Shown here one piece after another: positions 1 through 64,000 of a stretch of 64,000 nt of DNA. The position numbers and the translations under genes were made by a program. The stretch is from Bacillota bacterium. Lineage in GTDB: Bacteria > Bacillota_I > Bacilli_A > RFN20 > CAG-288. The DNA is taken from positions 55,567 to 119,566 of the forward strand of contig JAEWSJ010000009.1 in the NCBI GenBank assembly GCA_023398335.1, in the 5' to 3' direction. The notes beneath the pieces were generated by a model that was given only the letters and a program-made list of their open reading frames with translations, ran no database searches and had not been told where the DNA came from. The number at the start of each line of letters is the position of its first letter. The first letter of the stretch is position 1.

Positions 1-78
1 AGAAAGAAATATTGAAGAAAATAATCCTTTCGCAAAACTTAAAGATCTAAAATAACAAGTAATACTTGATAATAAAAT

Positions 79-110
79 AAAGCAACATAATTAGTTGCTT
101 TATTTTTTTA
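79..110 (+). terminator. Rho-independent terminator for an upstream gene; a CDS tail appears to end at about 55
   Basis: Hairpin aagcaac/gttgctt (80-86 / 94-100) followed by a T-run at 101-109. Confidence 0.5.
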
Positions 111-128
111 TGAAAAAACATAAAAAAC

Positions 129-157
129 TTGAAACTTATGTATAATAATGGTATATT
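129..157 (+). promoter_or_regulatory. sigma-A type promoter of the mraZ operon
   Basis: TTGAAA (129-134), 17 bp spacer, TGgTATATT extended -10 (149-157). A TGTATAAT at 139-146 is an alternative extended -10. Confidence 0.5.
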
Positions 158-181
158 GTGGTTAAGAGTGGAGGAAAGTGG
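158..181 (+). promoter_or_regulatory. Putative MraZ operator: three GTGG direct repeats at exact 10 bp spacing
   Basis: GTGG at 158-161, 168-171 and 178-181, between the -10 element and the mraZ ATG. MraZ family repressors bind GTG-containing direct repeats with 10 bp periodicity. Confidence 0.5.
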
Positions 182-182
182 A

Positions 183-620
183 ATGTTTGTTGGTCAATCT
201 CAGCATACTTTAGACGATAAACTTCGTATAGTATTACCAGCAAAAATGCGTAATCAACTTTCGACTACTGTATATTTATCATTTGATTTAGACCACTGTA
301 TTGCCATATACGCGGAGAATGATTATCAAGTAAAAGCAACTGAGATGTCAAAGCTTGACGACTTTAACCCAGAAGCAAGAGCAGTTAAAAGAGTTTTCTT
401 TTCAAACTCATTTGAAACAACAGTTGATAAACAAGGCCGTATATCAATACCTAAGTTTTTATTAACGAAAGCATCAATTAACAAAGATGTTGTAATTGTT
501 GGATCATACGACCGCATACAAATTTTTTCCAGAGAAGCTTTTGAAACTGAATTAAAAGAAGATGAGACAAATTATGAAAGTCTTGCCAGTAAGGTAAATA
601 GTTTAAAGTATGGAAAGTAA
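183..620 (+). CDS. mraZ: Transcriptional regulator MraZ
   Basis: Protein starts MFVGQSQHTLDDKLRIVLPAKMR, the typical MraZ N-terminus. ATG at 183 follows RBS GGAGGAAAG. The track ORF starts from a TTG at 129 and is over-extended. Confidence 0.85.
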   Translation: MFVGQSQHTLDDKLRIVLPAKMRNQLSTTVYLSFDLDHCIAIYAENDYQVKATEMSKLDDFNPEARAVKRVFFSNSFETTVDKQGRISIPKFLLTKASINKDVVIVGSYDRIQIFSREAFETELKEDETNYESLASKVNSLKYGK

Positions 621-1551
621 TTACCACAATCCTGTACTATTGAATGAAGTTCTAGCAGGACTAGATATTAAAGAGAATTCAATATGCGTCGATATGACAT
701 TAGGAAGAGGAGGTCACTCTTCTGAAATGCTAAAAATATGTAAAAAAGGTCATTTATACGCTGTTGATAAAGATTTAACCGCACTTGATTATTCAAAAAA
801 CAGATTATCAGCCATTGGAAATAACTTCAGTTTATTTCAAGGTGACTACTCATCCTTCCCAGATGTACTAAAAGAGAACGGTGTTGTTAGAGCAGATGCA
901 ATTCTTTATGACATTGGTGTTTCCTCACCACAGTTTGATAATCCAGAACGTGGGTTCTCATATAGATTTGATGCTCCTCTAGATATGAGAATGAATATGG
1001 AGCAAAAAAAAGATGCTTACTTTGTCGTAAATACCTATACATTTGAAGAGTTAAGAAGAATTATCTCAGAGTATGGGGAAGACAAAAATGCTAGTAGGAT
1101 AGCTAAATCAATTGTTGAAAGAAGAGTAAAAAGACCTATTAGTTCAACGTTTGATTTAGTTGATGTAATCAAATCCTGTTTACCAAGTTTTGTACTAAAT
1201 AAACAAGGACATCCTGCAAAGCAAACCTTCCAAGCTATAAGATACGAAGTTAACAACGAGAAAGAAGAGTTGGTCAACGGTCTTAGAAAAGGCATTGAGA
1301 TGCTAAGCGTGAATGGAAGACTTGCTATTATAACCTTTAACTCAGCCGAAGATAAAGCAGTTAAAGATATGTTTAAGGAATATACATCTATTCCTTCTCA
1401 AAACAGGCACTTACCTCCTGTCTTAGGCCAAAACAAACCTAAGTATATACTTGTAAATAGGAAACCAATTTCTCCATCAGATGAAGAAATTGAAGATAAT
1501 CCACGTTGCAAGCCAAGTAAGTTAAGAATTATAGAAAGGATCAGTGAGTAA
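610..1551 (+). CDS. rsmH: 16S rRNA (cytosine1402-N4)-methyltransferase RsmH (MraW)
   Basis: SAM-MTase motifs (DMTLGRGGHS, DIGVSSPQFD). Overlaps mraZ as in dcw clusters. Confidence 0.9.
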   Translation: MESNYHNPVLLNEVLAGLDIKENSICVDMTLGRGGHSSEMLKICKKGHLYAVDKDLTALDYSKNRLSAIGNNFSLFQGDYSSFPDVLKENGVVRADAILYDIGVSSPQFDNPERGFSYRFDAPLDMRMNMEQKKDAYFVVNTYTFEELRRIISEYGEDKNASRIAKSIVERRVKRPISSTFDLVDVIKSCLPSFVLNKQGHPAKQTFQAIRYEVNNEKEELVNGLRKGIEMLSVNGRLAIITFNSAEDKAVKDMFKEYTSIPSQNRHLPPVLGQNKPKYILVNRKPISPSDEEIEDNPRCKPSKLRIIERISE

Positions 1552-1553
1552 TT

Positions 1554-1775
1554 ATGAAACAAATGAAAGAAAAATTAGTAAAAAATCATTACAAGGGCTT
1601 TGATAGAAAAGTTAAAGTTTTAAGTATTTCATCTGCAATTGTTATGTGCGCTGCAATCTGTACATTCTTGCCATTGTCAGTAAGTTTGGAAAGAAGTGTA
1701 GAACAAGCAAAAACACAAGAAGTCCAAAATGATTTCAATAAAAATAACGAACAAATTATTATTCCAAAAGAATAA
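1554..1775 (+). CDS. Small bitopic membrane protein, FtsL-like by position
   Basis: 73 aa with a short cytoplasmic N-terminus and one TM helix, directly after rsmH. No pbp/mur genes follow. Confidence 0.45.
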   Translation: MKQMKEKLVKNHYKGFDRKVKVLSISSAIVMCAAICTFLPLSVSLERSVEQAKTQEVQNDFNKNNEQIIIPKE

Positions 1776-1796
1776 GTAATAGAATTTCCTTCATAC

Positions 1797-1828
1797 AAAA
1801 AACAACTGATTAATTCAGTTGTTTTTTT
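1797..1828 (+). terminator. Rho-independent terminator of the mraZ-rsmH-ftsL unit
   Basis: caactga/tcagttg hairpin flanked by an A-run and followed by T7. Confidence 0.6.
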
Positions 1829-1831
1829 AAT

Positions 1832-1865
1832 AAAGAAAAAGATGGAGCTAGTTTCTAGCTCCATC
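1832..1865 (-). terminator. Rho-independent terminator of thrS (convergent)
   Basis: gatggagctag/ctagctccatc 11 bp stem. On the minus strand it is followed by a U-run (plus-strand A-run 1836-1840). Confidence 0.6.
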
Positions 1866-1875
1866 AATAAATATA

Positions 1876-3786
1876 TTATTTTTGTACTCTGTAGAATTGT
1901 TTTGTATCAATATCATGACGTATTAATTTAATAAAATCGTCTAATGATACGGTAACTTGTTCTTGAGTACCAAGAATACGATAAGTAACTGTGTTGTTAT
2001 CTTTTTCTTTATCTCCTATAACAAGAGTGTAAGGAACTTTTTTAACTTGACAGTCACGAATCTTATAACCAACTTTTTCTCCTCTATCATCAACTTCAGA
2101 TCTGATTCTAGCGTTGAGAAGAGCTTCATTAACTTTATTTGCATAATCGAGGTGGAAGTTGTTATTTACTGGAAGAATAACGACTTGTTTAGGACTTAAC
2201 CATGTTGGAAATGCACCTTTAAAGTGTTCTGTAATAATACCGGTAAATCTTTCAATAGAGCCGAATATTGCTCTGTGAATCATTAATGGGGTGACTTTGT
2301 CGCCATTTTGATCAATATATGTGCAATCAAAGCGGCTAGGAAGTTGCATATCTAATTGAATTGTTCCACATTGCCAAATTCTATTTAATGAATCTCTTAA
2401 TTTAAAGTCAAGTTTTGGCCCATAAAAAGCACCATCACCTGGATTAATCTTATAATCAATATTGAAATCTTTTAAGCATTTTTCCAATATCTCTTCAGCT
2501 TTATTCCATGTTTCAATTTTTCCGATAAAACTATCAGGTCTAGTTGATAAAACAATGTAATATGGTAAATTAAATGTTTTATAGATACGATCATATAAAC
2601 TTAATAAGTGTCTAATTTCAGATTCGATTTGATCTTCTCTTAATAATGTATGAGCATCATCTTGAGTAAAGCATCTAACTCTAAACAATCCGTTTAACGC
2701 TCCAGAAGCTTCGTGACGATGGACAAGACCTAATTCGCCTATACGAATAGGTAATTCTTTATATGAGTGAATATCATTCTTATAGACTAATATTGCGCCT
2801 GGGCAATTCATTGGTTTAATTGCAAATGTGTTTTCATCAACTTGAGTTGTGTACATATTTTCTTTGTAATGATCCCAGTGACCTGAGGTTTCCCATAATT
2901 CCTTAGATAGCATTATTGGAGTTCTAACAAAAATATAGTTTTCTTTTGCGTGAATATCGTACCAGAAGTTCTCTAATTCTCTTCTAAGAATCATGCCATT
3001 TGGTAACCAAAATGGAAATCCAGGACCATAATCAGAAATCATGAATAAACCTAATTCTTTACCAAGCTTACGGTGATCACTTTCTTTTCTTTCTTCAAGA
3101 AGCTTTAAGTATGCATCAAGATCTTCCTTAGAGAAGAAACAAGTGCCATAAACTCTTGTTAATTGTTCGTTGTTTTTATCGCCTTTAAAATATGCTCCAG
3201 CAATGGACATAAGCTTAAATGCTTTACAAAGAGCGGTAGAAGCGACATGAGGTCCTCGACAAAGATCAGTGAAATCTCCTTGTGAATAAACTGTTATAGT
3301 TCCTTTTAATTCTTCTAAGTGAATAAGTTTGAATTTTTGATCCTTAAAAATCTTTTTTCCTTCTTCTACAGATATTTCTTTTCTTTCGATTGGAAGTCCG
3401 GATTTTACAATTTTATCCATTTCCTTTTCGATTGCTTTAAAATCATTTTCGGAAATAGGAGTGTTTGTTTTAACATCATAGTAATATCCTTCTTCAACGG
3501 ATGGACCATATGCAAATTGAGCTTCAGGGAAAATATGCTTAATTGCTTGGGCCATGATATGTGCACAAGAATGATTTAATATATCAAGAGCTTCTTTTGA
3601 TTCTTTTGTAACAATTTCAAATTTACAATCTTCCGAAATAGGTAATCTGAAATCTTGAATCTCGTCATTGATTTTAACAGCGATTACTTTCTTCGGAAGT
3701 GAAACAGAGATTCTTGCTGCAATCTCTAAACCCGTCAGTCCATCTTCAACTTCTAAAACTTTACCATCTAATAGTGTTAGTTTCAT
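1876..3786 (-). CDS. thrS: Threonyl-tRNA synthetase
   Basis: 636 aa with TGS, editing and class II core domains. Sequence is diagnostic of ThrRS. Confidence 0.95.
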   Translation of the reverse strand: MKLTLLDGKVLEVEDGLTGLEIAARISVSLPKKVIAVKINDEIQDFRLPISEDCKFEIVTKESKEALDILNHSCAHIMAQAIKHIFPEAQFAYGPSVEEGYYYDVKTNTPISENDFKAIEKEMDKIVKSGLPIERKEISVEEGKKIFKDQKFKLIHLEELKGTITVYSQGDFTDLCRGPHVASTALCKAFKLMSIAGAYFKGDKNNEQLTRVYGTCFFSKEDLDAYLKLLEERKESDHRKLGKELGLFMISDYGPGFPFWLPNGMILRRELENFWYDIHAKENYIFVRTPIMLSKELWETSGHWDHYKENMYTTQVDENTFAIKPMNCPGAILVYKNDIHSYKELPIRIGELGLVHRHEASGALNGLFRVRCFTQDDAHTLLREDQIESEIRHLLSLYDRIYKTFNLPYYIVLSTRPDSFIGKIETWNKAEEILEKCLKDFNIDYKINPGDGAFYGPKLDFKLRDSLNRIWQCGTIQLDMQLPSRFDCTYIDQNGDKVTPLMIHRAIFGSIERFTGIITEHFKGAFPTWLSPKQVVILPVNNNFHLDYANKVNEALLNARIRSEVDDRGEKVGYKIRDCQVKKVPYTLVIGDKEKDNNTVTYRILGTQEQVTVSLDDFIKLIRHDIDTKQFYRVQK

Positions 3787-4035
3787 TTTATATATCCTCC
3801 TTAAAATAAAAAAAGCACCTCAGGGCGAATTTTAATCCGCGGTGCCACCTGAATTCATCTAACCGATTGTTAGATATCTTTAATTTTCTTTTTCGTGTAG
3901 AAATAACGTCTAATTGCTTAGATAGCTCAGAAGTGGTATTTGTTTTTATATGTTTCCATTCCAGCGAGACATAAGGAAACTCTCTTTTAGTCTTAAAACA
4001 AACGTGTCTTCGTCTTAGCTATCTAAAGTATATAT
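3787..4035 (-). promoter_or_regulatory. T-box riboswitch leader of thrS
   Basis: Reverse complement of 3837-3855 reads AATTCAGGTGGCACCGCGG, matching the T-box consensus AATTAGGGTGGTACCGCGG. A terminator hairpin plus U7 sits just upstream of the RBS. A stem I AGAGA motif is present, and an ACC (Thr) candidate specifier is followed by A. Confidence 0.8.
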
Positions 4036-4119
4036 CAAAAATCATTAAAAATGCAATATAATGACGATTAAACCATGAAAAAAGTTTATCAGTTTTACCC
4101 GATAAACTAAGAGGTTCTT

Positions 4120-4995
4120 TTATTCTTTTTCAAGAAGACCTAGCGCAAGAGAAGTAGCTCCCATTAAGCCAGCGTCTTGGTCAAATAACGCATATTTAAT
4201 TTGGATTTTTTTAACTGGATAAGGAGCGATAAATGCATTTGCTACTGACTCGATATCTTCATCAAATAAATCGCGTGATTTCATTACTCCACCAGATAAG
4301 ATGATGCAATCAGGATTGTAATTAAGTTGAACGTTTGCAATAAATGAAGATACAATTTGAATCCATGTATCATAGATAGCTAACGCTTTAATGTCTTTGT
4401 TTCTTACTAATTGGAAGAAATCAACGCCACCAGATACTTCTAATCCATTAATTTTAGATAAGAATACAAGTCCGTTACCAGAAGCGATTTGTTCAAATTC
4501 ATAATATCTATTGTTATATCCAATATAATTATGTCCACATTCAAATGGAAGATCTATTAATTCATGATTAACAACTAGACCACATCCTATTCCTGAAGAA
4601 ATTGTAATGAAGAAAGATGTTTTATCATCTTTTGCACAACCACGTAATGATTCCATGTAGCCTGAACAAGTTGCGTCATTTGCAATCTTAACCTTGTAGT
4701 TAGGGAAATCTGTTTCTATCAATTTTGCTAAATCAAAGTCGGATATTTTTAGATTTGGTAGAAAATCTATTTTGTTATAACTTGTTAAACCACAGGCGGA
4801 AACTCCAACATATTTTAAATTTGTTTTTCCTTTTGTGACTTCTTTTAACATTCGTTTAATTTGATCATAAAGTAAATCCGAATCATATTTAGTTGTCTTT
4901 TCTCTTAAAACTTTGATAATATTAAGATTTTCGTCAACTATTCCAACTCTTAAATTTGTAGCTCCTAAGTCTATTGCAATTACTTCTCGTGTCAT
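4120..4995 (-). CDS. ROK family sugar kinase (glucokinase-like)
   Basis: N-terminal DLGATNLRVG ATPase motif and ROK signature. Overlaps the pyk stop by 4 nt. Confidence 0.75.
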   Translation of the reverse strand: MTREVIAIDLGATNLRVGIVDENLNIIKVLREKTTKYDSDLLYDQIKRMLKEVTKGKTNLKYVGVSACGLTSYNKIDFLPNLKISDFDLAKLIETDFPNYKVKIANDATCSGYMESLRGCAKDDKTSFFITISSGIGCGLVVNHELIDLPFECGHNYIGYNNRYYEFEQIASGNGLVFLSKINGLEVSGGVDFFQLVRNKDIKALAIYDTWIQIVSSFIANVQLNYNPDCIILSGGVMKSRDLFDEDIESVANAFIAPYPVKKIQIKYALFDQDAGLMGATSLALGLLEKE

Positions 4996-6443
4996 AAATC
5001 TATATTTGTCTCCTTTTCAGCGATTGATATAACTTTCATGAAATTAGTTTTACCTGCACCAACTGGTGTACCTCCAGTAATAATTACCTTACTACCTTTA
5101 GGAATATTATATTGTTTTGCAATGTGAATTGCGAGTACTTCCATTTCTTCAATAAATTGAGGAACGTGTTTTACTAATTTTGGATAAACACCCCAACCCA
5201 TCATTCCTGATATACAAGCCGAGCGTTTATTTGATACTTCTATAATTGGACAAACTGGACGACATTTTGAAAGACGCTTAGCAGTTGAACCAGTTTCGGA
5301 AAAGCAAACAATAAGTTGAGCGTTTAAAAGAAGAGCTGTATTACTAACAGCATTCGCTAAAGCATCATTTAATGTCTTATTTGATGTTTCATAAGCTTCA
5401 TGGCCTAAGGTTTCATAATCCAAACATGTTTCCATTTTACGAGCAATTCGCGCTTGCATGGCACATGCTTCAACAGGGTATTCACCAGAAGCGGATTCAG
5501 CTGATAACATTACACTATCAGTTGATTCCATAACAGCTGTAGCTACATCACTGACTTCAGCTCTAGTTGGATTTGGATTTTCCTTCATTGAATCAAGCAT
5601 TTGTGTTGCGGTAATTACCGGTTTTCCAAGGACACGACATTTGTGAATCATCTCTCTTTGAATTACAGGAACATCCTCTGGCAATACTTCAACACCTAAA
5701 TCACCTCTAGCAACCATAAGACCGTCACTAGCTTCAATTATAGAATTTAAGTTAGCAACAGCTTCGGTATTTTCAACTTTAGAAATAATTTTTATATCAC
5801 TGCCACCATGAGAATCTAAGACAGCTCTAATATCTTGAATATCTTTTACATCTCTAACAAAAGATGCTGCAATATAATCAACATGATTTTCACAACCCCA
5901 TACAAGATCATTAAAATCTTTTTCGGATATATATGGTAATGTTAAATGTGTTTCTGGACAATTAACTCCACGTCTATTCTTTATAATATGGTGATTAAGT
6001 GCTTTTGTAATAATACATTTTTCTTTATCGTCTTTACCTGTAATTTCGAGTCCGAGATTACCATCATCTAATCTGATAGAATCACCAACTTTTACATCAT
6101 TAAATAATCCTGGATATGTAACAGAGAATTTAGTATTATCACCGATTATTTCATTCATGTAAATCTTAATTTCATCACCGGTTTCAATCATTGCTTGATC
6201 ACCTACGAAGACTCCAGTTCTAATTTCTGGTCCTTTAGTATCGAGCATGACAGGAATAATAATACCTTTTTCTTTTTCTATTTCACGTATTGTTTGTAAT
6301 TTTGCACCATGTTCTTCATAAGAACCATGAGAAAAATTTAAACGAGCAACATTCATTCCAGCGTCAATAAGTTTTAAAAGGACTTCTTTTGTTTGACTGG
6401 CTGGACCAATTGTGCATACTATTTTTGTTTTTTTATTAATCAT
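4992..6443 (-). CDS. pyk: Pyruvate kinase (short form, no C-terminal PEP-utiliser domain)
   Basis: 483 aa with canonical PK motifs. The pfkA-pyk operon order matches B. subtilis. Confidence 0.95.
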   Translation of the reverse strand: MINKKTKIVCTIGPASQTKEVLLKLIDAGMNVARLNFSHGSYEEHGAKLQTIREIEKEKGIIIPVMLDTKGPEIRTGVFVGDQAMIETGDEIKIYMNEIIGDNTKFSVTYPGLFNDVKVGDSIRLDDGNLGLEITGKDDKEKCIITKALNHHIIKNRRGVNCPETHLTLPYISEKDFNDLVWGCENHVDYIAASFVRDVKDIQDIRAVLDSHGGSDIKIISKVENTEAVANLNSIIEASDGLMVARGDLGVEVLPEDVPVIQREMIHKCRVLGKPVITATQMLDSMKENPNPTRAEVSDVATAVMESTDSVMLSAESASGEYPVEACAMQARIARKMETCLDYETLGHEAYETSNKTLNDALANAVSNTALLLNAQLIVCFSETGSTAKRLSKCRPVCPIIEVSNKRSACISGMMGWGVYPKLVKHVPQFIEEMEVLAIHIAKQYNIPKGSKVIITGGTPVGAGKTNFMKVISIAEKETNIDL

Positions 6444-6502
6444 TTTAAAAATCCTTTACTATAAAAATATTTTAACATAAACGTAATAATAAGATATATT
6501 CT

Positions 6503-7480
6503 TTATTCCAATATTCTTCCGATTTTAACGAATTCTTCAGAACTCTTTCTTGGAAATTTTAAGGCGTCTTGGATATTAAAATAAGATAATTTATTATTCA
6601 CAATACCAACGCATGAAGAAGAAATACCTCGCTTAAGCAATTCAACGGCATATTCTCCTAAACGTGAAGCAAGGATTCTGTCTGCAGCGGTAGGTGTTCC
6701 ACCTCTTTGCATATGGCCAAGAACTTCAGCTTTAGTTTCAAAGCCACACTTATTTTCAATTTCGCGTGCAAATTCATGAACATCACATACTTTTTCAGAA
6801 ATGATAATCATCGCGTGTTTCTTTCCATGATCTCTTTGTTCTTTTAATATATTAATAACTTCATCTTTTGTCATAGGTAAATCATTTGTAATTGTTAATT
6901 CAGCACCGCATGCTAAACCAGCATAAGCGGCCAAATCACCACATCTATTTCCCATTACTTCAATAATTGAGCAACGTTGATGAGAAGAGGAGGTATCTCT
7001 AAGTCTATCGACACATTCAACAATTGTATTAAGTGCAGTATCAAAGCCGATAGTAACATCGGTTGAGGCAATATCGTTATCGATTGTGCCTGGAACACCA
7101 ATGCAATTAATACCGAGTTTGGAGAGAGCTTGTGCTCCCATATATGTACCATCGCCACCGATGCACACTAAAGCATCAATTCCAATTTCTTTGAGAATAT
7201 CAGCGGCCTTTTTTTGAACTTCAGGATCTTTAAATTCTGGTAAACGTGCAGTACCCAAAATGGTACCACCTCTATTGATAATATCCGAAACTGAATGTCT
7301 ATTCATTTTGACTATGTTCTTTTCCAATATACCTTTATATCCATCGTAAATAGCATATGCTTCTAGTCCATATACTAAGCATGTTCTAACAATTGCTCTA
7401 ACACATGCATTCATTCCTGGTGCATCTCCACCACTAGTTAATATTCCAACTTTTTTAACCATAATAAAATCTCCTATCAA
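6503..7480 (-). CDS. pfkA: ATP-dependent 6-phosphofructokinase
   Basis: GGDGS-like motifs (TSGGDAPGMN, GGDGTY). Confidence 0.95.
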   Translation of the reverse strand: MIGDFIMVKKVGILTSGGDAPGMNACVRAIVRTCLVYGLEAYAIYDGYKGILEKNIVKMNRHSVSDIINRGGTILGTARLPEFKDPEVQKKAADILKEIGIDALVCIGGDGTYMGAQALSKLGINCIGVPGTIDNDIASTDVTIGFDTALNTIVECVDRLRDTSSSHQRCSIIEVMGNRCGDLAAYAGLACGAELTITNDLPMTKDEVINILKEQRDHGKKHAMIIISEKVCDVHEFAREIENKCGFETKAEVLGHMQRGGTPTAADRILASRLGEYAVELLKRGISSSCVGIVNNKLSYFNIQDALKFPRKSSEEFVKIGRILE

Positions 7481-7631
7481 TATAATTTTAACAACAAGAA
7501 AAGTATTTACAAGAAAAACAATCTTGGTAAGCGATTACATTAATTTTACTTTTAATGATTTATTAAATAATTATACAAAACATCATGATTTATTAGATTT
7601 TAAATATATATTTGTTTTCTATTGTTAATGA

Positions 7632-8309
7632 TTAATCTTTTTTTGATTTATGATTAAAGAAATAATTTTCCATTTCTTTTAATATTGAATTTTTGTTTGA
7701 CTTAAGTTTATTCTTTCTATCAAGCTTAAACTGTTCAAAAGAAATGATAATCTTGCTGTTCTTTGCAATTTTTGAAACTTTAGTCGCAAGAGAAGTAGAA
7801 TCGATGAAGTCGTATAACATCAAGCCATAAAAAACACCTAAAAAGAATTCGAGATAGACTTCATATTTAATAAAAAATGTTACCATAATTTCGTTATAGT
7901 GGTGAATGAAGAGATAATAGATAGCTCCACAGATTGCCCAAATTAAAGAAAACAAAGGACAAATTATCCCTTTGTAATTTCCTTTTCTATTGGAATAATC
8001 CCATAGCTTAATATTCATTCCTTTAATAAAAATCAATCCAGCAATTAACTCTATCAAAGTAACTCCTATACCAATTATACATATTACTAAAATGGATTTG
8101 ATATAGTAGTTATCAATTCCGTAATTCAATGAGGAAAACAAATATAAAACACATACTCCAAAACCGTATAACGGGATATATGGACCGTGTAAAAATCCTG
8201 GGTTAATCCATTTTTTGGCTGATACGAATCTTCTAAAAAGTACTTCAATTAGATAGCCAATTGATGAGCCAAAGAAGAATAGAAAGGCATATGTTAAGAA
8301 TGTGTCCAT
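7632..8309 (-). CDS. Polytopic integral membrane protein of unknown function
   Basis: 225 aa with about 5 TM helices and a Lys-rich C-terminal tail. Divergent from dnaB-like. Confidence 0.5.
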   Translation of the reverse strand: MDTFLTYAFLFFFGSSIGYLIEVLFRRFVSAKKWINPGFLHGPYIPLYGFGVCVLYLFSSLNYGIDNYYIKSILVICIIGIGVTLIELIAGLIFIKGMNIKLWDYSNRKGNYKGIICPLFSLIWAICGAIYYLFIHHYNEIMVTFFIKYEVYLEFFLGVFYGLMLYDFIDSTSLATKVSKIAKNSKIIISFEQFKLDRKNKLKSNKNSILKEMENYFFNHKSKKD

Positions 8310-8418
8310 AGTTTTAACTCCTATATATCTATTTAAAACCTAAATATGTTATTTTTCAATATTTCATTGCTATGAATATTTTGTTAATCTATAATTTATA
8401 GGTAGGGAGATTTAAAGA

Positions 8419-9678
8419 ATGCTAATGTTTGAAGAAGACAGTATTTATGAAGTAAGAGCGGATTTTGATTTATCTTGCTATGATAGAGAATTTTTAGCCA
8501 GATGTTACTTACCTTTTTTAGGTGGGAATGCTTTTGCTTTATATGAATATATGCTTTCATGTGATAAAGGGCAATACTACTTTGTTGATGATCTATGTAA
8601 GAGAATCGGAATACTTTCTTCTTCATTGATTTCTGAGCGACAAAAATTAGAAGCTTGTGGTTTGTTATCAACTTATCGTAATGAGACAAAAGATAAAATA
8701 TCTTATATTTTTATCTTGTTTGCTCCTTTATACCCAAATAAATTCTTCAATAATATTCTTTTATCTAGTTTACTTATTTCAAAAATAGGAAAAAGAGAAT
8801 TTGATAAATTAATTAATAAGTATACATCTAATTCAAAAATGGATAGTGCATTTAAAAATGTAACTATGAGATTTAATGATGTTTATGATGTTGAACCGGA
8901 TATGAACTACTATGAGACAATGAATGGAGAATCACGTGTTTTATTTGACAAACATGAAAATGAAATAAAGAGTGATTTTTCTGAAAAGAAACTTGTAGAT
9001 GAATTATCTAATATTGATGTTGATGTTAATTCTATTTCCACATATTTACCTGATATTAAACAGGTTTCTGTACTTTATAATGTTAAAGAAAAAACTTGTG
9101 CTAATCTTATTAAGTCAAGTTTAAACACAAATAATGTTTTTAATTTTGAGGCGTTTAAAGAAAACGCGTCTTTAGCTACAAAATATGGAGTTAAAGATAT
9201 TGACAATTCATTCGTTGATATTGATGAAACTTTCAATATTGGAAATTCTATGCTTGCTAAAAAAATTAAATTGTTGGAAAGTATATCTCCGAAAGAATTA
9301 TTATCTCATTCTTTAAACGACGTAGTATTACCAAAATCATATCTAGATTTAATATATAATCTTCAGAATGACTATAAGATTAATAATGGTGTATTAAATG
9401 TTGCCATTGATTACACTTTACAAAAATGCAATTTTCAATTACCTGAGATGTATATACGTAAAGTCATAATTTCGTTAGTTAAAAACAACATTAATACTTC
9501 ATCTGATGCAATGACTTATTTGGTACAGCAATCAAATAAGGTGATTAATAAGAAGAAGAGAAGCAAGTTGAATAAAGTTGAAGCAATAGTAGAGAATAAA
9601 AACGAAGTAAAGAATGATAATAATGACGATGATTTTGATTTAGAATCAGTTTTAGGAGGAGTATTTAGTGGAAAATAA
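8419..9678 (+). CDS. dnaB: Replication initiation and membrane attachment protein, B. subtilis DnaB-type (DnaD-like domains)
   Basis: N-terminus aligns to Bsu DnaB: YLPFLGGNAFALYEYML versus YQPLIGPVAHSLYMTL; ERQKLEACGLLSTY...YIFILFAPLYPNKFF versus ERLKLEGIGLLRTY...LFIYELLPPLRPDEFF. Followed by dnaI as in Bsu. Confidence 0.7.
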   Translation: MLMFEEDSIYEVRADFDLSCYDREFLARCYLPFLGGNAFALYEYMLSCDKGQYYFVDDLCKRIGILSSSLISERQKLEACGLLSTYRNETKDKISYIFILFAPLYPNKFFNNILLSSLLISKIGKREFDKLINKYTSNSKMDSAFKNVTMRFNDVYDVEPDMNYYETMNGESRVLFDKHENEIKSDFSEKKLVDELSNIDVDVNSISTYLPDIKQVSVLYNVKEKTCANLIKSSLNTNNVFNFEAFKENASLATKYGVKDIDNSFVDIDETFNIGNSMLAKKIKLLESISPKELLSHSLNDVVLPKSYLDLIYNLQNDYKINNGVLNVAIDYTLQKCNFQLPEMYIRKVIISLVKNNINTSSDAMTYLVQQSNKVINKKKRSKLNKVEAIVENKNEVKNDNNDDDFDLESVLGGVFSGK

Positions 9679-10600
9679 TATATTGAAAAATGTTCTTACT
9701 AAAGAAGAAGTAGAGAATAAAGATGTTGAAATTGAATCTAGAATTAAGAACAACGAACGTCTACAAGAAATTCTTCTGAAATTTGATGTTAGTGATGATA
9801 TAGTTAAAAAATCTTACGCACCTATATTGCGTTATTTAGACGATCAAAAGCAGTGTAATAATTGTCTTGGCTATGATAAATGTACAAAATGTAATAAAAA
9901 GGGATATCGAATCGCATTAAAATACGATCCTTTTATTGGCTATATTGATGATGCATATATAAAATGCGATTATTATAAACAAATTTGCAAATTATATGAC
10001 CGATTTATCATTTCTGATATTGACGTTGTAAAATGCAAAGATACTTTTTCTAAAACTTACGAGTATTTATTTAAGACTAAATCTTCAGTTAGGAATAGTT
10101 TTATTTCTGTAGCAAAAAGCGTGATGAAAAAATCTGTAACAAAATACTCTCCGAAAGAAATGAACTGCGGAGCGTATATTTATTCTGATAATGATAATGG
10201 TAATTTCCTTCTTTCATTAATTGCTTTTACACACGCTAAAGCTCAAAGAGATATTGTTTATTTAGAAGCAAGTAGAACCTTGACTGATGCATCTTCTTTT
10301 AATAAGGAAATTAAAGAAGAAGCGGATTCCAAAATAGAAAGAGCGAAAAACGCACCTGTTCTTGTTATTTCAAATCTTGGATTTGAATATAAATCATCTT
10401 CCGCTCGAGATATTATTTTGACACCTTTATTATCTTCAAGAGCAAAAAAAGGATTGGTTACTTATATTTCATCTCGTGTATGCTTAAATGATTTAATTTA
10501 TTCCTATGCTAAAGATGCTGTTAGTAAAAAATTCTTAGAATCATCCTTCAATAAAATTGTTGAAGAATATCACATTGAAGATATCGAATTATTTAATTAA
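9668..10600 (+). CDS. dnaI: DnaI-like helicase loader with degenerate Walker A/B (predicted ATPase-dead)
   Basis: GTG start with a GGAGG RBS. N-terminal Cys cluster (CNNCLGYDKC..C) resembles the DnaI zinc domain. The P-loop position reads YIYSDNDNGNFLL versus Bsu YLYGKFGVGKTFLL. There is no GKT/GKS anywhere in the protein. Walker B DD is replaced by SN. Confidence 0.6.
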   Translation: MENNILKNVLTKEEVENKDVEIESRIKNNERLQEILLKFDVSDDIVKKSYAPILRYLDDQKQCNNCLGYDKCTKCNKKGYRIALKYDPFIGYIDDAYIKCDYYKQICKLYDRFIISDIDVVKCKDTFSKTYEYLFKTKSSVRNSFISVAKSVMKKSVTKYSPKEMNCGAYIYSDNDNGNFLLSLIAFTHAKAQRDIVYLEASRTLTDASSFNKEIKEEADSKIERAKNAPVLVISNLGFEYKSSSARDIILTPLLSSRAKKGLVTYISSRVCLNDLIYSYAKDAVSKKFLESSFNKIVEEYHIEDIELFN

Positions 10601-10659
10601 TTATTATTTCATATAAAAATTTTCCTTATATTTACTAAATGATGTGAGGAGATTTTTTT

Positions 10660-11823
10660 ATGTTAAAACAAAAAGAACAAAGCAATTGTGGCGAGGTAGC
10701 AGTAAGAAATATAATTCATTATTTTTATAAGACAAGAGATTCCTATTTTTATAGTCTCAAAAATGATTGCAGCAATTTTTATTTGATGAAGGATTCTTTA
10801 TATGAATATGGAATTATATCAAATGGATATTCATTTACATCTTTAAAATCTCTTTGTAAAGTAAAAACTCCGTTTATTTGTTTAATAAACAGAGATGGAG
10901 AGAAACACTTTATTATTGTGAGAAAGAAAGTTTCGAATTATTTCTTAGTAAACGATTTGAACTATGGTTGGCGATTAATTAGTCTTCATAAATTTAAAGA
11001 AATATCCGAGAACAAAATACTAGTATTTGAAAATTATGAGAAAAAAAAGATTAAGAAAATAAGTCTCATTAGTAATAAATATTTACTCGCGTTAAACTTT
11101 GTTATTTTAATGGAATCGCTTTGTTTATTTTATTCTTTTGCTATTATGAACGATTCAAAATATAGTTTAATTAATTCATTAAGTTTAATAGCTGTTTTTT
11201 TATTAGCGTTTATGCATAAATCACTGTTAATTAGCGTTTCAAAACAATTTGATAAAAGTGTATCCCTAAAGTATTTTCAAGCAGTAAATAGTACAAAAGA
11301 TTATGTATTACTAAATAATTTCAAAACAAAATTTATCACTGAAATAAACGGGAAAATAAGTTCAGTATACACTTTAATATTAGCTTTGTTGGTAGCCTTT
11401 TTTTCCAGTATAGAAATGCTAGCTTTTTTACTTGTATCGTTTATTATATTTATCATATATGAATATTTATTTAGTAAATATTTGAATAAGATGGAATATA
11501 AAATTTATGAAAAAGAACAGATGTTTTTAAACAGCAATCAAATAGATGAAAATTCCTTTAATTCTTCATCGCAAATTGCTTCGAAATATGGGTTGTTAAT
11601 TGAATTAAAGAAAATACTCGTATTAATTTCTATCTTTGTATGTAGCATTTTCTATTCATATCAATCATTGAATATTTCTTATTGTATATTTTTAACTTTG
11701 TTCATTAATTATGTTGTTTCAACTTGCTATTCAAATTTTGCTTATTTCAGTGTTAATAGCAGCTATTTTAACGAAATTCTTAAGTTGGATGGTATAATTT
11801 ATGATATTATTCAAAAAGGGTGA
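10660..11823 (+). CDS. Peptidase C39-like domain fused to a 6-TM domain (ABC-exporter-like, but no NBD)
   Basis: N-terminus has Q-x5-C (QKEQSNCGEVAV), HFIIV and a downstream D/N, all typical of C39. About 6 TM helices follow. The protein ends at 387 aa with no ATPase domain, and no ABC NBD gene is adjacent. Confidence 0.5.
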   Translation: MLKQKEQSNCGEVAVRNIIHYFYKTRDSYFYSLKNDCSNFYLMKDSLYEYGIISNGYSFTSLKSLCKVKTPFICLINRDGEKHFIIVRKKVSNYFLVNDLNYGWRLISLHKFKEISENKILVFENYEKKKIKKISLISNKYLLALNFVILMESLCLFYSFAIMNDSKYSLINSLSLIAVFLLAFMHKSLLISVSKQFDKSVSLKYFQAVNSTKDYVLLNNFKTKFITEINGKISSVYTLILALLVAFFSSIEMLAFLLVSFIIFIIYEYLFSKYLNKMEYKIYEKEQMFLNSNQIDENSFNSSSQIASKYGLLIELKKILVLISIFVCSIFYSYQSLNISYCIFLTLFINYVVSTCYSNFAYFSVNSSYFNEILKLDGIIYDIIQKG

Positions 11824-11887
11824 AAAAAACGCAACAAAAATGATAGTTTACTAATGTATTATGCTATAATTAAGTGAGGTTTTAGCG

Positions 11888-12361
11888 ATGAATAATTGTG
11901 AATTTTATTTTTCTAATCAAACGACAGATGAAAATGAAGACATCGAATTATTATTTAATTCAGTTTTGCTTCATTGTTTAGATTTTATGGGACTTAAAGA
12001 CAAAATGTTAGCACTTAGTACTACGTTGGTTAATACTGAGCAAATACATAAGATTAATAAGGAATATAGAAATATAGATCGCCCAACCGATGTAATATCG
12101 TTTGCTTATGATGATGATAAAACTGAACTTAATGATGAAATAGATGATTTAGGGGAAATTGTCATTTGTTTAGATGTCGCTAGAATTCAAGCAAAAGAGT
12201 TTAATCATAAAGTCGAAAGAGAACTAGCTTTTTTATTTATTCATGGTTTTCTTCATTTGCTTGGTTACGATCATATGAAAGGTAAAAAAGAAGAGGAAGA
12301 AATGTTTTCTCTTCAAAACGATATATTAAATTCGTTTAAGTACGACTATAAGGAGATTTAA
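11888..12361 (+). CDS. ybeY: rRNA maturation endoribonuclease YbeY
   Basis: HGFLHLLGYDH zinc-binding motif. Confidence 0.9.
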   Translation: MNNCEFYFSNQTTDENEDIELLFNSVLLHCLDFMGLKDKMLALSTTLVNTEQIHKINKEYRNIDRPTDVISFAYDDDKTELNDEIDDLGEIVICLDVARIQAKEFNHKVERELAFLFIHGFLHLLGYDHMKGKKEEEEMFSLQNDILNSFKYDYKEI

Positions 12362-12363
12362 TA

Positions 12364-12786
12364 ATGATTGATATTAATGATAAGAAGGTAATTGATGAAT
12401 TGTTTGAGGATGTAAAACACGCCCAAACATTATCGTATTCGCCATATTCTAAATTTAGAGTAGGAGCTGTTATATATACAAAAGATGGAAAGAAAATTTT
12501 TGGTGCTAATATAGAAAATTCGTCTTATGGACTCTCAATGTGTGCTGAAAGAACTGCAATGTTTAAAGCTCATCTGGAAGGATATAGCAAAGAAGATATT
12601 GAAGTTTTGGCTTTGGTTGGTGATTCTTCTACATATGCTTATCCATGTGGAGCGTGTCGTCAAGTCATGTCCGAGCTATTAAGTCTAAATTGTCCAGTTA
12701 TTGTTTTTAGTAAAACTGGAGCACATATTAATTCTTCAGTCGAAGAATTATTGCCATATACATTTTCAAAGGAGAGTTTAAATTAA
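12364..12786 (+). CDS. cdd: Cytidine deaminase
   Basis: CAERTA and PCGACRQ zinc-binding motifs. Confidence 0.9.
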   Translation: MIDINDKKVIDELFEDVKHAQTLSYSPYSKFRVGAVIYTKDGKKIFGANIENSSYGLSMCAERTAMFKAHLEGYSKEDIEVLALVGDSSTYAYPCGACRQVMSELLSLNCPVIVFSKTGAHINSSVEELLPYTFSKESLN

Positions 12787-13664
12787 TGAAAGTAGGATTT
12801 TGTTGCCTTTATGGGCTTGCTAACGCTGGCAAATCAACGTTGCTCAATTCGATACTAGGAATGAAGATTGAAGCAACTTCATCAAAACCGCAGACTACGC
12901 GTGAAAATTTTCAAGGAATATACAATGATGACGATTCTCAAATCGTATTTATCGATACTCCTGGACTTCATAAGCCACATAAGAAATTGGGAAGTTTACT
13001 GATTAAAGATGCTGAAAGTGCTATTCAAAGCGTTGATGTAATCATTTATGTTGTAGATTCTTCTGAAGGTGTTAATTATAAGATACCAGAAAATCTTGCC
13101 CAATCGACAATACCTGTAATTGTAGCTTTCAATAAGATTGATTTAATCAATCTTGATGATGGTCAAAAAAGGCTTGAAGAATATAAATCTATTTTACCTA
13201 ATGCTGAGTTTATTGAAATTTCCGCAATAAAAAAATTCGGAATAGATGAGTTAATTGCCATGGTCAAAAACCATATGAATGAAGGAACACCATATTTCCC
13301 AAAAGATATGATCACTGATCATCCAACCGAATTTATTTATGCTGAAATGATTCGTGAAAAATGTATGAGACTCCTAGATGAAGAAGTTCCACACGCAATT
13401 CATGTTGAAATTACTAACGTTGAAAGTGGTGAAAATGAACAAGGAATTGTAATTTCCGCTAATATAATTGTTGAAAAAGAGTCTGAAAAAGCTATTGTAA
13501 TCGGAAAAAGCGGCAAAATGATTTCGAAAATTCGTCATTTAGCTGAACACTCAATTTCATTATTTGTTATGGATGATGTTGCTCTTGAATTATATGTTAA
13601 GGTCGTAAACGATTGGCGTAATGATGTTAGATATTTACGCAAATATGGATACGAAGGAAATTAA
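12786..13664 (+). CDS. era: GTPase Era
   Basis: G1 motif GLANAGKST, DTPG, NKID and a KH domain. Start overlaps the cdd stop (taATG). Confidence 0.9.
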   Translation: MKVGFCCLYGLANAGKSTLLNSILGMKIEATSSKPQTTRENFQGIYNDDDSQIVFIDTPGLHKPHKKLGSLLIKDAESAIQSVDVIIYVVDSSEGVNYKIPENLAQSTIPVIVAFNKIDLINLDDGQKRLEEYKSILPNAEFIEISAIKKFGIDELIAMVKNHMNEGTPYFPKDMITDHPTEFIYAEMIREKCMRLLDEEVPHAIHVEITNVESGENEQGIVISANIIVEKESEKAIVIGKSGKMISKIRHLAEHSISLFVMDDVALELYVKVVNDWRNDVRYLRKYGYEGN

Positions 13665-14404
13665 TGCCTAGTAAGATTATAACTCTAGAAGGATATATTC
13701 TTTCTAGTTCAAAATATCGTGAAAATGATTCAATAATTGTCTTACTTACTTCTTATGGAAAAAAGAATGTATTAGTAAGAGGTGGAGAGAAGCCAGACTC
13801 AAAGAATCATCAAGCAATCATTGTTTTTAATAAAGTTAAGCTTGATGTAAATTCAACTAATGAAGATTATTTATCAGCTACTTCAGTTGAAACGGAAGAA
13901 AACAATTCTGTTTTATATGAAAACTTGATCTACTCATCAATGTTGCAATTCGCTTCTGAAATTTTGTTACGAAACTTTCAGGATGATGATAGTATGCCTT
14001 ATTCATATTTTGAGCAGATGATTCATTTATCTTTGGATAATTTCGATTCGCTAACTTTGATGTTTATTTTTTTATGTCAAGCAACTAGCAGAATGGGCTT
14101 TGAACCAAATATTAATGAATGTGTTAATTGTGGTTCAAAGAAAAATTTAGTTTCGTTTGACTTAAATGAAGGTGGATTTATTTGTTCATCTTGTGCTGAA
14201 GAGATAGGATTAGAGAAATCCAATGTAAATTATATGAAAGTATTTAGATATGGCTTTATGGTTCCGGCTAATTTAATGGGCAAAAGTGTTTTGCCAAAAG
14301 ATGATACAAGAAAAGCTTTAACAGAATTAGCTATGTTCATCGAAGATCAATTCGGTGGTAGCAAGATAAAAACTCTAAAATTGTATTTAGAAATGATTAA
14401 TTAA
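13664..14404 (+). CDS. recO: DNA repair protein RecO
   Basis: Position after era as in Bsu. C-terminal zinc finger CxxC...CxxC. Confidence 0.8.
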   Translation: MPSKIITLEGYILSSSKYRENDSIIVLLTSYGKKNVLVRGGEKPDSKNHQAIIVFNKVKLDVNSTNEDYLSATSVETEENNSVLYENLIYSSMLQFASEILLRNFQDDDSMPYSYFEQMIHLSLDNFDSLTLMFIFLCQATSRMGFEPNINECVNCGSKKNLVSFDLNEGGFICSSCAEEIGLEKSNVNYMKVFRYGFMVPANLMGKSVLPKDDTRKALTELAMFIEDQFGGSKIKTLKLYLEMIN

Positions 14405-14476
14405 TTGAATAAAATATTTTTTAGTAATAAACTAAATAAATGTTGTTATACTTATTATATAAAAGAGGAAAAAATT

Positions 14477-15868
14477 ATGGAAGAAAAAAAAGAAAGAAAG
14501 CAATTTACTTTTGACAAAATTACAACTCATTTGATGACATCTGGTTTTATTTATCAAGGTAGTGAAATCTATGGTGGCTTAGCTAATTCATGGGACTATG
14601 GTCCATTAGGTTCAGCTTGCAAAAATAATTTGAAAGAATTATGGCGCCATCATTTTGTAAAAACTAATAAATACACATTTGAAATAGACCCTGCGATTAT
14701 TATGAATCCAAAAACATGGGAAGCTACAGGCCATGTGCAAAACTTTCATGATCCATTAGTCGATTGTAAATATTGTCATTCTCGTTTTAGAGCAGATAAA
14801 ATTATTAAGGATCAAAAGCCTGATTTAGATACTGATGCAATGACAACAGAAGAATTAGATTCGATGATTCAATCAGGTGAAATTGTTTGCCCAACATGTG
14901 GAAAGAGTACATTTACCCCTATTAGACAATTCCAAATGATGTTTAAAACTTTTATTGGTGTTAATGAAGAAAAAGCCTCAACAGTATATTTAAGACCCGA
15001 AACAGCACAAGGGTTATTTGTTAATTTTAAGAATGTAATGCGTACTACTAGAAGCAAATTACCTGTTGGAATTTGTGATATAGGCAAAGTATTTAGAAAT
15101 GAAATTACTCCAGGAAACTTCACATTTAGAACTAGAGAATTTGAACAAATGGAAATCGAATTCTTCTGTAAACCAGATGAAGATTTAAAATGGTTTGATT
15201 ACTGGAAATCAGAGTGCTTATCATTCGTTGAAAAATTAGGTTTAAGAGCAGATCATCTTCGCTTTAGAGATCATGAGCCAGCTGAATTAGCTTTCTATTC
15301 CAAAGCAACAACTGATATTGAATATCTTTTCCCATTTGGTTGGGGAGAGCTTATGGGAATTGCGTCCCGTACTGATTATGATTTAAAGAGACATATGGAA
15401 TACTCCGGACAAGATTTAACATATCTAGATCCTGATACAAATACAAGATACATTCCACATGTTATCGAGCCTTCATTTGGATGCGATCGTTTATTACTTG
15501 CTCTTTTATGTGATGCTTATGATGAGGAAGAACTTGAGAAAGATACGAGAATTGTTATGCATCTTGAAAAAGGATTATCTCCATATGATGTAGCAATTTT
15601 ACCTTTATCTAATAAGTTATCAGAAACTTGTGAAAATAAACTGTTCAAATTATTAGCTGAAAAATATAATGTTACTTTTGATACAACAGGTAGTATTGGG
15701 AAACGTTATCGTCGTCAAGATGCGATTGGTACACCATACTGTATTACTTACGATTTTGATTCGGAAAATGATAACATGGTTACAATTCGTGATCGTGATT
15801 CAATGAATCAAGAAAGAGTTTCAATTGACTCATTAATTAGTTACTTAAATAAACAATTTAACCGTTAA
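14477..15868 (+). CDS. glyQS: Glycyl-tRNA synthetase, alpha2 dimeric type
   Basis: N-terminus MEEKKERKQFTFDKI...GFIYQGSEIYGGLANSWDYGPLG matches GlyRS. ATG at 14477 follows an AAGAGGA RBS. The track ORF starts from a TTG at 14405 and is over-extended. Confidence 0.9.
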   Translation: MEEKKERKQFTFDKITTHLMTSGFIYQGSEIYGGLANSWDYGPLGSACKNNLKELWRHHFVKTNKYTFEIDPAIIMNPKTWEATGHVQNFHDPLVDCKYCHSRFRADKIIKDQKPDLDTDAMTTEELDSMIQSGEIVCPTCGKSTFTPIRQFQMMFKTFIGVNEEKASTVYLRPETAQGLFVNFKNVMRTTRSKLPVGICDIGKVFRNEITPGNFTFRTREFEQMEIEFFCKPDEDLKWFDYWKSECLSFVEKLGLRADHLRFRDHEPAELAFYSKATTDIEYLFPFGWGELMGIASRTDYDLKRHMEYSGQDLTYLDPDTNTRYIPHVIEPSFGCDRLLLALLCDAYDEEELEKDTRIVMHLEKGLSPYDVAILPLSNKLSETCENKLFKLLAEKYNVTFDTTGSIGKRYRRQDAIGTPYCITYDFDSENDNMVTIRDRDSMNQERVSIDSLISYLNKQFNR

Positions 15869-15892
15869 TCATAATAATAGGAGGTGTGAACT

Positions 15893-17818
15893 ATGATGCT
15901 AGATCAAAGTTTGATTGACAGTATTAGATCAAAAGCTGATATTGTTCAAGTTATTTCCTCCTATTTAGATGTTGAAAAAAAAGGCAGTAATTACCTAGCT
16001 ATTTGTCCTTTTCATCATGACACATCTCCATCGTTAACTATATCACCTACTAAACAGATTTTTACGTGCTTTGTTTGTCATACAACAGGTAATGCTTTTT
16101 CTTTTGTCATGAAATATGAACATATTGGCTTTATTGATGCGGTTAAAAAAGTTTGTTCAATTTGTGGAATAGATGTCCCTGAACTTAATAACTATAAAGT
16201 CATTAAGAGAATAAGAGAAAATGAAGAAGAACATAAAGCTTTAGAACAATTGTCAGATTACTATGCTTACATGCTTGATACTCAAGATGGAATTGAAGCT
16301 AAAAATTATTTAATTTCCCGTCAATTGCAAAATGATGTTATTAAACACTTTAAAATAGGCTATGCACCTCTAAATAATGAAGAATCCGTTAATATGTTGA
16401 GGAATAAATTGAATATTCCGCTTGAAGTATTGGATAGAGCAGGAATTACTTCCTCTTCAACCTCAACATTTAAGGATCGCTATAGAGATCGTATTATTTT
16501 TACTTTGGAAGATTTGCATGGTGATGTGGTTGGTTTCTCTGGTAGAAAATATAAAGACAATGAAGCTAACGAAGCAAAATATATTAATTCACCTGAAACC
16601 GTTCTATTTAAGAAGAGTCAATTATTGTATAATCTAAAAAACTCGATGGAATCATGTAAAAAAGATGGCTATATATATTTACTTGAAGGTTTCATGGATG
16701 TCATTGCTTTGTATCGAGCTGAAATTACATCCGCTGTAGGTCTAATGGGCACTTCTTTATCAAAGGAACATGTTGCTCTATTCAAGAAATTAAATGTTGA
16801 AATTAGATTATGTCTTGATTCTGATGGTCCAGGTCAAGCAGCTACAGAAAAATGTATTGCTGCATTATATGAAGAAAGAGTTAATTTTAAAGTAATAAAA
16901 CCTTTATATAATGGAAAAGATCCGGATGAATTGCTAGATTCAGAGGGTAAAGAAGCTCTTGTTGCTGCTATGAATGAGATTGAAGAACCGATTATTCATT
17001 CATTAAACTATAATATAAAAGCTAAATTACTAAATACATATGAAGATAAGGAAAAGTTTTTAGTTGCTAATAAAAATTATTTCTACAATATCAATACTTT
17101 AGCATTAAATGAGGTACTTGATACATTATCATTAGCTTTGAATGTTTCAGTTGACTCCATAAAAAATGTATATCGTTCTTTACGAAATAAATCTGACATT
17201 AAATCCGTACAATATGGAGACAATAAACCAGATAGAAGATATGAGTATACTTATATTGATTCATCCGTTGATATATATAAAGCACTTACAGATTACATTT
17301 TAAACATTACTGATAATGTTAGATTAAAATCAATTAATTCAAAACCAATTGTAATAAATGAATCGAGAATTATAGCTCGTATGGTCATGTCGAGAAAAAT
17401 GTGCAATGACTTTTTAAAGACTGAATCATTTGTTATTAGTCAATATAATTTGCTAGTTAGATATTTTAACGATTACTACTTGCGTAATAGTGTAGAATGT
17501 TTATGTGTGGAAAAATTGGGAGATATTGAAGACTCAGTTGAAAACACTTATGGAGAATTGATTGAGACTAATCAAAAATTTTCTAAAGACAAAGATGAGA
17601 TTTTAGGCATTATTTTACGGTTAAAGGTTTGTCATATCCCTTGTAAAACTAATATGTCTGATAGTTCTATCAGCAATCTCATTGACACTCATAAAGATTT
17701 ATGTCTAAAATTTGATATTTCAAACAAAAGTTTGGATGATAAATCTAAGGAAGAATTGATTTCTAAGTTGCAAAAAAATTACTCAAAAAAATTAGAAGGG
17801 AAGAAGAATAATGGCTAA
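15893..17818 (+). CDS. dnaG: DNA primase
   Basis: Zinc finger [10 protein letters not shown]...CFVCH, TOPRIM domain (EGFMD). Confidence 0.9.
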
Positions 17819-19013
17819 AGTAGAAAAAATTGAGATTAAAGTTGAGACAGAATGGAAAGATTTGTTATTAAAAAAAGGGACAAAAAAGGGATTTTTATCT
17901 CAAGATGATATTTACGCCATTATGGAACCTTTCGATATATCAGATGACCAATTGGACGAATTAATTAATTATGTTAAAGAATCTGGAATTGAAATTAAAA
18001 ATGATGTTGAAGAGGATGAACCTATTATTGATGATAGTTTAACACCTGAAGACTTACTTAAAAATGATGATGATATACTTGAAGATGATAATTTTGAAAT
18101 TGAAGTTGAAGAAGAGTCTATTCCTGAAATTCATGATTTAGAATTTTCAATTGATAATGTTGATATTAAGAATAATGACCCAGTTAAACAATATTTACGT
18201 GAAATTGGTAAATATCGTGTCTTAAAAGGAAAAGATGAAGAGATTGAAATTGCTCGTCGAATTGCTGAGGGTGATGAATCAGCTAAAGAAGAACTTACAA
18301 ATTGCAATTTAAAATTAGTTATTTCTATCGCTAAACACTATGTCAATAGAGGAATGCAATTCTTGGATTTAATTCAAGAAGGTAATTTAGGATTGATGAA
18401 AGCTGTCGAAAAGTTCGATTATACAAAAGGCTATAAATTTTCAACATATGCTACATGGTGGATTAGACAAGCCATCACTAGAGCTTTAGCTGATCAAGCT
18501 CGTACAATACGTATTCCTGTCCATATGGTTGAAACAATAAATAAAATTACTCGTGCTTCACGTAAATTAACACAAAAGTTAAATCGTGATCCTACACCTG
18601 AAGAAATTTCTAAAGAACTTGATGGCGCATACTCTGCTGAGAGAATTAGAGAAATTCAACTGATTGCCATGGATCCTTTATCATTAGAGAAACCTGTTGG
18701 TGAAGAAGAAGATTCACATGTTGGTGATTTCATCGAAGATAAAGATAATGAATCACCATTAAAATATGCTAATTCTTCTTTATTAAAAGATAAATTAAAT
18801 GATGTTTTAGGTGAATTAACAGATCGTGAAGAAAGAGTCATTCGTTTACGTTATGGCCTTGATGATGGAAGAAACCACACTCTTGAAGAAGTTGGCAAAG
18901 AATTTGGTGTTACTCGTGAACGTATTCGTCAAATTGAAGCCAAAGCAATTAAGAAATTACGTCATCCAACACGTTCAAAACAATTGAGAGATTATTTAGA
19001 CGATATAAATTAA
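17811..19013 (+). CDS. sigA: RNA polymerase principal sigma factor
   Basis: Regions 1.1 to 4.2 present. [14 protein letters not shown] (2.4) and [21 protein letters not shown] (4.2). The dnaG-sigA order matches Bsu. Confidence 0.9.
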
Positions 19014-19021
19014 TATTAAGT

Positions 19022-19050
19022 AAAACTGCAGAACTGCAGTTTTATTTTTT
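19022..19050 (+). terminator. Rho-independent terminator after sigA
   Basis: aaaactgcag/ctgcagtttt hairpin followed by a T-run. Confidence 0.7.
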
Positions 19051-19065
19051 TCAAAATGCTATAAT
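19034..19065 (+). promoter_or_regulatory. Candidate promoter of the second sigma gene
   Basis: TGcTATAAT extended -10 at 19057-19065. The -35 is weak. Confidence 0.35.
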
Positions 19066-19092
19066 TAATAAGAGATTATATAGGAGAACACC

Positions 19093-20121
19093 ATGAGTAA
19101 AGACATTAACAAATCCTTAATTAATGATTATGTTAGTAGTATTGATTCTTCAAAAATTGCCAAGTCTAAAATGATAAGCGATTTCATTGATGAGCAAAAT
19201 TTGAATGAAGATGAGATTGATTATCTTTTTCGTGCTTTAAAAGATAAAAACATTCGACTTTCTGAGATTGATTTTAATAGCCCTAGTACTTCAAGTAAAA
19301 AAATATATTCTACGTCTGACTCGTTAAATATGTATTTGCAAGAGATTGGTCGCTATCCTTTATTAACATTTGAAGATGAAAAAAAATTATCGAAACTAAT
19401 CCATGAAGGCGATACCGAAGCTTATGATGAATTGGTCAATAGCAACCTAAGACTTGTTGCATCAATAGCTAAAGAATACAAAGGCAAGAGCACTTTATCA
19501 TATCAAGATTTAATTCAAGAGGGTAATTTAGGGCTTTTACGTGCTGCTCAAAAATACGATTATACAAGAGGCTTTAAGTTTTCAACTTACGCCGTATGCT
19601 GGATAAGACAATCTATTTCACGTGCAATAGCCTCAAAAGGGCACGCTATTGCCTTGCCAGTATATATTCAAGAATCATTAAATAAAATTAAAGGTATATC
19701 TAGTAAATTAGTTTTAAGATACGATAGAGATCCTACCCCAAAAGAAATAGCTGATGAGTCAAGAGATGAATTTACTGAAGACAAAGTTAGAAAACTTTTA
19801 TCATATGATAATTCGGTTGTTTCTTTGGACAAACCAGTTAATGAAAATGATTCAGGAGTTTCATTAGCTAATTTTTTATCAAATGATGATAATAGCCTAT
19901 TAATTGATAATCAAATAGAAGATATTAGATATGCCATTAATAAACTATCCGAACGAGAACGCAGCTTAATTATTAAACGTTATGGTTTATATGATAATAG
20001 TCCTCACACTTTGGAAACTTTAGGAGAAGAAGAAGGCGTAACACGTGAACGTGCACGTCAGCTTGTAAATCGCGCTCTAAAAAAGATGGCAGAATATTTA
20101 AAAGATGGCAGTAATAAGTAA
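19093..20121 (+). CDS. Sigma-70 family sigma factor, SigA paralog (group 2-like)
   Basis: 342 aa with regions 1.2 to 4.2: YLQEIGRYPLLTFEDE, TYAVCWIRQSISRA, GVTRERARQLVNRALKKM. Has its own terminator/promoter context after sigA. Confidence 0.8.
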   Translation: MSKDINKSLINDYVSSIDSSKIAKSKMISDFIDEQNLNEDEIDYLFRALKDKNIRLSEIDFNSPSTSSKKIYSTSDSLNMYLQEIGRYPLLTFEDEKKLSKLIHEGDTEAYDELVNSNLRLVASIAKEYKGKSTLSYQDLIQEGNLGLLRAAQKYDYTRGFKFSTYAVCWIRQSISRAIASKGHAIALPVYIQESLNKIKGISSKLVLRYDRDPTPKEIADESRDEFTEDKVRKLLSYDNSVVSLDKPVNENDSGVSLANFLSNDDNSLLIDNQIEDIRYAINKLSERERSLIIKRYGLYDNSPHTLETLGEEEGVTRERARQLVNRALKKMAEYLKDGSNK

Positions 20122-20785
20122 AAAAATACCAATATCAAATAGATTAAAAGAAGTTGCTTCTTTTATCGATTTTTCGCTTGCAACATTAGATATTGGCTCG
20201 GACCATTGTTATTTACCAATCTATCTTATTTCCAAAGGGTTTTTAAGTAAAATGTTTGCTTCTGAAAATAAATCTGGGCCATATAATAAAATGCTTGAAT
20301 CAGTAAAAGAATATGGGGTTGAGTCTAAAATAAACATTTTATATGGCAATGGACTTGATGTGTATAAAGACGAGATAAAACAGGTTTCAATATGTGGTAT
20401 GGGTGGAGATACAATTGCATCTATTATTGAATCAATGCCTGATGTTTATCGTATTGACAGATTTATTTTAGAACCGCAATCTAATTATGAATTAGTTCGC
20501 TTAACTATGGCTAGACTAGGCTATAAAGAAATAAATGAAAAGTACATAAAAGAGAAAAATAAATATTATCCAATTATTTCTTATGAAAAAGGAATTGAAC
20601 AAATTAATAGTATTGAAGCTAAATATGGCAAAATTGCTTTAAAAAATAAGGACGCAAATTTAAAGAAATTTTTGCAAAAAAAACTTTCTGAATTAATACT
20701 TATTAAAGATAAAAACAGCATTAGAAACAATGATGAAATTTTTGCTAAAATAGAAGAATTATCCACTATTTTAAATTTATTCTAG
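20105..20785 (+). CDS. trmK: tRNA (adenine22-N1)-methyltransferase TrmK
   Basis: LDIGSDHCYLPIYL motif. Sits after sigA as in Bsu (yqfN). Confidence 0.75.
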   Translation: MAVISKKIPISNRLKEVASFIDFSLATLDIGSDHCYLPIYLISKGFLSKMFASENKSGPYNKMLESVKEYGVESKINILYGNGLDVYKDEIKQVSICGMGGDTIASIIESMPDVYRIDRFILEPQSNYELVRLTMARLGYKEINEKYIKEKNKYYPIISYEKGIEQINSIEAKYGKIALKNKDANLKKFLQKKLSELILIKDKNSIRNNDEIFAKIEELSTILNLF

Positions 20786-21634
20786 TATTTTAATTATTTT
20801 ATTAACTAACTCTTCTGAAGATGATGTTGAAGAAGCAATGAAAATATCATTGCTTTTTTTTATTGAGCTTTTCTCATTTTCAGCCTGCTCAACATTTGAA
20901 ATGAAGAAAACCGGATTTGAAAATTTTTCTTTAACTAAATTGTAAAATTCAACGGAATTAGAGGATGATTTATCACCAATAATTACGAAAACATCGTTGA
21001 CTGTAGGGCAGATTGCAAGAGCTTGTTTCCATCTTTTTAAACATTCAGAACATATGTTGTTTATCTTATAACTCGCGGTTATTTTTGTCTGAACTTGATT
21101 AACTAAATCGTTATATGAGTTTAAGGAAATTGTAGATTGTGGATAAAAAGATAATTTTCCAAATTGCTCCAAATAAATGTAATAATACGTTTTTATTTTG
21201 TTCGTATCAATAAATACAATATCCGGAGAAATATCCATAATAAATTTTGATTCAGGATGGTTTTTTTTCCCAACGTAAACTACGTTAAACCCGTTGTTTA
21301 AATCATCGATAATATTCTTTTTAGCTTTAATTAAGAAGGGACATGTTGTATCTAAATAATCCAGGTTATATTGACTTGCGAAGTTAACGTCTTCTGATGT
21401 CAATCCATGAGCGGAAAATATTATTGTTGAACCAGCAGGATAATTAGCCTTTAATGACTCGATATTTTTAATACTATATGTATCTTGTAAAAACTTATTT
21501 GTATCATCATTATGTACTAAAGGTCGAGATAAAAAAATAAGCTTAGATGGATTTTTTTGCCTAAGTTCAATAACTTTGTTGATTGCATTTTTTACACCAA
21601 AACAATATCCGATTGGTCTAATTATTTTAATCAT
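20777..21634 (-). CDS. ispH: 4-hydroxy-3-methylbut-2-enyl diphosphate reductase IspH (LytB)
   Basis: GYCFGV, FSAHGL, TTCPFL, IIGDKSSSNS. These align to E. coli IspH motifs. Confidence 0.85.
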   Translation of the reverse strand: MIKIIRPIGYCFGVKNAINKVIELRQKNPSKLIFLSRPLVHNDDTNKFLQDTYSIKNIESLKANYPAGSTIIFSAHGLTSEDVNFASQYNLDYLDTTCPFLIKAKKNIIDDLNNGFNVVYVGKKNHPESKFIMDISPDIVFIDTNKIKTYYYIYLEQFGKLSFYPQSTISLNSYNDLVNQVQTKITASYKINNICSECLKRWKQALAICPTVNDVFVIIGDKSSSNSVEFYNLVKEKFSNPVFFISNVEQAENEKSSIKKSNDIFIASSTSSSEELVNKIIKILE

Positions 21635-21755
21635 TTATGAACAATTCCTCCTTTGGTTGAATTCTCTTAATATTATATATTAAATATTCATATTTATATA
21701 CATTATTATTTTGATAAATGGTATAATCAAAAAGTAATACGGAGGATAAATTTAT

Positions 21756-22268
21756 ATGAATTTTGAAGATTATATTGCAGTTGTTGAAGGCTTTCCAAAA
21801 CCTGGTATATCCTTTAAAGATATTTCACCTTTATTAAGAGATGGAAATGCGTTTCATGAATGTATTGATGATATGTCCGCTATCGTTAAAGAATGGAATC
21901 CAACATTAATTATTGGTCCTGAATCTCGTGGATTTGTTTTTGGATTACCGATTTCTTATTCGTTAAAAGTTGGTTTTGCCATGGCAAGAAAAAAAGGTAA
22001 ATTACCTGGTAAAGTAATCTCAAAATCATACGCTTTAGAATATAATACTGCTACAATTGAAGTTCCTGAAGATTCAATTAAACCTGGAGATAGAGTTGTT
22101 TTAGTTGATGACTTATTAGCTACAGGTGGAACCTTAAAAGCAATTCAATTAATTGTTGAATCACGTGGGGCAAAAGTTGTTGGTATAATTACTCTTATTG
22201 AACTTAAGGATTTAGAGGGATATCGTGTATTAGAAAATGTTCCTTATAAAGCATTATTAAGTTTATAA
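21756..22268 (+). CDS. apt: Adenine phosphoribosyltransferase
   Basis: PRPP-binding motif VVLVDDLLATGGT. Confidence 0.9.
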   Translation: MNFEDYIAVVEGFPKPGISFKDISPLLRDGNAFHECIDDMSAIVKEWNPTLIIGPESRGFVFGLPISYSLKVGFAMARKKGKLPGKVISKSYALEYNTATIEVPEDSIKPGDRVVLVDDLLATGGTLKAIQLIVESRGAKVVGIITLIELKDLEGYRVLENVPYKALLSL

Positions 22269-22285
22269 TAACAAAATTAGAAGGT

Positions 22286-24496
22286 TTGTTGATGGAATTA
22301 AATAATAAGATTTACACTTTTGAAGACGTAAAAAAAATATATTCAAAGTATATCATGAACGAAAAAAGTCTTGCTGATATTGAAAAGGCTTATCTTTTTG
22401 CTGATGAAAAACATAAAGGTCAAATGAGAAAATCAGGTGATCCATATGTCACTCATGTAATTGGAGTAGCTCAGATTTTAGCAAGTCTGCAAGCGGGACC
22501 ATCAACGATTATTGCTGGTTTATTACATGATACTATTGAAGATACATCGACAACCAAAGAAGAAATTGCCTCGTTATTTGGCGATGATATTGCTTATTTA
22601 GTAGAATCTTTAACTAAAATTACTCGTTTGTCGGATTTCCATAATACGGATTTCCAAGCGGAAGATCATCGTAAAATTTTTGTTGCGATGGCAAATGATA
22701 TTCGTGTAATAATTATTAAATTAGCTGATAGATTACATAATATGCGTACTTTGCAATTTCAACCTGCTGAAAAGCAAAAAAGAATTGCCACAGAAACACT
22801 TGAAGTTTATACACCTATTGCTCACCGTTTAGGTATTTCTTCCATCAAAACTGAAATGGAAGAGTTATCATTGTATTACTTAAATAGAGAAGCATATACA
22901 ACTATTGAAAAAAAACTCGAGTCTGAGTTTGAAGATTTAAATACTTCAATACTAAAAATTAAAAAGAAAATTACAGAAATTCTTTCTACTTCTGGAATTG
23001 AATATGATATATCTTACCGTGTTAAATCCATATATTCTATTTATAAGAAAATGTATTTAAAGAACAAGAAATTCGAAGATATTTACGATATTATGGCTCT
23101 TCGAATTATAACTAAAACCGAAACAAATTGTTATGAGATTCTCGGACATATTCATTCGGCTTTTAGACCTGTTCCTGGAAGATTCAAAGATTATATAGCA
23201 ATGCCTAAACCAAATATGTATCAATCATTACATACAACCATTTTATCTGGTGATGGTCACGTTTTTGAAATTCAAATACGTACTAAAGAGATGGATGAAA
23301 CTGCTGAAGATGGTGTTGCAGCTCACTGGAGATATAAAGAAAATATTGGCTATGATCCAAAAATAGAGCAAAAGGAAATCGAATCCAAACTTCACTGGTT
23401 TAAGGATTTCATCACTATGACTAATGATGAAGATACTGGTTCTGAAAGTGCTAAGGAATATGTCGATCTATTACAACACGATATCTTCGATGCTAACGTT
23501 TATGTTTTTACTCCAAAAGGTAAAGTTATTTCGTTGCCAAAAGGTTCAACTCCAATTGATTTTGCCTACAGAATACATACTAAAGTAGGAGATACCTTAG
23601 TTGGTGCTAAAGTGAATAATAAGTTAGTGCCTTTATCAACAGAGTTAAAAACAGGGGATATGATTGAAATTAAAACTCAAGAAAATTCCACCCCTAACTC
23701 TCAATGGTTAAATATTGCTAAAACATCTTTTGCAAAATCACACATTCGAAAATTTATTTCTAAACAGAATAATGATTATATAAAGCAAGATCAAATTGAA
23801 AAAGGAAAGAATTCGTTACGAGATTCACTAAAAGAGAGAAAACTAAGTTTACAAACTGATAAAATATCTGATAAGAAGTTCTTACAAACCTTAAAGTGTG
23901 AATCAACTGATGATTTGTATTTAGGCTTATGCAATAAGAATATAATTCCGCAACAAATCATCGATTATTTTAATCTTGAAGGTAAGAGTGAAGAAGATTT
24001 AAAGCGTGATATGTCTAAAAATGCTGAAAAAGCTAATATCGCACGTAACGCAACAGATTCTGTTGTTTTATCAAATGGTGATTCGGCAATGATTTCGTTA
24101 GCAAACTGCTGTACTCCTATTCCAGGTGATAAGATTGTTGGCTATATTACTAAAGGAAATGGTATTAAAGTTCACCTAACAGATTGTCCTAATGTAGCAA
24201 ATGAACAAGCTCGAATTATTGAAGTTAAATGGAATAAGGATGCTGATCCTAAAAAATATCCAGTTGATTTTTCACTTGAATGTCTAGATAGACCTGATTT
24301 ACTTGTTGACGTAATGAATACGGTAAATTCAGCTGGAGCCTCAGTTATTAAATTCAACGCTAAATATCATGTTAATACTGGTACATCTTCTATAACGGTT
24401 ACTATAATGATTGATTGTGTTGACTCGTTAGAAAAACTTTTCCAAAATTTGCGTCAAGTTAAAAATGTCTACGATATAAAACGTGTACTACATTAG
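22286..24496 (+). CDS. relA: Bifunctional (p)ppGpp synthetase/hydrolase RelA/SpoT
   Basis: HD domain, synthetase domain, TGS and ACT. 736 aa. Confidence 0.9.
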   Translation: MLMELNNKIYTFEDVKKIYSKYIMNEKSLADIEKAYLFADEKHKGQMRKSGDPYVTHVIGVAQILASLQAGPSTIIAGLLHDTIEDTSTTKEEIASLFGDDIAYLVESLTKITRLSDFHNTDFQAEDHRKIFVAMANDIRVIIIKLADRLHNMRTLQFQPAEKQKRIATETLEVYTPIAHRLGISSIKTEMEELSLYYLNREAYTTIEKKLESEFEDLNTSILKIKKKITEILSTSGIEYDISYRVKSIYSIYKKMYLKNKKFEDIYDIMALRIITKTETNCYEILGHIHSAFRPVPGRFKDYIAMPKPNMYQSLHTTILSGDGHVFEIQIRTKEMDETAEDGVAAHWRYKENIGYDPKIEQKEIESKLHWFKDFITMTNDEDTGSESAKEYVDLLQHDIFDANVYVFTPKGKVISLPKGSTPIDFAYRIHTKVGDTLVGAKVNNKLVPLSTELKTGDMIEIKTQENSTPNSQWLNIAKTSFAKSHIRKFISKQNNDYIKQDQIEKGKNSLRDSLKERKLSLQTDKISDKKFLQTLKCESTDDLYLGLCNKNIIPQQIIDYFNLEGKSEEDLKRDMSKNAEKANIARNATDSVVLSNGDSAMISLANCCTPIPGDKIVGYITKGNGIKVHLTDCPNVANEQARIIEVKWNKDADPKKYPVDFSLECLDRPDLLVDVMNTVNSAGASVIKFNAKYHVNTGTSSITVTIMIDCVDSLEKLFQNLRQVKNVYDIKRVLH

Positions 24497-24515
24497 AAAG
24501 AGAGAATAAAATTAT

Positions 24516-25808
24516 ATGTCTGAAATTATTTATAAACCACGTGGAACTATAGATTATTTAGGTACAAACAAAATTCTATTAGATTCTGTTTGCAATTTTT
24601 TAGATAATTATAGTTTTAAATACGGAGCAAAGAAAATTGATACTCCTATGTTCGAAGATGGTAAATTATTTGTAAGGGGAGTTGGTGAATCCACTGATAT
24701 TGTTACGAAAGAAATGTTTAGATTAGACGTTAAAGGTGAACATGATTACATATTGCGACCAGAGTTTACCGCTTCTATAAACCGTGCAATCGTTGAAAAT
24801 AAATTATATGCTTCACCAGATCTTCCATTGAAATTCTGTTACCATGGTCCAGTATTTCGTTTTGAACGTCCGCAAAGTGGTAGATATCGTCAATTTAATC
24901 AATTTGGCGTTGAATTTATCGATGCTAAAATTGACTTACAAACACAATTAGATGCTATCTTATTGTTCTATAATGCTGCTAGTGATTTACTCGGTCATAA
25001 ACTTCTTCTTAAAATCAATTATTTAGGTGATTTTAAGACAAGAGAAGCATATAAAACTGCTCTTAAAGAATATTATGCCGATAAAATTGATACCATGTGT
25101 GATGATTGTAAAAATAGATTTGTAACAAATCCATTACGTATCTTAGATTGTAAAGTTGAACAAGATATTGAAATAAATAAAGGTGCCCCATCATTAGGTT
25201 CATTTATTGTCGGCGAAGAAAAAGAAAAATTTGATAATATTTGTTCTGTACTCACCGCGTTAAATATTCCTTTCGAAATAGATAATAAACTTGTTCGTGG
25301 ACTTGATTATTATACTGGTGTTGTCTTTGAATTATATGATCCATCAGCTATTTCATTAGGTGCTATTGGCGGGGGAGGTCAATACGATAAATTAATGAAA
25401 GAGATTAGTGGAATTGAAGATGAAGGATTAGGTTTTTCATACGGCGTTGAAAGATTGCTTTTATCCTTAACAGACGAACGTAAGAATGATTTAATCAAAG
25501 ATGCTTTACCTCAGTTAGATTTTTTTACTATAGATTTACGTCAACAAAAAGATATTTTTCCAATTGTTGTAGGAGATTTATTACGTAAGAATGGATACAA
25601 AGTATCTAGTTCATCATATTCAAAAGCTTTAAATGGCTCATTAAAGATGTCCAATAGAGAAAATGCAAAGTACAGTTTAATATATGATGATTACAACCCG
25701 TCAAAAGTTATCGTAAAAAACATGATGGAGCGTTCTCAAGAAATTATTGAATATACATCAGAAGCAGAATTAGTAAAAACTATAATTAATTTAGTTAAAG
25801 GAGAATAG
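24516..25808 (+). CDS. hisS: Histidyl-tRNA synthetase
   Basis: Class II motifs. Position before aspS. Confidence 0.85.
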   Translation: MSEIIYKPRGTIDYLGTNKILLDSVCNFLDNYSFKYGAKKIDTPMFEDGKLFVRGVGESTDIVTKEMFRLDVKGEHDYILRPEFTASINRAIVENKLYASPDLPLKFCYHGPVFRFERPQSGRYRQFNQFGVEFIDAKIDLQTQLDAILLFYNAASDLLGHKLLLKINYLGDFKTREAYKTALKEYYADKIDTMCDDCKNRFVTNPLRILDCKVEQDIEINKGAPSLGSFIVGEEKEKFDNICSVLTALNIPFEIDNKLVRGLDYYTGVVFELYDPSAISLGAIGGGGQYDKLMKEISGIEDEGLGFSYGVERLLLSLTDERKNDLIKDALPQLDFFTIDLRQQKDIFPIVVGDLLRKNGYKVSSSSYSKALNGSLKMSNRENAKYSLIYDDYNPSKVIVKNMMERSQEIIEYTSEAELVKTIINLVKGE

Positions 25809-25811
25809 CAT

Positions 25812-27539
25812 ATGTTACGTACAAAAAATAATGGGGAATTAAGACTAAGTAATGTTGGTGAGAATGTTATCCTTACTGGCTGGGTTTCTAAAGTAAGAAA
25901 TCTTGGAGCTTTGGTATTCGTTGACTTACGAGATCGATATGGAATAACTCAAATAAATATAGATCCAAAGTTATATGATTTAACACCTTTAAAAAATGAA
26001 TATTGTGTTCAAATAGAGGGCGTAGTTCAAGCTAAAGCTGAGCAAAATAAGAATTTGCCTACTGGTGAAATTGAAGTCTTAGCTTCTAAAATAAAGATTT
26101 TTTCTGAATCGGAATTAACCCCGTTCATTATTGCTGATAAGACTGATGCCCTTGAAGATACAAGATTAAAAACAAGGTATCTTGATTTAAGAAGACCTGT
26201 TCTTCAACATAATCTTGAACTAAGACACGCTTTATTAAAATCTACAAGAGAGTATCTAGAAGGATTAAATTTTTTGGAGGTTGAAACTCCAACTTTAATT
26301 AAATCTACTCCTGAAGGTGCTCGTGATTATTTAGTTCCTTCTCGTACTAGACCAGGTACTTTCTACGCCTTACCTCAATCTCCACAAATTTACAAGCAAC
26401 TATTAATGATTTCCGGTATGGATAGATATTATCAAATTGCACGTTGTTACCGAGATGAAGATCAAAGAGCAGATAGACAACCAGAATTTACTCAAATTGA
26501 TGTTGAAATGTCATTTATTGAAAGAGAAGATGTTTTAGGTGTAATTGAGAATTTATTACGCAAAGTATTTAAAGACACTATCAATTATGATTTGCCAAAA
26601 TTTAAACGTATTTCATATAAAGATGCTATAGAAAAATATGGCAGCGATAAACCGGATATGCGTTTTGATATGGTACTACAAGATGTTTCTTCATTATTAA
26701 GTAATGCTGGATTCGAAGCTTATAACAATAAGATTGTAAAGTGCTTTGTTGCGCATTCATCTGCTGCGGCGACCACAAGAAAAATTATTGATAAAGATAA
26801 TGAAGAAGCTAAAAAGTTTAAAGTTCATGGTGTAAGCCATCTAAAATATATTAATGGCGAATTATCAGGTTCTATCATTAAATTCTTTTCACAAGAAACC
26901 ATCGCTTCTTTAGTCTCATCTTTGAAATTAGAAGAAGATGATTTAGTTATTGTTTGTGCAGATGAAGACATGGAAAAATGTTCTATAGCCTTAGGTGCAT
27001 TAAGATGTGCTTATGCTGAAAAGTTAGGCCTTAGAGATAATAATGTATTTGCCCCTTTGTTTGTTCTAGATTGGCCGTTATTTGGGCGTGAAGATGGCAA
27101 TATTGTTTCATTATCAAACCCATTTACTAGACCACGTGATGAAGATTTAAAGTACTTAGATAGCGACCCAACAAAAGTTCTATCTTATGCTTATGATACG
27201 GTTATGAATGGACTTGAATTATCATCTGGTTCGTTGAGAATATTTGATGGTAAACTTCAGGAAAAAGTATTTGAATTATTAGGTTTATCTGATGAAGATA
27301 TTAAGAACAGATTTGGTTTCTTTGTTGACGCATTTAATTATGGAACTCCCCCACACGGCGGATTTGCCCTTGGTGTTGAAAGAATTTCTATGTTATTATG
27401 TAAAACTGATAACGTCCGTGATGTTGTCGCATTCCCAAAAAATTTGAAAGCTATTTGCCCAATGGCAGATTGTCCTTCTTCAGTTCCAACAGAAAATTTG
27501 GATATCTTGGGAATAGAAGTTAAAAAGGAGATAAAATAA
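25812..27539 (+). CDS. aspS: Aspartyl-tRNA synthetase
   Basis: OB-fold N-terminus, class II motifs (FRDE-like QIARCYRDEDQRADRQPEFTQ, GGFALGVERI). Confidence 0.95.
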   Translation: MLRTKNNGELRLSNVGENVILTGWVSKVRNLGALVFVDLRDRYGITQINIDPKLYDLTPLKNEYCVQIEGVVQAKAEQNKNLPTGEIEVLASKIKIFSESELTPFIIADKTDALEDTRLKTRYLDLRRPVLQHNLELRHALLKSTREYLEGLNFLEVETPTLIKSTPEGARDYLVPSRTRPGTFYALPQSPQIYKQLLMISGMDRYYQIARCYRDEDQRADRQPEFTQIDVEMSFIEREDVLGVIENLLRKVFKDTINYDLPKFKRISYKDAIEKYGSDKPDMRFDMVLQDVSSLLSNAGFEAYNNKIVKCFVAHSSAAATTRKIIDKDNEEAKKFKVHGVSHLKYINGELSGSIIKFFSQETIASLVSSLKLEEDDLVIVCADEDMEKCSIALGALRCAYAEKLGLRDNNVFAPLFVLDWPLFGREDGNIVSLSNPFTRPRDEDLKYLDSDPTKVLSYAYDTVMNGLELSSGSLRIFDGKLQEKVFELLGLSDEDIKNRFGFFVDAFNYGTPPHGGFALGVERISMLLCKTDNVRDVVAFPKNLKAICPMADCPSSVPTENLDILGIEVKKEIK

Positions 27540-27540
27540 C

Positions 27541-28887
27541 ATGTCATTACCACTTGGTAGTATAAACATTAACCAAAGATTATTAAACGCTTTAAAACAA
27601 ATGGAGATTAAGTATCTTTCACCTATACAAGAAAAGGCAATTCCAGAATTATTGCGTAATGAATCATTGGTATGTAAAGCTCCAACTGGTTCAGGAAAGA
27701 CATTAACTTATCTCATTCCAATTATGAACGATATGGTTGATGACAATAGAACAGAAGCGGTTATTATTGTTCCAACTAAAGTTCTTTGTAGTCAAATTGA
27801 ATCTATCTTAAAAGTATTTAAAAAGAATTATCATCCTTTTTCATATAACTCATTAAGTGACGGAACTAGTGATTCTCGAAATAAAATAAATGCAAAAATT
27901 ATCGTATCCACTCCTTCTCAGTTTATTTTTAATTTTGAAAAAATGAATTTAAAATTTTTAAAAAGATTGATTATTGACGAAGGCGATATGATCTTGTTTG
28001 GTGGATTCGAAGAGGAACTTAATACCATTTTATCCCTTGATGTTAAGTGTTCAAAATGCTTATTTACTGCATCGATTGATGAGCACCTTAATACTTTAGT
28101 TAAAAAGTATATGAATGCTAGTAAAGTAATTGATGTTACTGAATCAAAGATTAACGCTGATACAGTAAAACATGTATTAGTAGATATTCGACACGTCGAT
28201 AAAAATGAATCATTATTGAATATTTTAAAGTATATAAATCCATATAAAACAATGGTATTTGTCTCGACAAAGAGAGACTTACTTATTACTGATAAATTTT
28301 TATCTGACCATGATGTTAAGCATGCGTTAATCTATGGAGATATGCCGCATCGTGATCAAAAAAAGAACTATAAAGCTTTTCAAGATAACGAAGTAAACTT
28401 GTTATTATGTTCCGACATTGCCGCTCGTGGGGTGGATATTGAAGATGTTACTGAAGTAATATCCTTGGATTTACCTTTAGACTTAACATATTATTTCCAT
28501 CGTGCTGGACGTACTGGTAGATTTGATAAAACAGGTATATCATATGTGTTTTATAACAATGATGACACCTCCAAAGCTAAGCAATTAATTCAAAAAGGCG
28601 TACATTTTACCTTTGCATCTTTGAAAAAGGATTGCTTAAAAGAGGAACGTGATTTATCTCAACTTAATAAAGCTCCAAAATTAAATAATGTGTTCTTAGA
28701 AAAAGAAATTAAGAAAAACATTTCTCGCTTAAGAACAAAGAAAGTAAAACCTTGCTATAAGAAAAAAGTTAAAGTAATGATTGAACGTACCAAGCAAAAA
28801 CATAAAGAAGATATTATTAAAACAAACGTACGTAAAAGAAAGGAGAAAGAAGAACAAGAACTTCTTGCTCAAGGCGAAAATAATTAA
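27541..28887 (+). CDS. DEAD-box family RNA helicase (motif II variant DEGD) with Lys-rich C-terminal tail
   Basis: PTGSGKT, DEGD, TAS, HRAGRTGR. Confidence 0.8.
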   Translation: MSLPLGSININQRLLNALKQMEIKYLSPIQEKAIPELLRNESLVCKAPTGSGKTLTYLIPIMNDMVDDNRTEAVIIVPTKVLCSQIESILKVFKKNYHPFSYNSLSDGTSDSRNKINAKIIVSTPSQFIFNFEKMNLKFLKRLIIDEGDMILFGGFEEELNTILSLDVKCSKCLFTASIDEHLNTLVKKYMNASKVIDVTESKINADTVKHVLVDIRHVDKNESLLNILKYINPYKTMVFVSTKRDLLITDKFLSDHDVKHALIYGDMPHRDQKKNYKAFQDNEVNLLLCSDIAARGVDIEDVTEVISLDLPLDLTYYFHRAGRTGRFDKTGISYVFYNNDDTSKAKQLIQKGVHFTFASLKKDCLKEERDLSQLNKAPKLNNVFLEKEIKKNISRLRTKKVKPCYKKKVKVMIERTKQKHKEDIIKTNVRKRKEKEEQELLAQGENN

Positions 28888-29924
28888 AATTTATCTATTT
28901 CATCAAAAAGAAGCTCAAGGGCTTCTTTTTCTTTTAATGTACAAACAGGAACACCTTTTTTAAAGAATGTAAAAGCATTTTTACCACCTGCTAAACCAAG
29001 ATCGGCATCCTTAGCTTCCCCTGGACCATTTACAGGACAACCCATAACCGCAACTTTGATATCTTTATTAACGTAATCTAGTTTGTTTTTTACTTTATTA
29101 TATATGGAGAAAAGATCAACTTGAGTTCTTCCACAAGTTGGACAACTGATAAGTTCAGGAATATTTTTTCTCAAATTCATAGCTTTCAATAGAGCTTTAC
29201 ACGCAAATACTTCTTCAATTGGATCTTCAGTTAACGAAATTCTAATTGTATTTCCAATTCCTTCTTTCAATAAAGGAACTAAAGCAACGCAAGTACGAAT
29301 AGCCCCAATTGCTCCTGCTCCAGTTTCAGTAACTCCGATATGAAGAGGATAAGGATAGATAGCAGAAGCTCTCTTATAGGCTTCATATGTGATTTCTGGA
29401 GAAGAGGATTTTAAAGATAAAACAAGATTAGTAAAATCGTATTTTTCCATTAATTTTACGACTTCATCTAGAGATTTTAAATATGAATCAACTTCATCAT
29501 GTTTATTAACAAATTTTGAATTTAAAGACCCTGAATTGACTCCAATTCTAATTGGAACATTGTATTGCTTGGCAACATCTATAACCTTTTTTAAGTTATC
29601 TTCGCCACCAATATTCCCTGGATTAATTCTAATTTTGCTGGCACCATTTTGAATTGCTAAGATTGCTAGTCTGTAATCAAAATGAATATCCGCAATAAGT
29701 GGAGTTTTAATCTTTTTCGATAAAATTTTAAAAGCTATGGCATCTTCTTTATCAAGGACTGAAAGACGAAGCAAATCATTACCAGCCGCTTCAAGTTTAT
29801 CGTTAAGTTTGATAATATCTTCAATATAACTTGTTTTTATATTGGCCATTGTTTGAATAAGAATTGGATTGTTACCTCCGATTTTTTTATTTCCTATAAT
29901 AATTTCTTTTGTATTTTCTCGCAT
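28884..29924 (-). CDS. ispG: 4-hydroxy-3-methylbut-2-en-1-yl diphosphate synthase IspG (GcpE)
   Basis: TIM-barrel region RINPGNIG and C-terminal Cys cluster CPTCGR...GCPVNG. Confidence 0.85.
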   Translation of the reverse strand: MRENTKEIIIGNKKIGGNNPILIQTMANIKTSYIEDIIKLNDKLEAAGNDLLRLSVLDKEDAIAFKILSKKIKTPLIADIHFDYRLAILAIQNGASKIRINPGNIGGEDNLKKVIDVAKQYNVPIRIGVNSGSLNSKFVNKHDEVDSYLKSLDEVVKLMEKYDFTNLVLSLKSSSPEITYEAYKRASAIYPYPLHIGVTETGAGAIGAIRTCVALVPLLKEGIGNTIRISLTEDPIEEVFACKALLKAMNLRKNIPELISCPTCGRTQVDLFSIYNKVKNKLDYVNKDIKVAVMGCPVNGPGEAKDADLGLAGGKNAFTFFKKGVPVCTLKEKEALELLFDEIDKF

Positions 29925-30166
29925 AATTAACTCCTATAACTACAATTAATTCTATATCATGTCTTCTTATTGTTCTACTTAAAGTGTAAAAATAACCTTA
30001 TTAGTATTAAAATAGTAGATATTTAGTAAATATTTTGAACTATAATTCCTAAATGAATAATACATCGTTATCAATTAGTAAAAATATTAGAATTATGGCA
30101 AAAAATATAGAAATCGGTTATTTATTATGTTAAACTATTTAACGTGTCTAATGGAGGAGTAAAATT

Positions 30167-30325
30167 ATGGCAGAACCAAGAGCAGAAATCACATTACGTT
30201 GCAGCGTTTGTAAGAACGAAAACTATATTACAACTAAAAACAAAAGAGCACATTCTGAACGTTTTGAAGTTAAGAAGTATTGTCCACATTGCAACAAAAC
30301 AACATTACATACAGAGAAGAAGTAA
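30167..30325 (+). CDS. rpmG: 50S ribosomal protein L33
   Basis: Translation [52 protein letters not shown] has the L33 CxxC...CxxC signature. The GGAGG RBS sits 8 nt upstream. The track ORF 30144-30335 is in a different frame and is spurious. Confidence 0.9.
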
Positions 30326-30349
30326 AGCTTGCTAACGCAAGTTTTTTTG
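30326..30349 (+). terminator. Weak terminator or attenuator after rpmG
   Basis: cttgc/gcaag 5 bp stem followed by T7. Confidence 0.4.
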
Positions 30350-30368
30350 CGAAAAAAAGGAGATAATT

Positions 30369-30935
30369 ATGGGTGATATTAAAATCGTTAATGAATTGGG
30401 ACCAGGTAAGTGTTTCACAGATGGTGGAGACTTATTTACTGTTCTCGATATTCAACACAACAAGACAGCTATGCGTCAAATGATCGTTAAGATCAAAGTT
30501 AAAAATTTGAAGAGTGGCGTTGTTAAAGATGTTTCATACACTGGTGGAGACAAAGTTACTATGGTCTATTTAGACAAGAGAAAGATGAATTATCTTTATG
30601 ATGACGGAACTTTCTGTGTTTTCATGGATAATGAAACATACGAACAAATTTCAATTCCACAAGAAAGACTTAAATGGGAATTAAATTTCCTCAAAGATGG
30701 TGTTGAAGCTACAGTTACTAGTTATGAAGGTGAAGTCATGGGTGTTGAATTACCTGTAAAGATTGCCTTACAAGTTGTTGAAACTGAAGAAGCTGTTAAA
30801 GGTGATACCATTAACAAAGCTATGAAAGATGCAAAACTTGAAACTGGTTATTCCTGTAAAGTTCCATTATTTGTTAAAAACGGAACAGTAATCTATGTTC
30901 GTACTGATACAGGCGAATACGATTCTAGAGCTTAA
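30369..30935 (+). CDS. efp: Elongation factor P
   Basis: 188 aa with the EF-P three-domain pattern. Confidence 0.8.
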   Translation: MGDIKIVNELGPGKCFTDGGDLFTVLDIQHNKTAMRQMIVKIKVKNLKSGVVKDVSYTGGDKVTMVYLDKRKMNYLYDDGTFCVFMDNETYEQISIPQERLKWELNFLKDGVEATVTSYEGEVMGVELPVKIALQVVETEEAVKGDTINKAMKDAKLETGYSCKVPLFVKNGTVIYVRTDTGEYDSRA

Positions 30936-30940
30936 CTAAT

Positions 30941-30970
30941 AAAAAAAGAGCCCGTTGGCTCTTTTATTTT
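30941..30970 (+). terminator. Rho-independent terminator after efp
   Basis: aagagcc cgtt ggctctt followed by a T-run. Confidence 0.7.
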
Positions 30971-31018
30971 GGTTGAATATATGGTATAAATATTCATGTT
31001 TATAAGGAGAGAAATATT

Positions 31019-31231
31019 ATGTGGTATTATTATTTATTAGTAGCTATTCTATGTTTAATCTTAGGCCTTGTAGGTGGCTATTTTGGAGCTAGATATATCT
31101 TCAAGAAGGAATTAAAAAAGAACCCACCAGTCAATGAAAAAATGATTCGTGCTATGTTTACTTCTATGGGAAGAAAACCATCTGAAGCTCAAATTCGCCA
31201 AGTCATGAAATCAATGGATGCAAATCGATAA
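31019..31231 (+). CDS. yneF: UPF0154 small membrane protein (YneF family)
   Basis: 70 aa with an N-terminal TM and ...MGRKPSEAQIRQVM... Neighbours plsY as in Bsu. Confidence 0.75.
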   Translation: MWYYYLLVAILCLILGLVGGYFGARYIFKKELKKNPPVNEKMIRAMFTSMGRKPSEAQIRQVMKSMDANR

Positions 31232-31267
31232 AAAAATTGTTTCACTTATTAGGTGAAACATTTTTTT
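31231..31267. terminator. Bidirectional terminator between yneF and plsY
   Basis: tgtttcac/gtgaaaca 8 bp stem with an A-run upstream and a T-run downstream. Overlaps the plsY stop. Confidence 0.65.
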
Positions 31268-32042
31268 ATTTCTTAATTTTTACTGAATCAGGAAGAGCAT
31301 CATCGCCTTTATGACGATAATGAGTTTCTGGTTCTTCTTTTTTTATAATTCTTTTGATATTAGATTTATGGAATAATATTACGAAGAAACCAAACACCAA
31401 TAGATATATTGAATATATATACGAATTTACAATTTGTAAACCATCACTGAAGAACCAAGAGCCTAAGATCCACGATGAAGAGAAACCTGTAGGAATAGGG
31501 AAGAAAACAACTATAAGCGAGACAGTAAACATCATTATTACAGATAGAATTGAAGCAATGGAAACTCTTTTCTTTATTGCAAATACTAGAAGGAAAAACG
31601 ATAAGCCAATAACTGCAAAGAGCCAGTTTGTAGCAACGATAAATCCACCGAAGCAAGAAACAGCTTTACCACCTTTAAATTTATAATAAATCGGCCATTT
31701 ATGACCAATTCCTGCACATAAACCAGCTGTGTAATAAAGGATTTCTACAGGGAAATTTTTCACTAATGAATCTACATATAATCCACATGAAGTATAGTTA
31801 AATATAAAGAAGATTGACCACATTGGAATTAAAGTTTTTAAGACATCAAGGAATATTGTTAAAAAAGCATATTTTTTTCCTAAAGCACGACCAACATTGG
31901 TCCCACCAGCATTACCAGAACCTACTTTATAAATATCGATTCCTTTCATTTTGCAAATGATTAAGGCGAAGTTTATTGAGCCAAACAAATATCCAACAAT
32001 TCCGCAAGCTAATATAATAAGTGTTAAGTAAAATATATTCAT
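31266..32042 (-). CDS. plsY: Glycerol-3-phosphate acyltransferase PlsY
   Basis: GSGNAGGTN motif and multiple TM helices. Confidence 0.85.
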   Translation of the reverse strand: MNIFYLTLIILACGIVGYLFGSINFALIICKMKGIDIYKVGSGNAGGTNVGRALGKKYAFLTIFLDVLKTLIPMWSIFFIFNYTSCGLYVDSLVKNFPVEILYYTAGLCAGIGHKWPIYYKFKGGKAVSCFGGFIVATNWLFAVIGLSFFLLVFAIKKRVSIASILSVIMMFTVSLIVVFFPIPTGFSSSWILGSWFFSDGLQIVNSYIYSIYLLVFGFFVILFHKSNIKRIIKKEEPETHYRHKGDDALPDSVKIKK

Positions 32043-32140
32043 TAATTATCCTCCTAAAGCATTACATATAATATTATATATTATGTAGAAATGAAATGTG
32101 TTTTTTTGTTATAATTTATAATGGAAAGTGAGAAATAAAT

Positions 32141-34090
32141 ATGTCAGAAAATAAATATAATGCTGATAACCTCACAGTGCTTAAAGGACTACAACCAGTT
32201 CGTGAAAGACCTGGTATGTATATAGGTTCAACCGATATCAATGGATTACATCATCTAGTGTGGGAAATTGTTGATAATGCTGTTGATGAAGCAAATGCAG
32301 GTTATGGAAAAAATATCACTGTTACGATTAATTTAGATGGGTCTATATCAATTTTAGATGAGGGTCGTGGTGTTCCTTGTGATTATAATCATAAGGAAAA
32401 ACTTTCTGGATTTGATATGGTTTATCGTATGTTACATGCAGGTGGTAAATTTGATGAATCAAACTATAAAACAGCTGGAGGACTACACGGGGTTGGTGGT
32501 GCAGTTGTAAATGCCTTATCATCTTGGATGGAAATTCACTCCTATCGTGATGGAAACGACAATTTTATTCGCTTTGAGAATGGTGGAAGCAAAGAATCCG
32601 ATATCGTAATAACTCCTTTAAAATCTTTTAAAAGAGGTACATTAGTTACTTTTTTACCAGATGCAAAAATATTTGAAGATACAACATTCGATTATCAAAG
32701 AATAGCCAATTCTCTAGATGATCGTGCTTGTTTAACAAAAGGTGTAACTTTTCATCTTGTTGACAAGAGAAATGATCGTAAGCAAGACTTTGTTTATACT
32801 GATGGAATTAAAGAATATTTTCAAGTTAAGAATTTTGGCAAAAGTCCTTTATGTGAACCAATCTATATTGAAGGTTCAGATGATGGAATAAAAGTTGAAT
32901 TAATTTGCCAATATTTCGATGGTGATTACAGTGAAAAAATCAATTCATTTGCTAATGGTGTTCGAACCGTCGATGGTGGACATCATGTCAGTGGATTAAG
33001 AAAAGCCTGGACAATATGTTTTAATAATTACGCTTTAAGCCATAAATTAATTAAACCTTCGATGCATCTTGAAGGAGAAGATATCAGAGAAGGATTCAAC
33101 GGAATTTTATCTTGTTGGATACCGGAAACTATTCTTCAATTTGAAGGACAAACAAAAGGAAAATTGGGAACAAAAGAAGCTAATGCTGCTGTTGATAATA
33201 TCGTCGAAAAAAAATTAACCTATTATTTAGAAGAACACGCTGATCAAGCGGATGCGATTGTAAAGAAAACTTTGGATTCGCTTAATGCAAGATTAAAGGC
33301 GAAAGAAGCGAAAGATCTTGCTCGAAAAGGAACAAAATCAAATTCTAAGGAATCTAATCTTTCTGGTAAGCTTACTCCAGCAAGTTCAAAAGAATATAAA
33401 AATAATGAATTGTTTATTGTTGAAGGTGATTCCGCAGGCGGTTCGGCTAAGAAGTGTCGTGATCGTATGCACCAAGCAATTCTACCTCTTAGAGGCAAAC
33501 CTAAAAATGTCGTTGGAGCGACTTCTGACTCAGATATTTTTGAAAATAAGGAACTTAATACAATAATTTATACCATCGGAGCAGGTTGTGATGATGATTT
33601 TAAATTAAAAGATATTCATTATGACAAGATAATTATTATGACCGATGCTGATGATGATGGCTGCCATATATCTAATTTACTTATCGCGTTCTTTTATGAA
33701 CATATGCGTCCTTTGATTGAAGCAGGCCACATATATTTAGCGTGCCCTCCTTTATATCGACTTGCAAAAAAAGATAAAGAAATATATTGTTGGTCTGAAG
33801 AGGAACTTATTGAAGGTCGTAAAGAAATGGGAAGTGGAAATTACACTTTATCACGATTCAAAGGATTAGGTGAAATGGATGCTGCACAACTTGGTAAAAC
33901 CACAATGAATAAAGGTACTAGAAAACTTATTCAGATCACTATTGAAGATGAAGATGAATGTGAAGATAAAGTTAATTTATTTATGGGAAAAGATGCTGAT
34001 AGAAGAAAAGTATGGATTTCAAATAACATTGATTTCTCCTATCGTACAGATGTTTATGAGGAGGTAAAACGTAATGAAGTCGAAAAGTAA
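32141..34090 (+). CDS. parE: Type IIA topoisomerase B subunit, topoisomerase IV ParE by synteny
   Basis: GHKL ATPase and TOPRIM domains. plsY-parE-parC order as in Firmicutes. Confidence 0.75.
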   Translation: MSENKYNADNLTVLKGLQPVRERPGMYIGSTDINGLHHLVWEIVDNAVDEANAGYGKNITVTINLDGSISILDEGRGVPCDYNHKEKLSGFDMVYRMLHAGGKFDESNYKTAGGLHGVGGAVVNALSSWMEIHSYRDGNDNFIRFENGGSKESDIVITPLKSFKRGTLVTFLPDAKIFEDTTFDYQRIANSLDDRACLTKGVTFHLVDKRNDRKQDFVYTDGIKEYFQVKNFGKSPLCEPIYIEGSDDGIKVELICQYFDGDYSEKINSFANGVRTVDGGHHVSGLRKAWTICFNNYALSHKLIKPSMHLEGEDIREGFNGILSCWIPETILQFEGQTKGKLGTKEANAAVDNIVEKKLTYYLEEHADQADAIVKKTLDSLNARLKAKEAKDLARKGTKSNSKESNLSGKLTPASSKEYKNNELFIVEGDSAGGSAKKCRDRMHQAILPLRGKPKNVVGATSDSDIFENKELNTIIYTIGAGCDDDFKLKDIHYDKIIIMTDADDDGCHISNLLIAFFYEHMRPLIEAGHIYLACPPLYRLAKKDKEIYCWSEEELIEGRKEMGSGNYTLSRFKGLGEMDAAQLGKTTMNKGTRKLIQITIEDEDECEDKVNLFMGKDADRRKVWISNNIDFSYRTDVYEEVKRNEVEK

Positions 34091-36665
34091 GAAAACTGAA
34101 ATTATCGAAGATACACGTATTGAACCTTCTGAAGTATCTTCTGTCATGGCCACAGGATTTAATAGATATGCTAAAGCTGTATTGCTTGAACGTGCAATTC
34201 CAGATGTAAGAGATGGATTAAAACCTGTTCAAAGAAGAATTATTTATACCATGTATGAAAGTGGTAATGTTTTTTCAAAACCAACAAGAAAATGCGCTCG
34301 TACTGTCGGTGATGTTATGGGTAAATTTCACCCACATGGCGATTCATCAATCTATGATGCTTTATGTAGATTGTCCCAAGATTGGAAGATGGAAGTTCCA
34401 TTAGTTACTTTCCAAGGTAATAATGGCTCTATTGATAATGATCCACCAGCTGCATATAGATACACTGAATCAAAATTATCAAAAATATCAGAATTATTAG
34501 TTCAAGATATTGATAAAAATACAGTCAATATGACGTTGAATTTTGATGATACTTTACTTGAACCAACAGTTTTACCTGCAAGATTTCCTAATTTGTTGGT
34601 AAATGGTGCACAAGGCATTGCTGTTGGTGCTGCTACATATATTCCTTCGCACAATTTAGAAGAAATCATCGATGCTACTATTTATCGTATTGAACATAAA
34701 AGATGTACAGTTCAAGATTTGTTGCAATTTATTAAAGGGCCTGATTTTCCAACTGGTGGCACCATTGATAATACTGAAGCCTTAAAGCAAATGTATGAAA
34801 CAGGGCAGGCAACTTTTTACATTCATTGTGATACTACAATCGATGAAATAACAAACCAAATTATTATTACCGGTTTGCCTTTTGGAATGGTTAAATCTCA
34901 ATTTGTTGCTGATTTAGACAAACGTAAAATTAACGATAAACTAGATAATATTGAAGAAATTCGTGATGAATCTACCGAAGATATTCGTGTTGTTATTGAT
35001 GTTAAACAAGGACAAGATCCTGCTTCAATCCTTTCATACTTACGTCAAAAAGGTGCTTTAAGAAGTACTTATGCTGCTAATATGCTAGCGATTGATAAAG
35101 GCCATCCAAAAACGATGAATGTTCTCGAAATATTAAATTCATATATTTCTCATCAGGAAGAGGTCATTACTCGTCGTTCTAAATTTGATTTAGATAAAAA
35201 AACCATCCGACTTGAAGTTGTTGATGGTTTGATTAAAGCAGTATCTATTATTGATCAAGTAATTCATACTATACGTTCTTCTAAAGGAAGAGAAGATTCA
35301 AAACTTAATATTATAAATGCTTTTAATTTCACTGATAGACAAGCGGAAGCGATTGTAACGATGCAACTCTATCGTTTATCTAATACTGATGTCACGCTTT
35401 TGATGCAAGAAAAAGAGCAATTAACTAAAGATATAACTGAACTTAAGGAAATTCTTGCAAATGAAACTAAACTGGACAGAGTTATTATTAAAGATCTTAA
35501 GGAAATTAGAGATACATATAAGACACCACGTAAGACTACGATTCTCGATGAAAAAATTAAATTCGAAGCTGTTGATGTTACAAAATTAATCGCTAAAGAA
35601 GATGTTTATGTTGTTTTATCAAAAGATGGATATATAAAGAAATCATCCGTTCGTTCATATCAAGCAGCTACAAATGGTAGTGATGTTTTATCTTCCTTAC
35701 CAAAGATTAAACAGGGGGATAGAATTGTCCTTAATCAACCATGTACAACACATGATTCTGTTATTGCTTTCTTCGCTTCCGGCACTTATGCTTACATACC
35801 TGTATTTAAAATTGAGGATTGTAAATGGAGAGAAGATGGAAAACATTTAAATACTATTTTAAGTGTTAACTCCAATGATAAAGTAGTTTCTGCATTTATA
35901 GTTAAAACATTTGATTTACCAACTTATCTTGTATTTTTAACTAAAGAAGGGAAGATTAAACGTACTTTACTAAAAGAATACGAACAACAGAAGCTAACTC
36001 TACGTCCGTTAAAAGCTATAGGTCTTGGCAAAGGTGATTCCTTGATTGATGTCAAATTAACAAGTGGAAACAGTGACATTATCGTTTGCCAAGATAATGG
36101 ATATAGCTCTCGTTTTAATGAAAATGAGGTCCCAATTGTTGGAATTAAGGCTGCGGGTGTAAAAGCTGTTAATTTTGGAAAAGAAAAATCCAAATTGATT
36201 CAACTTATTGTTTTAAATTCGAACGAACATACGAAGATTTTAGTACTTTCTAATAAACTTTGCGCTCGTATTATTTCATCGAATAGTATCGATGTTACTT
36301 CTCGTTTAGGTATGAAACAAGCTGTGGTTAGAATCTTTAAAGCTAACCCAATGAAAATTGTCTCGATGGATAAGGTAAATCTTAAACGTGGCAAAGAAAT
36401 AGAAAATAATGTATTTATCTACACTGATGACACAAATGAAATAGTCGATATAAATTTACTCGATGTTGTTTCAGTTGGCACTGGTATGAAAGCTAATGTT
36501 CCATTAGAAGGAAAAACAATTAGTGGAAGACATACGGATGGCGATATTATTGATGAAAATTGCGAAATTGAAAAGCCTACTTTAATTGTTGAACAAGTTA
36601 AAGCTAAAGAGGACGATGGAGAAAAACAACTATCTTTGTTTGATCTTTTCGATGAAGAAAAATGA
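34074..36665 (+). CDS. parC: Type IIA topoisomerase A subunit, ParC by synteny (no GyrA-box seen)
   Basis: Catalytic Tyr region and acidic C-terminal tail. No QRRGGKG motif. Confidence 0.7.
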
Positions 36666-37186
36666 TAAAAAAAATAATTGCTGATTTTCATGCGACCAGC
36701 GTTTATTCTTTGGATATTGAAGAGTTAAAACTACTTAATATTAAGCTTGCTTTTATCGACCTCGATAATACTTTAGCTCAATATGATTTGCTAAGTCCCG
36801 AGAAAAGGACCTATGAACTAATAAAAAAATATAAAGACAATGGCATTGAGGTAGTTATTCTTTCGAATAATCGTGAGAAAAGAGTTAGCCCTTTTGTCAG
36901 CAAATTAAAAGTAAAATATATATCTTCATGTCATAAGCCATTTAAGAGCAAAATCAAAAAGTATATTATCTCTAATTGTATTGAGACATCTAATGCTATA
37001 ATAATAGGAGATCAACTTCTTACTGATGTTATGTTGGCTCACGCTTTAAATATGAAATGTGTTCTTACTGAACCTATTTCCAAAATTGATCAATTTACAA
37101 CAAGATTTAATCGTCTTATTGATAGACCTTTACGTAAGAAATACTTAAAAGAAAATCGACTTGGAATAAATATTAATGTAAAATAA
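36662..37186 (+). CDS. yqeG: HAD-family phosphatase YqeG
   Basis: FIDLDNTL DxD motif. First gene of the yqeG-yqeH-nadD-yqeK-rsfS cluster. Confidence 0.75.
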   Translation: MIKKIIADFHATSVYSLDIEELKLLNIKLAFIDLDNTLAQYDLLSPEKRTYELIKKYKDNGIEVVILSNNREKRVSPFVSKLKVKYISSCHKPFKSKIKKYIISNCIETSNAIIIGDQLLTDVMLAHALNMKCVLTEPISKIDQFTTRFNRLIDRPLRKKYLKENRLGININVK

Positions 37187-37206
37187 ATTAAACGGAGGAT
37201 ATTTAT

Positions 37207-38352
37207 ATGTTACTAAAAAACAAGAATTCTGGAATCACTGATGAAATTAGAATTAAAAGATGTTATGGTTGTGGAACTATCTTACAATCAAAAGATCCTT
37301 CATTACCTGGGTTCATCAAAGAATCAAAACTAAATGAAGAAGAGAATTGCTTGTGTGAAAGATGTTATCGTTTACGTCATTACAACATTCAAGACGTTCC
37401 CCATTTCTCTGAAGATTATGAGAAAATATTAAAACGTGCTAATAGTGAAAATGCTTTGATAGTTTATGTCATTGATTTGTTTGCTTTTGAAGCAAGCATG
37501 ATTGATGGTATTAGTGAACATTTAGGTAAGAAAGTATTAGTTATATTAAATAAACGTGATATTCTTCCTAAGTCTCTTCAAGATGATAAAATCATTGCTA
37601 ATGCCAAACGTCAATTATTAATCGAACATATTTCTCCTCTTGATATTGTTGTTACTTCTTCATCTAAAAACTATAATTTAGATGAATTATTCATGAAAAT
37701 GAACAAGCTTAGAGAAGGGAAGAATGTATACTTTATAGGTGCATCACAAGTTGGTAAATCTTCTATTATCAATGCGATATTAAAGAATTACAAGAACGAA
37801 ACAGATAAATGCATTACTACTTCAATGTTTCCAGGTACAACGCTAGATATCATAGATATACCTTTAGATAATTTGTCATCAATGTATGATACTCCCGGAA
37901 TTTTTAAAGTTGAATCGATTTATAATCACGTCGAAAGAACTATCTTAAGATACATTATTCCTCGTGATGAAATTAAACCACGTGTATTCCAATCTGGCGA
38001 TAAACAAAGTTATATTCTTGGTGCGCTTGTTCGTTTGGATTTTGTCTCCGGAAATAAAACAAATATCATATTTAATTTTTCCAATGATATTGCAATTACA
38101 AGAACAAAATTAGATAAGGGTGAAAAGACCTTTAATTCTCTTGCACAAACAGGACAAGTTAAACCTACATCGATGAATATTAAAATTATGTCAGACTTAG
38201 AAAAGCATTCCTTTACTTTACCTTCTTCTGGACTAATCAATATAAAGATATTTGGTATGGGCTACATAACACTTGAAGCAAATTGCCAAGTCTTTGATTT
38301 ATATACGCCAAAAAATGTTGGTATCAAGGTCGTTGCAACAGATATAAAGTAA
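37207..38352 (+). CDS. yqeH: Ribosome biogenesis GTPase YqeH
   Basis: N-terminal zinc ribbon CYGCG...CERC and a circularly permuted GTPase domain (GASQVGKSS). Confidence 0.8.
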   Translation: MLLKNKNSGITDEIRIKRCYGCGTILQSKDPSLPGFIKESKLNEEENCLCERCYRLRHYNIQDVPHFSEDYEKILKRANSENALIVYVIDLFAFEASMIDGISEHLGKKVLVILNKRDILPKSLQDDKIIANAKRQLLIEHISPLDIVVTSSSKNYNLDELFMKMNKLREGKNVYFIGASQVGKSSIINAILKNYKNETDKCITTSMFPGTTLDIIDIPLDNLSSMYDTPGIFKVESIYNHVERTILRYIIPRDEIKPRVFQSGDKQSYILGALVRLDFVSGNKTNIIFNFSNDIAITRTKLDKGEKTFNSLAQTGQVKPTSMNIKIMSDLEKHSFTLPSSGLINIKIFGMGYITLEANCQVFDLYTPKNVGIKVVATDIK

Positions 38353-38355
38353 TTT

Positions 38356-39462
38356 ATGGATAGAATCATTTTATTTGGTGGTTCTTTTGACCCAATTCAT
38401 AATGGACATTTAGAAATAGCTTCCTTCGCTCTTAAGACTTTAGGGGCGAAGAAGGTTATTTTTATTCCCGCAAAAAACCCACGCTGGAAAAAACCAACAC
38501 CAATCGAAGATCGCTTAAATTTAGTTCAACTCGCATTAAAAGGTAAGGATAATTTCGAATTATCAACTTATGAAATTGAATCAAAAGAAGAAACAAATTA
38601 TACCTATGATACGGTAAAGCATTTTAAATTAGTTTATCCTAATGATGAATTATATTTTTTAATTGGCTTTGATCAAGTTAATCAGTTGGATAGATGGAAA
38701 AACATTGATGAATTATCTTCATTAATACACTTTTTGGCCGTTTATAGACCAATTGATGATTTAAACAAAGAAAATATCAACAAGTATCATTTAACCGTTT
38801 TAGAAGGCTTAAATTTATCTGTCTCATCAACGCTGATTAGGGAACTTAAGTCTCTTGATTTGCCATTACCTTGTATAAAATATATCTTGGATAAAGAATT
38901 GTATTTTGTACCTAAAGTTAAGTCATATCTAAAGACCTCACGCTATTTACATTCAGTAAGTGTCGCTTATACCGCCTATGATATTGCAGAAGCAAATAAG
39001 TTAAACAAGTATGATGCATTTTTAGCGGGATATCTCCACGATGTCGGAAAATATGCTAAAATAGAAAAGTATGAAGATATAGTTAAAAAATTATATTCAA
39101 AATATTTTCCATTTGGTATTCCAAATTGGGTCTATCATCAGTTCATCGGCAAAATTATCGTTCAAAATGACTTTAAGATTCTCGATGAAGATATTCTTGA
39201 GTCAATTGAATTTCACACGACAGGGAAGAGAAATATGTCAGCGTTAGATAAGATTATCTTTGCTGCTGATAAAATTGAACCTACACGTGGATTTGATTCT
39301 AGTGATCTTATTAATTCGATGAAAAAAGATTATGAAAAAGGATTTATTGAGGTATTAAAAGCTAACAGAGAATATTTAGTATCGCATAATTCATATGTAC
39401 AAAATGAAGATTTATTGACGAAAGAATGTTATGATTATTATTTAAAAGGAGAAGAGAAATAA
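38356..39462 (+). CDS. nadD: Fusion protein: nicotinate-nucleotide adenylyltransferase NadD (N-terminus) plus HD-domain YqeK (C-terminus)
   Basis: Residues 1-190 carry ILFGGSFDPIHNGHL (nucleotidyltransferase HxGH). Residues 200-368 carry HSVSVAYTAYDIA...GYLHDVGK (HD motif). In Bsu these are two adjacent genes. Confidence 0.8.
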   Translation: MDRIILFGGSFDPIHNGHLEIASFALKTLGAKKVIFIPAKNPRWKKPTPIEDRLNLVQLALKGKDNFELSTYEIESKEETNYTYDTVKHFKLVYPNDELYFLIGFDQVNQLDRWKNIDELSSLIHFLAVYRPIDDLNKENINKYHLTVLEGLNLSVSSTLIRELKSLDLPLPCIKYILDKELYFVPKVKSYLKTSRYLHSVSVAYTAYDIAEANKLNKYDAFLAGYLHDVGKYAKIEKYEDIVKKLYSKYFPFGIPNWVYHQFIGKIIVQNDFKILDEDILESIEFHTTGKRNMSALDKIIFAADKIEPTRGFDSSDLINSMKKDYEKGFIEVLKANREYLVSHNSYVQNEDLLTKECYDYYLKGEEK

Positions 39463-39807
39463 ATGTATCAAGCAAAAAGCCTAGCAAAAAAAATTGCAAA
39501 TAAATTAGACTTCAGTAAAGCTGAAGGTGTAATTATATACGATGTCAGCAATAGAACACCATTAGCTCATTATTATATTGTTTGTAGCGCAGATAACGCT
39601 CGTAAATTAAACGGCTTAAAAGAAGTTGCATGCGAAGTAATTGAGAGCGCTGTAGGTGGCGATGTTGGTCATATCGAAGGTAGACAAGGCTCCTCATGGT
39701 TTGTTATTGATGCCCATGATATAGTCGTTCATATTTTTGATGAAAATGAAAGGCAAAGAGTTAATTTTGATAAAATTTACGCCTCTTGTCCAACTGTTGA
39801 ATATTAA
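39463..39807 (+). CDS. rsfS: Ribosomal silencing factor RsfS (Iojap)
   Basis: 114 aa with the Iojap family pattern. Confidence 0.8.
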   Translation: MYQAKSLAKKIANKLDFSKAEGVIIYDVSNRTPLAHYYIVCSADNARKLNGLKEVACEVIESAVGGDVGHIEGRQGSSWFVIDAHDIVVHIFDENERQRVNFDKIYASCPTVEY

Positions 39808-39835
39808 TTAATCTATATAAAGGAGATTATTATAT

Positions 39836-40543
39836 ATGAAAAATATTTTATTAATTGCAGCGATGCCAGAAGAATTAGATGCTTTAAAAGATAAGTTAAG
39901 TAAATTTAAAGAAAAAAGTTATGGCGTAATAAAAGGTATCGAATTTAAAACTAAAAAGGGAAATGTTTTTGCTTTTGTTGGTAAAGTTGGTAAAGCTAAT
40001 ACGGCGTTTAACATCGGATATTTAGCTGCGCAAATGGATATTAAACGTATCATTAATTTTGGAGTGGCAGGCTCATTATCAAAAAATATCGTACCTCTTG
40101 ACGTTGTAGTAGCCGAAAAGGTTTGTTATTTTGATTGTGATTTAACATCAGACCCAAAATACAAATTAGGTCAAATGGCAGGTGAGGAATTGTATTATTT
40201 AGCTGATCCAACAATCAACAGAATATTAAATAAAATTAATACAACTTTAAATATTAAGACAGGAACAATAATCTCTTCTGATTCATTCGCTACTAAAGCT
40301 AATATGACAGAAGATTTATTGAAGCATTTTGATAATCCATTATGTGTTGATATGGAGTCAGGTGCTGTAGGACAAATATCACATCGTTTAAATATTCCAT
40401 TTACAATTATTCGCGCGATATCAGATATGGTCCTTGCTGAATCTAATACAGATATGTTTAATGAATTCTTGGAAATGTCTTCTCGTCGAGCTGCATCAAC
40501 AGTCTTACATATTCTAAATAATGAATACGTTGATGAACAATAA
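39836..40543 (+). CDS. mtnN: 5'-methylthioadenosine/S-adenosylhomocysteine nucleosidase
   Basis: MKNILLIAAMPEEL... PNP/UDP phosphorylase fold. Confidence 0.8.
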   Translation: MKNILLIAAMPEELDALKDKLSKFKEKSYGVIKGIEFKTKKGNVFAFVGKVGKANTAFNIGYLAAQMDIKRIINFGVAGSLSKNIVPLDVVVAEKVCYFDCDLTSDPKYKLGQMAGEELYYLADPTINRILNKINTTLNIKTGTIISSDSFATKANMTEDLLKHFDNPLCVDMESGAVGQISHRLNIPFTIIRAISDMVLAESNTDMFNEFLEMSSRRAASTVLHILNNEYVDEQ

Positions 40544-40557
40544 TATATAAAGTCTAT

Positions 40558-40588
40558 AACCTGATAAATAATATTTGTCAGGTTTTTT
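40558..40588 (+). terminator. Rho-independent terminator after mtnN
   Basis: aacctgataaa...tttgtcagg long stem followed by T6. Confidence 0.75.
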
Positions 40589-40776
40589 AATTGGCTAAAA
40601 CGACATAAGACGTATAAGTAATAAGATAAATGTCTCTTGTGGACGAATAGAAGCACAATGATATTAAAGGAAAAAATATATTCTCATACACGTATCATCT
40701 ATTTATATAATTATTAATAAATTACTAAATTGATAGGGAAAGCCCATAATAGGGCATATTACTACATATTATAATA

Positions 40777-40804
40777 ACTTCGTATAATCTCTATTATGTA
40801 AACT
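40777..40804. other. dif: Chromosome dimer resolution site dif (XerC/XerD target)
   Basis: ACTTCGTATAA-TCTCTA-TTATGTAAACT, compared with the B. subtilis/Firmicutes dif ACTTCCTAGAA-TATATA-TTATGTAAACT. The right arm is an 11/11 match and the left arm is 9/11. It lies in a 450 bp non-coding gap at the strand-bias switch. Confidence 0.8.
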
Positions 40805-40992
40805 AACAAATAAAAAAGTGCCTATTTAAGGAATTTTTATAATTTATTACATAAATTATTAACCGTGATTTCACAGAAAAAAGATAGTTATCCACCGCTT
40901 TATATTACTATATATTTACTAATTATCTACTAATATAAAACTAAATTATTAATTTTGAATTTTTTGTTACTAATATCTCACTACAGTCTTAT

Positions 40993-41829
40993 CTATTTCG
41001 TATTAGTCTGATTCTTCTTAATTAAATTAAAAGTAATCGATTTGCTAGTAGTGATTCCATACTTCAATTCTAATTCTCTTTTAATGAAATGAATTACTAT
41101 TTCTATTATTATCATGAATAGCACTGAAATAAACGTATAACCAAATAAATCAGTCATTTCTAAATTTAAGAACGAAATATTGATCAACGTACCAATTCCC
41201 TTTAGATTCGTATTAGAAATAAATACTTCACTCATAAGCTCTACTTTCAATCCTAGAGCGGATGCTTGTGAAAGACCGATGAAGAGATAAGGAAGAGATA
41301 AAGGACACAAGACCTTTGTAAAATTATTAATTGAATGTCTGCCTTCAATTGTAATTATATCGCGATAGTCTTTTAATATAATTTTACTTCCCTCAAGAGT
41401 AGATTTATATATAAGTGGAAAAGTAATTAAGAAGACAATTACATATGTTGTGACTTTAGTATAGATAAGAAGGACTAGAATTAACGATACTGTAGGTATA
41501 GATGTCAAAAAATAGATCATCGGTTTTAAGATTACTTCGATTTGAGAAAAGAAACCAGCGAGTAATCCAAGAAAGTATCCTATAAAGGTCGATATAAATA
41601 AAACGATAATCACTCGCATAATCGAATAGCCAAGATTTATCCATGTATCATTATCAGCCATCAAAATAAACATTTTATATATAGTTAAGAATAACTCTGG
41701 AACAACTTTATAAGAAGTAAGATATGCAATTAGTTCGTATATTCCACATAACAAAATAATACCTATAAGCATATAGATAGAATTTAGAAATTTTTTGTTC
41801 TTAAAAATGTTAATGTTCAATTCCTTCAT
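40993..41829 (-). CDS. ABC-importer type permease (6 TM)
   Basis: 278 aa with 6 TM helices and an EAA-like loop (LSQASALGLKVELMSEVF). Sits downstream of two lipoprotein genes. Confidence 0.5.
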   Translation of the reverse strand: MKELNINIFKNKKFLNSIYMLIGIILLCGIYELIAYLTSYKVVPELFLTIYKMFILMADNDTWINLGYSIMRVIIVLFISTFIGYFLGLLAGFFSQIEVILKPMIYFLTSIPTVSLILVLLIYTKVTTYVIVFLITFPLIYKSTLEGSKIILKDYRDIITIEGRHSINNFTKVLCPLSLPYLFIGLSQASALGLKVELMSEVFISNTNLKGIGTLINISFLNLEMTDLFGYTFISVLFMIIIEIVIHFIKRELELKYGITTSKSITFNLIKKNQTNTK

Positions 41830-41924
41830 ACTTATTTATTATACTTTATCTACACCGTTTATAGTTAAAAAAACACAAGTAATCAAAGATAATTTCCTGC
41901 GCCTTATTAAAAATAATAATAGTT

Positions 41925-42977
41925 TTATTTATACAATTTAGAGAATGTAGTATCTTTTAGAGCTGAGAATCCAGTTAATGCTGCTTCAGCAAAGAATTCA
42001 TTGATTGAAAATTGCTTAGAATTAAATGCAAGTCCATTAACGTCTAATACAGTAGTTAAGGTCTCTTTATCTACTCCATAGGTTGTACTGGCTTTATAGG
42101 TATTATTTTCTTCTGCTTTATTTATTAAGCTTAAGATACCCTGCCCTTTATTATTTTCTAAATCATTTAAACTTTCATCAAAATTAGCTAAGAAATTATC
42201 TCGACTTGATATTAAATCCTTTTCTGTAGCATTTTCGAGACGATTGGAAATAAATAATCCAGCTTGTGGAAATCCATCAAAGCCATTCCCAGAATTCATA
42301 TTGTTTGTTTTCGAATATTTTTGCCACTCTTTTGTTATATTATATTTAATTGATAATGAATTATTAGCCGCTAACGCCTTGGTAACGTATGGTTCGGAAA
42401 GAATAACATAATTTACTGTTTTCCCTTCTAATACCTTAGTTTCAGCAACGCTTTCAGCTAAAGCAACACCAGCTAAAGACGAATCTATTTTCACATTGTA
42501 CATTTTTTCAAATAGCGAATTAAATATAGATGGGGACCCAAATGAAACAATATTATCTTCTTCATCCAACGTTGAATTTGTGTCATTTCCTAAGTCAATG
42601 AGATAAGCATTACCTTTTGTAACAACCCGAGCTAATTTATATGAGGAGTTTTTCTTTTCGATAAATGTTTGCCCTTTTGTTATATCAAATATAATGGCAT
42701 CATATTCTGTGCCTGAAACAAAAGCCGCTGGAATAATCGTTGCAGGATTCGAAGCAATTGTGCAATTATCGTGATCTTCAACAAAAGGAGCTAATGCAAC
42801 AGAAGGGGCACCAATCGGTGACAAAACCTTAAAATCTAGTTTCTTAGTACTTAATGCACTATTACAACTAGTAAGTAAAAGTGGCACCATTAATAAAGTA
42901 ATATATTTTTTTTGCATAATTATTTCTCCTATGTTTATTATATAGCTATAACATTTATTTTCTAATGATATGCTCAT
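41925..42977 (-). CDS. Lipoprotein, putative solute-binding protein (paralog A)
   Basis: Signal peptide plus lipobox LLLTSC. Paralogous to the next gene (shared GLFISNRLENA, KLARVT/V.GNAY). Confidence 0.5.
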   Translation of the reverse strand: MSISLENKCYSYIINIGEIIMQKKYITLLMVPLLLTSCNSALSTKKLDFKVLSPIGAPSVALAPFVEDHDNCTIASNPATIIPAAFVSGTEYDAIIFDITKGQTFIEKKNSSYKLARVVTKGNAYLIDLGNDTNSTLDEEDNIVSFGSPSIFNSLFEKMYNVKIDSSLAGVALAESVAETKVLEGKTVNYVILSEPYVTKALAANNSLSIKYNITKEWQKYSKTNNMNSGNGFDGFPQAGLFISNRLENATEKDLISSRDNFLANFDESLNDLENNKGQGILSLINKAEENNTYKASTTYGVDKETLTTVLDVNGLAFNSKQFSINEFFAEAALTGFSALKDTTFSKLYK

Positions 42978-44009
42978 CTATTTATAGAATGAAGAATAAA
43001 CAGATGGAGCGATTGAATCAACAAAAACATTTAATCTACGTAAATTATTTACTCTTGCAAAACTATCAAGATCAAGCGTATAAGAGCAAAATCCTAAAGC
43101 ATTCACGCCGTTCGGATTTTTATTTCCGTTTAAACAATCACAAATATCGCCATATTCCGCTCCGAAATAATCAATTAAGTCAATTTTCTTATCATCATAA
43201 TAATTCTTAATAATTGATGAAGTAGCATTACCGTTGCTTTGTGATAAATCTGATAGATTCTTATCAATCGAGATTAAAAAATTCTCTCTAGCGTCCTTTA
43301 AAGGGCCTTCTTTAGCATTTTCTAATCTATTAGAAATAAATAAACCGATTGAAGGAACACGAGCATAATCAGTTTCAACGCTACAAAATGTTGAGACAAG
43401 ATTTTGAAATAGATGATAATTTCCATTTTTATCATTTAATAAACGCGAAACATATGGTTCATTTAATATGGCATAATCACCTTCTCCGGAAATGAAATGA
43501 TTATAAGTATCTTTAACATCATCATAAAAAGTGTCTATCGCATTATTATTTATAGCATTATTCTTTATAAATAAAGAGTTTTGAATACCCATAGATGTAT
43601 ATGTATGAGTGTCATAGCGACTATAAGCATAATCATATGAAATGACATTATCAAATGATGAGATAGCTTCTCCATCTGCTACCTCACCTCTCTTTATGAC
43701 ATAAGCATTTCCACATCCTGTGACACGAGCTAGTTTAAATGGGACATTTTTATTTTGTATTAACTCAATTCCTTTAGCTAAATCATATAATATGAAATCA
43801 TATTCTGAAGTGAAAAAAGCATCGTATACTAGAGAAGAAGTAACAAAAGCACAATTATCCGTATCATCTGCATATGAAAGAAAAGGATAGGAATCCCCTC
43901 CTTTAAATGTAATTATTTTAAAAGTCAAACCTTTTTGTATCCAAGAACATGAGGATATAAGTAATGAACTAGATAAAACTAAGGTTAATAATGCTTTTGT
44001 TTTTTTCAT
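42978..44009 (-). CDS. Lipoprotein, putative solute-binding protein (paralog B)
   Basis: Lipobox LLISSCSW. Tandem duplicate of 41925-42977. Confidence 0.5.
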   Translation of the reverse strand: MKKTKALLTLVLSSSLLISSCSWIQKGLTFKIITFKGGDSYPFLSYADDTDNCAFVTSSLVYDAFFTSEYDFILYDLAKGIELIQNKNVPFKLARVTGCGNAYVIKRGEVADGEAISSFDNVISYDYAYSRYDTHTYTSMGIQNSLFIKNNAINNNAIDTFYDDVKDTYNHFISGEGDYAILNEPYVSRLLNDKNGNYHLFQNLVSTFCSVETDYARVPSIGLFISNRLENAKEGPLKDARENFLISIDKNLSDLSQSNGNATSSIIKNYYDDKKIDLIDYFGAEYGDICDCLNGNKNPNGVNALGFCSYTLDLDSFARVNNLRRLNVFVDSIAPSVYSSFYK

Positions 44010-44011
44010 AA

Positions 44012-45202
44012 TTATTTTAATAATTCGTATATTGGAGTACCAATTTCATTTTTGGATTTCTCTACTCCAAAGTTAGCTAAGACAGTTGCTCCAATATCGG
44101 CAAATGTTGCACGTTCTTCGATTTTTACACCGGTATTAAATGATTTAGAATAAGCTAAGAATGGGACTCTTTCACGTGTATGATCAGTTCCACAATGTGT
44201 TGGATCATTACCATGATCGGCTGTGATGATAACTAAGTCATCTTCTCTCATATTATCCATTAATGTTTTTAATTCACCGTCGAATGTTTCAATGGCTTTA
44301 CCATATCCAATTGGATTTCTTCTATGACCATATTCCGAATCAAATTCAACTAGATTAACAAAACATAAGCCGGTAAAATCATCATTTTTAACATAGTCAA
44401 TAGTTTTGGTCATTCCATCTGAATTAGAAACTGTATGTACTGTTTTAGTTACACCACAATTATTAAATATATCTGCTATTTTTCCGACACAAGAAACTTC
44501 AAAGCCATTATCTTTTAAGTCATCCATTGCTGTTCTACCAGTTGGTGATAAGGCGTAATCATGACGATTAGGAGTACGTTTATAGTTTGTCTTATCTGTT
44601 CCTAAATATGGACGAGCAATAATTCGACCTAAGCGATATTCAGGTCTATTACAAATCTCTCTTGCTATTTCACAATCACGATAAAGTTCATTAAGAGGAA
44701 CAATCTCTTCATGCGCAGCAATTTGGAGAACTGAATCCGCTGATGTATAAACAATTAATGAACCATCTTTACATTGTTGCTCACCTAAATCTACTAAAAT
44801 TTGAGTACCAGAAGCGGCACAATTTCCAATGATTTTACGTCCAAATTTCTCTTCTAATTCATCGATTAATTCCTTAGGAAAGCCTGTATCTGTAAAAGTC
44901 TTAAATGGTTTTGTTGTTAATATTCCCATCATTTCCCAGTGACCAGTCATAGTGTCTTTACCGTTAGACTCTTCTCTAAGTGTGGTTACAAATGAATGAG
45001 GATGAAGAACTTTTGTAGTTCCCTTAATATCGGCTAAATCATGTAATCCTAAACTATTTAATGTAGGAATATTTAATCCTCCACATTTTTCAGCAATATG
45101 AACATATGTGTTTGTCCCAACATCACCAAATTTTTTTGCGTCATCTAATGCTCCGATTCCTAATGAATCACATACGATAACAAATATTCTTCTAAATTTC
45201 AT
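44012..45202 (-). CDS. deoB: Phosphopentomutase
   Basis: N-terminus IVCDSLGIG and metalloenzyme-superfamily motifs. Confidence 0.9.
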   Translation of the reverse strand: MKFRRIFVIVCDSLGIGALDDAKKFGDVGTNTYVHIAEKCGGLNIPTLNSLGLHDLADIKGTTKVLHPHSFVTTLREESNGKDTMTGHWEMMGILTTKPFKTFTDTGFPKELIDELEEKFGRKIIGNCAASGTQILVDLGEQQCKDGSLIVYTSADSVLQIAAHEEIVPLNELYRDCEIAREICNRPEYRLGRIIARPYLGTDKTNYKRTPNRHDYALSPTGRTAMDDLKDNGFEVSCVGKIADIFNNCGVTKTVHTVSNSDGMTKTIDYVKNDDFTGLCFVNLVEFDSEYGHRRNPIGYGKAIETFDGELKTLMDNMREDDLVIITADHGNDPTHCGTDHTRERVPFLAYSKSFNTGVKIEERATFADIGATVLANFGVEKSKNEIGTPIYELLK

Positions 45203-45276
45203 ATAAATGCCCTTTCTTTAAAGCAAAATTATTATAAAACAATAGTAGATTTTTATCAAAGAAAACGATATATAAA

Positions 45277-46179
45277 TTACTTCTTGTTCATGAACTCGTC
45301 ATAAGCCGATAAAATTCTTTTGGTAGACACGTGAGTATATATTTGGGTAGTTTCAATTTTAGAATGCCCTAGCATTTCTTGAACATGTTTTAAATTTGCT
45401 CCATTTTCTAACAAATGGGTGGCGAATGAATGCCGCAAAGTATGAGGTGAAATATCTATTTCAATTCCAGCTCTATGAGCGTAGATTTTAATTCGTTTCC
45501 AAAAAAATTGTCTTGAAAGTGGTTGACCACTATTATTTAAGAAAACGTATTTTGAGCGATAATATGGACTTATATTTCTCACTTTTGAAAAATAAAGAGA
45601 CAAATATTGAAGAGCAAATTCTCCAATAGGAATAATTCTTTCTTTATTTCCTTTACCTTTGGTTTTTATATAACCTTGTTGGAAATTGATATTGCCTAAT
45701 TCGAGTGACAATAACTCCGACACTCTTAAACCTGAAGCATACATTGTTTCCAACATAGCTTTATCTCTTATCTCACTTTTATTTGATAAATCAAAAACAT
45801 TTAATAAATCATCTACTTCTTCAAGTGATAATACTGAAGGAAGATGACTTTCGTGTTTTGGTAAATACAATCCAATTAATGGAACGTTAATTAAATTTTC
45901 TTTATTCAAATATATATATAAATAACGTATTGTTCCTGCTCTTCTAATGATGGTTGAAGTATTTTTTCCTGAATTAGATAAATAATTAATAAAAGATGAA
46001 ATATCATCTCTTTTTAATTCTGTTAGTTCTTTATCTTTAATAAAGGCGATAAATTGCTCGATATCAATAGAATATGTAGTAATCGTTGAACTAGAGTCAC
46101 CTTTTTCAACAGTTAGATAAGTTAAAAACTCATCTTTTATATCACTAATTTTCATTTTTCTTATCCTTCTTAATATCAC
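45277..46179 (-). CDS. xerD: Tyrosine recombinase XerD-like (RipX-type). The true start is probably the MKISDIK Met about 8 codons in.
   Basis: Catalytic R...K...HxxR...H...Y all present (GLRVSEL, KGKGNKER, HTLRHSFAT, LGHS, QIYTHV). Adjacent to deoB as ripX is to drm in Bsu. Confidence 0.85.
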   Translation of the reverse strand: MILRRIRKMKISDIKDEFLTYLTVEKGDSSSTITTYSIDIEQFIAFIKDKELTELKRDDISSFINYLSNSGKNTSTIIRRAGTIRYLYIYLNKENLINVPLIGLYLPKHESHLPSVLSLEEVDDLLNVFDLSNKSEIRDKAMLETMYASGLRVSELLSLELGNINFQQGYIKTKGKGNKERIIPIGEFALQYLSLYFSKVRNISPYYRSKYVFLNNSGQPLSRQFFWKRIKIYAHRAGIEIDISPHTLRHSFATHLLENGANLKHVQEMLGHSKIETTQIYTHVSTKRILSAYDEFMNKK

Positions 46180-47332
46180 CTAATGTTTTGAACAATCCAG
46201 CGTTTTTACCACTATTAAGTGTGTTTAATAACACTTTATTTTTACTTTTATTAGTTTTAGGTGTTGAATTTGTTGCTTTAAATAAAGACAATTGTTCTAT
46301 ATTATCATCATTCTCAACTAAATTTTCTAAGGCTACACCAAGAAGACGAACTGGTTCACCTTCATAAAATTTTTCAAATATAGAAATAACTGTTTCACTA
46401 ATAACTTCTAAAGAACATGTATGGAAAGATAAAGATTGACGTTTCGATTTTGTTATAAATTCGTCAGTTCGATATGTTACGCATATTGTTTTGGTTATTT
46501 TATGTGATCTAACCATATTATTTTGGACTTCTTGGCACAAATATATAAGTTCATCCTTCAGTAAATCATAATCCGTTTCGTTCTCTGACAACGTGCGGGA
46601 GACAGAAATACTCTTTGGATCAAACATAGAAGTAACTACCACATCATTTCCCTTACCATTTGCCCATGCAACAAACATGTCATACGCAGAACCTAATGCA
46701 CTTTTAACTTTCGGATTGCTATTATTCGCCAAATCACCAATTGTTAATACATTAAGTTCAATTAACTTTGGATATGTTTTTTTACCTATTCCCCACATAT
46801 CTTTAATTGGAAGTGGCCATATTAGTTTTTTATAATCATCTTTAATTATGATTGTTAGTCCTAATGGCTTAACTAAATCAGAAGCCATTTTAGCTAAAAA
46901 CTTTGTGTGTGCATATCCTATTGAACATTTTAATGTTAATTCTTTATATATATCAATTTGTAAATCTCGTAGATAATCATACGCATTATCATCTGAAACA
47001 AAATTAGTAACATCGATGTAACATTCATCAATCGAAGCAACCTCAATTTCACCAAATCTTCTTCTTAAAAAAGACATAAATTTGTGTGACATTTTTGAAT
47101 ATAATCTGTAATTGCCATCAACTAATATTAAGTCTTTACATAAAGATTTTGCCTCATAGATTGATTGAGCAGAATGAACGCCAAATTTTCTAGCAACATA
47201 ATTAGCTGTCGAGATAACTCCACGCTTCATAGAGCCACCTACAGCGACAGGTTTGCCTTTTAAAGACGGGTTAATATTTTCTTCACATTGAACAAAAAAG
47301 GCATTTAAATCTATATGTACTATATTCTTCAT
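46145..47332 (-). CDS. dinB: DNA polymerase IV (Y-family)
   Basis: N-terminus HIDLNAFFVQCE and GSMKRGVISTANY. Confidence 0.85.
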   Translation of the reverse strand: MKNIVHIDLNAFFVQCEENINPSLKGKPVAVGGSMKRGVISTANYVARKFGVHSAQSIYEAKSLCKDLILVDGNYRLYSKMSHKFMSFLRRRFGEIEVASIDECYIDVTNFVSDDNAYDYLRDLQIDIYKELTLKCSIGYAHTKFLAKMASDLVKPLGLTIIIKDDYKKLIWPLPIKDMWGIGKKTYPKLIELNVLTIGDLANNSNPKVKSALGSAYDMFVAWANGKGNDVVVTSMFDPKSISVSRTLSENETDYDLLKDELIYLCQEVQNNMVRSHKITKTICVTYRTDEFITKSKRQSLSFHTCSLEVISETVISIFEKFYEGEPVRLLGVALENLVENDDNIEQLSLFKATNSTPKTNKSKNKVLLNTLNSGKNAGLFKTLGDIKKDKKNEN

Positions 47333-47410
47333 AATAGTCTAAATACTCCTTTCTAGCTCTTTTAGTAATAAATTAGTATTTATTTAGTTGTTTCACATTA
47401 TATTATTAGT

Positions 47411-49078
47411 TTATTTACTATTTTTTACTTCGTTAATCATTTCTTTAGCAGCTTCTAGCGCGGTTGAAGATAGTTTATCACCAGACAGCATCTTCCCTAC
47501 TTCCTTGATTACCTGCCCTTCATCAATTTCTTTAATATGAGATTTAGTTACATTATCTTCAACAGACTTATATACAAGGTAATGATTGTCTCCATTAGTA
47601 ACAACTTGAGGTAAATGAGAAATAACTATTACCATACTCTTCTTTGAAATTTTCTTTATCTTTTTAGACACCATCGTAGCAATCGGTCCAGATATCCCTG
47701 TATCTATTTCATCAAAGACGATGGTGTCATATGGATCTAAAGAATTAAAAACTGTTTTTAGTGCTAACATCAAACGCGAATTCTCTCCTCCAGAGGCGGC
47801 CTCTTTAAGTGGAACAAACTTCATACCTTTATTTAAAGCAATCTCAAATCTAACTTTGTCGCATCCGTTTTTATTCTCATCGCAAGATGCAATATTTACT
47901 TTAAATCCACCTTGCAATATACCTAGATCGCTAAGTTCACTGTTAACAGCGTTTTCAAGGCGCTCAGCAGCTTTTCTACGCATGGATGATATTTTAATCG
48001 CAAGTTCCTTTGTTTGGTTTATAAACGAAACTAATTCATCATTTAATTCTTTTAACTTATCATCGTAACTATCTAAAGCTAATAACTTCGTTTTATATTC
48101 ACTATACACGTCAAGTATTTGATTAGTTGTCCGTCCAAATTTATGTTTTAATGTAGATAAATCAAACAATCTAGCATTAATCTCTTCTATTCTTTCTAGT
48201 GAAAAATTCAGTTTAGAGTAAGCGGTAAAAATCCCATCTAGTTTTTCTTCAAAATCATTTAATGATTCATATGCAGCATTTGCCTCTTCTTTAAGTAAAC
48301 CATCTTTAAGGCCGTTTATTTTGCTTTCTAGATTAGATAAATAGCTCATAACGCTTAAAGAATCATTACCATAGTAAAATGTCTTAAACTCATTAAACGC
48401 GTCCGAGAGCGAAGAAAATGAGTTTAAAGACAGTAATTCTTCGTTTAAATCTTCAATTTCATTCGGTTGAAGGTTATATTTCTCAATTTCATCTATTTGA
48501 TACTTTAAGTAATCTTTTTGAGATAAATCAGTTGCGGATATGAAATTACTTATTTCATTCTTTTTTTCGATGATTTTCGCGTATGACTTTCGATATTGAT
48601 TCAAAAGATTTAGATAAGAAGGTTCCTTTTCAAAATTATCTACTAAAAAAATATGATTGCTTTCATCAAATAAGATATTGTTATCACCTTGAGAGTGTAT
48701 ATCAATAATATCTTTCATCAATGAAGATAGGACTTGAAGGGATGAAGTTTCGCCATTTATTCGAACAATAGATGATTTACTAGCTAATAAAGAACGAGTA
48801 ATTATTAAAGTGTTATTTTCATCGATGTATTCTTTCAAGGATTCATGATTGTTAATAAAATCTGTGTCAAAGATGAAAGTTCCTTCTATTATCGCTTTTT
48901 TCTCTTCGTTTCTTACCTTATCAAAAGAAGATCTTTTCCCTGTTAAAAGATTTAAAGCATCTATAATAATCGACTTACCTGCACCAGTTTCACCGACTAA
49001 AACATTCATCCCTTTATTTAATGAAATATCAATATCCTCTATGATGGCAAAGTTTTCAATTCTCAGATTAGCTAACAT
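47411..49078 (-). CDS. recN: DNA repair protein RecN
   Basis: Walker A GETGAGKS, coiled-coil and C-terminal signature. Confidence 0.9.
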   Translation of the reverse strand: MLANLRIENFAIIEDIDISLNKGMNVLVGETGAGKSIIIDALNLLTGKRSSFDKVRNEEKKAIIEGTFIFDTDFINNHESLKEYIDENNTLIITRSLLASKSSIVRINGETSSLQVLSSLMKDIIDIHSQGDNNILFDESNHIFLVDNFEKEPSYLNLLNQYRKSYAKIIEKKNEISNFISATDLSQKDYLKYQIDEIEKYNLQPNEIEDLNEELLSLNSFSSLSDAFNEFKTFYYGNDSLSVMSYLSNLESKINGLKDGLLKEEANAAYESLNDFEEKLDGIFTAYSKLNFSLERIEEINARLFDLSTLKHKFGRTTNQILDVYSEYKTKLLALDSYDDKLKELNDELVSFINQTKELAIKISSMRRKAAERLENAVNSELSDLGILQGGFKVNIASCDENKNGCDKVRFEIALNKGMKFVPLKEAASGGENSRLMLALKTVFNSLDPYDTIVFDEIDTGISGPIATMVSKKIKKISKKSMVIVISHLPQVVTNGDNHYLVYKSVEDNVTKSHIKEIDEGQVIKEVGKMLSGDKLSSTALEAAKEMINEVKNSK

Positions 49079-49209
49079 ATTATCACCTCATCAATTCGTA
49101 CTATTATTATATAATATTTATCGCTGATTTTGCCTATTATGTAAATTAAAAAGACTTTAATAAGATTATTTATTAAAAAAAATCTTCCCCAAAAAGGAGA
49201 AGATAAGTG

Positions 49210-51054
49210 TTATTTTGATAATAATTTTTTTACGACTGATTGTGGATCAAGAGAATATCGTTGAAGTTGATTAAGTTTATTACCTTTATCGATAAATTCA
49301 TTTGGTAAACAATATGTATTAAGTGTGCCTTTATAACCGTTTTCAGTTAATATTAGGGACAAATAGCTAGCAAACCCAATTTTTGTTGATGTAGCGTCAT
49401 AAATGTTAATTTCAACCTGATTAAGTAAGATTTCTATTAAATCTTTTGGAAAATCTTTGATTTTATTCAATACGATATAATTATATTCACCTTTTATCTT
49501 ACCTATAATGGAACTCATTTCTTTTCCTAAACCAATCACAATTTTGTTTTTGTAGGAATTATAAGAACAAATATAGTCCTTCATATCTTTATTATTAGTT
49601 AAAGATATATTATTTTTTTTCTCCAATTCTCTTTCCACACGAATTATGGTTGGTCCTTTTGTTGCAAAACTATAGTTATTTATCGTAGAAATTAGCGACT
49701 CACCATCAAAAGGACAATAGATTGATGTATTTGGAATTCCTAAGGTATAGTCAATATCGAATATTCCTTGATGTGACGAACCATCCGGCCCAATAAGACC
49801 AACTCTATCTAAGATAATTAAACTAGGAATTTCCATACGAGACAAGTCATGAAGCAATTCATCATAAGCTCTTTGCAAGAACGTGGAATAAATTGAGATA
49901 ATTGGATGTAGACCTTTTAGACCTAAACCAGCAGCAAATGTTATTGCATGCTCTTCAGCAATACCAACATCAAAACATCTAGAAGGATATTTGACAAAAA
50001 CTTCTTCTAAATGTGAACCTTTTATCATGGCAGGAACAATTAATACAGCTTTACCATCTTTATCCATCATGTATAAAATTTCATTGCCTGCTATATGCGA
50101 AAAAGAAATGTAGTCTTCATGCATATTGCTAGGTTGACCAGTTTCAATATTAAATGGTGAAGCCCCATGCCAATATCCATTTTCATCAATTTCAGCTAAT
50201 GGAAAACCTTTGCCCTTAGTGGTCTTAATGTGAATAATAACTGAATTATCAATCTGTTGAGCCCTCTTAAAGAACTTATCCATTTTCTTAATATCATGTC
50301 CATCGATTGGACCTAAATAATTAGCGTCAAAATTAGAAAAGAAATCCTGTTTGATAAATATACGTTTAATTAAGTCTTTACACGCTTTTCCACTTATATA
50401 TAGCCATCTTAAATATTTATTGTCGAAGATTTTTTTATATACATTTGCGCCAGATTGATAAAACATCGATGTACGAAGTGAATTTAGTAAAATGGAAACC
50501 GCCCCTTTCGGTTTTGAAATTGACATATTATTATCATTGATAACAATGATAAGTTTTCCATTCTTTTTGTAATCTAAATTATTTAGGGCCTCAAAGGCTA
50601 AACCATTAGCAATTGCACCATCTCCGATCACAATCACTGTTTGAGATGGATTGTTATTCATTTTTTTTGCAGCGGCCATTCCTAGGCCAACTGAAATTGA
50701 TGTAGATGAATGCCCTGCTTCATATTTATCATATTTAGACTCTTTCAAAGATTGAAAAGAGGCTAAACCGTCATTAAGTCGAATCGAAGAGATATCTCGT
50801 CCAGTTAGAATTTTATATGTGTATGTCTGGTGACCAACATCAAAAAGAATATCGTCCTTTTCGGCATCGAACGAATTCAATAAGGAGATAGTTAAATCTA
50901 CGACCCCTAGATTGGAAGAAAGGTGTCCGCCATTTAAAGAAACAACCGAAATAATTTTATTTCGAATTTCTTCAGCTAACTCTTTTTCTTCATCATATGA
51001 CATCTTTTTTAACAAATTGATATCAAAATGATTTAAATCATATTTTTCAGACAT
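49210..51054 (-). CDS. dxs: 1-deoxy-D-xylulose-5-phosphate synthase
   Basis: GHQTYTYKILTGR and IGDGA TPP motifs. 614 aa. Confidence 0.9.
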   Translation of the reverse strand: MSEKYDLNHFDINLLKKMSYDEEKELAEEIRNKIISVVSLNGGHLSSNLGVVDLTISLLNSFDAEKDDILFDVGHQTYTYKILTGRDISSIRLNDGLASFQSLKESKYDKYEAGHSSTSISVGLGMAAAKKMNNNPSQTVIVIGDGAIANGLAFEALNNLDYKKNGKLIIVINDNNMSISKPKGAVSILLNSLRTSMFYQSGANVYKKIFDNKYLRWLYISGKACKDLIKRIFIKQDFFSNFDANYLGPIDGHDIKKMDKFFKRAQQIDNSVIIHIKTTKGKGFPLAEIDENGYWHGASPFNIETGQPSNMHEDYISFSHIAGNEILYMMDKDGKAVLIVPAMIKGSHLEEVFVKYPSRCFDVGIAEEHAITFAAGLGLKGLHPIISIYSTFLQRAYDELLHDLSRMEIPSLIILDRVGLIGPDGSSHQGIFDIDYTLGIPNTSIYCPFDGESLISTINNYSFATKGPTIIRVERELEKKNNISLTNNKDMKDYICSYNSYKNKIVIGLGKEMSSIIGKIKGEYNYIVLNKIKDFPKDLIEILLNQVEINIYDATSTKIGFASYLSLILTENGYKGTLNTYCLPNEFIDKGNKLNQLQRYSLDPQSVVKKLLSK

Positions 51055-51080
51055 TTTACTAATTTATTCCTAAATATCTA

Positions 51081-51278
51081 CTATTTAGATACTATTTCGT
51101 TTGAAACCATGCTTTTTAAAGCATTAAGTTCATCTGATAAATCTTTTACTAAATCTTTTCCTTCTTTGTAAAGTGAAGCAATTTGATCAAGAGAAAGATC
51201 TTTATCATTTTCTAATTTTTCAACAATTTTGTTCAGTTTTATTGATTTTTCTTCAAATGTTTCTTTATTCTTTGTCAT
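51081..51278 (-). CDS. xseB: Exodeoxyribonuclease VII small subunit
   Basis: 65 aa, overlaps the xseA stop. Confidence 0.8.
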   Translation of the reverse strand: MTKNKETFEEKSIKLNKIVEKLENDKDLSLDQIASLYKEGKDLVKDLSDELNALKSMVSNEIVSK

Positions 51279-52492
51279 TGTTTTTGCTCCTTTATTACTG
51301 CACTGACCTTACCATCATTAAATTCAATTTCAATTATATCATTATTTTTTAGTTCTGTACTTGATGAAACAATTTTATCATCTTTTTTAATGATAGCATA
51401 ACCTTTAGACATAATATTAAACGGATTCATCCCATCTAATTTAATTTTATTATTACCTAAGAGATATTCTTCATTTAAAATAAAATGAGATAAAGCATTG
51501 TCTAAGCGTGAAGAACAATTTTTAAGAGATTCTATTCTTAAATCAAAAGTATGACTTGGTGAATGAGTTTCAATTATTTGCATTAATGAAGCAAGTTCAA
51601 TTTGACACATATTTAGTTTTGAATTAATAATATTATCTAAATCTTTATCTAAAGCATTTATATTTTGTATTATATCTGCTAAATCAGGAAGAACTTTATT
51701 AGCTGCATCCGTAGGTGTTATAGCATAGACAGAAGAAACGTAATCACATAAAGAAACATCTATTTCATGACCGATAGCGCTAATGACAGGTTTATTCATC
51801 ATTGAAAGACGGCGAACTAATTTTTCGTCATTAAAACAAGATAAATCAGTTTTAGAACCACCACCACGACCAAAAATAATTACATCAACATCAGATTTAT
51901 CTGCTCTATCTAACGCCTCAATTAATGATAAAGGAGCTTGCTCTCCTTGAACTAACGCATCAAATAAAACAGTTGAGACTGGAAATTTTTTTGATAGTGT
52001 TTCGATGATATCGTGATATGCAGCACCGGAAGCGGAAGTAATTATACCTATTTTTTTAGGAAAAGAAGGCAATGGCTTTTTTCTAGATTCATCAAACAAT
52101 CCTTCTTTTTGTAATTTTTCTTTCAATCTTTTTAATTTGATTAATTCTAGTCCTTCGCCATACAGATACAAATCTTTGGCAATTAAAGATAAGGTGCCAA
52201 AACCACCATAGTAATTAAAATCGCCTTTAACTACAACTTGGTCACCTTCGTTATATTCATCTTTAATATAGTTATTTGTCCAATTAAAAATAATAACCTT
52301 TAAAGTGCTTTTCTTCGAGGATGAAGAGGCATCTATTAAAGTAAGATAAGTATTTCCGTTTTTTACCGACTTAGAGACTATCTCGCCTAAAACGCCGATA
52401 TTCATAAATAATTCAGACTTAAAAACTTCAGAAATTATCTCGGATATCTCATTTACAGAATAAAACTCTTTCTTTTTAAATCCTTCAATCAT
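51275..52492 (-). CDS. xseA: Exodeoxyribonuclease VII large subunit
   Basis: OB-fold N-terminus and catalytic core. Order nusB-xseA-xseB-dxs as in Bsu. Confidence 0.85.
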   Translation of the reverse strand: MIEGFKKKEFYSVNEISEIISEVFKSELFMNIGVLGEIVSKSVKNGNTYLTLIDASSSSKKSTLKVIIFNWTNNYIKDEYNEGDQVVVKGDFNYYGGFGTLSLIAKDLYLYGEGLELIKLKRLKEKLQKEGLFDESRKKPLPSFPKKIGIITSASGAAYHDIIETLSKKFPVSTVLFDALVQGEQAPLSLIEALDRADKSDVDVIIFGRGGGSKTDLSCFNDEKLVRRLSMMNKPVISAIGHEIDVSLCDYVSSVYAITPTDAANKVLPDLADIIQNINALDKDLDNIINSKLNMCQIELASLMQIIETHSPSHTFDLRIESLKNCSSRLDNALSHFILNEEYLLGNNKIKLDGMNPFNIMSKGYAIIKKDDKIVSSSTELKNNDIIEIEFNDGKVSAVIKEQKQ

Positions 52493-52905
52493 TTACTTAA
52501 TAGGACCTTATCTAAAACAGCGTTGATATATTTATAGTCAGTGGAGTCTAGATATTTCTTTGCTAAATCTATTGCGCAATTTATCGCAACAGGTTTTGAA
52601 GTTAATTTACAGTATTTACATTCACTAATAGCCAATAAAAATATAGCTTGAGCGATATAATTAAGTCTATCGAAAGTCCATTTATTCAAAAATGGAGATA
52701 CTTCACTAACAATTTGATCTTTATTTACAAGAGCCTTAACAAAAACTTCTTGAGCAAATAAATCTATATCGGTAAATTCCGAACTATCAAAACAATCCAT
52801 CAATTCATCTTTTGGATCAAAGTCATTTCCCGCTTTTTCTTTTATCAAACATGAGTAAAGAGCATTCATAATTTTTTCTCTAATAGCAAATCTTGTTAAT
52901 TCCAT
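52489..52905 (-). CDS. nusB: Transcription antitermination factor NusB
   Basis: 138 aa with the NusB fold pattern. Confidence 0.8.
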   Translation of the reverse strand: MELTRFAIREKIMNALYSCLIKEKAGNDFDPKDELMDCFDSSEFTDIDLFAQEVFVKALVNKDQIVSEVSPFLNKWTFDRLNYIAQAIFLLAISECKYCKLTSKPVAINCAIDLAKKYLDSTDYKYINAVLDKVLLSK

Positions 52906-52974
52906 AATTAATCTCCCTATTCATGTTTTCAAAGAACGTTATTTTTTAAACCTTTGTAATTATATACTATCGGC

Positions 52975-53319
52975 TTAATAAATTCCACAAATTTTTATAT
53001 CGACATTTATATTTGAATATTCAGTCATGCTTATGACGTTATCAAATATTTCTTTTTGCAATTCTTGACATATTTTAGTCGCGTTACTATCTTTCTTAAA
53101 AGATAAGCAAACTTTTATGGATATCAAATTATTTTTAATTAAAGTAGAAACTGGTTCAGTTAACTTAGCAATTTTATTTTTATCTTCGTTATCTTTATCA
53201 TCCAAAACGATATAACCTACATCTTCTAATACATAATTGACCATTTGACAAATGGCTAAATAAGATACGGATGTAACTCCTCTGCTATTTGAACTAGATA
53301 TATTTATATACTCTGCCAT
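52975..53319 (-). CDS. Asp23/Gls24 family protein (YqhY-like)
   Basis: Upstream of nusB as yqhY is in Bsu. Confidence 0.65.
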   Translation of the reverse strand: MAEYINISSSNSRGVTSVSYLAICQMVNYVLEDVGYIVLDDKDNEDKNKIAKLTEPVSTLIKNNLISIKVCLSFKKDSNATKICQELQKEIFDNVISMTEYSNINVDIKICGIY

Positions 53320-53321
53320 AA

Positions 53322-55472
53322 TTAATCTCCTTTTTTATCAGTAACACGTTTCATGGATAAACCAATTCTATTACGCTTTTCATCAATACTGATAACTTCT
53401 ACTTTTACTATATCACTAATCTTGACAATATCGGAAACGTTTTTAACATAAGATGAAGATAACTCTGAAATATGAACTAATCCATCTTCATGGATTCCAA
53501 TATCCACAAAACATCCAAAGTCCATAATATTTCTTACTGTTCCTTCAAGAACCATACCAATTTTCAAATCCTTAATTGATTTAACATCGTTATTAAGTTG
53601 AGCTTTGATAACTGAATCACGTGGATCTCTATTAGGTTTGCTAAGTTCAAGAATAATATCATTTAATGTTAAAATACCACAATTCAATTTTTCGGCATTT
53701 TTTTCTTTTGAAGACTCGTCAAGGACACTTAATTGCTCAGCGCATTTTGATATATCAGTTATATTAAGTTCTTTTATCAATTCTTTAGCAATTTTATATG
53801 ACTCTGGGTGAATACCAGTGTTATCTAATGGTTCTTCTCCGTTTTTAATACGTAAAAATCCAGCTGCATTTTCAAAGGCTTTAGGGCCAAATTTCTTAAC
53901 TTTGGAAAAATCTTTTCTATTCTTAAACATACCGTTCGTAGAACGATATAAAACTATTTCGTTGGCTAAAGCAGCATTAATTCCGGATACATAACTCAGT
54001 AAAGAAGGTGAAGCTACATTGATATCAACCCCAACAGCATTAACACAATCTTCGACAATACCACCTAAAGCATCTTTTAACTTCGTCTGATTCATATCGT
54101 GTTGATATTGACCAACCCCGATGCTACGTGGATCGATTTTAACCAATTCGGATAATGGATCTAATAAACGACGAGCAATACTTACAGCACTACGTAAGGA
54201 AACATCAAATTTCGGAAATTCTTTTATCGCTAGTTCTGACGCACTATAAATAGAAGCACCTGCTTCAGAAACAATGACTAATTCACATGATGGATAATTC
54301 TTCAATATTCTATGTAAAAATTCTTCAGATTCACGTGAAGCTGTTCCATTACCTAGTGCTATATATGTAACATTGAATTTTTTTATTAAGTCAGATATCA
54401 CTTGTTCGTCTTTACTAATGGTACTCTTTCCTTTAATAGTAGGATAAACAATAGAAGTAGCTAAAACATCACCTTTTGAATCTATAACGGCGATTTTACA
54501 TCCGTTAATATATCCAGGATCAAAGCCCATTATTACTTGACCTTTTAAAGGAGCAACCATCAGTAATTCTCTTAGATTAATTTTAAAAGTTTCAATTGAT
54601 GAATCCTCTGCTTTAGTGAATAAATCACTTAGAACATCATTATCAACACTAGGTTTTATTAATCTAATATATGAATCCTTGATAATATCATCAAATATTG
54701 TTTGATATGGAGTATTAACTGTTTTAGCGAATATCTTTAGATGAGCATAAACTTCATCTTCGGATACTAATACTTCTCGAGTTAAGCATTTTTCTTTTTC
54801 TCCTCTAGATGTAGCTAAGATTCGATGCGGACGGATTTTAGAAATTAACTCTTTATAATTGTCATAATCATTGTAGACATCACTTGTAGGATTTTTTACT
54901 AGATTAGAAGATAAAAAACCTTTTTTATTAATTAAATTTTTCAAAAAAGTACGATAATTTGGATTATCAGATATTTCCTCAGCAATGATATCTTTAGCAC
55001 CGTTTATGGCATCATCAATTGTTTTTACGCCTTTTTCTTCAGAAATATATTTCTTCGCTTCATCTTTAAGTGTATTGGTCTTATCTGTTTTTAGAAACTC
55101 CGCTAGAGGTTTTAGACCTTTTTTAACCGCTATTGAACCACGTGTTTGACGTTTTGGCTTAAAAGGGCGATAAATATCTTCAAGATTAGAGTTAATTTCA
55201 CATTTTTCAATTTCACTTCGTAACTCATCAGTTAATTTTCCTTGTGATTCAATCGACTCTAAAATGGTTTTCTTTCGAGCTTCAATATTTCTTATATATG
55301 TAAGTCTTTCTAATAATTTACGAACATTGACGTCTTCCATTCCATTAGTTACTTCTTTTCTATAACGAGAAATGAATGGAATAGTCGCACCATTGTCAAG
55401 GAGTTCGACAGTGGCAGCGATATATTTCTCTTCTATATTTAACTCATACGATAACTTCTTAATTAAATCCAT
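53322..55472 (-). CDS. tex: Transcription accessory protein Tex (YqgF/HhH/S1 domains)
   Basis: 716 aa with a C-terminal S1 domain. Confidence 0.9.
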   Translation of the reverse strand: MDLIKKLSYELNIEEKYIAATVELLDNGATIPFISRYRKEVTNGMEDVNVRKLLERLTYIRNIEARKKTILESIESQGKLTDELRSEIEKCEINSNLEDIYRPFKPKRQTRGSIAVKKGLKPLAEFLKTDKTNTLKDEAKKYISEEKGVKTIDDAINGAKDIIAEEISDNPNYRTFLKNLINKKGFLSSNLVKNPTSDVYNDYDNYKELISKIRPHRILATSRGEKEKCLTREVLVSEDEVYAHLKIFAKTVNTPYQTIFDDIIKDSYIRLIKPSVDNDVLSDLFTKAEDSSIETFKINLRELLMVAPLKGQVIMGFDPGYINGCKIAVIDSKGDVLATSIVYPTIKGKSTISKDEQVISDLIKKFNVTYIALGNGTASRESEEFLHRILKNYPSCELVIVSEAGASIYSASELAIKEFPKFDVSLRSAVSIARRLLDPLSELVKIDPRSIGVGQYQHDMNQTKLKDALGGIVEDCVNAVGVDINVASPSLLSYVSGINAALANEIVLYRSTNGMFKNRKDFSKVKKFGPKAFENAAGFLRIKNGEEPLDNTGIHPESYKIAKELIKELNITDISKCAEQLSVLDESSKEKNAEKLNCGILTLNDIILELSKPNRDPRDSVIKAQLNNDVKSIKDLKIGMVLEGTVRNIMDFGCFVDIGIHEDGLVHISELSSSYVKNVSDIVKISDIVKVEVISIDEKRNRIGLSMKRVTDKKGD

Positions 55473-55492
55473 AATATATTCCTTATCCTTTT

Positions 55493-55516
55493 AAAAAAGT
55501 CCAAGAAGGACTTTTT
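55493..55516. terminator. Terminator of leuS (usable in both directions), overlapping the leuS stop
   Basis: aagtcc aagaa ggactt hairpin flanked by A6 and T5. Confidence 0.6.
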
Positions 55517-57920
55517 ATCTAACAACAATATTCAATATTTTGTTTTTTACAAATATAACCTTAACTATTGTTTTGCCGTCTAAATTACGTTTTACCGCAT
55601 CTATTTCACTAGCTAAAGCTAATACCTTATTCTGATCATTTTCATCTCTAGTTACTTCAAGAGTACCTCTTGTTTTGCCATTAACGGATACGGCTATAAC
55701 AACAGTATTTTGAACTGTCTTATTATCATCGTAAGTTGGCCAAGATTCAAAATCTATAAAGCCATTCCCACCCATCATATTAAACAATTCTTCGCCAACA
55801 TGTGGAACAACTGGGAATAACATTTTTACTAAGCCTAACATATATGTTCTATTTAGTTTTGGTGAATTATATAGTTCATTAACAAAAATCATCAATTGAG
55901 ATATTGCAGTGTTAAAACTTAAGCTTTCATAATCAGCAGTAACTTTCTTAACTGTATAGTTATATATGTAATCAAGAGACTTAACTTCTTCATCAGTCCA
56001 TTTTACTAGATATTCTTCATCTGAAAATAATCTATATACTCTTTGAATAAATCTCTTTGCGCCAGCTAAGCCATTATTAGACCATGGTAAACTTTGATTT
56101 AATGGTCCCTTAAACAATTCATATAATCTAAGCGAATCAGCACCAAATTCATTTATAACATCATCAGGATTAACAACATTACCTCTAGATTTAGACATTT
56201 TTTGTCCATCAGAGCCTAAAATCATTCCTTGATGATATAATTTCTTAAATGGTTCTTTGCAGGAGAATACACCTTTGTCATATAAGTATTTATGCCAAAA
56301 TCTAGCATAAAGAAGATGTAAAACCGCGTGCTCAGATCCGCCGATATATTGATCAACTGGTAGCCAATGATCAAGCAATGTTTTATCGCCAATTTCATTT
56401 TCATTTTTAGGATCAATATAACGAGCATAATACCATGATGAACCAGCCCATTGAGGCATAATGTTAGTTTCTCTTTCACCTTTTTTACCATCAATTACAA
56501 CATTGATAAATGATGTAGCTTTTGAAAGAGGTGGCTTACCATTTGTAGTAGGTTTATAATCATCAAGTTCAGGTAAGACTAATGGAAGTTCACTGTAATT
56601 AACAGGTTTTAACGAACCATCTTCCATATGAATTACTGGAATTGGTTCACCCCAATAACGTTGACGTGAAAACAACCAGTCACGTAATTTGAAATTAACC
56701 TTACGTTGACCTTTTCCACTTTCTTCTAGATGCTTTGTAATTATTTCTTTAGCATCTTTTATATTTAATCCATCGGCATATGAAGAATTCATATGTTTTG
56801 AATCACCTTCAAACGCACATGAAGATATATCACCTTCAAGAACTTGAATCATTTCAATATTATGTTTTTTAGCGAATTCGTAATCTCTTTGATCATGAGA
56901 AGGAACAGCCATTACCGCTCCCGAACCATAAGAAGCTAAAACATAATCACCTATATATATAGGAACGATGGTGTTATTAATTGGATTTATAGCGTAAGCG
57001 CCAATAAACACTCCTGTTTTATCTTTATTTAATTCTGTTCTTTCAAGATCAGATTTAGATTTAATCGAGTCTAAATATGCATCGACATATTTTTGACATT
57101 CTTTTGATGTCAATTTCTTTACTAATGGATGTTCTGGGGCTAAAACAACGTATGTACAGCCAAATAAAGTATCTACTCTAGTTGTATAGACATTAAAGTA
57201 GTCTGAAGTATTTTTAACATCAAAGCGAACTTCAACACCTTCAGAGCGACCTATCCAGTTACGTTGCATTTCTACAGTTGAACTTGGCCATTCAAGCAAT
57301 GGTAAATCATCTAATAATTTTTGAGCATAAGCAGTAATTTTTAATATCCATTGTTTCATTTGAACTTTAATTACTGGGAATCCACCACGTTCTGACTTGC
57401 CGTCAATAATTTCTTCGTTAGCCAAAACAGTTCCGAGTTCCGGACAATAGTTAACCGGTCTTTCATCCATATATGCTAATTTATCATCAAATAATTTTAA
57501 GAATATCCATTGTGTCCATTTATAAAAAGATGGATCTGATGTATGAATTTCCTTGCTCCAATCATAAGACAAACCACATGAATTCATTTGCTTTTTAAAA
57601 TTTTGAATATTTGCTTCGGTAAATGGGCCAGGATTATTGTTAGTTTTTATCGCATATTGTTCCGCTGGTAAGCCGAAAGAATCAAAACCCATTGGATAAA
57701 GAACGTTAAAGCCTTGCATTCTTTTCATTCTAGCGGTAGCGTCACTGGCGGTATATCCTTCAATATGTCCAACATGTAAACCTTGGGCTGATGGATATGG
57801 GAACATATCCATTAAAAAATACTTAGGTTTAGAAAAATCACGAACATCACATTCATAAATATTACTTTCCAACCATTTCTTTTGCCATTTTTTCTCTATT
57901 TCATTTGCATCATAAGTCAT
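55515..57920 (-). CDS. leuS: Leucyl-tRNA synthetase
   Basis: HVGH and KMSKS motifs. 801 aa. Confidence 0.95.
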
Positions 57921-58223
57921 ATATTTTTCTCGTCTTTCTTTTCCTATTTAGTATAATATTATCCCTGCTTATTTTCAATCAACTATTTTTCTTTTCATAC
58001 TCTAGATATCATCATTTATCTAGCTGAAGAATTATACGCGCCTTAATAAAAAGTTCTTTACTTTTTTTCCGTAATATTGTAATATTAATAAGCATGCGTA
58101 GCATATGAGTATTTGTTTGCCTGATGAATAACATTTAAGTAACCCAGCTATTAATGGCGAAGTTATTCACCCGAAATAAAAGGACTCACACCTATTCAGC
58201 AGTTATGAAAGGAGACATTAAAC

Positions 58224-58835
58224 ATGTCAAGATACACAGGACCATCCTGGAAAGTTTCAAGAAGATTAGGCTATTCAACTCTTGAGACAGGTCGTGAATT
58301 AGCTAAAAGAGCATATGCTCCAGGTCAACACGGAAATGACCGTCGTAGAAAATTATCAGAATATGGTAAACAATTAAACGAAAAACAAAAGTTAAGACAA
58401 ACTTATGGAGTTTCCGAAAGACAATTTAGACGTTTATTCATCATGGCTAAAGCTGACAAAAACACAGTTACAGGCTTAGCATTCATGAGAATTCTTGAAA
58501 CTAGATTGGACAACGTTGTCTATCGTTTAGGTTTCGCCCGTACAAGAAGAGCTGCTAGACAACTCGTTTGCCACGGTCACGTTACAGTAAATGGTAACAA
58601 ACTTGATATTCCATCATACTTAGTTGCAATCAATGATATCGTTTCATTAGATGAAAAAGCTAAGAACTTTGGAATTGTCAAAGATGCATTAGAAACACAA
58701 GTCAGTGTTGTTGCTTATGTCGAATGTGATAAAGAAAAGAAGGAAGGAAAGCTCGTTAGATTACCAGAACGTAATGAACTTACTCCTGAAATTGTTGAAT
58801 CACAAATCGTCGAATTCTACAACAGAAAGCTCTAA
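58224..58835 (+). CDS. rpsD: 30S ribosomal protein S4
   Basis: [17 protein letters not shown]-terminus. Confidence 0.95.
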
Positions 58836-58844
58836 TATATTACT

Positions 58845-58870
58845 AAAACGGCTTCGGCCGTTTTTTTTAT
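58845..58870 (+). terminator. Rho-independent terminator after rpsD
   Basis: aaaacggc ttcg gccgtttt followed by T8. Confidence 0.75.
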
Positions 58871-58912
58871 AAAAAAACTTGCAAGTACACAATCTTGCAA
58901 GTTATTTTTTAG
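58871..58912. terminator. Second hairpin, serving as terminator of the minus-strand membrane-protein gene
   Basis: acttgcaag/cttgcaagt 9 bp stem with a flanking A-run and T-run. Confidence 0.55.
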
Positions 58913-59651
58913 TTTTTAAATCTTTTATCAATAATTCGTATTGTTCCGCAGATATTTTGTGTTCTTGAAATAGTCTTTCATATTCTGTTAATTTATCTAC
59001 ATTGCCAGTGCTTTCTGTTTGAGCATTGACGACTTCCCTTGTTGGAGAATAAATCCCCATATCAGTAATATTTAAGTTTTTCTTCTTTTTATTATTCATA
59101 GCCTTTTTAACAAGTTCTGTCTTAGATATCATTGTTGTATAATCCAAATTTTTTTCTTGCCACATTTGCTCAGCCATAACATTACTTGAAACTAATTGAG
59201 CAACATTTTGAGAAGTTCTAACTCCTGGTTTTGCAATTCGATAATACGTAAGTTTTTGCGCATCTAGTTCACTTACTGGATAGAGTTTATGTTTTTTGAT
59301 TTTTTTCTTCAATAAATAATTATCAATTGTGACCGATAAAAACACATGAATTAAAAATATCGCAAAAATACCAATATATATCGGATATTCGTTAAAGCCA
59401 CTTCTGAAATAGAATAAAATATTATGCACTATTGTTTGAGCATTTGTATCCATTGGTATTTTATATAGCAGTTCTTGAATAGCTTCCATTCCTGGAATTG
59501 GTAAACAATAATAGTAAATAACAAGTAGAAACAAACTGTAATACTGAAGTCTAACTAATAGATAAAGTGGACCAAAAAAGAAATACAAAAAAGAAAAACC
59601 AACTCTTTTACTTTTCTTGTTTAATGCAATATCCTGTAGATCAACTTTCAT
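58902..59651 (-). CDS. Membrane protein with C-terminal SHOCT-like domain
   Basis: Start at the MKVDLQD Met, preceded by an AAAGGA RBS. The track ORF is over-extended into an upstream terminator. Two or three TM helices. C-terminus KLTEYERLFQEHKISAEQYELLIKDLK is SHOCT-like. Confidence 0.5.
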   Translation of the reverse strand: MKVDLQDIALNKKSKRVGFSFLYFFFGPLYLLVRLQYYSLFLLVIYYYCLPIPGMEAIQELLYKIPMDTNAQTIVHNILFYFRSGFNEYPIYIGIFAIFLIHVFLSVTIDNYLLKKKIKKHKLYPVSELDAQKLTYYRIAKPGVRTSQNVAQLVSSNVMAEQMWQEKNLDYTTMISKTELVKKAMNNKKKKNLNITDMGIYSPTREVVNAQTESTGNVDKLTEYERLFQEHKISAEQYELLIKDLKTKK

Positions 59652-59720
59652 TTGTATGTCCTTTTTTCTTGTTAATAATGTTATATCATATTTCTTTATA
59701 TAATTTAACATATAAAGATA

Positions 59721-59760
59721 CAAAAAGCATACTTTTGTATTATCTAACAAAAGTATGCTA
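59721..59760 (-). terminator. Terminator after the LRR-lipoprotein gene
   Basis: Perfect 13 bp inverted repeat agcatacttttgt/acaaaagtatgct, followed by a U-run on the minus strand. Confidence 0.65.
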
Positions 59761-59774
59761 ATAAATTAACCAAA

Positions 59775-61877
59775 TTAACGTGTCTTTACAATAATAATTT
59801 CGTATGGAATTGTAAATGGATTACCGAATTCATCTTCCTGTAGGTAATCAACATTCCAGTCTTTGGATAACTCAATCCATTTTTGATCATCTCTAATGTT
59901 AGTAACATCAAAGACACCGTCGAGGTAATAATCTAAAACTTCAATATCAATTTTCTTTACGCCTGAGTTAGAAAATACACATCCCTTAACTGAACGAATA
60001 GATTTAGGTAAAACAAATTTTTCATTTAAACTTGTGCATCCTTCGAAACAGAATGAGCCAATATTATTTACACCTAGGTATGATACCTTTGTAGTATCTT
60101 TAGTATCAATAATAGTATCGAATATTACTGATTCTAATCCGGTACATCCTTGGAATGCACGAGAACCGATAGATTTGATATTAATTGTGAAATCAACATC
60201 TTTAATTCCCTTACAACCATAAAACGCTTGAATTCCGATTTCAGTAATTGATAAAGAAAAAGTTACTTCAACTAAACTAGTCATGTTGTAAAACATCTTG
60301 CTAGTTACGACAGTCGGACCATTCTTAAAATTATAAGATTTTATTTCTGGAACATTATCCCCAAATATATCAGTTAAATCATCACCATAAGGCAAAGCTA
60401 ATTTAACCGCATTTGAACATAATTTAAAGGCATTTTTAGATATTTCAGTATTATCACCTAATTCAATCTCAGTAATATGTGAGCATCCACTAAAAGCGTT
60501 TTCACCAATAAAGACTGAAGTAGGAAGGTTAACGTAAGAAATGTTACATCCAGCAAAGGCTTCAGAACCAACATACTTAACAGTATTCGGTATACTTATG
60601 GTATAACTATAACCACTAAAGCATTTATCTCCAACCCCATATACAGAATATGGAATTTGATAATCAGCAGGTATTTTACCTTTAAACCCAGCTAGGAATT
60701 TACCTAGAATTACTTTGCCATCTGCTAAGGAAGAATACCATGGGCAAGTTAAACTTGATAAGCTTAATTTAGAGATATATTGAAGAGAGGAATAATTCTT
60801 TAACTCATTTAATTTTGTTAAATCTGCTAAATTATCACTGCCAATGTATTCAACTTCATTAATATCTAAAGAAGTAACATTAATAGCAGCGCTAATAGCT
60901 GAATCAATTACAACTTTATCTTTGTTTCCAAATACTTTAAGTTTTGTTAATTTATCTAAACCATCAGTATCACTAAATAATTCGAATAACAATTTATTAC
61001 CGTCGTAGGCAAAAGTCTCAACATTTTTGGTTTCTTTAAATACATCTACTCCATATTCAATGTTAGTGCCATTAAATACACAAGATTTAAGAGCAGAACA
61101 ATTTGCGAAAGCTCTATTGCCTATTCTATTAAGGGTAGAAGGAATATCTACATTTGTAATTGATGTATTTTCAAATGCGGAAGCACCAATTCCTTCTAAT
61201 GTTGAAGGAAAAGTAATCGATTTTAGATTAGTATCTTTAAACGCATTTGCAGCAATATACTTAATATTGGAAGGAACAACATATGAAGATACATCACCAA
61301 TATAATCATATAACGTATCTCCGAAAATTATTGCACCAGTTTTATTAGTAATGTAGGAAGAATAAAATGGTGTTGAATCAAATGCTCCATCTCCAACGTA
61401 TTTAAGATTTGTTAAACTATCAAGATTAATTTCATTTAATGAAGTGTCTCCACTAAAAGCATAGGCTCCAATAGAATTGATATATTTTCCTAAATTTACT
61501 GAAGTTATATCTTTATTATTTTTCATGAATTCATCGCCTAAAGCGACAATCTTATAGCCACCATCAGTCTCAGCAACATCAGTTCGAATAGCATCTTCAA
61601 TTGTAACTTTGTTATTTTCAACAAATCCTTTAATATCACCTAAAGAAGAAGTGTAAATAAACGAATCTAAGTTAATCGTATCATCATAAGACTTTGGATC
61701 TTCATCACCTAGACTGGCTAGTTTTTCATCTTTTCCCGCATTTTGTGAGAATTTAAATCTACTTAAAAACTTAGTTTTTTGCAACGGATTAACAAAAACT
61801 GACTCTTCTTCACATGAAGTTATCGATAATATTGATGCGGCGAGAAGAAGCAATCCGATATACTTGTATTTTTTCAT
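59775..61877 (-). CDS. Surface lipoprotein with BspA-type leucine-rich repeats
   Basis: Start at MKKYKYIGLLLLAASILSITSC with a lipobox, preceded by a GGAGGAGG RBS. Multiple repeats of the form ...IGxxAFxxCxxLxxVxxP... Confidence 0.65.
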   Translation of the reverse strand: MKKYKYIGLLLLAASILSITSCEEESVFVNPLQKTKFLSRFKFSQNAGKDEKLASLGDEDPKSYDDTINLDSFIYTSSLGDIKGFVENNKVTIEDAIRTDVAETDGGYKIVALGDEFMKNNKDITSVNLGKYINSIGAYAFSGDTSLNEINLDSLTNLKYVGDGAFDSTPFYSSYITNKTGAIIFGDTLYDYIGDVSSYVVPSNIKYIAANAFKDTNLKSITFPSTLEGIGASAFENTSITNVDIPSTLNRIGNRAFANCSALKSCVFNGTNIEYGVDVFKETKNVETFAYDGNKLLFELFSDTDGLDKLTKLKVFGNKDKVVIDSAISAAINVTSLDINEVEYIGSDNLADLTKLNELKNYSSLQYISKLSLSSLTCPWYSSLADGKVILGKFLAGFKGKIPADYQIPYSVYGVGDKCFSGYSYTISIPNTVKYVGSEAFAGCNISYVNLPTSVFIGENAFSGCSHITEIELGDNTEISKNAFKLCSNAVKLALPYGDDLTDIFGDNVPEIKSYNFKNGPTVVTSKMFYNMTSLVEVTFSLSITEIGIQAFYGCKGIKDVDFTINIKSIGSRAFQGCTGLESVIFDTIIDTKDTTKVSYLGVNNIGSFCFEGCTSLNEKFVLPKSIRSVKGCVFSNSGVKKIDIEVLDYYLDGVFDVTNIRDDQKWIELSKDWNVDYLQEDEFGNPFTIPYEIIIVKTR

Positions 61878-61894
61878 CTTAATCCTCCTCCTCA

Positions 61895-63787
61895 TTAAAT
61901 AATCTTTACATCAGTATTTAATGTATATACTTCAAGTGGTTTCTCTTCATTAAACGAAAGGTATATTTTACTGTCATCTTTAACATCTAAATTTGAAATG
62001 TCAATATCGCAAGTTTTAGAGTTAATCAAGCACTTTAAATATTTTTTATCTCCATAATTTAATATTTCAACTTTTTCGTAGTCGATATTATTAGCACTTT
62101 GCTCAAGAGAAGCTTTTGGTGTAAAGCGAATACGATATTCGCATTGTAAAACTCTTCTACCTTCGACATTTGAAAAACGACGGATAAATTCATCATTTAG
62201 TCTATATTTTGCGTTAGCAACAACTCCACAGAATCTGATTACACGTTTGCCATTTTCATCTTTTTCTCTGGCTTTTTCAAAATGACCAACAGATTCAACA
62301 ATATGGGATACTGGCTTAATATTTGAATCATCATCGATGATGATGTCTTCATAAGAGACATCAAAATTGAAACTATTCCCAACCTTTACTTCCTTATTGC
62401 TAGTAGCGAATAAATATTCGTTATTTATTTCATCAAACAAAGTAACTAAATACTTATTTTCTTCCATAAATTCACAGTTAAATACTGGTAAAGAGAATGT
62501 TTTTCCTTCGTGAATAGAAATATTTGGGATTTTTACAATTCTCTTTTTATTTGGAAGTGTTTTAAAAGCATCGAATATATTAACTTCTTTGTTAAATAAA
62601 GTAATGGTCTTTTCATCTTTTTGCATTGAAATAACCGAATATGTTGGATAATATGGCATGATTGATTGCTCATTATCATTGTCGAATAATTGTAAGAATT
62701 CATTTTTAAATAACGCGTGTAATTTATCGCCAATTTCATACTTTACATTAGCACCAACTTTAATAATAATAGGAGATTTTGAAATAGACTCATCAGTTAA
62801 AACATTATTTCCTAAATCACAATATAAGAGAGTTTCATTACCTAATTTTTCAATAGATGAAACAACAACATCTAATGTAGCTTTAGTTTTCTTCTCCGAA
62901 ATAACAATGTGATCTGGTCTAATACCTAATGTAATAGTTTTATCCCCACCAAAATAATTGACATCACATTTGACAAAATATTTATTCTCAACACTCATGG
63001 TTTGACTATCTTCAAAAGCAATATTAATTAAATCTTTTTGTCTTTTTAAATTTACATTGAAGAAATTCATTTGTGGAGTACCAATAAATCCTGCAACAAA
63101 CTTATTTATCGGGTGATTATATAAATTAATAGGAGTATCTATTTGTTGAACATAACCTAGTTTCATAACAACAATACGTGTGCCCATGGTCATAGCTTCA
63201 ACCTGATCGTGAGTAACATAAATAAATGTTGTTGCTAACTTCTTATGAAGTCTAGAAATTTCCGCTCTCATTTGAGCTCTTAATTTTGCATCTAGATTAG
63301 ATAAAGGTTCATCAAGTAAAAATACTTTAGGATTACGGACGATAGCACGTCCTAAAGAAACTCTTTGTCTTTGACCACCGGACATTTCCTTTGGCTTTTT
63401 TTGTAAATAATCTTCAATTCCAAGTATTCTTGCAGCTTCAAGAACTCGTTTATTGATTTCGTCTTTTGGCATATGTTGATTTTTCAATGAAAAAGCCATG
63501 TTTTCATAAACACTCATATGAGGATATAATGCGTAGTTTTGGAAAACCATTGCAATATCCCTTTCTTTTGGTTGAACATCATTGACAAGATTATCACCTA
63601 TGTATAAATCACCAGTAGTTATTTCTTCAAGGCCAGCAATCATACGTAAAGTGGTTGATTTACCACAACCAGATGGGCCAACAAAAACAATGAATTCTTT
63701 ATCTTTAATATTGATATTAAAATCATTGACCGCCTTTGTTCCATTTGGATAAACCTTGAATACGTGATTTAATACTACATTAGCCAT
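61895..63787 (-). CDS. Sugar-ABC-type ATPase (MalK/MsmK-like) with an extra C-terminal extension of about 260 aa
   Basis: Walker A GPSGCGKST, signature LSGGQRQRV, Walker B LLDEPLSNLD. The MalK-like regulatory domain extends to about residue 370. Residues 370-630 have no recognisable motif. Confidence 0.8.
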   Translation of the reverse strand: MANVVLNHVFKVYPNGTKAVNDFNINIKDKEFIVFVGPSGCGKSTTLRMIAGLEEITTGDLYIGDNLVNDVQPKERDIAMVFQNYALYPHMSVYENMAFSLKNQHMPKDEINKRVLEAARILGIEDYLQKKPKEMSGGQRQRVSLGRAIVRNPKVFLLDEPLSNLDAKLRAQMRAEISRLHKKLATTFIYVTHDQVEAMTMGTRIVVMKLGYVQQIDTPINLYNHPINKFVAGFIGTPQMNFFNVNLKRQKDLINIAFEDSQTMSVENKYFVKCDVNYFGGDKTITLGIRPDHIVISEKKTKATLDVVVSSIEKLGNETLLYCDLGNNVLTDESISKSPIIIKVGANVKYEIGDKLHALFKNEFLQLFDNDNEQSIMPYYPTYSVISMQKDEKTITLFNKEVNIFDAFKTLPNKKRIVKIPNISIHEGKTFSLPVFNCEFMEENKYLVTLFDEINNEYLFATSNKEVKVGNSFNFDVSYEDIIIDDDSNIKPVSHIVESVGHFEKAREKDENGKRVIRFCGVVANAKYRLNDEFIRRFSNVEGRRVLQCEYRIRFTPKASLEQSANNIDYEKVEILNYGDKKYLKCLINSKTCDIDISNLDVKDDSKIYLSFNEEKPLEVYTLNTDVKII

Positions 63788-63804
63788 TTTACTAATCCTC
63801 CATT

Positions 63805-64000
63805 TTATCTTTCATTAATAATAGTAATTGACATCGATGGAATAGATATAACTCCATCTTTTACTTCAGAATATTCACCATTTGATGATAAACAATTCTC
63901 TATTTTTCCGTTAATCTCTAATTCGTTATAACTAGAATCTTTTAAATCTATACCATAATTTATTAGCAAATATTTTGATGACTTCTCGTATGTTTTCTTA
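63805..64000 (-). CDS. C-terminal fragment of an upstream gene; the 5' part lies outside the window
   Basis: Open frame on the minus strand ending ...GVISIPSMSITIINER with the stop at 63805-63807. Not in the ORF track. Confidence 0.3.
   Translation of the reverse strand, partial: KKTYEKSSKYLLINYGIDLKDSSYNELEINGKIENCLSSNGEYSEVKDGVISIPSMSITIINER

Follow-up and report, generated by a model that had tools for sequence, protein, structure and literature searches.

The 368-aa open reading frame at the centre of this analysis, which was carried out on a window of 64,000 nucleotides (the whole stretch of DNA analysed), is a genuine fusion of nadD and yqeK, in which two complete domains follow one another without a linker. 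Very probably, its product is a real bifunctional NadD-YqeK enzyme of a known kind, which came about by loss of the stop codon between two adjacent genes in a compact genome. Both the fusion and the idea that its halves are functionally coupled were known before, the former from a curated protein model (NF005519) and both from work on a minimal mycoplasma cell (Haas et al. 2022, PMC9426524).

In the ORF list of the window, the frame opens with ATG and runs uninterrupted to a TAA stop at 39460-39462. A preliminary description of this DNA had read it as a single ORF combining NadD with the HD domain of YqeK, and this reading is borne out: the peptides it quoted are present, and both domains are recognized by Pfam (PF01467, cytidylyltransferase-like, residues 6-163, E 1e-21; PF01966, HD, residues 196-308, E 5e-13) as well as by NCBIfam. 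Residues 8-18 are GGSFDPIHNGH, HSVSVAYTAYDIA begins at residue 199, and residues 225-232 are GYLHDVGK. The top NCBIfam match is NF005519 (PRK07152), a curated 361-position model of the entire fusion that carries the name nicotinate-nucleotide adenylyltransferase. Residues 3-351 align with positions 2-351 of its 361 in a single stretch (E 3.9e-91). The score of 305.7 bits lies narrowly below the NCBI curated equivalog cut-off of 315, so that by the NCBI rule the protein is no equivalog of the mycoplasma protein; judged by its alignment with the profile, it is the same kind of fusion as mycoplasma NadD-YqeK, without strict equivalog status. The correct annotation would be bifunctional nicotinate-nucleotide adenylyltransferase / Np4N (Ap4A) hydrolase, rather than plain 'NadD'.

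Features of the nadD::yqeK region (coordinates within the window)
Feature	Position	Strand	Basis and remarks
Best promoter-like site, TAGAAA-18-TG-TATAAT, ahead of the parE-...-mtnN block	32086..32115	+	Consensus match only
parE	32141-34090	+	Profile assignment
parC	34074-36665	+	Profile assignment
yqeG (HAD-IIIA phosphatase), upstream	36662..37186	+	TIGR01668, 98.8 bits
yqeH (ribosome-biogenesis GTPase)	37207..38352	+	TIGR03597, 321 bits; 3-base gap to nadD start
nadD::yqeK fused ORF	38356..39462	+	368 aa, range including TAA stop; ORF listing and two-domain profile matches
NadD (NaMN adenylyltransferase) domain, residues 1-185	38356..38910	+	TIGR00482, 1KAM alignment, Foldseek against 1KAQ_A
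(H/T)xGH nucleotidyltransferase motif H15-N-G-H18, inside GGSFDPIHNGH	38398..38409	+	Motif and conservation
SxxxxR/ISSTxxR ATP-phosphate motif S157-S-T-L-I-R162	38824..38841	+	Aligned with VSSTMIR of B. subtilis NadD
YqeK (binuclear HD-domain Np4N/Ap4A hydrolase) domain, residues 186-368	38911..39459	+	TIGR00488 and PDB YqeK chains
HD dyad H228-D229	39037..39042	+	Mapped through 2O08 alignment
rsfS (yqeL, ribosome silencing factor)	39463..39807	+	TIGR00090/PF02410; ATG abuts the stop codon of the fusion
mtnN (MTA/SAH nucleosidase), last of the co-directional block	39836..40543	+	TIGR01704, 110 bits
Terminator-like hairpin and T-run just past mtnN	40558..40584	+	Consensus match only

The NadD half matches TIGR00482 over the full length of the profile (residues 6-183 on positions 1-194 of 194) with 146.4 bits, above the NCBIfam cut-off of 112.45. 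It aligns with B. subtilis NadD (1KAM) with an E value of 1.5e-27, and also with the enzymes of B. anthracis, S. aureus and E. faecium. In an alignment of 36 fused homologues, G8, G9, F11, D12, P13, H15, G17 and H18 are invariant, as is S158 of the second motif, while S157 and R162 are conserved in at least 90%; both motifs align with their counterparts in the B. subtilis and B. anthracis enzymes. A Foldseek comparison of the AF2 model with 1KAQ_A, 2QTR_A and 3E27_B (TMt 0.88, rmsd 1.8-2.0, ~190 columns) recovers the Rossmann-like NadD fold. With a complete domain and the known catalytic and substrate residues kept, this half is predicted to have NaMN adenylyltransferase activity.

Residues 188-356 cover positions 1-171 of the 173 in TIGR00488 with 107.7 bits (NCBIfam cut-off 70.15, again exceeded), and the YqeK half aligns with five solved YqeK proteins, namely 2O08 (E 1.8e-21), 3CCG, 2OGI, 8JJA and 8WMY. 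As a stand-alone protein, YqeK is known to hydrolyse Ap4A and Ap4N symmetrically and to decap Np4-RNA (PMC13627108, PMC8177086). We transferred residue roles through the 2O08 alignment from the Geobacillus enzyme GtYqeK (PMC13627108) and from 2O08 itself (PMC8177086). In these, the metal ligands are H21, H50, D51, H83, H109 and D127, the phosphate contacts R18, K54 and R133, and the aromatic clamp F135 and F163 (PMC13627108, PMC8177086). The ligands correspond to H199, H228, D229, H261, H287 and D305 in the fused protein and the phosphate contacts to R196, K232 and R311, all of them kept; the clamp is formed by F313 and Y340, where tyrosine replaces phenylalanine and the position is still aromatic. 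All 11 functionally mapped residues are retained in this sense, and the six metal ligands together with R196 and R311 are invariant among the 36 homologues. The sole differing position is E80 of GtYqeK, which is W259 here and which is also unconserved in active streptococcal YqeKs. The YqeK half, too, keeps a complete domain with its known catalytic and substrate residues, and Ap4A hydrolase activity is predicted for it.

The two halves meet at residues ~180-196 (...KELYFVPKVKSYLKTSRYLHS), a region that aligns almost without gaps with 35 fused homologues and is flanked by Y183 on one side and R196 and H199 on the other, all invariant in the alignment of 36. From the conserved 'LY' of NadD (182-183), it takes only 12 residues to reach the conserved YqeK arginine, R196. 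Stand-alone YqeK proteins have about 18 residues ahead of that arginine, and stand-alone NadD proteins end 2-5 residues past 'LY'. Compared with these, the C-terminal tail of NadD and about six N-terminal residues of YqeK are trimmed at the junction, and projection of the profiles gives a linker of 0. The AF2 model, built from the 36-sequence alignment, has a mean pLDDT of 93.7 and a pTM of 0.90, with pLDDT values of 95-98 at the junction, which indicates that the predicted structure is a compact two-domain protein rather than two beads on a flexible string. When the model was compared with the PDB using Foldseek, NadD structures gave TMt values of 0.82-0.89 and TMq values of only ~0.45; none of the solved structures among the PDB matches spans both NadD and YqeK, each covering one domain.

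The gene is part of a tightly packed block, parE-parC-yqeG-yqeH-nadD::yqeK-rsfS-mtnN, with all members in one direction. The absence of aroD and yqeI from the cluster, pointed out earlier, is confirmed. Since yqeH ends three bases short of the nadD start, there is no room for either gene; the N-terminal YhbY domain of the metagenome protein P0119, used as a probe, gave a best E value of 3.3 over the 64 kb; and window ORFs of at least 100 aa showed no match to the shikimate dehydrogenase (aroD) or YhbY Pfam families. We conclude that this particular cluster has lost yqeI. Within the coding sequence of NadD, a hairpin resembling a terminator (38424-38451) was taken as a chance consensus match, and Rfam models, scanned against the whole window, matched no leader or riboswitch in the vicinity of the cluster. 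The window has a GC content of 30.4%, the standard code reads through, and the MEP-pathway genes ispG, ispH and dxs are present; on these grounds, we take the host to be one of the low-GC Bacilli and no mycoplasma. Outside the cluster, the window consists of unremarkable housekeeping sequence. Five aminoacyl-tRNA synthetase genes lie in the window, but there is no Rfam match at the gathering threshold; a tandem pair of sigma-70 genes and several ORFs without a Pfam match were also seen.

A homologue search of 5.8 billion proteins returned 1046 sequences at E <= 1e-5. Among the best 120 of these, every one carries PF01467 and PF01966 and covers 98-100% of the query, with a length of 356-376 aa except for two longer proteins (up to 492 aa). 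These two are triple fusions from metagenomes, YhbY-NadD-YqeK (P0119) and NadD-YqeK-RsfS (P0025).

Gene arrangement was compared at 80 loci on one-genome-per-species GTDB contigs, a sample that is biased because its loci were picked by their peptide patterns and by their rank in tblastn. The ten nearest genomes at species level (L001-L010; MAGs of uncultured Bacilli and Erysipelotrichaceae, and Anaerorhabdus; 35-49% identity) all have the fusion with a linker of 0, and all ten conserve the cluster parE-parC-yqeG-yqeH-(yhbY)-nadD::yqeK-rsfS, with yhbY (yqeI) between yqeH and the fusion in seven. In more distantly related Clostridia, Spirochaetes and Eggerthellaceae, the fusion is present at 23 loci, whereas 20 have separate adjacent genes. 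The linkers of these distant fusions measure 3-56 residues at loci with a complete C-domain match; the value for one locus with a partial match (L036) is uninterpretable. The separate genes share a frame at 13 of the 20 loci, which is more than expected and may be explained by the bias of the tblastn ranking. We considered whether split Clostridial pairs with one in-frame stop might be read-through fusions and rejected this, as the stops are mostly TAA or TAG and a Shine-Dalgarno-like sequence and an ATG follow or overlap them. In a neighbour-joining tree of the concatenated domains, which is rough and carries no support values, the window protein groups within the clade of linker-0 proteins, and the Clostridial fused forms are spread over several separate branches that differ in linker length and are interleaved with split forms. 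These patterns suggest one old fusion in the lineage of the window and, elsewhere, several fusions or fissions that arose independently; similar NadD-YqeK fusions probably arose more than once.

The gene would then be an in-frame fusion, fixed long ago, of two genes that are adjacent in other Firmicutes. Its most likely origin would be the loss of a stop codon between tightly packed nadD and yqeK, with a few terminal residues trimmed, and the result would be 1:1 co-expression of NadD and YqeK. From what is known of the families, the N-domain would convert NaMN and ATP to NaAD, the last step but one in the synthesis of NAD. The C-domain would use a two-metal centre of H199, H228, D229, H261, H287 and D305 to cleave Ap4A symmetrically to 2 ADP, and it probably also cleaves other pyrophosphate-linked dinucleotides. 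The points against this explanation are the NF005519 score below the cut-off and the many Clostridia that keep nadD and yqeK separate.

This last point also bears on whether a sequencing or assembly error, such as an indel or a miscalled stop, joined two separate genes: with the same frame at 13 of 20 split loci and often one stop between the genes, a single wrong base could mimic a fusion. The identical 368-aa protein is, however, found with the same neighbours on four contigs from ENA ERZ28599291 and Logan SRR13358450, which possibly stem from the same sample and are then independent in assembly only. Moreover, the best 120 of the 1046 homologues and the ten nearest genomes show the fusion in the same register, the curated profile of the fused protein aligns as one stretch, and after a miscalled stop, the C-terminal tail of NadD and the first residues of YqeK would still be there, whereas both are trimmed here. 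We regard the chance of such an artefact as negligible. The preliminary description had proposed to look for a frameshift or missed stop at about 38920-38960 and to survey related genomes, and had named an artificial read-through as the finding that would overturn it. A frameshift or hidden stop there is ruled out by the single ORF, the one-stretch match to NF005519, the identical protein in two assemblies and the gap-poor junction, and the fusion recurs in the relatives surveyed. It is also highly improbable that one of the domains is degenerate, with YqeK, for example, retained solely to give NadD a structural or regulatory attachment. Nothing specific points to this apart from the replacement of E80 by W259, at a position that varies among active enzymes as well, whereas the six metal ligands, the three phosphate contacts and the two clamp positions are all retained, invariant or nearly so in the 36 homologues, and the NadD motifs are intact.

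What the fusion is good for is a separate matter. Haas et al. (2022, mBio, PMC9426524) described JCVISYN3A_0380, the NadD-YqeK fusion of Mycoplasma mycoides JCVI-Syn3A, stated that YqeK is "fused to NadD in most mycoplasmas", and proposed that YqeK repairs the mistakes of NadD, a proofreading role that they partly tested in vitro. The NadD domain of JCVISYN3A_0380 is promiscuous, using dATP, CTP and UTP better than ATP; the YqeK domain of the same protein is no less active on NaCD and NaUD than on NaAD, and it cleaves 8-oxo-GTP besides (PMC9426524). By analogy, the YqeK half of the window protein may hydrolyse mis-made NaAD analogues (NaCD, NaUD, deoxy forms) released by a NadD of relaxed specificity, a tentative reading to which we give about one chance in three. 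Two observations count against it: YqeK has well-supported roles independent of NadD, in Ap4N turnover and Np4-RNA decapping (PMC13627108), and a Syn3A strain with a dead YqeK domain (H230A) shows neither a growth defect nor a metabolite imbalance (PMC9426524). The functional coupling that the preliminary description drew from the fusion thus stands as a published and partly supported hypothesis (PMC9426524); it is not new, and the normal growth of the H230A strain weighs against it. A neutral origin, in which NAD synthesis and the clearance of Ap4N and Np4 caps (linked to the ribosome and RNA genes of the yqe cluster) remain independent and were brought into one protein by genome compaction, without being coupled through kinetics or proofreading, has in our estimate slightly less than an even chance. 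The genes of the block overlap or sit 0-3 nt apart, the loss of one stop codon suffices, other neighbours in the cluster have been fused as well (P0119, P0025), and the documented activities of stand-alone YqeK and the normal growth of the YqeK-dead strain fit in with it. It accounts less well for linker lengths of 0, 5, 7 and 9-19 aa in several branches among split forms, which in the rough tree suggest repeated fixation, for the rigid packing predicted for the domains (pTM 0.90), and for the match in Syn3A between the analogues made by a promiscuous NadD and those cleaved by its YqeK domain (PMC9426524). The strongest form of coupling, selection for a physically joined module of synthesis and proofreading in which mis-made nicotinate dinucleotides are handed on directly from the active site of NadD to that of YqeK, is suggested by the linker-less, rigid packing of the model and by the apparently independent fusions in Clostridia, Spirochaetes and Eggerthellaceae; we consider it unlikely. 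If true, it would make NadD proofreading a general trait of NAD synthesis in Firmicutes and no quirk of a minimal mycoplasma.

Beyond the correct annotation, the significance of the fusion is slight, as it is common in mycoplasma-like and gut Firmicutes. Its presence outside the mycoplasmas and its probable repeated origin lend modest comparative support to a real functional link between NadD and YqeK, a link already proposed and tested in 2022. What the present analysis adds is modest: a range that includes non-mycoplasma, gut-type Bacilli, a probable repeated origin, and the loss of yqeI from this cluster.

Bifunctional NMN adenylyltransferase/ADP-ribose pyrophosphatases of the NadM-Nudix type occur in, for example, Synechocystis (slr0787) and Francisella (NadM). 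These proteins (NF003788/NF003786) resemble the fusion in architecture, since a pyridine-nucleotide adenylyltransferase is joined to a pyrophosphatase whose substrates are adenylylated compounds of the dinucleotide type, but they have a Nudix hydrolase fold instead of HD and belong to another adenylyltransferase subfamily. Membership in this group was rejected, the matches being weak and N-terminal only (E ~1e-3, 17-19 bits against cut-offs >350).

The separate nadD and yqeK genes of B. subtilis and other Firmicutes (NadD structures 1KAM/1KAQ; YqeK structures 2O08, 3CCG, 8JJA; Ap4A hydrolase family COG1713) are the closest counterparts of the individual domains. The comparison with the two adjacent B. 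subtilis genes was already made in the preliminary description, and it is apt: 1KAM and the 2O08-type structures match the halves separately, and each half aligns over nearly its full length with all catalytic residues. The yqeG-yqeH-...-nadD-yqeK-rsfS cluster is shared. In contrast to the B. subtilis-type arrangement, the window has one polypeptide with trimmed ends and no linker, in a cluster without aroD and yqeI.

Other fused genes in the sample, from Clostridia, Spirochaetes and Eggerthellaceae (L012, L014-L016, L018, L024-L027, L030, L031, L033-L036, L039, L045, L050, L060, L062, L066), have the same two domains in the same order within one ORF. They differ in having linkers of 5-56 residues instead of 0 and share only 26-35% identity with the window protein; given that they are interleaved with split forms in the rough tree, they are probably independent events.

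With JCVISYN3A_0380 and NF005519, the window protein shares the domain order and the length class (361 profile positions compared with 368 aa). The junction register is also the same, the catalytic HD histidine H230 of the Syn3A protein being H228 here, and the logic of the gene neighbourhood is alike. Besides the score narrowly below the cut-off, a difference lies in the host, a mycoplasma in the one case and, in the other, an uncultured gut-type Bacilli/Erysipelotrichaceae-like lineage with the standard code, ispG, ispH and dxs, ~30% GC, and nearest fused homologues that are only ~50% identical. The fusion of the minimal mycoplasma cell thus extends, in the same junction register, to uncultured gut-type Bacilli with the standard code and the MEP pathway.

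Fused nadD-yqeK ORFs also occur far from the ten closest genomes, in Clostridia, Treponema/Spirochaetaceae and Eggerthellaceae MAGs, with linkers mostly of 3-56 residues (loci L012, L014-L016, L018, L024-L027, L030, L031, L033-L036, L039, L045, L050, L060, L062 and L066 of the survey of GTDB contigs). In a rough NJ tree, these distant fused forms are intermixed with split forms, an interleaving that suggests several independent fusion events.

The separate nadD and yqeK ORFs share a reading frame in 13 of the 20 split-gene genomes (L011, L013, L017, L019-L023, L028, L029, L032, L038 and L040), whereas chance would predict about one third; at eight of these 13 loci, a single stop codon is all that separates the two ORFs. 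Every same-frame ORF starts at its own ATG and comes with a separate RBS-like sequence, so the pairs look like real separate genes. Their excess may stem from a bias in tblastn ranking, or it may be the mark of recent fusion or fission.

The yhbY (yqeI) gene lies between yqeH and nadD::yqeK in seven of the ten closest genomes (L001, L003, L004, L006, L008, L009 and L010); it is missing from L005 and L007 and from the window at 38353-38355, and a YhbY probe of the whole 64-kb window found no copy. Two metagenomic homologues, among the best 120 listed of 1046, carry a third domain: in P0119 (459 aa), a YhbY/YqeI RNA-binding domain (PF01985) precedes NadD-YqeK, and in P0025 (492 aa), RsfS (PF02410) follows it. 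Judging from these architectures, further neighbors from the yqe cluster can therefore join the fusion, unless the two proteins are frameshift artifacts of their contigs. Within the NadD coding region of the window, just 3' of the HxGH motif, a terminator-like hairpin is probably a chance match to the consensus.

Other features of the window
Feature	Position	Strand	Details
Aminoacyl-tRNA synthetase genes	1876-3786, 14405-15868, 24516-25808, 25812-27539, 55515-57920		
Overlapping ORFs	8419-9678, 9668-10600	+	no Pfam match
C39 peptidase-domain protein	10660-11823	+	387 aa
Sigma-70-family gene 1	17811-19013	+	400 aa, regions 1.1-4, rpoD-like
Sigma-70-family gene 2	19093-20121	+	342 aa, regions 1.2-4
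Hairpin	38424-38451	+	12 pairs, T-rich tail
ABC permease	40993-41829		adjoins ORF pair
Adjacent ORF pair	41925-42977, 42978-44009	-	~345 aa each
BspA-type protein	59775-61895	-	706 aa, PF13306, 239 bits

The ORF pair beside the ABC permease gave no match in a Pfam search. Both N-termini are lipoprotein-like, and motifs such as GLFISNRLENA are visibly common to the two, which are probably paralogous ABC-transporter substrate-binding proteins of an undescribed family. The only Pfam match of the 387-aa protein is its N-terminal C39 peptidase domain, and no ABC transporter domains were detected in the ORF group at 8419-11823.

The sigma-70-family genes form a tandem pair downstream of dnaG. Aminoacyl-tRNA synthetase genes of many Firmicutes are preceded by T-box leaders; although the window holds five synthetase genes, an Rfam scan of positions 1-64000 returned zero matches at the gathering threshold, with no tRNA, riboswitch or leader detected. 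The 706-aa protein carries leucine-rich repeats of the BspA type, which are typically found in the surface proteins that host-associated bacteria make.

Follow-up and report, generated by a model that had tools for sequence, protein, structure and literature searches.

The 28-bp site at positions 40777-40804 is very probably the chromosomal dif of a bacterium of the Bacilli with a small genome and a low GC content. This bacterium is known only from metagenome assemblies, and its relatives are labeled Bacilli or Erysipelotrichaceae. It was analyzed within a window of 64,000 nucleotides, the whole stretch of DNA considered here. The site combines the features by which dif was recognized in the survey of Kono et al. 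(PMC3025954), namely conserved arms, a palindromic structure and a position at the GC-skew shift point, the latter as seen in the 64-kb window; the Xer review PMC5357621 was used as a second source for these features. An earlier note on this DNA had read the site as an XerC/XerD-type chromosomal dif, and every check made in the window or in relatives supported that reading. A conserved block was also found to flank the site on one side. This block, if functional, is the part of the finding that could matter more. The features discussed below are collected in Table 1.

TABLE 1. Location of the dif site and of the features around it in the 64-kb window.
Feature	Position	Strand	Remarks
mtnN-like gene (PNP_UDP_1, MTA/SAH nucleosidase type)	39836..40543	+	Left of the gap
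Non-coding gap between convergent operons	40544..40992	.	449 bp, holds the GC-skew turning point
Intrinsic terminator of mtnN	40558..40584	+	12-pair stem followed by a T run
dif core	40777..40804	+	ACTTCGTATAATCTCTATTATGTAAACT; sequence read directly, arms matched across genomes
dif left arm (putative XerC/CodV-type)	40777-40787		ACTTCGTATAA
dif central region	40788-40793		TCTCTA, 6 bp
dif right arm (putative XerD/RipX-type)	40794-40804		TTATGTAAACT
A6 / short GC core / T5 block	40812..40838	.	Directly right of dif; from clade alignments
DnaA-box-like 9-mer	40888..40896	+	TTATCCACC; 83 bp from the end of dif
Four ACTA(A/T) / TACTAA units	40907..40944	+	11-bp spacing; the first unit comes 19 bp after the box
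ABC transporter permease gene (BPD_transp_1)	40993..41829	-	Last gene of the - strand block
XerD-type tyrosine recombinase gene	45277..46155	-	292 aa (public assemblies); the ORF extends to 46179

Sequence and Architecture of the dif Core

The site is built as 11+6+11 bp. By analogy with B. subtilis (PMC5357621), its left arm would be of the XerC/CodV type and its right arm of the XerD/RipX type. When the two arms are compared as inverted repeats, 7 of the 11 positions are symmetric and 4 differ. The window site is identical at 24 of 28 positions to the B. subtilis dif, ACTTCCTAGAATATATATTATGTAAACT, as given by Kono et al. 2011 (PMC3025954). The right arm is fully conserved (11/11), the left arm matches at 9/11 positions (the substitutions being C6G and G9T), and two differences are found in the 6-bp center, which reads TCTCTA in the window versus TATATA in B. 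subtilis. The position of the 28-mer, the match of both arms and the length of the center had all been given in the earlier note, and they were confirmed.

The 28-mer occurs a single time in the 64-kb window, even when up to three mismatches are allowed, and it was matched in none of 100 shuffled sequences. A scan of the window for arm pairs separated by spacers of 5–8 bp returned no other pair with fewer than 6 mismatches out of 22, the runner-up standing at 6/22. By our own arithmetic, the number of occurrences expected by chance for the 22 arm bases is about 1e-7 in 64 kb of 30% GC.

Position in the Window: Gap, Genes, and Skew

The site was also said to lie in a convergent gap devoid of genes, and this description holds. 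The gap separates mtnN (+) from an ABC permease gene (-) and contains no convincing ORF (only some of 22–34 aa) and no tRNA; no RNA family of Rfam matches it, either at the gathering threshold or at E <= 1. On its left side, a + strand block parE-parC-yqeG-yqeH-nadD/yqeK-rsfS-mtnN ends with mtnN. The orientation of the genes switches at the gap, since between 8419 and 40543 nearly all of them lie on the + strand, and between 40993 and 63787 nearly all on the - strand. The base composition follows the same course in this window of about 30% G+C: the GC skew stays above zero between about 8 kb and 40 kb and below zero between 41 kb and 64 kb, and the cumulative G-C curve reaches its maximum at 40670, 107 bp from dif, this maximum being a local one, computed within the 64-kb window. 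Replication forks and genes thus converge on the gap, a pattern typical of a terminus and not of an origin.

Housekeeping genes account for all of the 52 larger ORFs in the window. To the left of dif are found mraZ, rsmH, thrS, pyk, pfk, ybeY, cdd, era, recO, glyS, dnaG and sigA, then a second sigma-70-family gene, trmK, ispH, apt, relA, hisS, aspS, a DEAD helicase gene and ispG, and finally rpmG, efp, plsY, parE, parC, yqeG, yqeH, a nadD-yqeK fusion, rsfS and mtnN. To its right, the permease gene is followed by the genes of two proteins without family match, of a phosphopentomutase-like metalloenzyme, xerD and dinB, and then by recN, dxs, xseA, nusB, tex, leuS and rpsD.

The segment 1876-8309, inside the + strand replichore, is a local exception to the skew and orientation pattern and as such counts against the dif reading. 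It carries - strand genes (thrS, those of a ROK kinase and of a CmpB-like protein, pyk and pfk) together with a negative skew; it may be a local inversion, or may simply consist of counter-oriented genes. Two sigma-70-family genes follow dnaG in tandem (17811-19013 and 19093-20121, +), both encoding regions 1.2, 2, 3 and 4, the product of the second one being a 342-aa protein devoid of region 1.1. The nadD (cytidylyltransferase-like) and yqeK (HD domain) genes are fused into one 368-aa ORF (38356-39462, +), for which the HD part alone is detected in some relatives (L124 and L131). On the other side of dif, between the permease gene and the phosphopentomutase-like gene, two proteins of 350 and 343 aa are encoded at 41925-44009 (-); they have no Pfam or NCBIfam match and may be the substrate-binding lipoproteins of a nucleoside transporter.

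Conservation of the Arms and of the Locus in Other Genomes

The two 11-nt arms, with the center left free, were scanned against one genome per species, which yielded at least 119 loci. Identical arms are present in the genomes of at least 119 species, which cover GC contents of 22 to 72%, and each locus contains a single match. Among the matches listed, the genomes that carry these arms belong to Bacilli, Clostridia, Gemmatimonadota, Myxococcota, and other phyla. The label "Firmicutes-type" that had been attached to the site is therefore a loose one, although the identification as dif is sound. The exact conservation of an AT-rich 22-mer in genomes of 70% GC is to be expected of a functional site only, and not of a compositional effect. 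The center varies among these loci (at least 119), TATATA being the commonest one among the matches listed. A switch of the GC skew from positive to negative at the site is observed in 34 of the 55 usable loci and the reverse switch in 3 of the 55, again among the matches listed, a locus being considered as usable when at least 1.5 kb is available on each side of the site.

A second series of comparisons was based on MtnN. The window protein is also encoded on metagenome contigs whose gap region shows 99% identity; these come from the same species and are thus uninformative about conservation. Homologues that are 51–73% identical are found on contigs of 35–55% GC with the same gene order. Each of these relatives has exactly one dif-like site in its mtnN/permease gap, in the same orientation and with at most one arm mismatch, and no second one was seen in any of the 5–20 kb loci. 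The centers of these sites (ACTCTA, TGCCTA, TAACTA, and CGTCTA) fit the pattern NNNCTA, and the remainder of the gap is largely unalignable. The order yqe operon, dif, deoB-xerD-dinB is kept in six of the scan loci, even where the mtnN or permease genes are missing; these six are labeled as Bacilli, Bacillales or Erysipelotrichaceae MAGs. Such a conserved order in relatives indicates that dif is an old and positionally conserved feature of the terminus in this clade.

A Conserved Block on the Side of the Putative XerD Arm

A succession of conserved elements lies to the right of dif, next to its putative XerD arm. The nearest one is kept in the clade in the form A-run...AAGG..TTTTT. It is probably a weak bidirectional terminator, which would shield dif from transcription of the permease operon, its stem being of 3–4 bp in the window. 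A small hairpin is also present on the opposite side of dif. The DnaA-box-like 9-mer comes next: the window copy agrees with the DnaA-box consensus TTATCCACA at 8 of 9 positions, and the clade consensus of this box is (A/C)(G/C)TTATCCAC(A/C). The ACTA(A/T)/TACTAA units that follow number three or four per locus across lineages. Direct repeats spaced about 11 bp apart are also what makes up ArcA-type sites.

This composite of box and TACTAA units is common to about 18 distinct lineages of 27–55% GC, though the spacer that separates it from dif cannot be aligned. It was identified in the window and in loci L125, L127, L129, L131, L001, L011, L026, L061, L095, and L140-L149. The distance between the end of dif and the box is 83–87 bp in 12 lineages and 95–99 bp in 6, with none between, in a sample where ten loci come from a metagenome scan for dif plus box, the pattern of which required the box at 78–102 bp. 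The distance from the box to the repeats is fixed, at 19 (+11n). On a neighbor-joining tree of YqeH, which is a rough one built on a single protein, the two distance classes are interspersed, which suggests repeated jumps of about one helical turn. Extra DnaA-box-like 9-mers are observed in the spacer (7 versus 0.45 expected), and GC-rich relatives have three DnaA-like boxes. Throughout the 1.19 Mb of DNA fetched, the box-plus-array composite is found only beside dif; it stays there in L001, where the permease genes are gone.

The block region matches no Rfam family and contains no plausible ORF, and its RNA folding is not significant (z-scores of -1.96 and -0.54). Matches to sigma-70 promoters in the block do not exceed the shuffled expectation, and no conserved -10/-35 pair could be recognized by eye. 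Searched against plasmid and phage collections, the block has no similarity and the dif core alone gives matches. In our search of the literature, neither DnaA boxes nor accessory sequences were found to be described next to a dif of a chromosome.

Arrays without a box are also encountered elsewhere in the window. Three ACTAA units at 11-bp spacing lie at 30001-30027 (-), in the divergent gap between ispG and rpmG, and three more at 47362-47388 (-), just after recN and before dinB. The array that follows recN is kept in relatives (about 18415-18451 in L129 and about 19230-19266 in L131) as TGTGAAACAACTAA-N6-ACTAA-N6-ACTAA, even where the gap is convergent. Since such arrays occur without a box at other places, the repeats may bind a general factor.

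It is conceivable, but on balance unlikely, that dif in this order-level clade, rather than being a bare 28-bp site, lies at the heart of a conserved module about 170 bp long. Such a module would be made, in order, of dif, the A/T-flanked hairpin, a spacer of about 85 or 96 bp, one to three DnaA-box-like sites and four TACTAA units. The box and the TACTAA repeats would bind putative accessory proteins on the same helix face as the core, an arrangement that is put forward here as a tentative minority reading. This is what could be suggested by the persistence of the composite in about 18 lineages beyond an unalignable spacer, by the two discrete classes of dif-box distance combined with the fixed box-repeat distance, by the excess of extra boxes, by the restriction of the composite to the vicinity of dif and its retention in L001, and by the lack of ORF or Rfam family and the weak RNA folding of the region. 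On the other hand, the known cer/psi accessory sequences are plasmid-borne and flank the XerC arm, the spacing statistics are not independent because the lineages are related, the tree is a rough neighbor-joining one built on a single protein, ten loci were ascertained with a pattern that demanded the box within 78–102 bp, and ACTAA arrays exist without a box. Moreover, the conserved gene order could by itself hold two independent elements adjacent to each other. A functional coupling of the block to dif looks doubtful on this balance.

If the module does exist, an accessory nucleoprotein complex would form on its XerD side. This complex would be the chromosomal counterpart of what the accessory sequences of cer/psi provide on plasmids and would govern the resolution of dimers, possibly with less dependence on FtsK. 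Alternatively, it would couple resolution to DnaA or to the organization of the terminus; SMC unloading, fork pausing and DnaA titration are other processes that the module might control instead. To our knowledge, descriptions of chromosomal dif generally have it work without accessory DNA, and a phased block would thus offer a new handle on dimer resolution or terminus organization in small-genome Firmicutes.

The Xer Recombinase Gene and the Proposed Reaction

A full-length gene for a XerD-type recombinase lies 4.5 kb from dif. Its product scores 327.3 bits on TIGR02225, the XerD equivalog model, which is 2.3 bits below the cut-off of 329.6; it reaches 273.7 bits on the XerC model and 117.7 bits on the XerS model (cut-off 267), and it passes NF001399. 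It can be aligned over its full length with E. coli XerD (1A0P; E = 1e-55), and the catalytic Arg, Lys, His-x-x-Arg, His, and Tyr motifs are aligned to those of XerD as RVSEL, KGNKER, HTLRH, LGH, and IYTHV. Across the clade, xerD stays 1–7 kb from dif, beside dinB and recN. The parE and parC genes, encoding topoisomerase IV, are 4–8 kb from dif on the opposite side to xerD.

Neither a second Xer gene (xerC) nor an ftsK/spoIIIE translocase gene is present within the 64-kb window. G-rich oligomers are oriented toward dif over the 64 kb (AGGGAA 20:1, AAGGGAA 10:0), with a polarity that is inseparable from the coding-strand bias, and the known KOPS/SRS motifs GAGAAGGG and GGGNAGGG are too rare in the window for a polarity test. 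Half-sites resembling the XerD arm (at most one mismatch) number 3 in the window versus 4.45 expected, which is no excess over chance. One such half-site, TTATGTAAATT, lies at 49137-49147 (+) in the recN/dxs intergenic region.

The presence of one Xer-type gene in the window, close to dif across the clade and somewhat reminiscent of the xerS-difSL arrangement (PMC5357621), might suggest that the site is served by a single recombinase, like XerS, XerH or XerA, instead of a XerC/XerD pair. The small size of the genomes of this clade, with a contig of 1.18 Mb in one relative, would go in the same direction. Against this, the two arms differ at 4 of 11 positions, an asymmetry that does not vary among phyla possessing XerC as well as XerD, the center is of 6 bp and not 11, the protein scores 327 bits as XerD versus 118 as XerS, well under the XerS cut-off, and its gene is 4.5 kb away and not adjacent. 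A single-recombinase system is, in view of these observations, improbable.

With a XerC/XerD-type dif as the preferred reading, the expected sequence of events would be as follows. An odd number of crossovers would join sister chromosomes into a dimer that carries two copies of dif. A XerC-type recombinase would occupy the left arm, and the XerD-type one, presumably the product of the nearby gene, the right arm. The two dif sites would synapse at the closing septum, where strand exchange over the 6-bp center, activated by a translocase of the FtsK/SpoIIIE family, would resolve the dimer. The assignment of the arms, the involvement of XerC and of the translocase, and the reaction itself are here modeled on E. 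coli and B. subtilis.

As a dif, the site is mainly of value for annotation. It places the terminus of replication in an uncultured lineage and orients its two replichores, and it provides a reference point for assembly checks and for the detection of elements that integrate through Xer.

Unlikely Readings: Mobile-Element or Fortuitous Origin

Xer recombination is also exploited by mobile elements, and the site could in principle be an attachment site or a remnant (of an IMEX, or of a plasmid or phage resolution site) and not the dif of the chromosome itself. The dif core does match short stretches of Enterococcus and Staphylococcus plasmids and of two phages, and the same arms are found in seven viral contigs. 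Two viral contigs have a layout of their own. A perfect dif is accompanied in L133 by a copy 12 kb away (79-106 and 12083-12110), in an IMEX-like arrangement where the second copy has the same center and XerD arm and a degenerate XerC arm; L139 contains, within 1 kb (6285-7247), four dif-like sites that all point the same way. Unlike in L133 and L139, no second, degenerate dif-like site is found in the window or in the clade loci. In addition, the larger ORFs around the site are all of the housekeeping kind, the site lies exactly at the switch of skew and gene orientation, and the locus has orthologues throughout an order-level clade. A mobile origin is highly improbable on these grounds. The remark that dif is an entry point for IMEX stands as a general statement, with nothing integrated at the dif of the window. 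An IMEX would show as foreign DNA between dif and a further dif-like site, usually a degenerate one; here the flanks are housekeeping genes, no other site in the window comes closer than 6 arm mismatches, and neither a prophage nor an integrase other than the Xer-type one was detected in the window.

The segment 40774-40788, ATAACTTCGTATAAT, equals the left arm (13 bp) of loxP from phage P1 together with the two adjoining bases of the spacer, and AT-rich palindromes are plentiful at 30% GC; yet a chance near-palindrome or a lox-like site of a Cre-type recombinase is effectively refuted by the shuffles (0/100), by conservation in genomes of up to 72% GC and in the orthologous gaps, by a right arm that is not a loxP arm, by a spacer of 6 bp in place of the 8 bp that separate the two 13-bp inverted repeats of loxP, the left arm alone being similar, and by the lack of a Cre-like gene in the window.

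Comparison with Known Systems

The chromosomal dif proposed here shares with that of B. subtilis (CodV/RipX) its 28-bp length, its 11+6+11 organization, its intergenic position at the terminus and the presence of an encoded XerD/RipX-type recombinase. It differs from it by the two substitutions of the left arm, by its TCTCTA center in place of TATATA, by the location of xerD at 4.5 kb from dif, and by the conserved box-plus-repeat block that flanks the XerD arm. We know of no such block described for the B. subtilis dif. Another difference concerns fork arrest, as no fork trap of the RTP/Ter type is detectable here. The Ter consensus sequences KMACTAANWNNWCTATGTACYAAATNTTC and AGNATGTTGTAAYKAA were taken from PMC3317982. 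For the B. subtilis Ter consensus, the best match differs at 6 positions, no fewer and no more than after shuffling, and none of the best matches to E. coli Ter falls in the gap, which leaves no sign of a Tus-Ter trap there. The ACTAA repeats do not match the RTP or E. coli Ter consensus beyond chance, and the orientations of the three arrays (- at 30.0 kb, + at 40.9 kb, - at 47.4 kb) make no coherent fork trap.

The sites predicted by Kono et al. 2011 (PMC3025954) were recognized by the same criteria, the present lineage being outside that survey. They reported that most xerC genes lie close to dif and that xerD genes lie close to the origin; here, in contrast, the gene close to dif is the XerD-type one. 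The difSL/XerS system of streptococci and lactococci is likewise a dimer-resolution site of Firmicutes with a recombinase gene close by. However, difSL is 31 bp long with an 11-bp center and has xerS directly adjacent, in contrast to the 28 bp, the 6-bp center and the XerD-type gene 4.5 kb off observed here; this center, together with a XerS score of 117.7 bits for a cut-off of 267, places the window site outside that system.

For the flanking block, the nearest precedent is the accessory DNA of cer/psi (PMC5357621; bioRxiv 10.64898/2026.02.23.706985). Sites of the cer/psi type carry some 180 bp of such DNA next to the XerC arm, to which PepA binds together with ArgR or ArcA. The likeness lies in a Xer core with an adjacent stretch of 100–180 bp, which in the present block contains putative binding motifs. 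The cer/psi sites are plasmid-borne, with accessory DNA on the XerC side and known proteins (PepA/ArgR/ArcA), and the center of cer is of 8 bp. The block described here is, in contrast, chromosomal, on the XerD side, made of other motifs (TTATCCAC and TACTAA), and helically phased.

Follow-up and report, generated by a model that had tools for sequence, protein, structure and literature searches.

The deoB-led operon at the replication terminus of this Bacillota genome probably encodes the core of an ABC importer of the NitT/TauT family, with its ATPase encoded elsewhere. This reading draws on the gene content of the operon, the paralogy of its two lipoproteins, their solute-binding-protein fold, the family of its permease and the systematic lack of a linked ATPase, each of which the analysis establishes. 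In the proposed mechanism, two lipid-anchored solute-binding proteins, A and B, would capture substrate outside the cell and dock on a homodimer of the 278-residue permease. The ATP-hydrolysing subunit would come from another locus of the genome, and the most plausible partner is a short ATPase of the SsuB/TauB-like kind still linked to the module in one locus at the edge of the family (L060, described below). "The window" denotes the whole 64,000-nucleotide stretch of DNA that was analysed, and all positions refer to it.

Organization of the locus at the replication terminus

The four open reading frames that a first-pass annotation had described as co-directional are all present on the minus strand (Table 1). 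The deoB product is a full-length equivalog of NF003766 (547.7 bits, cut-off 256, 1.3e-164) and also exceeds the cut-off of TIGR01696 (531.8 bits, cut-off 341.2, 8.2e-160). An AGGAG sequence lies 9 nucleotides upstream of the ATG at 42917 (MQKKYITLLMVPLLLTSC), which lines up with the N-termini of all homologs and is almost certainly the true start of lipoprotein B. With this start the protein is 330 rather than 350 residues long and is separated from the lipoprotein A gene by 60 nucleotides; the earlier estimate of about 345 residues for each lipoprotein fits A (343) and has to be revised for B. The other gaps, 2 nucleotides between deoB and lipoprotein A and 95 between lipoprotein B and the permease, agree with the range of 2 to 95 bp given at first.

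Table 1. Positions of the cluster genes, neighbouring genes and sites in the window
Feature	Positions	Strand	Remarks
deoB (phosphopentomutase, 396 aa), first cluster gene	44012-45202	minus	NCBIfam NF003766, TIGR01696; Pfam Metalloenzyme 3e-50
Lipoprotein A (343 aa), predicted solute-binding protein, probably the derived paralog	42978-44009	minus	lipobox LLISSC
Lipoprotein B (330 aa), predicted solute-binding protein, probably of ancestral type	41925-42917	minus	lipobox LLLTSC
Permease (278 aa, ~6 TM), membrane subunit of a type I ABC importer, NitT/TauT family	40993-41829	minus	
Promoter-like site TTGATA-17-TATAAT upstream of deoB	45231-45259	minus	consensus match only
dif-like XerCD recombination site ACTTCGTATAATCTCTATTATGTAAACT	40777-40804	plus	unique match in window
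xerD-type tyrosine recombinase (context)	45277-46179	minus	TIGR02225, NF001399
PNP_UDP_1-family nucleosidase, MTA/SAH nucleosidase-like (context)	39836-40543	plus	convergent across dif, not co-transcribed
UgpC/MalK-type ABC ATPase (630 aa, ~250 aa C-terminal extension)	61895-63787	minus	speculative trans partner

The best promoter-like site between 40400 and 46400, an interval in which such sites are in total no more numerous than in shuffled sequences, matches 11 of 12 consensus positions and is likely the operon promoter. Since this site stands ahead of deoB, and no terminator-like site was found on the minus strand within the cluster, co-transcription of deoB, both lipoprotein genes and the permease gene from the deoB promoter, proposed as probable by the first-pass annotation, is plausible. 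Across the whole window no Rfam family attains its gathering score, riboswitches included.

Placement of the cluster at the terminus, between dif and xerD, was borne out. The cumulative GC skew of the window has its maximum at 38-40 kb, gene orientation switches at the same peak, and shuffles gave an expectation of 0 chance matches for the dif-like site, which carries 2 arm mismatches relative to the consensus of the Bacillus subtilis dif arms. The recombinase on the other side of the cluster scores 327.3 bits (8e-98) against the XerD model TIGR02225, slightly below the cut-off of 329.6, and 297.7 bits against the tyrosine recombinase model NF001399, above the cut-off of 279. The nucleosidase across dif matches Pfam PNP_UDP_1 at 8e-35 and NF004079 at 1.2e-47 (162 bits, cut-off 169).

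Binding proteins and permease

Lipoproteins A and B align with 29% identity over 311 columns (BLASTP, E=2e-29) and have the GLFISNRLENA and KLARVxxxGNAY blocks in common, so that their paralogy, as first noted, is far beyond chance. The two lipoboxes noted earlier are read directly from the sequence, and the lipobox cysteine, C18, is the sole invariant column among 62 family sequences; from the signal and the invariant cysteine both proteins are predicted to be anchored outside the cell. Lipoprotein B is probably of ancestral type, and A would be a derived copy whose specificity has probably changed.

Standard family models do not recognize these proteins: Pfam and NCBIfam scans of both gave no match at E<=1, Pfam NMT1, NMT1_2, NMT1_3 and Phosphonate-bd match neither lipoprotein nor most of their relatives, and NMT1 matches are confined to edge members of the family. 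AF2 models of both are confident (pLDDT 90.3 and 84.6), and the closest structural neighbours of the two models are all binding proteins of the NMT1/NrtA/SsuA/TauA/ThiY/PqqT type. The fold is two-lobed, with its nearest neighbours in the NMT1/SsuA/NrtA/ThiY group (class II periplasmic-binding fold), and a lipoprotein sequence profile matches PDB 3hn0 at E=1.4e-5. The models and the profile match support the earlier view that the lipoproteins are solute-binding proteins, here of the NMT1/SsuA/ThiY/NrtA fold. Among the families suggested at first for comparison, NMT1/SsuA/ThiY stood; Bmp/PnrA and p37-like identities were rejected on fold, and the PnrA-like Bmp fold is not among the top structural matches of the lipoproteins, nor do these match Pfam Bmp.

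Folds of this kind are also found in enzymes, and MqnA, MqnD and THI5 occur among the structural neighbours; some distant family members match Pfam VitK2_biosynth. That the lipoproteins, with this fold, serve outside the cell as enzymes or sensors rather than as transport receptors, and that the permease gene beside them is unrelated, is nevertheless extremely unlikely. Their top structural matches are transport receptors, the lipoprotein signal and invariant cysteine point to a location outside the cell, and the permease gene is strictly adjacent, often overlapping, in every related locus where the contig continues.

Conserved polar positions in the binding proteins are D78, T100 and N103, joined by E175 and Q218 in closer relatives. 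No basic residue is found among these positions, from which we infer that an uncharged or cationic organic ligand may fit better than an anion.

The permease exceeds the gathering score of Pfam BPD_transp_1 (36.6 bits against 26.4, 5e-9, residues 84-251) and has about six hydrophobic segments in its hydropathy profile, in keeping with the six-TM ABC permease first described. Its best NCBIfam scores, to SaoP (62.4 bits), SsuC (40.6), NtrB (37.5) and TauC (29.9), miss the respective cut-offs of 295, 347, 209 and 342 bits so widely that no named system applies. A profile built from 25 family permeases matches CmpB (9u9z) at E=3.3e-20 and NrtB (8w9m) at 3.1e-17, in alignments that span profile positions 8-250, the full length. 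These matches support assignment to the type I ABC importer permeases of the NitT/TauT family (TC 3.A.1.16/17), and the protein presumably works as a homodimer. The cytoplasmic loop in which the coupling helix would lie is neither longer nor shorter than that of CmpB and NrtB and aligns gap-free; it contains a glycine shared by at least 80% of members, P176 in at least 90%, and an invariant L177. Conservation of this loop is 0.48, compared with a protein average of 0.46 and values of 0.24-0.44 for other loops. The canonical EAA motif is loosely recognizable, with an acidic residue 5-7 positions before the conserved glycine in many, not all, members.

Related loci and possible sources of an ATPase

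Single-protein, word-indexed searches gave just 12 relatives of the lipoproteins and 6 of the permease, and an exhaustive profile search was needed to reveal the whole lipoprotein family, which falls into about 1,400 clusters when grouped at 50% identity. It has no Pfam or NCBIfam model, and its members are called "hypothetical protein" wherever the source gives a name. Some 60 related loci, with GC contents of 21-61%, represent at least seven genomic contexts. In 60 loci, as in the window, the permease gene comes directly after the binding-protein gene unless the contig ends first, and overlaps of 1-26 nucleotides between the two genes are frequent in the related loci. A sizeable family of binding-protein lipoproteins is delineated in this way and, in uncultured gut Bacilli and Mollicutes-like lineages, tied to a permease of the NitT/TauT type. 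Such organisms probably depend heavily on imported nutrients; a profile for the family would improve transporter annotation in their genomes, and the substrate may matter for the growth needs of uncultured gut bacteria.

No ABC ATPase was found in the window cluster, confirming the absence first remarked on, and the flanks of 59 related loci contain no importer ATPase adjoining the module. The one exception is L060, a locus at the edge of the family (its binding protein scores 120 bits with the family HMM and matches Pfam NMT1 at 3.8e-15), with the order binding protein-permease-ATPase, a 4-nucleotide gap and an ATPase of 243 residues in which no MalK OB or TOBE domain was detected. The order kept in L060 shows that a canonical ABC importer stood at the origin of the lineage. 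No short candidate ATPase was found in the 64-kb window or in about 600 kb of related loci; a regular-expression search and a jackhmmer probe that did not drift agree that the related loci hold transporter ATPases only in L036, L047, L059 and L060. Matches to RecN (SMC-type), onto which another jackhmmer ATPase probe drifted, were discounted. As no ATPase is linked, its supply in trans, suggested by the first-pass annotation, is the most economical reading. Against it, linkage has been lost systematically in many lineages, which ABC importers do not usually show. The want of a short candidate in the sequences searched, the wide miss of the equivalog cut-offs, the loose EAA motif and the finding of neither a riboswitch nor another regulatory clue to the substrate also count against it.

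The same distribution, a conserved and translationally coupled two-gene module in about 60 loci from widely differing genomes, where importer ATPases are absent from its vicinity and many hosts appear to be uncultured gut Bacilli or Mollicutes-like lineages, could also reflect a binding protein and permease that descend from an ABC importer but work without an ATPase, either as a facilitator dependent on the binding protein or as a secondary transporter. This is highly unlikely, given that the cytoplasmic coupling loop is kept at full length and under constraint, that the edge member L060 still has its ATPase, and that the known operons of this kind without an ATPase gene (P5PAB, and probably RibXY) draw on an ATPase encoded in trans. 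None of the type I ABC membrane subunits is known to work on its own.

If an ATPase in trans is accepted, the gene at 61.9 kb has to be considered. Among window ORFs of at least 80 residues with a strict GxxGxGK[ST] Walker A motif it is the only ABC-transporter ATPase, the other being RecN. It matches Pfam ABC_tran (1e-31), OB_MalK and TOBE_2, and the NCBIfam UgpC subfamily at 6.6e-142, above the cut-off, and is of the UgpC/MalK (CUT1) type; the window ends 213 nucleotides upstream of its start. The first-pass annotation named this gene, which it took for an orphan, as a possible partner, and multitask ATPases of the MalK/MsmX type do exist in Firmicutes, where they are exchangeable between species (PMC7658222). 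In L036, moreover, an ortholog of 849 residues (53% identity over 423 residues) is co-directional with a binding protein-permease pair and lies 1.4 kb upstream of it. That ortholog, however, comes immediately after two MalFG-like permeases and a gene of the alpha-amylase family; it is thus part of a sugar system and was downgraded as a partner of the module. Reports of shared ATPases are confined to sugar importers (PMC7658222), and the one ATPase linked to the lineage, in L060, is short and without detected OB or TOBE domains. The proposed partnership is left unsupported by these comparisons: it is unlikely that the importer core is energized by a UgpC/MalK-type ATPase multitasking across ABC families, and the gene at 61.9 kb stands as an unproven candidate without precedent. 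Taken together, a pair working without any ATPase (as facilitator or ion-coupled carrier) or, in milder form, a MalK/UgpC-type multitask ATPase serving across families is very unlikely; if true, each of the two would be without precedent among membrane subunits of type I ABC importers. The module is a good test case for the reach of ATPase sharing beyond sugar importers.

Substrate and comparison with known systems

Linkage to deoB had suggested nucleoside or pentose uptake. The linkage itself holds, and a nucleobase permease occurs in three loci; the linkage is not universal, however, and is possibly inherited synteny. That the importer feeds the deoB salvage pathway with nucleosides, nucleobases or pentoses is therefore possible but doubtful. 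deoB stands directly upstream in the window, as it does in about 36 related loci. A xanthine/uracil-family permease gene (Xan_ur_permease) lies between binding protein and permease in L002 and L007, and in L012 it directly follows the second binding-protein gene, the contig ending before any permease. A nucleosidase lies across dif, and in B. subtilis deoB (drm) shares an operon with a purine nucleoside phosphorylase gene. Against this, the whole terminus neighbourhood is syntenic (recN-dinB-xerD ... pfs-rsfS-nadD-yqeH), so that the order deoB-binding protein-permease may be merely inherited. The xerD-proximal terminus position is held without deoB in L050 and L051, and other members adjoin [FeFe]-hydrogenase, Fe-ADH, SpoU/MatE or Crp-type regulator genes. 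The Bmp/PnrA nucleoside-binding proteins, as noted, differ in fold, and neither a purine riboswitch nor any other was found at the cluster. Ten loci with other contexts likewise have no riboswitch adjoining the module at Rfam gathering scores; the one relevant match, to a purine riboswitch in L024, is some 7 kb away from the module and on the opposite strand. A nucleobase- or nucleoside-related compound is thus a weakly supported candidate for the substrate.

Several characterized importers resemble the module in part. The cyanobacterial nitrate and bicarbonate importers NrtABCD and CmpABCD, like SsuABC and TauABC, encode their own ATPases, whereas this cluster does not, and their receptors share just 8-16% identity with the binding proteins in structural alignments. 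BDI_1369 (PDB 3hn0), an uncharacterized binding protein of Parabacteroides distasonis with no ligand or function listed, is 16-17% identical to the lipoproteins. The CUT1 sugar importers of Firmicutes served by MsmX or MsmK are likewise incomplete and share one ATPase encoded elsewhere (PMC7658222), but this is documented for sugar importers, and the permease here is of the NitT/TauT type. P5PAB, the pyridoxal-phosphate importer of Actinobacillus, is also an operon of binding protein and permease without an ATPase and has been found experimentally to need AfuC in trans (PMC8427247); it differs in belonging to an AfuABC-like ABC family (iron/hexose-phosphate type), in the fold class of its binding protein and in its Gram-negative host.

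RibXY, the riboflavin importer of Chloroflexi and Actinobacteria, is a two-gene operon of a COG0600 permease and a COG0715 binding protein that is joined by an ATP-binding gene in only a few Chloroflexi species (PMC4418817). By themselves, ribX and ribY are enough to complement a ribB mutant of E. coli, a riboflavin auxotroph (PMC4418817), which suggests that a host ATPase can serve RibXY. The likeness lies in a two-gene operon that pairs a binding protein of the NMT1/SsuA type with a single NitT/TauT-family permease. RibXY is, however, defined by an FMN riboswitch, none of which reaches the Rfam gathering score in this window, and the present module has two lipoprotein paralogs that NMT1 Pfam models do not recognize and belongs to low-GC gut Bacilli. 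With such ATPase-less layouts already known from a few other importers, the present one is only moderately unusual.

The cluster and its position at the terminus

The window, with a GC content of about 30%, reads cleanly with translation table 11, and positions 40993-47332 of its minus strand carry six co-directional genes (see the table). Four of these, deoB, two lipoprotein genes and a permease gene, had been proposed in the first-pass annotation as a cluster abutting the terminus, which is borne out by the open reading frames, the deoB equivalog match, the paralogy of the lipoproteins and the terminus position. From deoB through lipoproteins A and B to the permease gene, neighbouring genes are separated by 2, 60 and 95 nt. 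The region's top promoter-like site is just 5' of deoB, and no terminator-like site was found within the cluster on the minus strand. Lipoprotein B probably starts at the ATG at 42917, because an AGGAG lies 9 nt 5' of it and the N-termini of all homologs align there; the length of about 345 residues earlier given for each lipoprotein therefore fits A but not B, which would have 330.

Features of the terminus region and of the candidate ATPase locus, in window coordinates
Feature	Positions	Strand	Remark
dif-like 28-mer	40777-40804		unique; 0 expected by chance
Permease	40993-41829	-	ORF, 278 aa
Lipoprotein B	41925-42977	-	ORF, 350 aa as annotated span; likely start ATG at 42917
Lipoprotein A	42978-44009	-	ORF, 343 aa
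deoB	44012-45202	-	full-length phosphopentomutase equivalog
xerD-type recombinase	45277-46179	-	ORF
dinB-like	46145-47332	-	ORF
BspA-type leucine-rich-repeat protein	59775-61895	-	706 aa; LRR_5 1.4e-71; directly 3' of the ATPase gene
UgpC/MalK-type ATPase	61895-63787	-	630 aa; about 250 additional aa at the C-terminus

Cumulative GC skew reaches its maximum at 38-40 kb, and gene orientation switches at the same place. Together with the dif-like site, this agrees with the earlier placement of the cluster between dif and xerD, at the terminus. The site lies at the skew switch, in a 450-nt gap between the permease gene and a convergent pfs-like (MTA/SAH nucleosidase-like) gene, with xerD 4.5 kb off.

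The permease and the lipoproteins

The 278-residue protein exceeds the Pfam BPD_transp_1 threshold and has about six membrane segments by hydropathy. A profile built from 25 permeases of the family aligns over full length with the solved CmpB (E = 3.3e-20) and NrtB (E = 3.1e-17), so that its earlier reading as an ABC permease stands. Its best NCBIfam neighbours are the NitT/TauT permeases SaoP, SsuC, NtrB and TauC, all far under their equivalog cut-offs. By these comparisons it is a genuine NitT/TauT-type membrane subunit of a type I importer, orthologous to no named system.

Both lipoproteins begin with a signal peptide and lipobox, and their paralogy, noted earlier from shared sequence blocks, is confirmed by BLASTP (29% identity, E = 2e-29, the blocks included). 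No Pfam or NCBIfam model matched either of them even at E<=1, and the family profile found one relative by sequence among solved structures, 3hn0 (BDI_1369 of Parabacteroides, E = 1.4e-5). The AlphaFold models are confident (pLDDT 90.3 for B, 84.6 for A). Among the binding-protein folds suggested earlier, NMT1/SsuA/ThiY is the right one; the Bmp and p37-like options were rejected because no Bmp/PnrA structure was among the top structural matches.

A word-indexed search returned 12 relatives only; an exhaustive profile search gave 1,397 cluster representatives at E<=1e-3, 113 of these at E<=1e-30. Nearly all representatives lack a Pfam domain, and source-given names, where present, read "hypothetical protein" save one. 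The binding proteins form a subfamily outside current profile libraries. All genome matches are to uncultured gut Bacillota, by record title Bacilli MAGs, Candidatus Scatoplasma, Candidatus Enterosoma, Clostridium sp. CAG:288, Anaeroplasma and Erysipelotrichaceae. Of the 150 top-scoring representatives, about 11 (P0037, P0042, P0043, P0045, P0051, P0060, P0065, P0066, P0104, P0105 and P0160) look like circular permutants, in which a signal peptide is followed by the C-terminal half of the profile (about 159-340) and then, at the C-terminus, by its N-terminal half (about 40-159); P0038 (611 aa) consists of two binding proteins in tandem.

Single-copy loci are all of the B, or ancestral, type. 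A-type copies are found at 8 loci including the window, always as the first gene of a binding-protein pair, and are altered at several family-conserved positions (e.g., GAP to GGD, with D78 lost in some), so that a shifted specificity is plausible.

Genomic contexts and the substrate

Sixty related loci were annotated with profiles built in this analysis. Wherever the contig continues, the permease gene comes next after the binding-protein (SBP) gene, often overlapping it by 1-26 nt, an order and overlap that point to a stoichiometric partnership. The contexts span GC contents of 21-61% and are of at least seven kinds. About 36 loci have the order xerD-deoB-SBP-permease // pfs. A divergent SpoU-methylase gene followed by SBP-permease and a MatE-like gene is seen at L005, L006, L040, L041 and L044-L046 (GC 21-33%), two such loci being from Anaeroplasma MAGs. 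In others the pair follows an Fe-ADH gene, a peptidase M1 gene, or the series MalFG-amylase-MalK-lipoprotein-lipoprotein. In several divergent loci an [FeFe]-hydrogenase gene (Fe_hyd_lg_C) lies directly 5' and co-directional: L024 (6381-7856), L034 (4193-7893, with a NuoF-like partner) and L059 (2283-4094), and also L037, L054 and L056. In L059, a divergent member, the module is followed at 5873-10039 by S-adenosylmethionine decarboxylase, spermidine synthase, a PotA-like ATPase and a permease, a polyamine theme. Three separate contexts (L043, 1854-2555; L047, 392-985; L050, 4339-4935) have a Crp/Fnr-family (cNMP_binding) gene directly 5' of the module, and its product may be the module's regulator in these lineages. 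L050 also carries, at 10185-11005 near that genome's terminus region, an IS605 OrfB/TnpB-like gene with a Cas12f-like TNB domain.

Uptake of nucleosides, nucleobases or pentoses, earlier suggested from the linkage to deoB, is possible but less likely than not. A Xan_ur_permease gene is inserted in the cluster at three loci (L002, L007, L012), a PNP_UDP_1 nucleosidase lies across dif, and in B. subtilis deoB is paired with a nucleoside phosphorylase gene. However, the whole terminus neighborhood is conserved, so the deoB linkage need not be functional; L050 and L051 keep the xerD-proximal position without deoB, having a Crp-type regulator instead, and other members lie beside fermentation genes. 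Nor did an Rfam gathering search find a riboswitch in the window or beside the module in 10 loci of other contexts. The purine riboswitch of L024 (RF00167, 47.4 bits, 617-716, minus strand) is unrelated to the module, from which it is about 7 kb distant and on the opposite strand.

A probable ATPase in trans and relation to known systems

No importer ATPase gene adjoins the SBP-permease pair in any core-family locus among the 60 surveyed. L060, at the edge of the family, has the canonical three genes, its 243-aa ATPase starting 4 nt past the permease stop; the family HMM gives the L060 binding protein 120 bits, and Pfam NMT1 matches that protein at 3.8e-15. The ancestor of the lineage was therefore an ordinary ABC importer, whose ATPase gene became unlinked in the core family. 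The most economical reading is a NitT/TauT importer core energized by an ATPase encoded elsewhere. The permease loop matching the coupling helix of CmpB and NrtB is kept without gaps, with a conserved Gly and PL, and its conservation is at least the protein average and above that of other loops, which hints weakly at continued ATPase docking. An ATPase-free mechanism is very improbable.

As to which ATPase would serve in trans, a single transporter ATPase was found in the window, the MalK-like protein nominated earlier. It is nevertheless an unlikely partner, as its L036 ortholog comes after MalFG-like permeases and a gene of the alpha-amylase family, reports of multitask ATPases are so far confined to sugar importers (PMC7658222), and the ATPase retained in L060 is a short protein in which neither a MalK OB nor a TOBE domain was detected. 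The window protein and the L036 ortholog (3882-6431) share 53% identity across their first 423 aa. Both have an unusual C-terminal extension, which in the ortholog is Lys/Glu-rich and about 480 aa long.

An importer core with an unlinked ATPase is also found in RibXY and P5PAB. For P5PAB, experiments have demonstrated a dependence on another system's ATPase (PMC8427247); RibXY, COG0600/COG0715 like this module, is an operon of just two genes and complements an auxotroph of E. coli (PMC4418817). RibXY is defined by an FMN riboswitch, which the module lacks. Homology places the module in the NitT/TauT family; equivalog tests for every named member failed. To a specialist, the delimitation of the family and the regular absence of an ATPase gene beside the pair would be useful rather than surprising.

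Follow-up and report, generated by a model that had tools for sequence, protein, structure and literature searches.

MalK-type regulatory domains (RDs) clamp the two ATPase subunits of an ABC importer below the membrane, providing both a constant dimer contact and a surface for regulators. EIIA-Glc and MalT act on the RD of Escherichia coli MalK, and in Lactobacillus casei the RD of a MalK-type ATPase is the site on which P-Ser-HPr acts as an inhibitor. The TOBE-type tail of ModC shuts the pump upon cytoplasmic binding of the transported solute (trans-inhibition), and the C-terminal domain of MetN, which has a different fold, likewise serves trans-inhibition. The small, low-GC genomes of Mycoplasma encode MalK/UgpC-like ATPases (MG187/MPN134) of about 585 aa whose C-terminal extension, roughly 200 aa long, is unexplained. 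To our knowledge, the role of the MalK-type RD outside the enterobacteria is still poorly understood. The domain layout of MalK-type ATPases, including the RD, has been described in a review (PMC6906923).

The ATPase and Its C-terminal Extension

The window (the whole stretch of DNA analyzed, 64,000 nucleotides) has about 30% GC, uses the standard bacterial code and contains on the minus strand a complete gene for a 630-aa ABC importer ATPase (61895..63787). The uninterrupted ORF starts with an ATG codon, with the ribosome-binding site GGAGG 9 nt 5' of it as read from the sequence, and ends with the stop codon TAA at 61895-61897; an identical protein (P0001) is present in independent public assemblies. 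Pfam detected ABC_tran at residues 21-162 (E 1.2e-31), OB_MalK at 236-294 and TOBE_2 at 287-328, which correspond to a nucleotide-binding domain (residues 1-235; 63083..63787, minus strand) and a canonical MalK-type regulatory domain, here RD1 (residues 236-372; 62672..63082, minus strand). The nucleotide-binding domain contains Walker A (GPSGCGKST, 37-45), Q83, the signature SGGQ (136-139), Walker B (LLDE, 157-160) and H193, and the Walker A, Q-loop, SGGQ, Walker B and H-loop residues are invariant across 54 homologues. The NCBIfam model of the UgpC subfamily (NF008653/PRK11650) spans residues 1-375 with 472.8 bits, above its cutoff of 432, and the equivalog model of E. coli MalK (NCBIfam NF008233) gave 421 bits, below its cutoff of 568. 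In a search of PDB sequences, Clo1313_2554 of C. thermocellum (7x0q, 370 aa) aligned over its full length to residues 1-377 (447 bits) and MsmX of B. subtilis (6yir, 373 aa) to residues 1-374 (390 bits). Judged from its sequence, the segment 1-375 is a complete MsmX/MalK/UgpC-type (CUT1) ABC ATPase composed of an ATP-binding domain and one RD, and both the Pfam matches and the PDB alignments agree with the original prediction of a canonical sugar-importer ATPase with a regulatory domain in residues 1-370. Since 7x0q and MsmX align over their entire length to residues ~1-377, about 255 residues of the protein (~376-630) exceed a complete MsmX-type ATPase.

AlphaFold2 modeled this extension confidently, with pLDDT of about 90 over residues 380-630 in the full protein (54 homologues) and, when the extension was modeled alone (24 sequences), a mean pLDDT of 91.4 and a pTM of 0.82, nearly all of it being beta-strand with one 16-residue helix. 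Foldseek searches with the latter model returned as the top 35 matches exclusively ABC importer ATPases bearing a MalK-type C-terminal domain, including MsmX, MalK, SugC, AlgS, PotA, FbpC and GlcV, each match spanning about 105-155 columns, that is approximately one RD or half of the query, with the output silent on which half was superposed. The fold matches of this predicted model were restricted to the RD/TOBE domains of MalK-type ATPases and to ModC, ModE and ModG. A carbohydrate-binding-module (CBM) fold was also considered and was discarded, no CBM being among the fold matches.

A similar picture emerged from profile-profile comparisons within the protein, performed with hhalign on sub-alignments of the ATPase homologues. 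RD1 (236-375) matched residues 376-500 with a probability of 87% (E 4e-6, score 38.6, 105 collinear columns), these matched residues 501-630 with 67% (E 5e-5, score 31.9, 87 collinear columns), and RD1 matched residues 501-630 with 26% (E 7e-4, score 26.3, 76 collinear columns), placing V..VE.LGNE of RD1 on V..LDYGN of the last module. Twelve controls, in which profiles were reversed or segments of the ATP-binding domain were used, scored 9-17, with probabilities not exceeding 1.4% and no more than 22 columns. Based on the sequence profiles and the predicted models, residues ~376-630 are best interpreted as a repetition, in two further and strongly diverged copies, of the MalK-type RD that the protein already contains; these copies most likely would have originated by internal tandem duplication. 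The first, RD2 (residues ~376-492; 62312..62662, minus strand), is predicted as an all-beta RD-like module with pLDDT above 90, and its assignment draws on hhalign, the AlphaFold2 model and the fold matches. The second, RD3 (residues ~493-630; 61898..62311, minus strand), was assigned from hhalign and from the order of its strands and helix in the AlphaFold2 model: three strands, the helix (residues 532-547) and seven strands mirror RD1, and a DYG/NYG hairpin motif is the equivalent of the RD1 ELG motif. Within these sequence comparisons, RD3 is supported less strongly than RD2. Altogether, the fold search and the controlled profile-profile comparison agree with the earlier proposal that the extension may hold further TOBE or OB-like repeats.

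Domain models and structures deposited so far do not cover the extension. Pfam gave no credible match C-terminal of residue 375, as anticipated by the statement that residues 370-630 lack obvious motifs, and no TOBE-clan model (TOBE, TOBE_2, OB_MalK) matched RD2 or RD3 of the window protein; among 24 extension sequences Pfam found nothing significant, TOBE matching three of them with a best E of 0.1. A profile of the extension had no match among PDB sequences even at E<=10. When the extension alone was used as query against an index of 5.8 billion proteins no match was obtained, apparently a consequence of the word-index limit and not of rarity, as the identical parent protein is indexed, and the 24-sequence profile recovered from this index six short fragments only. 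HMMER detected nine matches with E<=1e-3 among 1.84 billion cluster representatives, eight of them weak (23-34% identity), a single-sequence query being too insensitive for an extension that evolves this fast. In the literature on MalK, UgpC, MG187/MPN134, Mollicutes and P-Ser-HPr no paper describing an extended MalK was found. What is new is the RD-multiplied extension, which has no Pfam model and is absent from solved structures; the fold itself is not new. Of the two outcomes that the original prediction regarded as damaging to its case, a missed stop is not observed, and a match to a known domain (MalK RD/TOBE) does exist by structure and profiles, without a Pfam model.

The extension is a recurrent feature. 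Among the best 120 homologues, 110 measure 616-673 aa and mostly align with 93-100% query coverage and 47-64% identity; of the remainder, eight span 910-1009 aa and two are fragmentary. The extension is present in full length in at least 118 protein clusters, and the three-RD layout, as read from sequence, is common to well over a hundred uncultured relatives. A genome scan with a 6-sequence alignment of the extension retrieved four MAG loci only. Mean pairwise identity across 54 homologues decreases along the protein (0.87 in the ATP-binding domain, 0.46 in RD1, 0.36 in RD2 and 0.33 in RD3), and in the extension conservation is found mainly at Gly, Pro and hydrophobic or aromatic positions, together with E439, E542 and D577, a pattern that looks like that of a scaffold rather than of a catalytic site.

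The number of modules varies among relatives from three to about five. In the ~920-aa relatives (P0014, P0019, P0134) an extra RD1-like piece (iE ~1e-6) and an RD2-like module (iE 1e-16; hhalign 98.8%) are nested within RD3. The notion that every long variant contains more RD copies was ruled out for the ~1000-aa class (P0016-P0018, P0020, P0021), which shows a ~310-aa insert dissimilar to the RD modules; another relative (P0093) is a fusion with an RDD-family membrane domain. Oversized MalK homologs had been considered typical of Mollicutes. Those relatives that bear a name were found in MAGs labeled "Bacilli bacterium" and in one "uncultured Clostridiaceae", and one of the loci (L009) lies near a Spo0A gene, evidencing that the family of extended ATPases is not confined to Mollicutes; this part of the prediction is not confirmed.

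Operon Context and Transported Substrate

The gene encoding the ATPase belongs to an operon whose full extent is visible in L001, the contig with the identical protein. There it follows the genes for an SBP_bac_1 lipoprotein (427 aa), a BPD_transp_1 permease of MalF size (529 aa), a MalG-like BPD_transp_1 permease (302 aa), a GH13 enzyme without signal peptide (504 aa) and a second GH13 enzyme (PF00128) with a signal peptide and the lipobox LISC (567 aa), and is followed by the gene of an LRR_5 lipoprotein. In the window the edge cuts the gene for the GH13 (alpha-amylase family) lipoprotein, leaving its 3' end (63805..64000, minus strand), and the permease genes that were to be looked for just past position 64000 are present, as judged from L001. 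The same gene order occurs in L003, L004, L005 (partial), L006, L007 and L010; L009 has the same operon without the LRR gene, and in L008 the alpha-glucan locus is rearranged and includes a pullulanase-like enzyme. In L003, L004 and L006-L010, too, the ATPase is accompanied by a CUT1 binding protein and two BPD_transp_1 permeases, and a cytoplasmic GH13 enzyme without signal peptide is encoded in the operon at seven of nine loci. Given an operon with two GH13 enzymes and MalF/MalG-like permeases, we infer that the transported substrate is alpha-glucan/maltodextrin, despite the name "UgpC" assigned automatically to the relatives by the NCBI pipeline, which probably misstates the substrate.

In the loci with annotated neighbors no regulator gene adjoins the operon. 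Sites resembling LacI/CcpA operators were found 5' of it, three in L001 and one in L007, and ordinary transcriptional control of the operon probably exists. In the window no terminator-like site separates the ATPase and LRR genes, and directly 3' of the latter there is a terminator-like hairpin with a 13-bp stem followed by a T run (59726..59759, minus strand), where the transcription unit likely ends.

The last gene of the operon (59775..61877, minus strand) encodes a 700-aa BspA-type LRR lipoprotein. It starts at 61877, 17 nt past the ATPase stop and behind GGAGGAGG; the ATG at 61895 proposed by the ORF lister is spurious. Its product shows MKKYKYIGLLLLAASILSITSC with the lipobox I-T-S-C (signal peptide read from the sequence), and LRR_5 (PF13306) matched it in five stretches with an E of 1.4e-71 and 238.8 bits versus 27.7, so that the profile confirms the predicted BspA-type LRR lipoprotein, whose start at 61877 is the one given in the original prediction. 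The model of the HupY/LrrG adhesin reached 66.5 bits on this protein, far below its cutoff of 1250. The order ATPase-LRR is kept in L003-L007 and L010, and the flanking genes differ in L001, L007 and L010. This conserved position as last gene of an alpha-glucan operon argues for a role tied to glucan capture rather than adhesion, and the coupling of LRR lipoproteins with starch-uptake operons suggests that some "adhesin-like" LRR_5 proteins may serve nutrient capture.

Possible Roles of the Extension

Based on the available evidence, the protein is rather probably the ATPase of a CUT1 maltodextrin importer in which two diverged RD copies form an enlarged dimer and regulatory platform. By analogy with the known RDs, enlargement of the cytoplasmic dimer and of the regulatory platform would be the most likely function of RD2 and RD3. 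The amylase (GH13) exposed as a surface lipoprotein would cut alpha-glucan outside the cell, the binding protein and the MalFG-like permeases would import the dextrins by means of a pump powered by the 630-aa ATPase, and the cytoplasmic GH13 would hydrolyze them once imported. With three RDs per subunit and six per dimer, the cytoplasmic stalk would be much longer, adding dimer contacts and extra surface for docking or ligand sensing which may tune the ATPase activity and hence glucan uptake.

Other functions can be envisaged for the same modules. It is possible, albeit doubtful, that RD2 and RD3 constitute an expandable cytoplasmic sensor array of a kind not recognized before in sugar ABC importers, in which duplicated RD barrels were re-purposed to gate the pump by binding either the imported dextrin or a protein signaling carbon status. 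If this were true, uncultured small-genome Bacilli would possess a catabolite control acting at the transporter that replaces the EIIA-Glc/MalT logic of enterobacteria, and the relatives of ~920-1009 aa, with more modules or with the unrelated ~310-aa insert, would be elaborations of the same device.

A cytoplasmic sensor that would respond to imported maltose/maltodextrin or a derived metabolite and act by trans-inhibition, as in ModC (TOBE tail), MetN (C2 domain) or NrtC (NrtA-like tail), seems unlikely. The TOBE/MOP-like fold class binds small ligands in ModC, ModE and ModG, all of them among the fold matches; the conserved aromatic residues of RD3 (Y551, Y578, Y583, F503 and F519) could stack on sugars, and other ABC ATPases with C-terminal sensor tails (NrtC/CmpC) appeared among the PDB matches. 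However, we know of no sugar-binding TOBE domain or MalK RD, those aromatics may be mere core residues, and the homologue alignment displayed no conserved cluster of polar or charged residues in the extension.

It also appears improbable that the modules are a docking platform for a clade-specific protein partner, such as P-Ser-HPr or another carbon-status protein, a transcription factor sequestered in the manner of MalT by MalK of E. coli, or the cytoplasmic GH13 of the same operon, in which case imported dextrins would be hydrolyzed at the pump. The RD of MalK, the domain described in the review mentioned above, is generally recognized as an established protein-docking surface, and the rapid evolution of RD2 and RD3 fits co-evolving interfaces. 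The frequent presence of the cytoplasmic GH13 in the operon and the lack of a regulator gene beside it in the loci with annotated neighbors point in the same direction, but the operator-like sites in L001 and L007 indicate ordinary transcriptional control.

It is even harder to regard the extension as neutral or purely structural baggage devoid of a regulatory role, for example a dimer stabilizer in a small-genome, possibly wall-less organism. This very unlikely explanation accounts for the extension being the least conserved part of the protein, for conserved positions that are mainly Gly, Pro and hydrophobic, and for a variable module number, yet over 100 clusters, with overall identity as low as 47%, keep the protein at a nearly constant length (616-653 aa), the region folds confidently in the AlphaFold2 model and small genomes usually lose dispensable tails. 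Lastly, an annotation or assembly artefact (a missed stop or fused downstream ORF) and a degenerate second ATP-binding domain have together a practically negligible probability, as no point was found in their support, both the window and at least 118 clusters from independent assemblies show an unbroken frame, and there is no second ABC_tran match in a region predicted as all-beta with one helix.

Whether as the enlarged dimer and regulatory platform favored here or in another capacity, a family in which the RD is tripled and sometimes further multiplied offers a handle on the role of this domain as dimer clamp, partner docking site or solute sensor. A domain model for the extension together with a corrected alpha-glucan/maltodextrin annotation would help in many metagenome-assembled Bacilli genomes.

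Comparison with Known Systems

As in Mycoplasma MG187/MPN134, the protein is a MalK-like ATPase with a C-terminal extension, a likeness at the level of their general description. MetN (C2 domain; 3tui), NrtC/CmpC (8wm7, 9u9z) and OpuA (CBS; 7ahc) share with it the principle of an extra cytoplasmic tail domain that tunes the pump; these proteins matched the window ATPase through their ATP-binding domains, and their tails have ACT-like, binding-protein-like and CBS folds, unlike RD2 and RD3, so the analogy is one of principle only. The di-Mop domain of ModE (1h9r, 1b9m), ModG (1h9j) and the TOBE tail of ModC (3d31) bind molybdate/tungstate via defined residues, whereas RD2 and RD3 have no significant Pfam TOBE match and, encoded in a glucan operon, are not expected to have an oxyanion role.

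For UgpC, the ATPase of the sn-glycerol-3-phosphate importer, the window ATPase passes the subfamily model over residues 1-375, but its operon has two GH13 enzymes and MalF/MalG-like permeases instead of ugpBAE/glpQ, and UgpC is a protein of ~356 aa with one RD as compared to 630 aa and three. Related systems are further those of MsmX (6yir), MsmK, the C. thermocellum ATPase (7x0q) and E. coli MalK (1q12, 2r6g), with which residues 1-375 share the ATP-binding motifs and the OB_MalK plus TOBE_2 RD, and the operon shares the CUT1 binding protein and the MalF/MalG-like permeases; unlike the solved members of this type, all of which end after one RD (353-406 aa), the window ATPase reaches 630 aa and carries two RD-like modules more.

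Model confidence, search sensitivity and longer relatives of the ATPase

In the AlphaFold model of the full-length ATPase, pLDDT values fell to 36-58 across large parts of the ATP-binding domain, which is highly conserved, and exceeded 90 for the divergent extension (residues ~376-630). The model was built from a 54-sequence alignment that is near-invariant across the ATP-binding domain, and the low values in this domain are likely due to the little co-variation that such an alignment offers. The pLDDT in this model follows the diversity of the alignment and not foldedness. In the word-indexed protein search, the extension submitted as a fragment gave zero matches and its profile retrieved short fragments only. 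As the same database contains the identical full-length parent together with more than 100 relatives, these null results for sub-sequences do not mean absence.

Several homologous protein clusters are longer than the ATPase. In P0014, P0019, and P0134 (918-924 aa) modules resembling the canonical regulatory domain RD1 and the additional module RD2 are re-duplicated in a nested arrangement; in P0016-P0018, P0020, and P0021 (991-1009 aa) an unrelated insert of ~310 aa separates RD2 from RD3; and P0093 (910 aa; a cluster of 75 member sequences) shows a C-terminal fusion to an RDD-family membrane domain.

RNA features and candidate operators

In the Rfam scan of the entire 64-kb window (1-64000) no family reached its gathering score, and no tRNA genes were reported in it. 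T-box leaders are common 5' of aminoacyl-tRNA synthetase genes in Bacilli; they were undetected in this window despite the presence of four such genes, encoding ThrRS (1876-3786), a class II aminoacyl-tRNA synthetase (14405-15868), an AspRS-like protein (25812-27539) and LeuRS (55515-57920). Two strong hairpins occur at 58845-58903, between rpsD (58224-58835, plus strand) and a convergent ORF for a 282-aa membrane protein (58902-59750, minus strand), and one of them (58876-58903) is terminator-like on both strands.

Past the window end, on the public contig L001 that carries the identical ATPase, the 397-nt region (2509-2905) 5' of the binding-protein gene contains three LacI/CcpA-operator-like sites, TGAAAACGCTTAAA, TGTAAGCGTTTT, and TGGAAACGCTTACA. 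One such site is also present in the region 1329-1800 of the related locus L007. Wherever neighboring genes were annotated, the operon has no regulator gene next to it.

Probable surface components of the alpha-glucan uptake operon

Two GH13 genes are located 5' of the ATPase gene (window 63805-64000, minus strand, and L001 6764-9983). The one truncated by the window edge carries a lipoprotein signal (…TLISCGEE) and therefore probably encodes an amylase at the cell surface. The second GH13 gene lacks a signal peptide; its product is probably a cytoplasmic alpha-glucosidase.

The final gene of the operon encodes the BspA-type LRR_5 lipoprotein (59775-61877, minus strand). Its start lies 17 nt past the end of the ATPase gene, and a terminator-like hairpin on the same strand (59726-59759) follows it. 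This linkage is conserved in six further loci (L003-L007 and L010), and the genes flanking the pair vary across the three loci with annotated neighbors. Altogether, the conserved last position, the linkage in six other loci and the differing flanks suggest that the lipoprotein participates in glucan capture, or in organizing the surface amylase and the binding protein, rather than in host adhesion.
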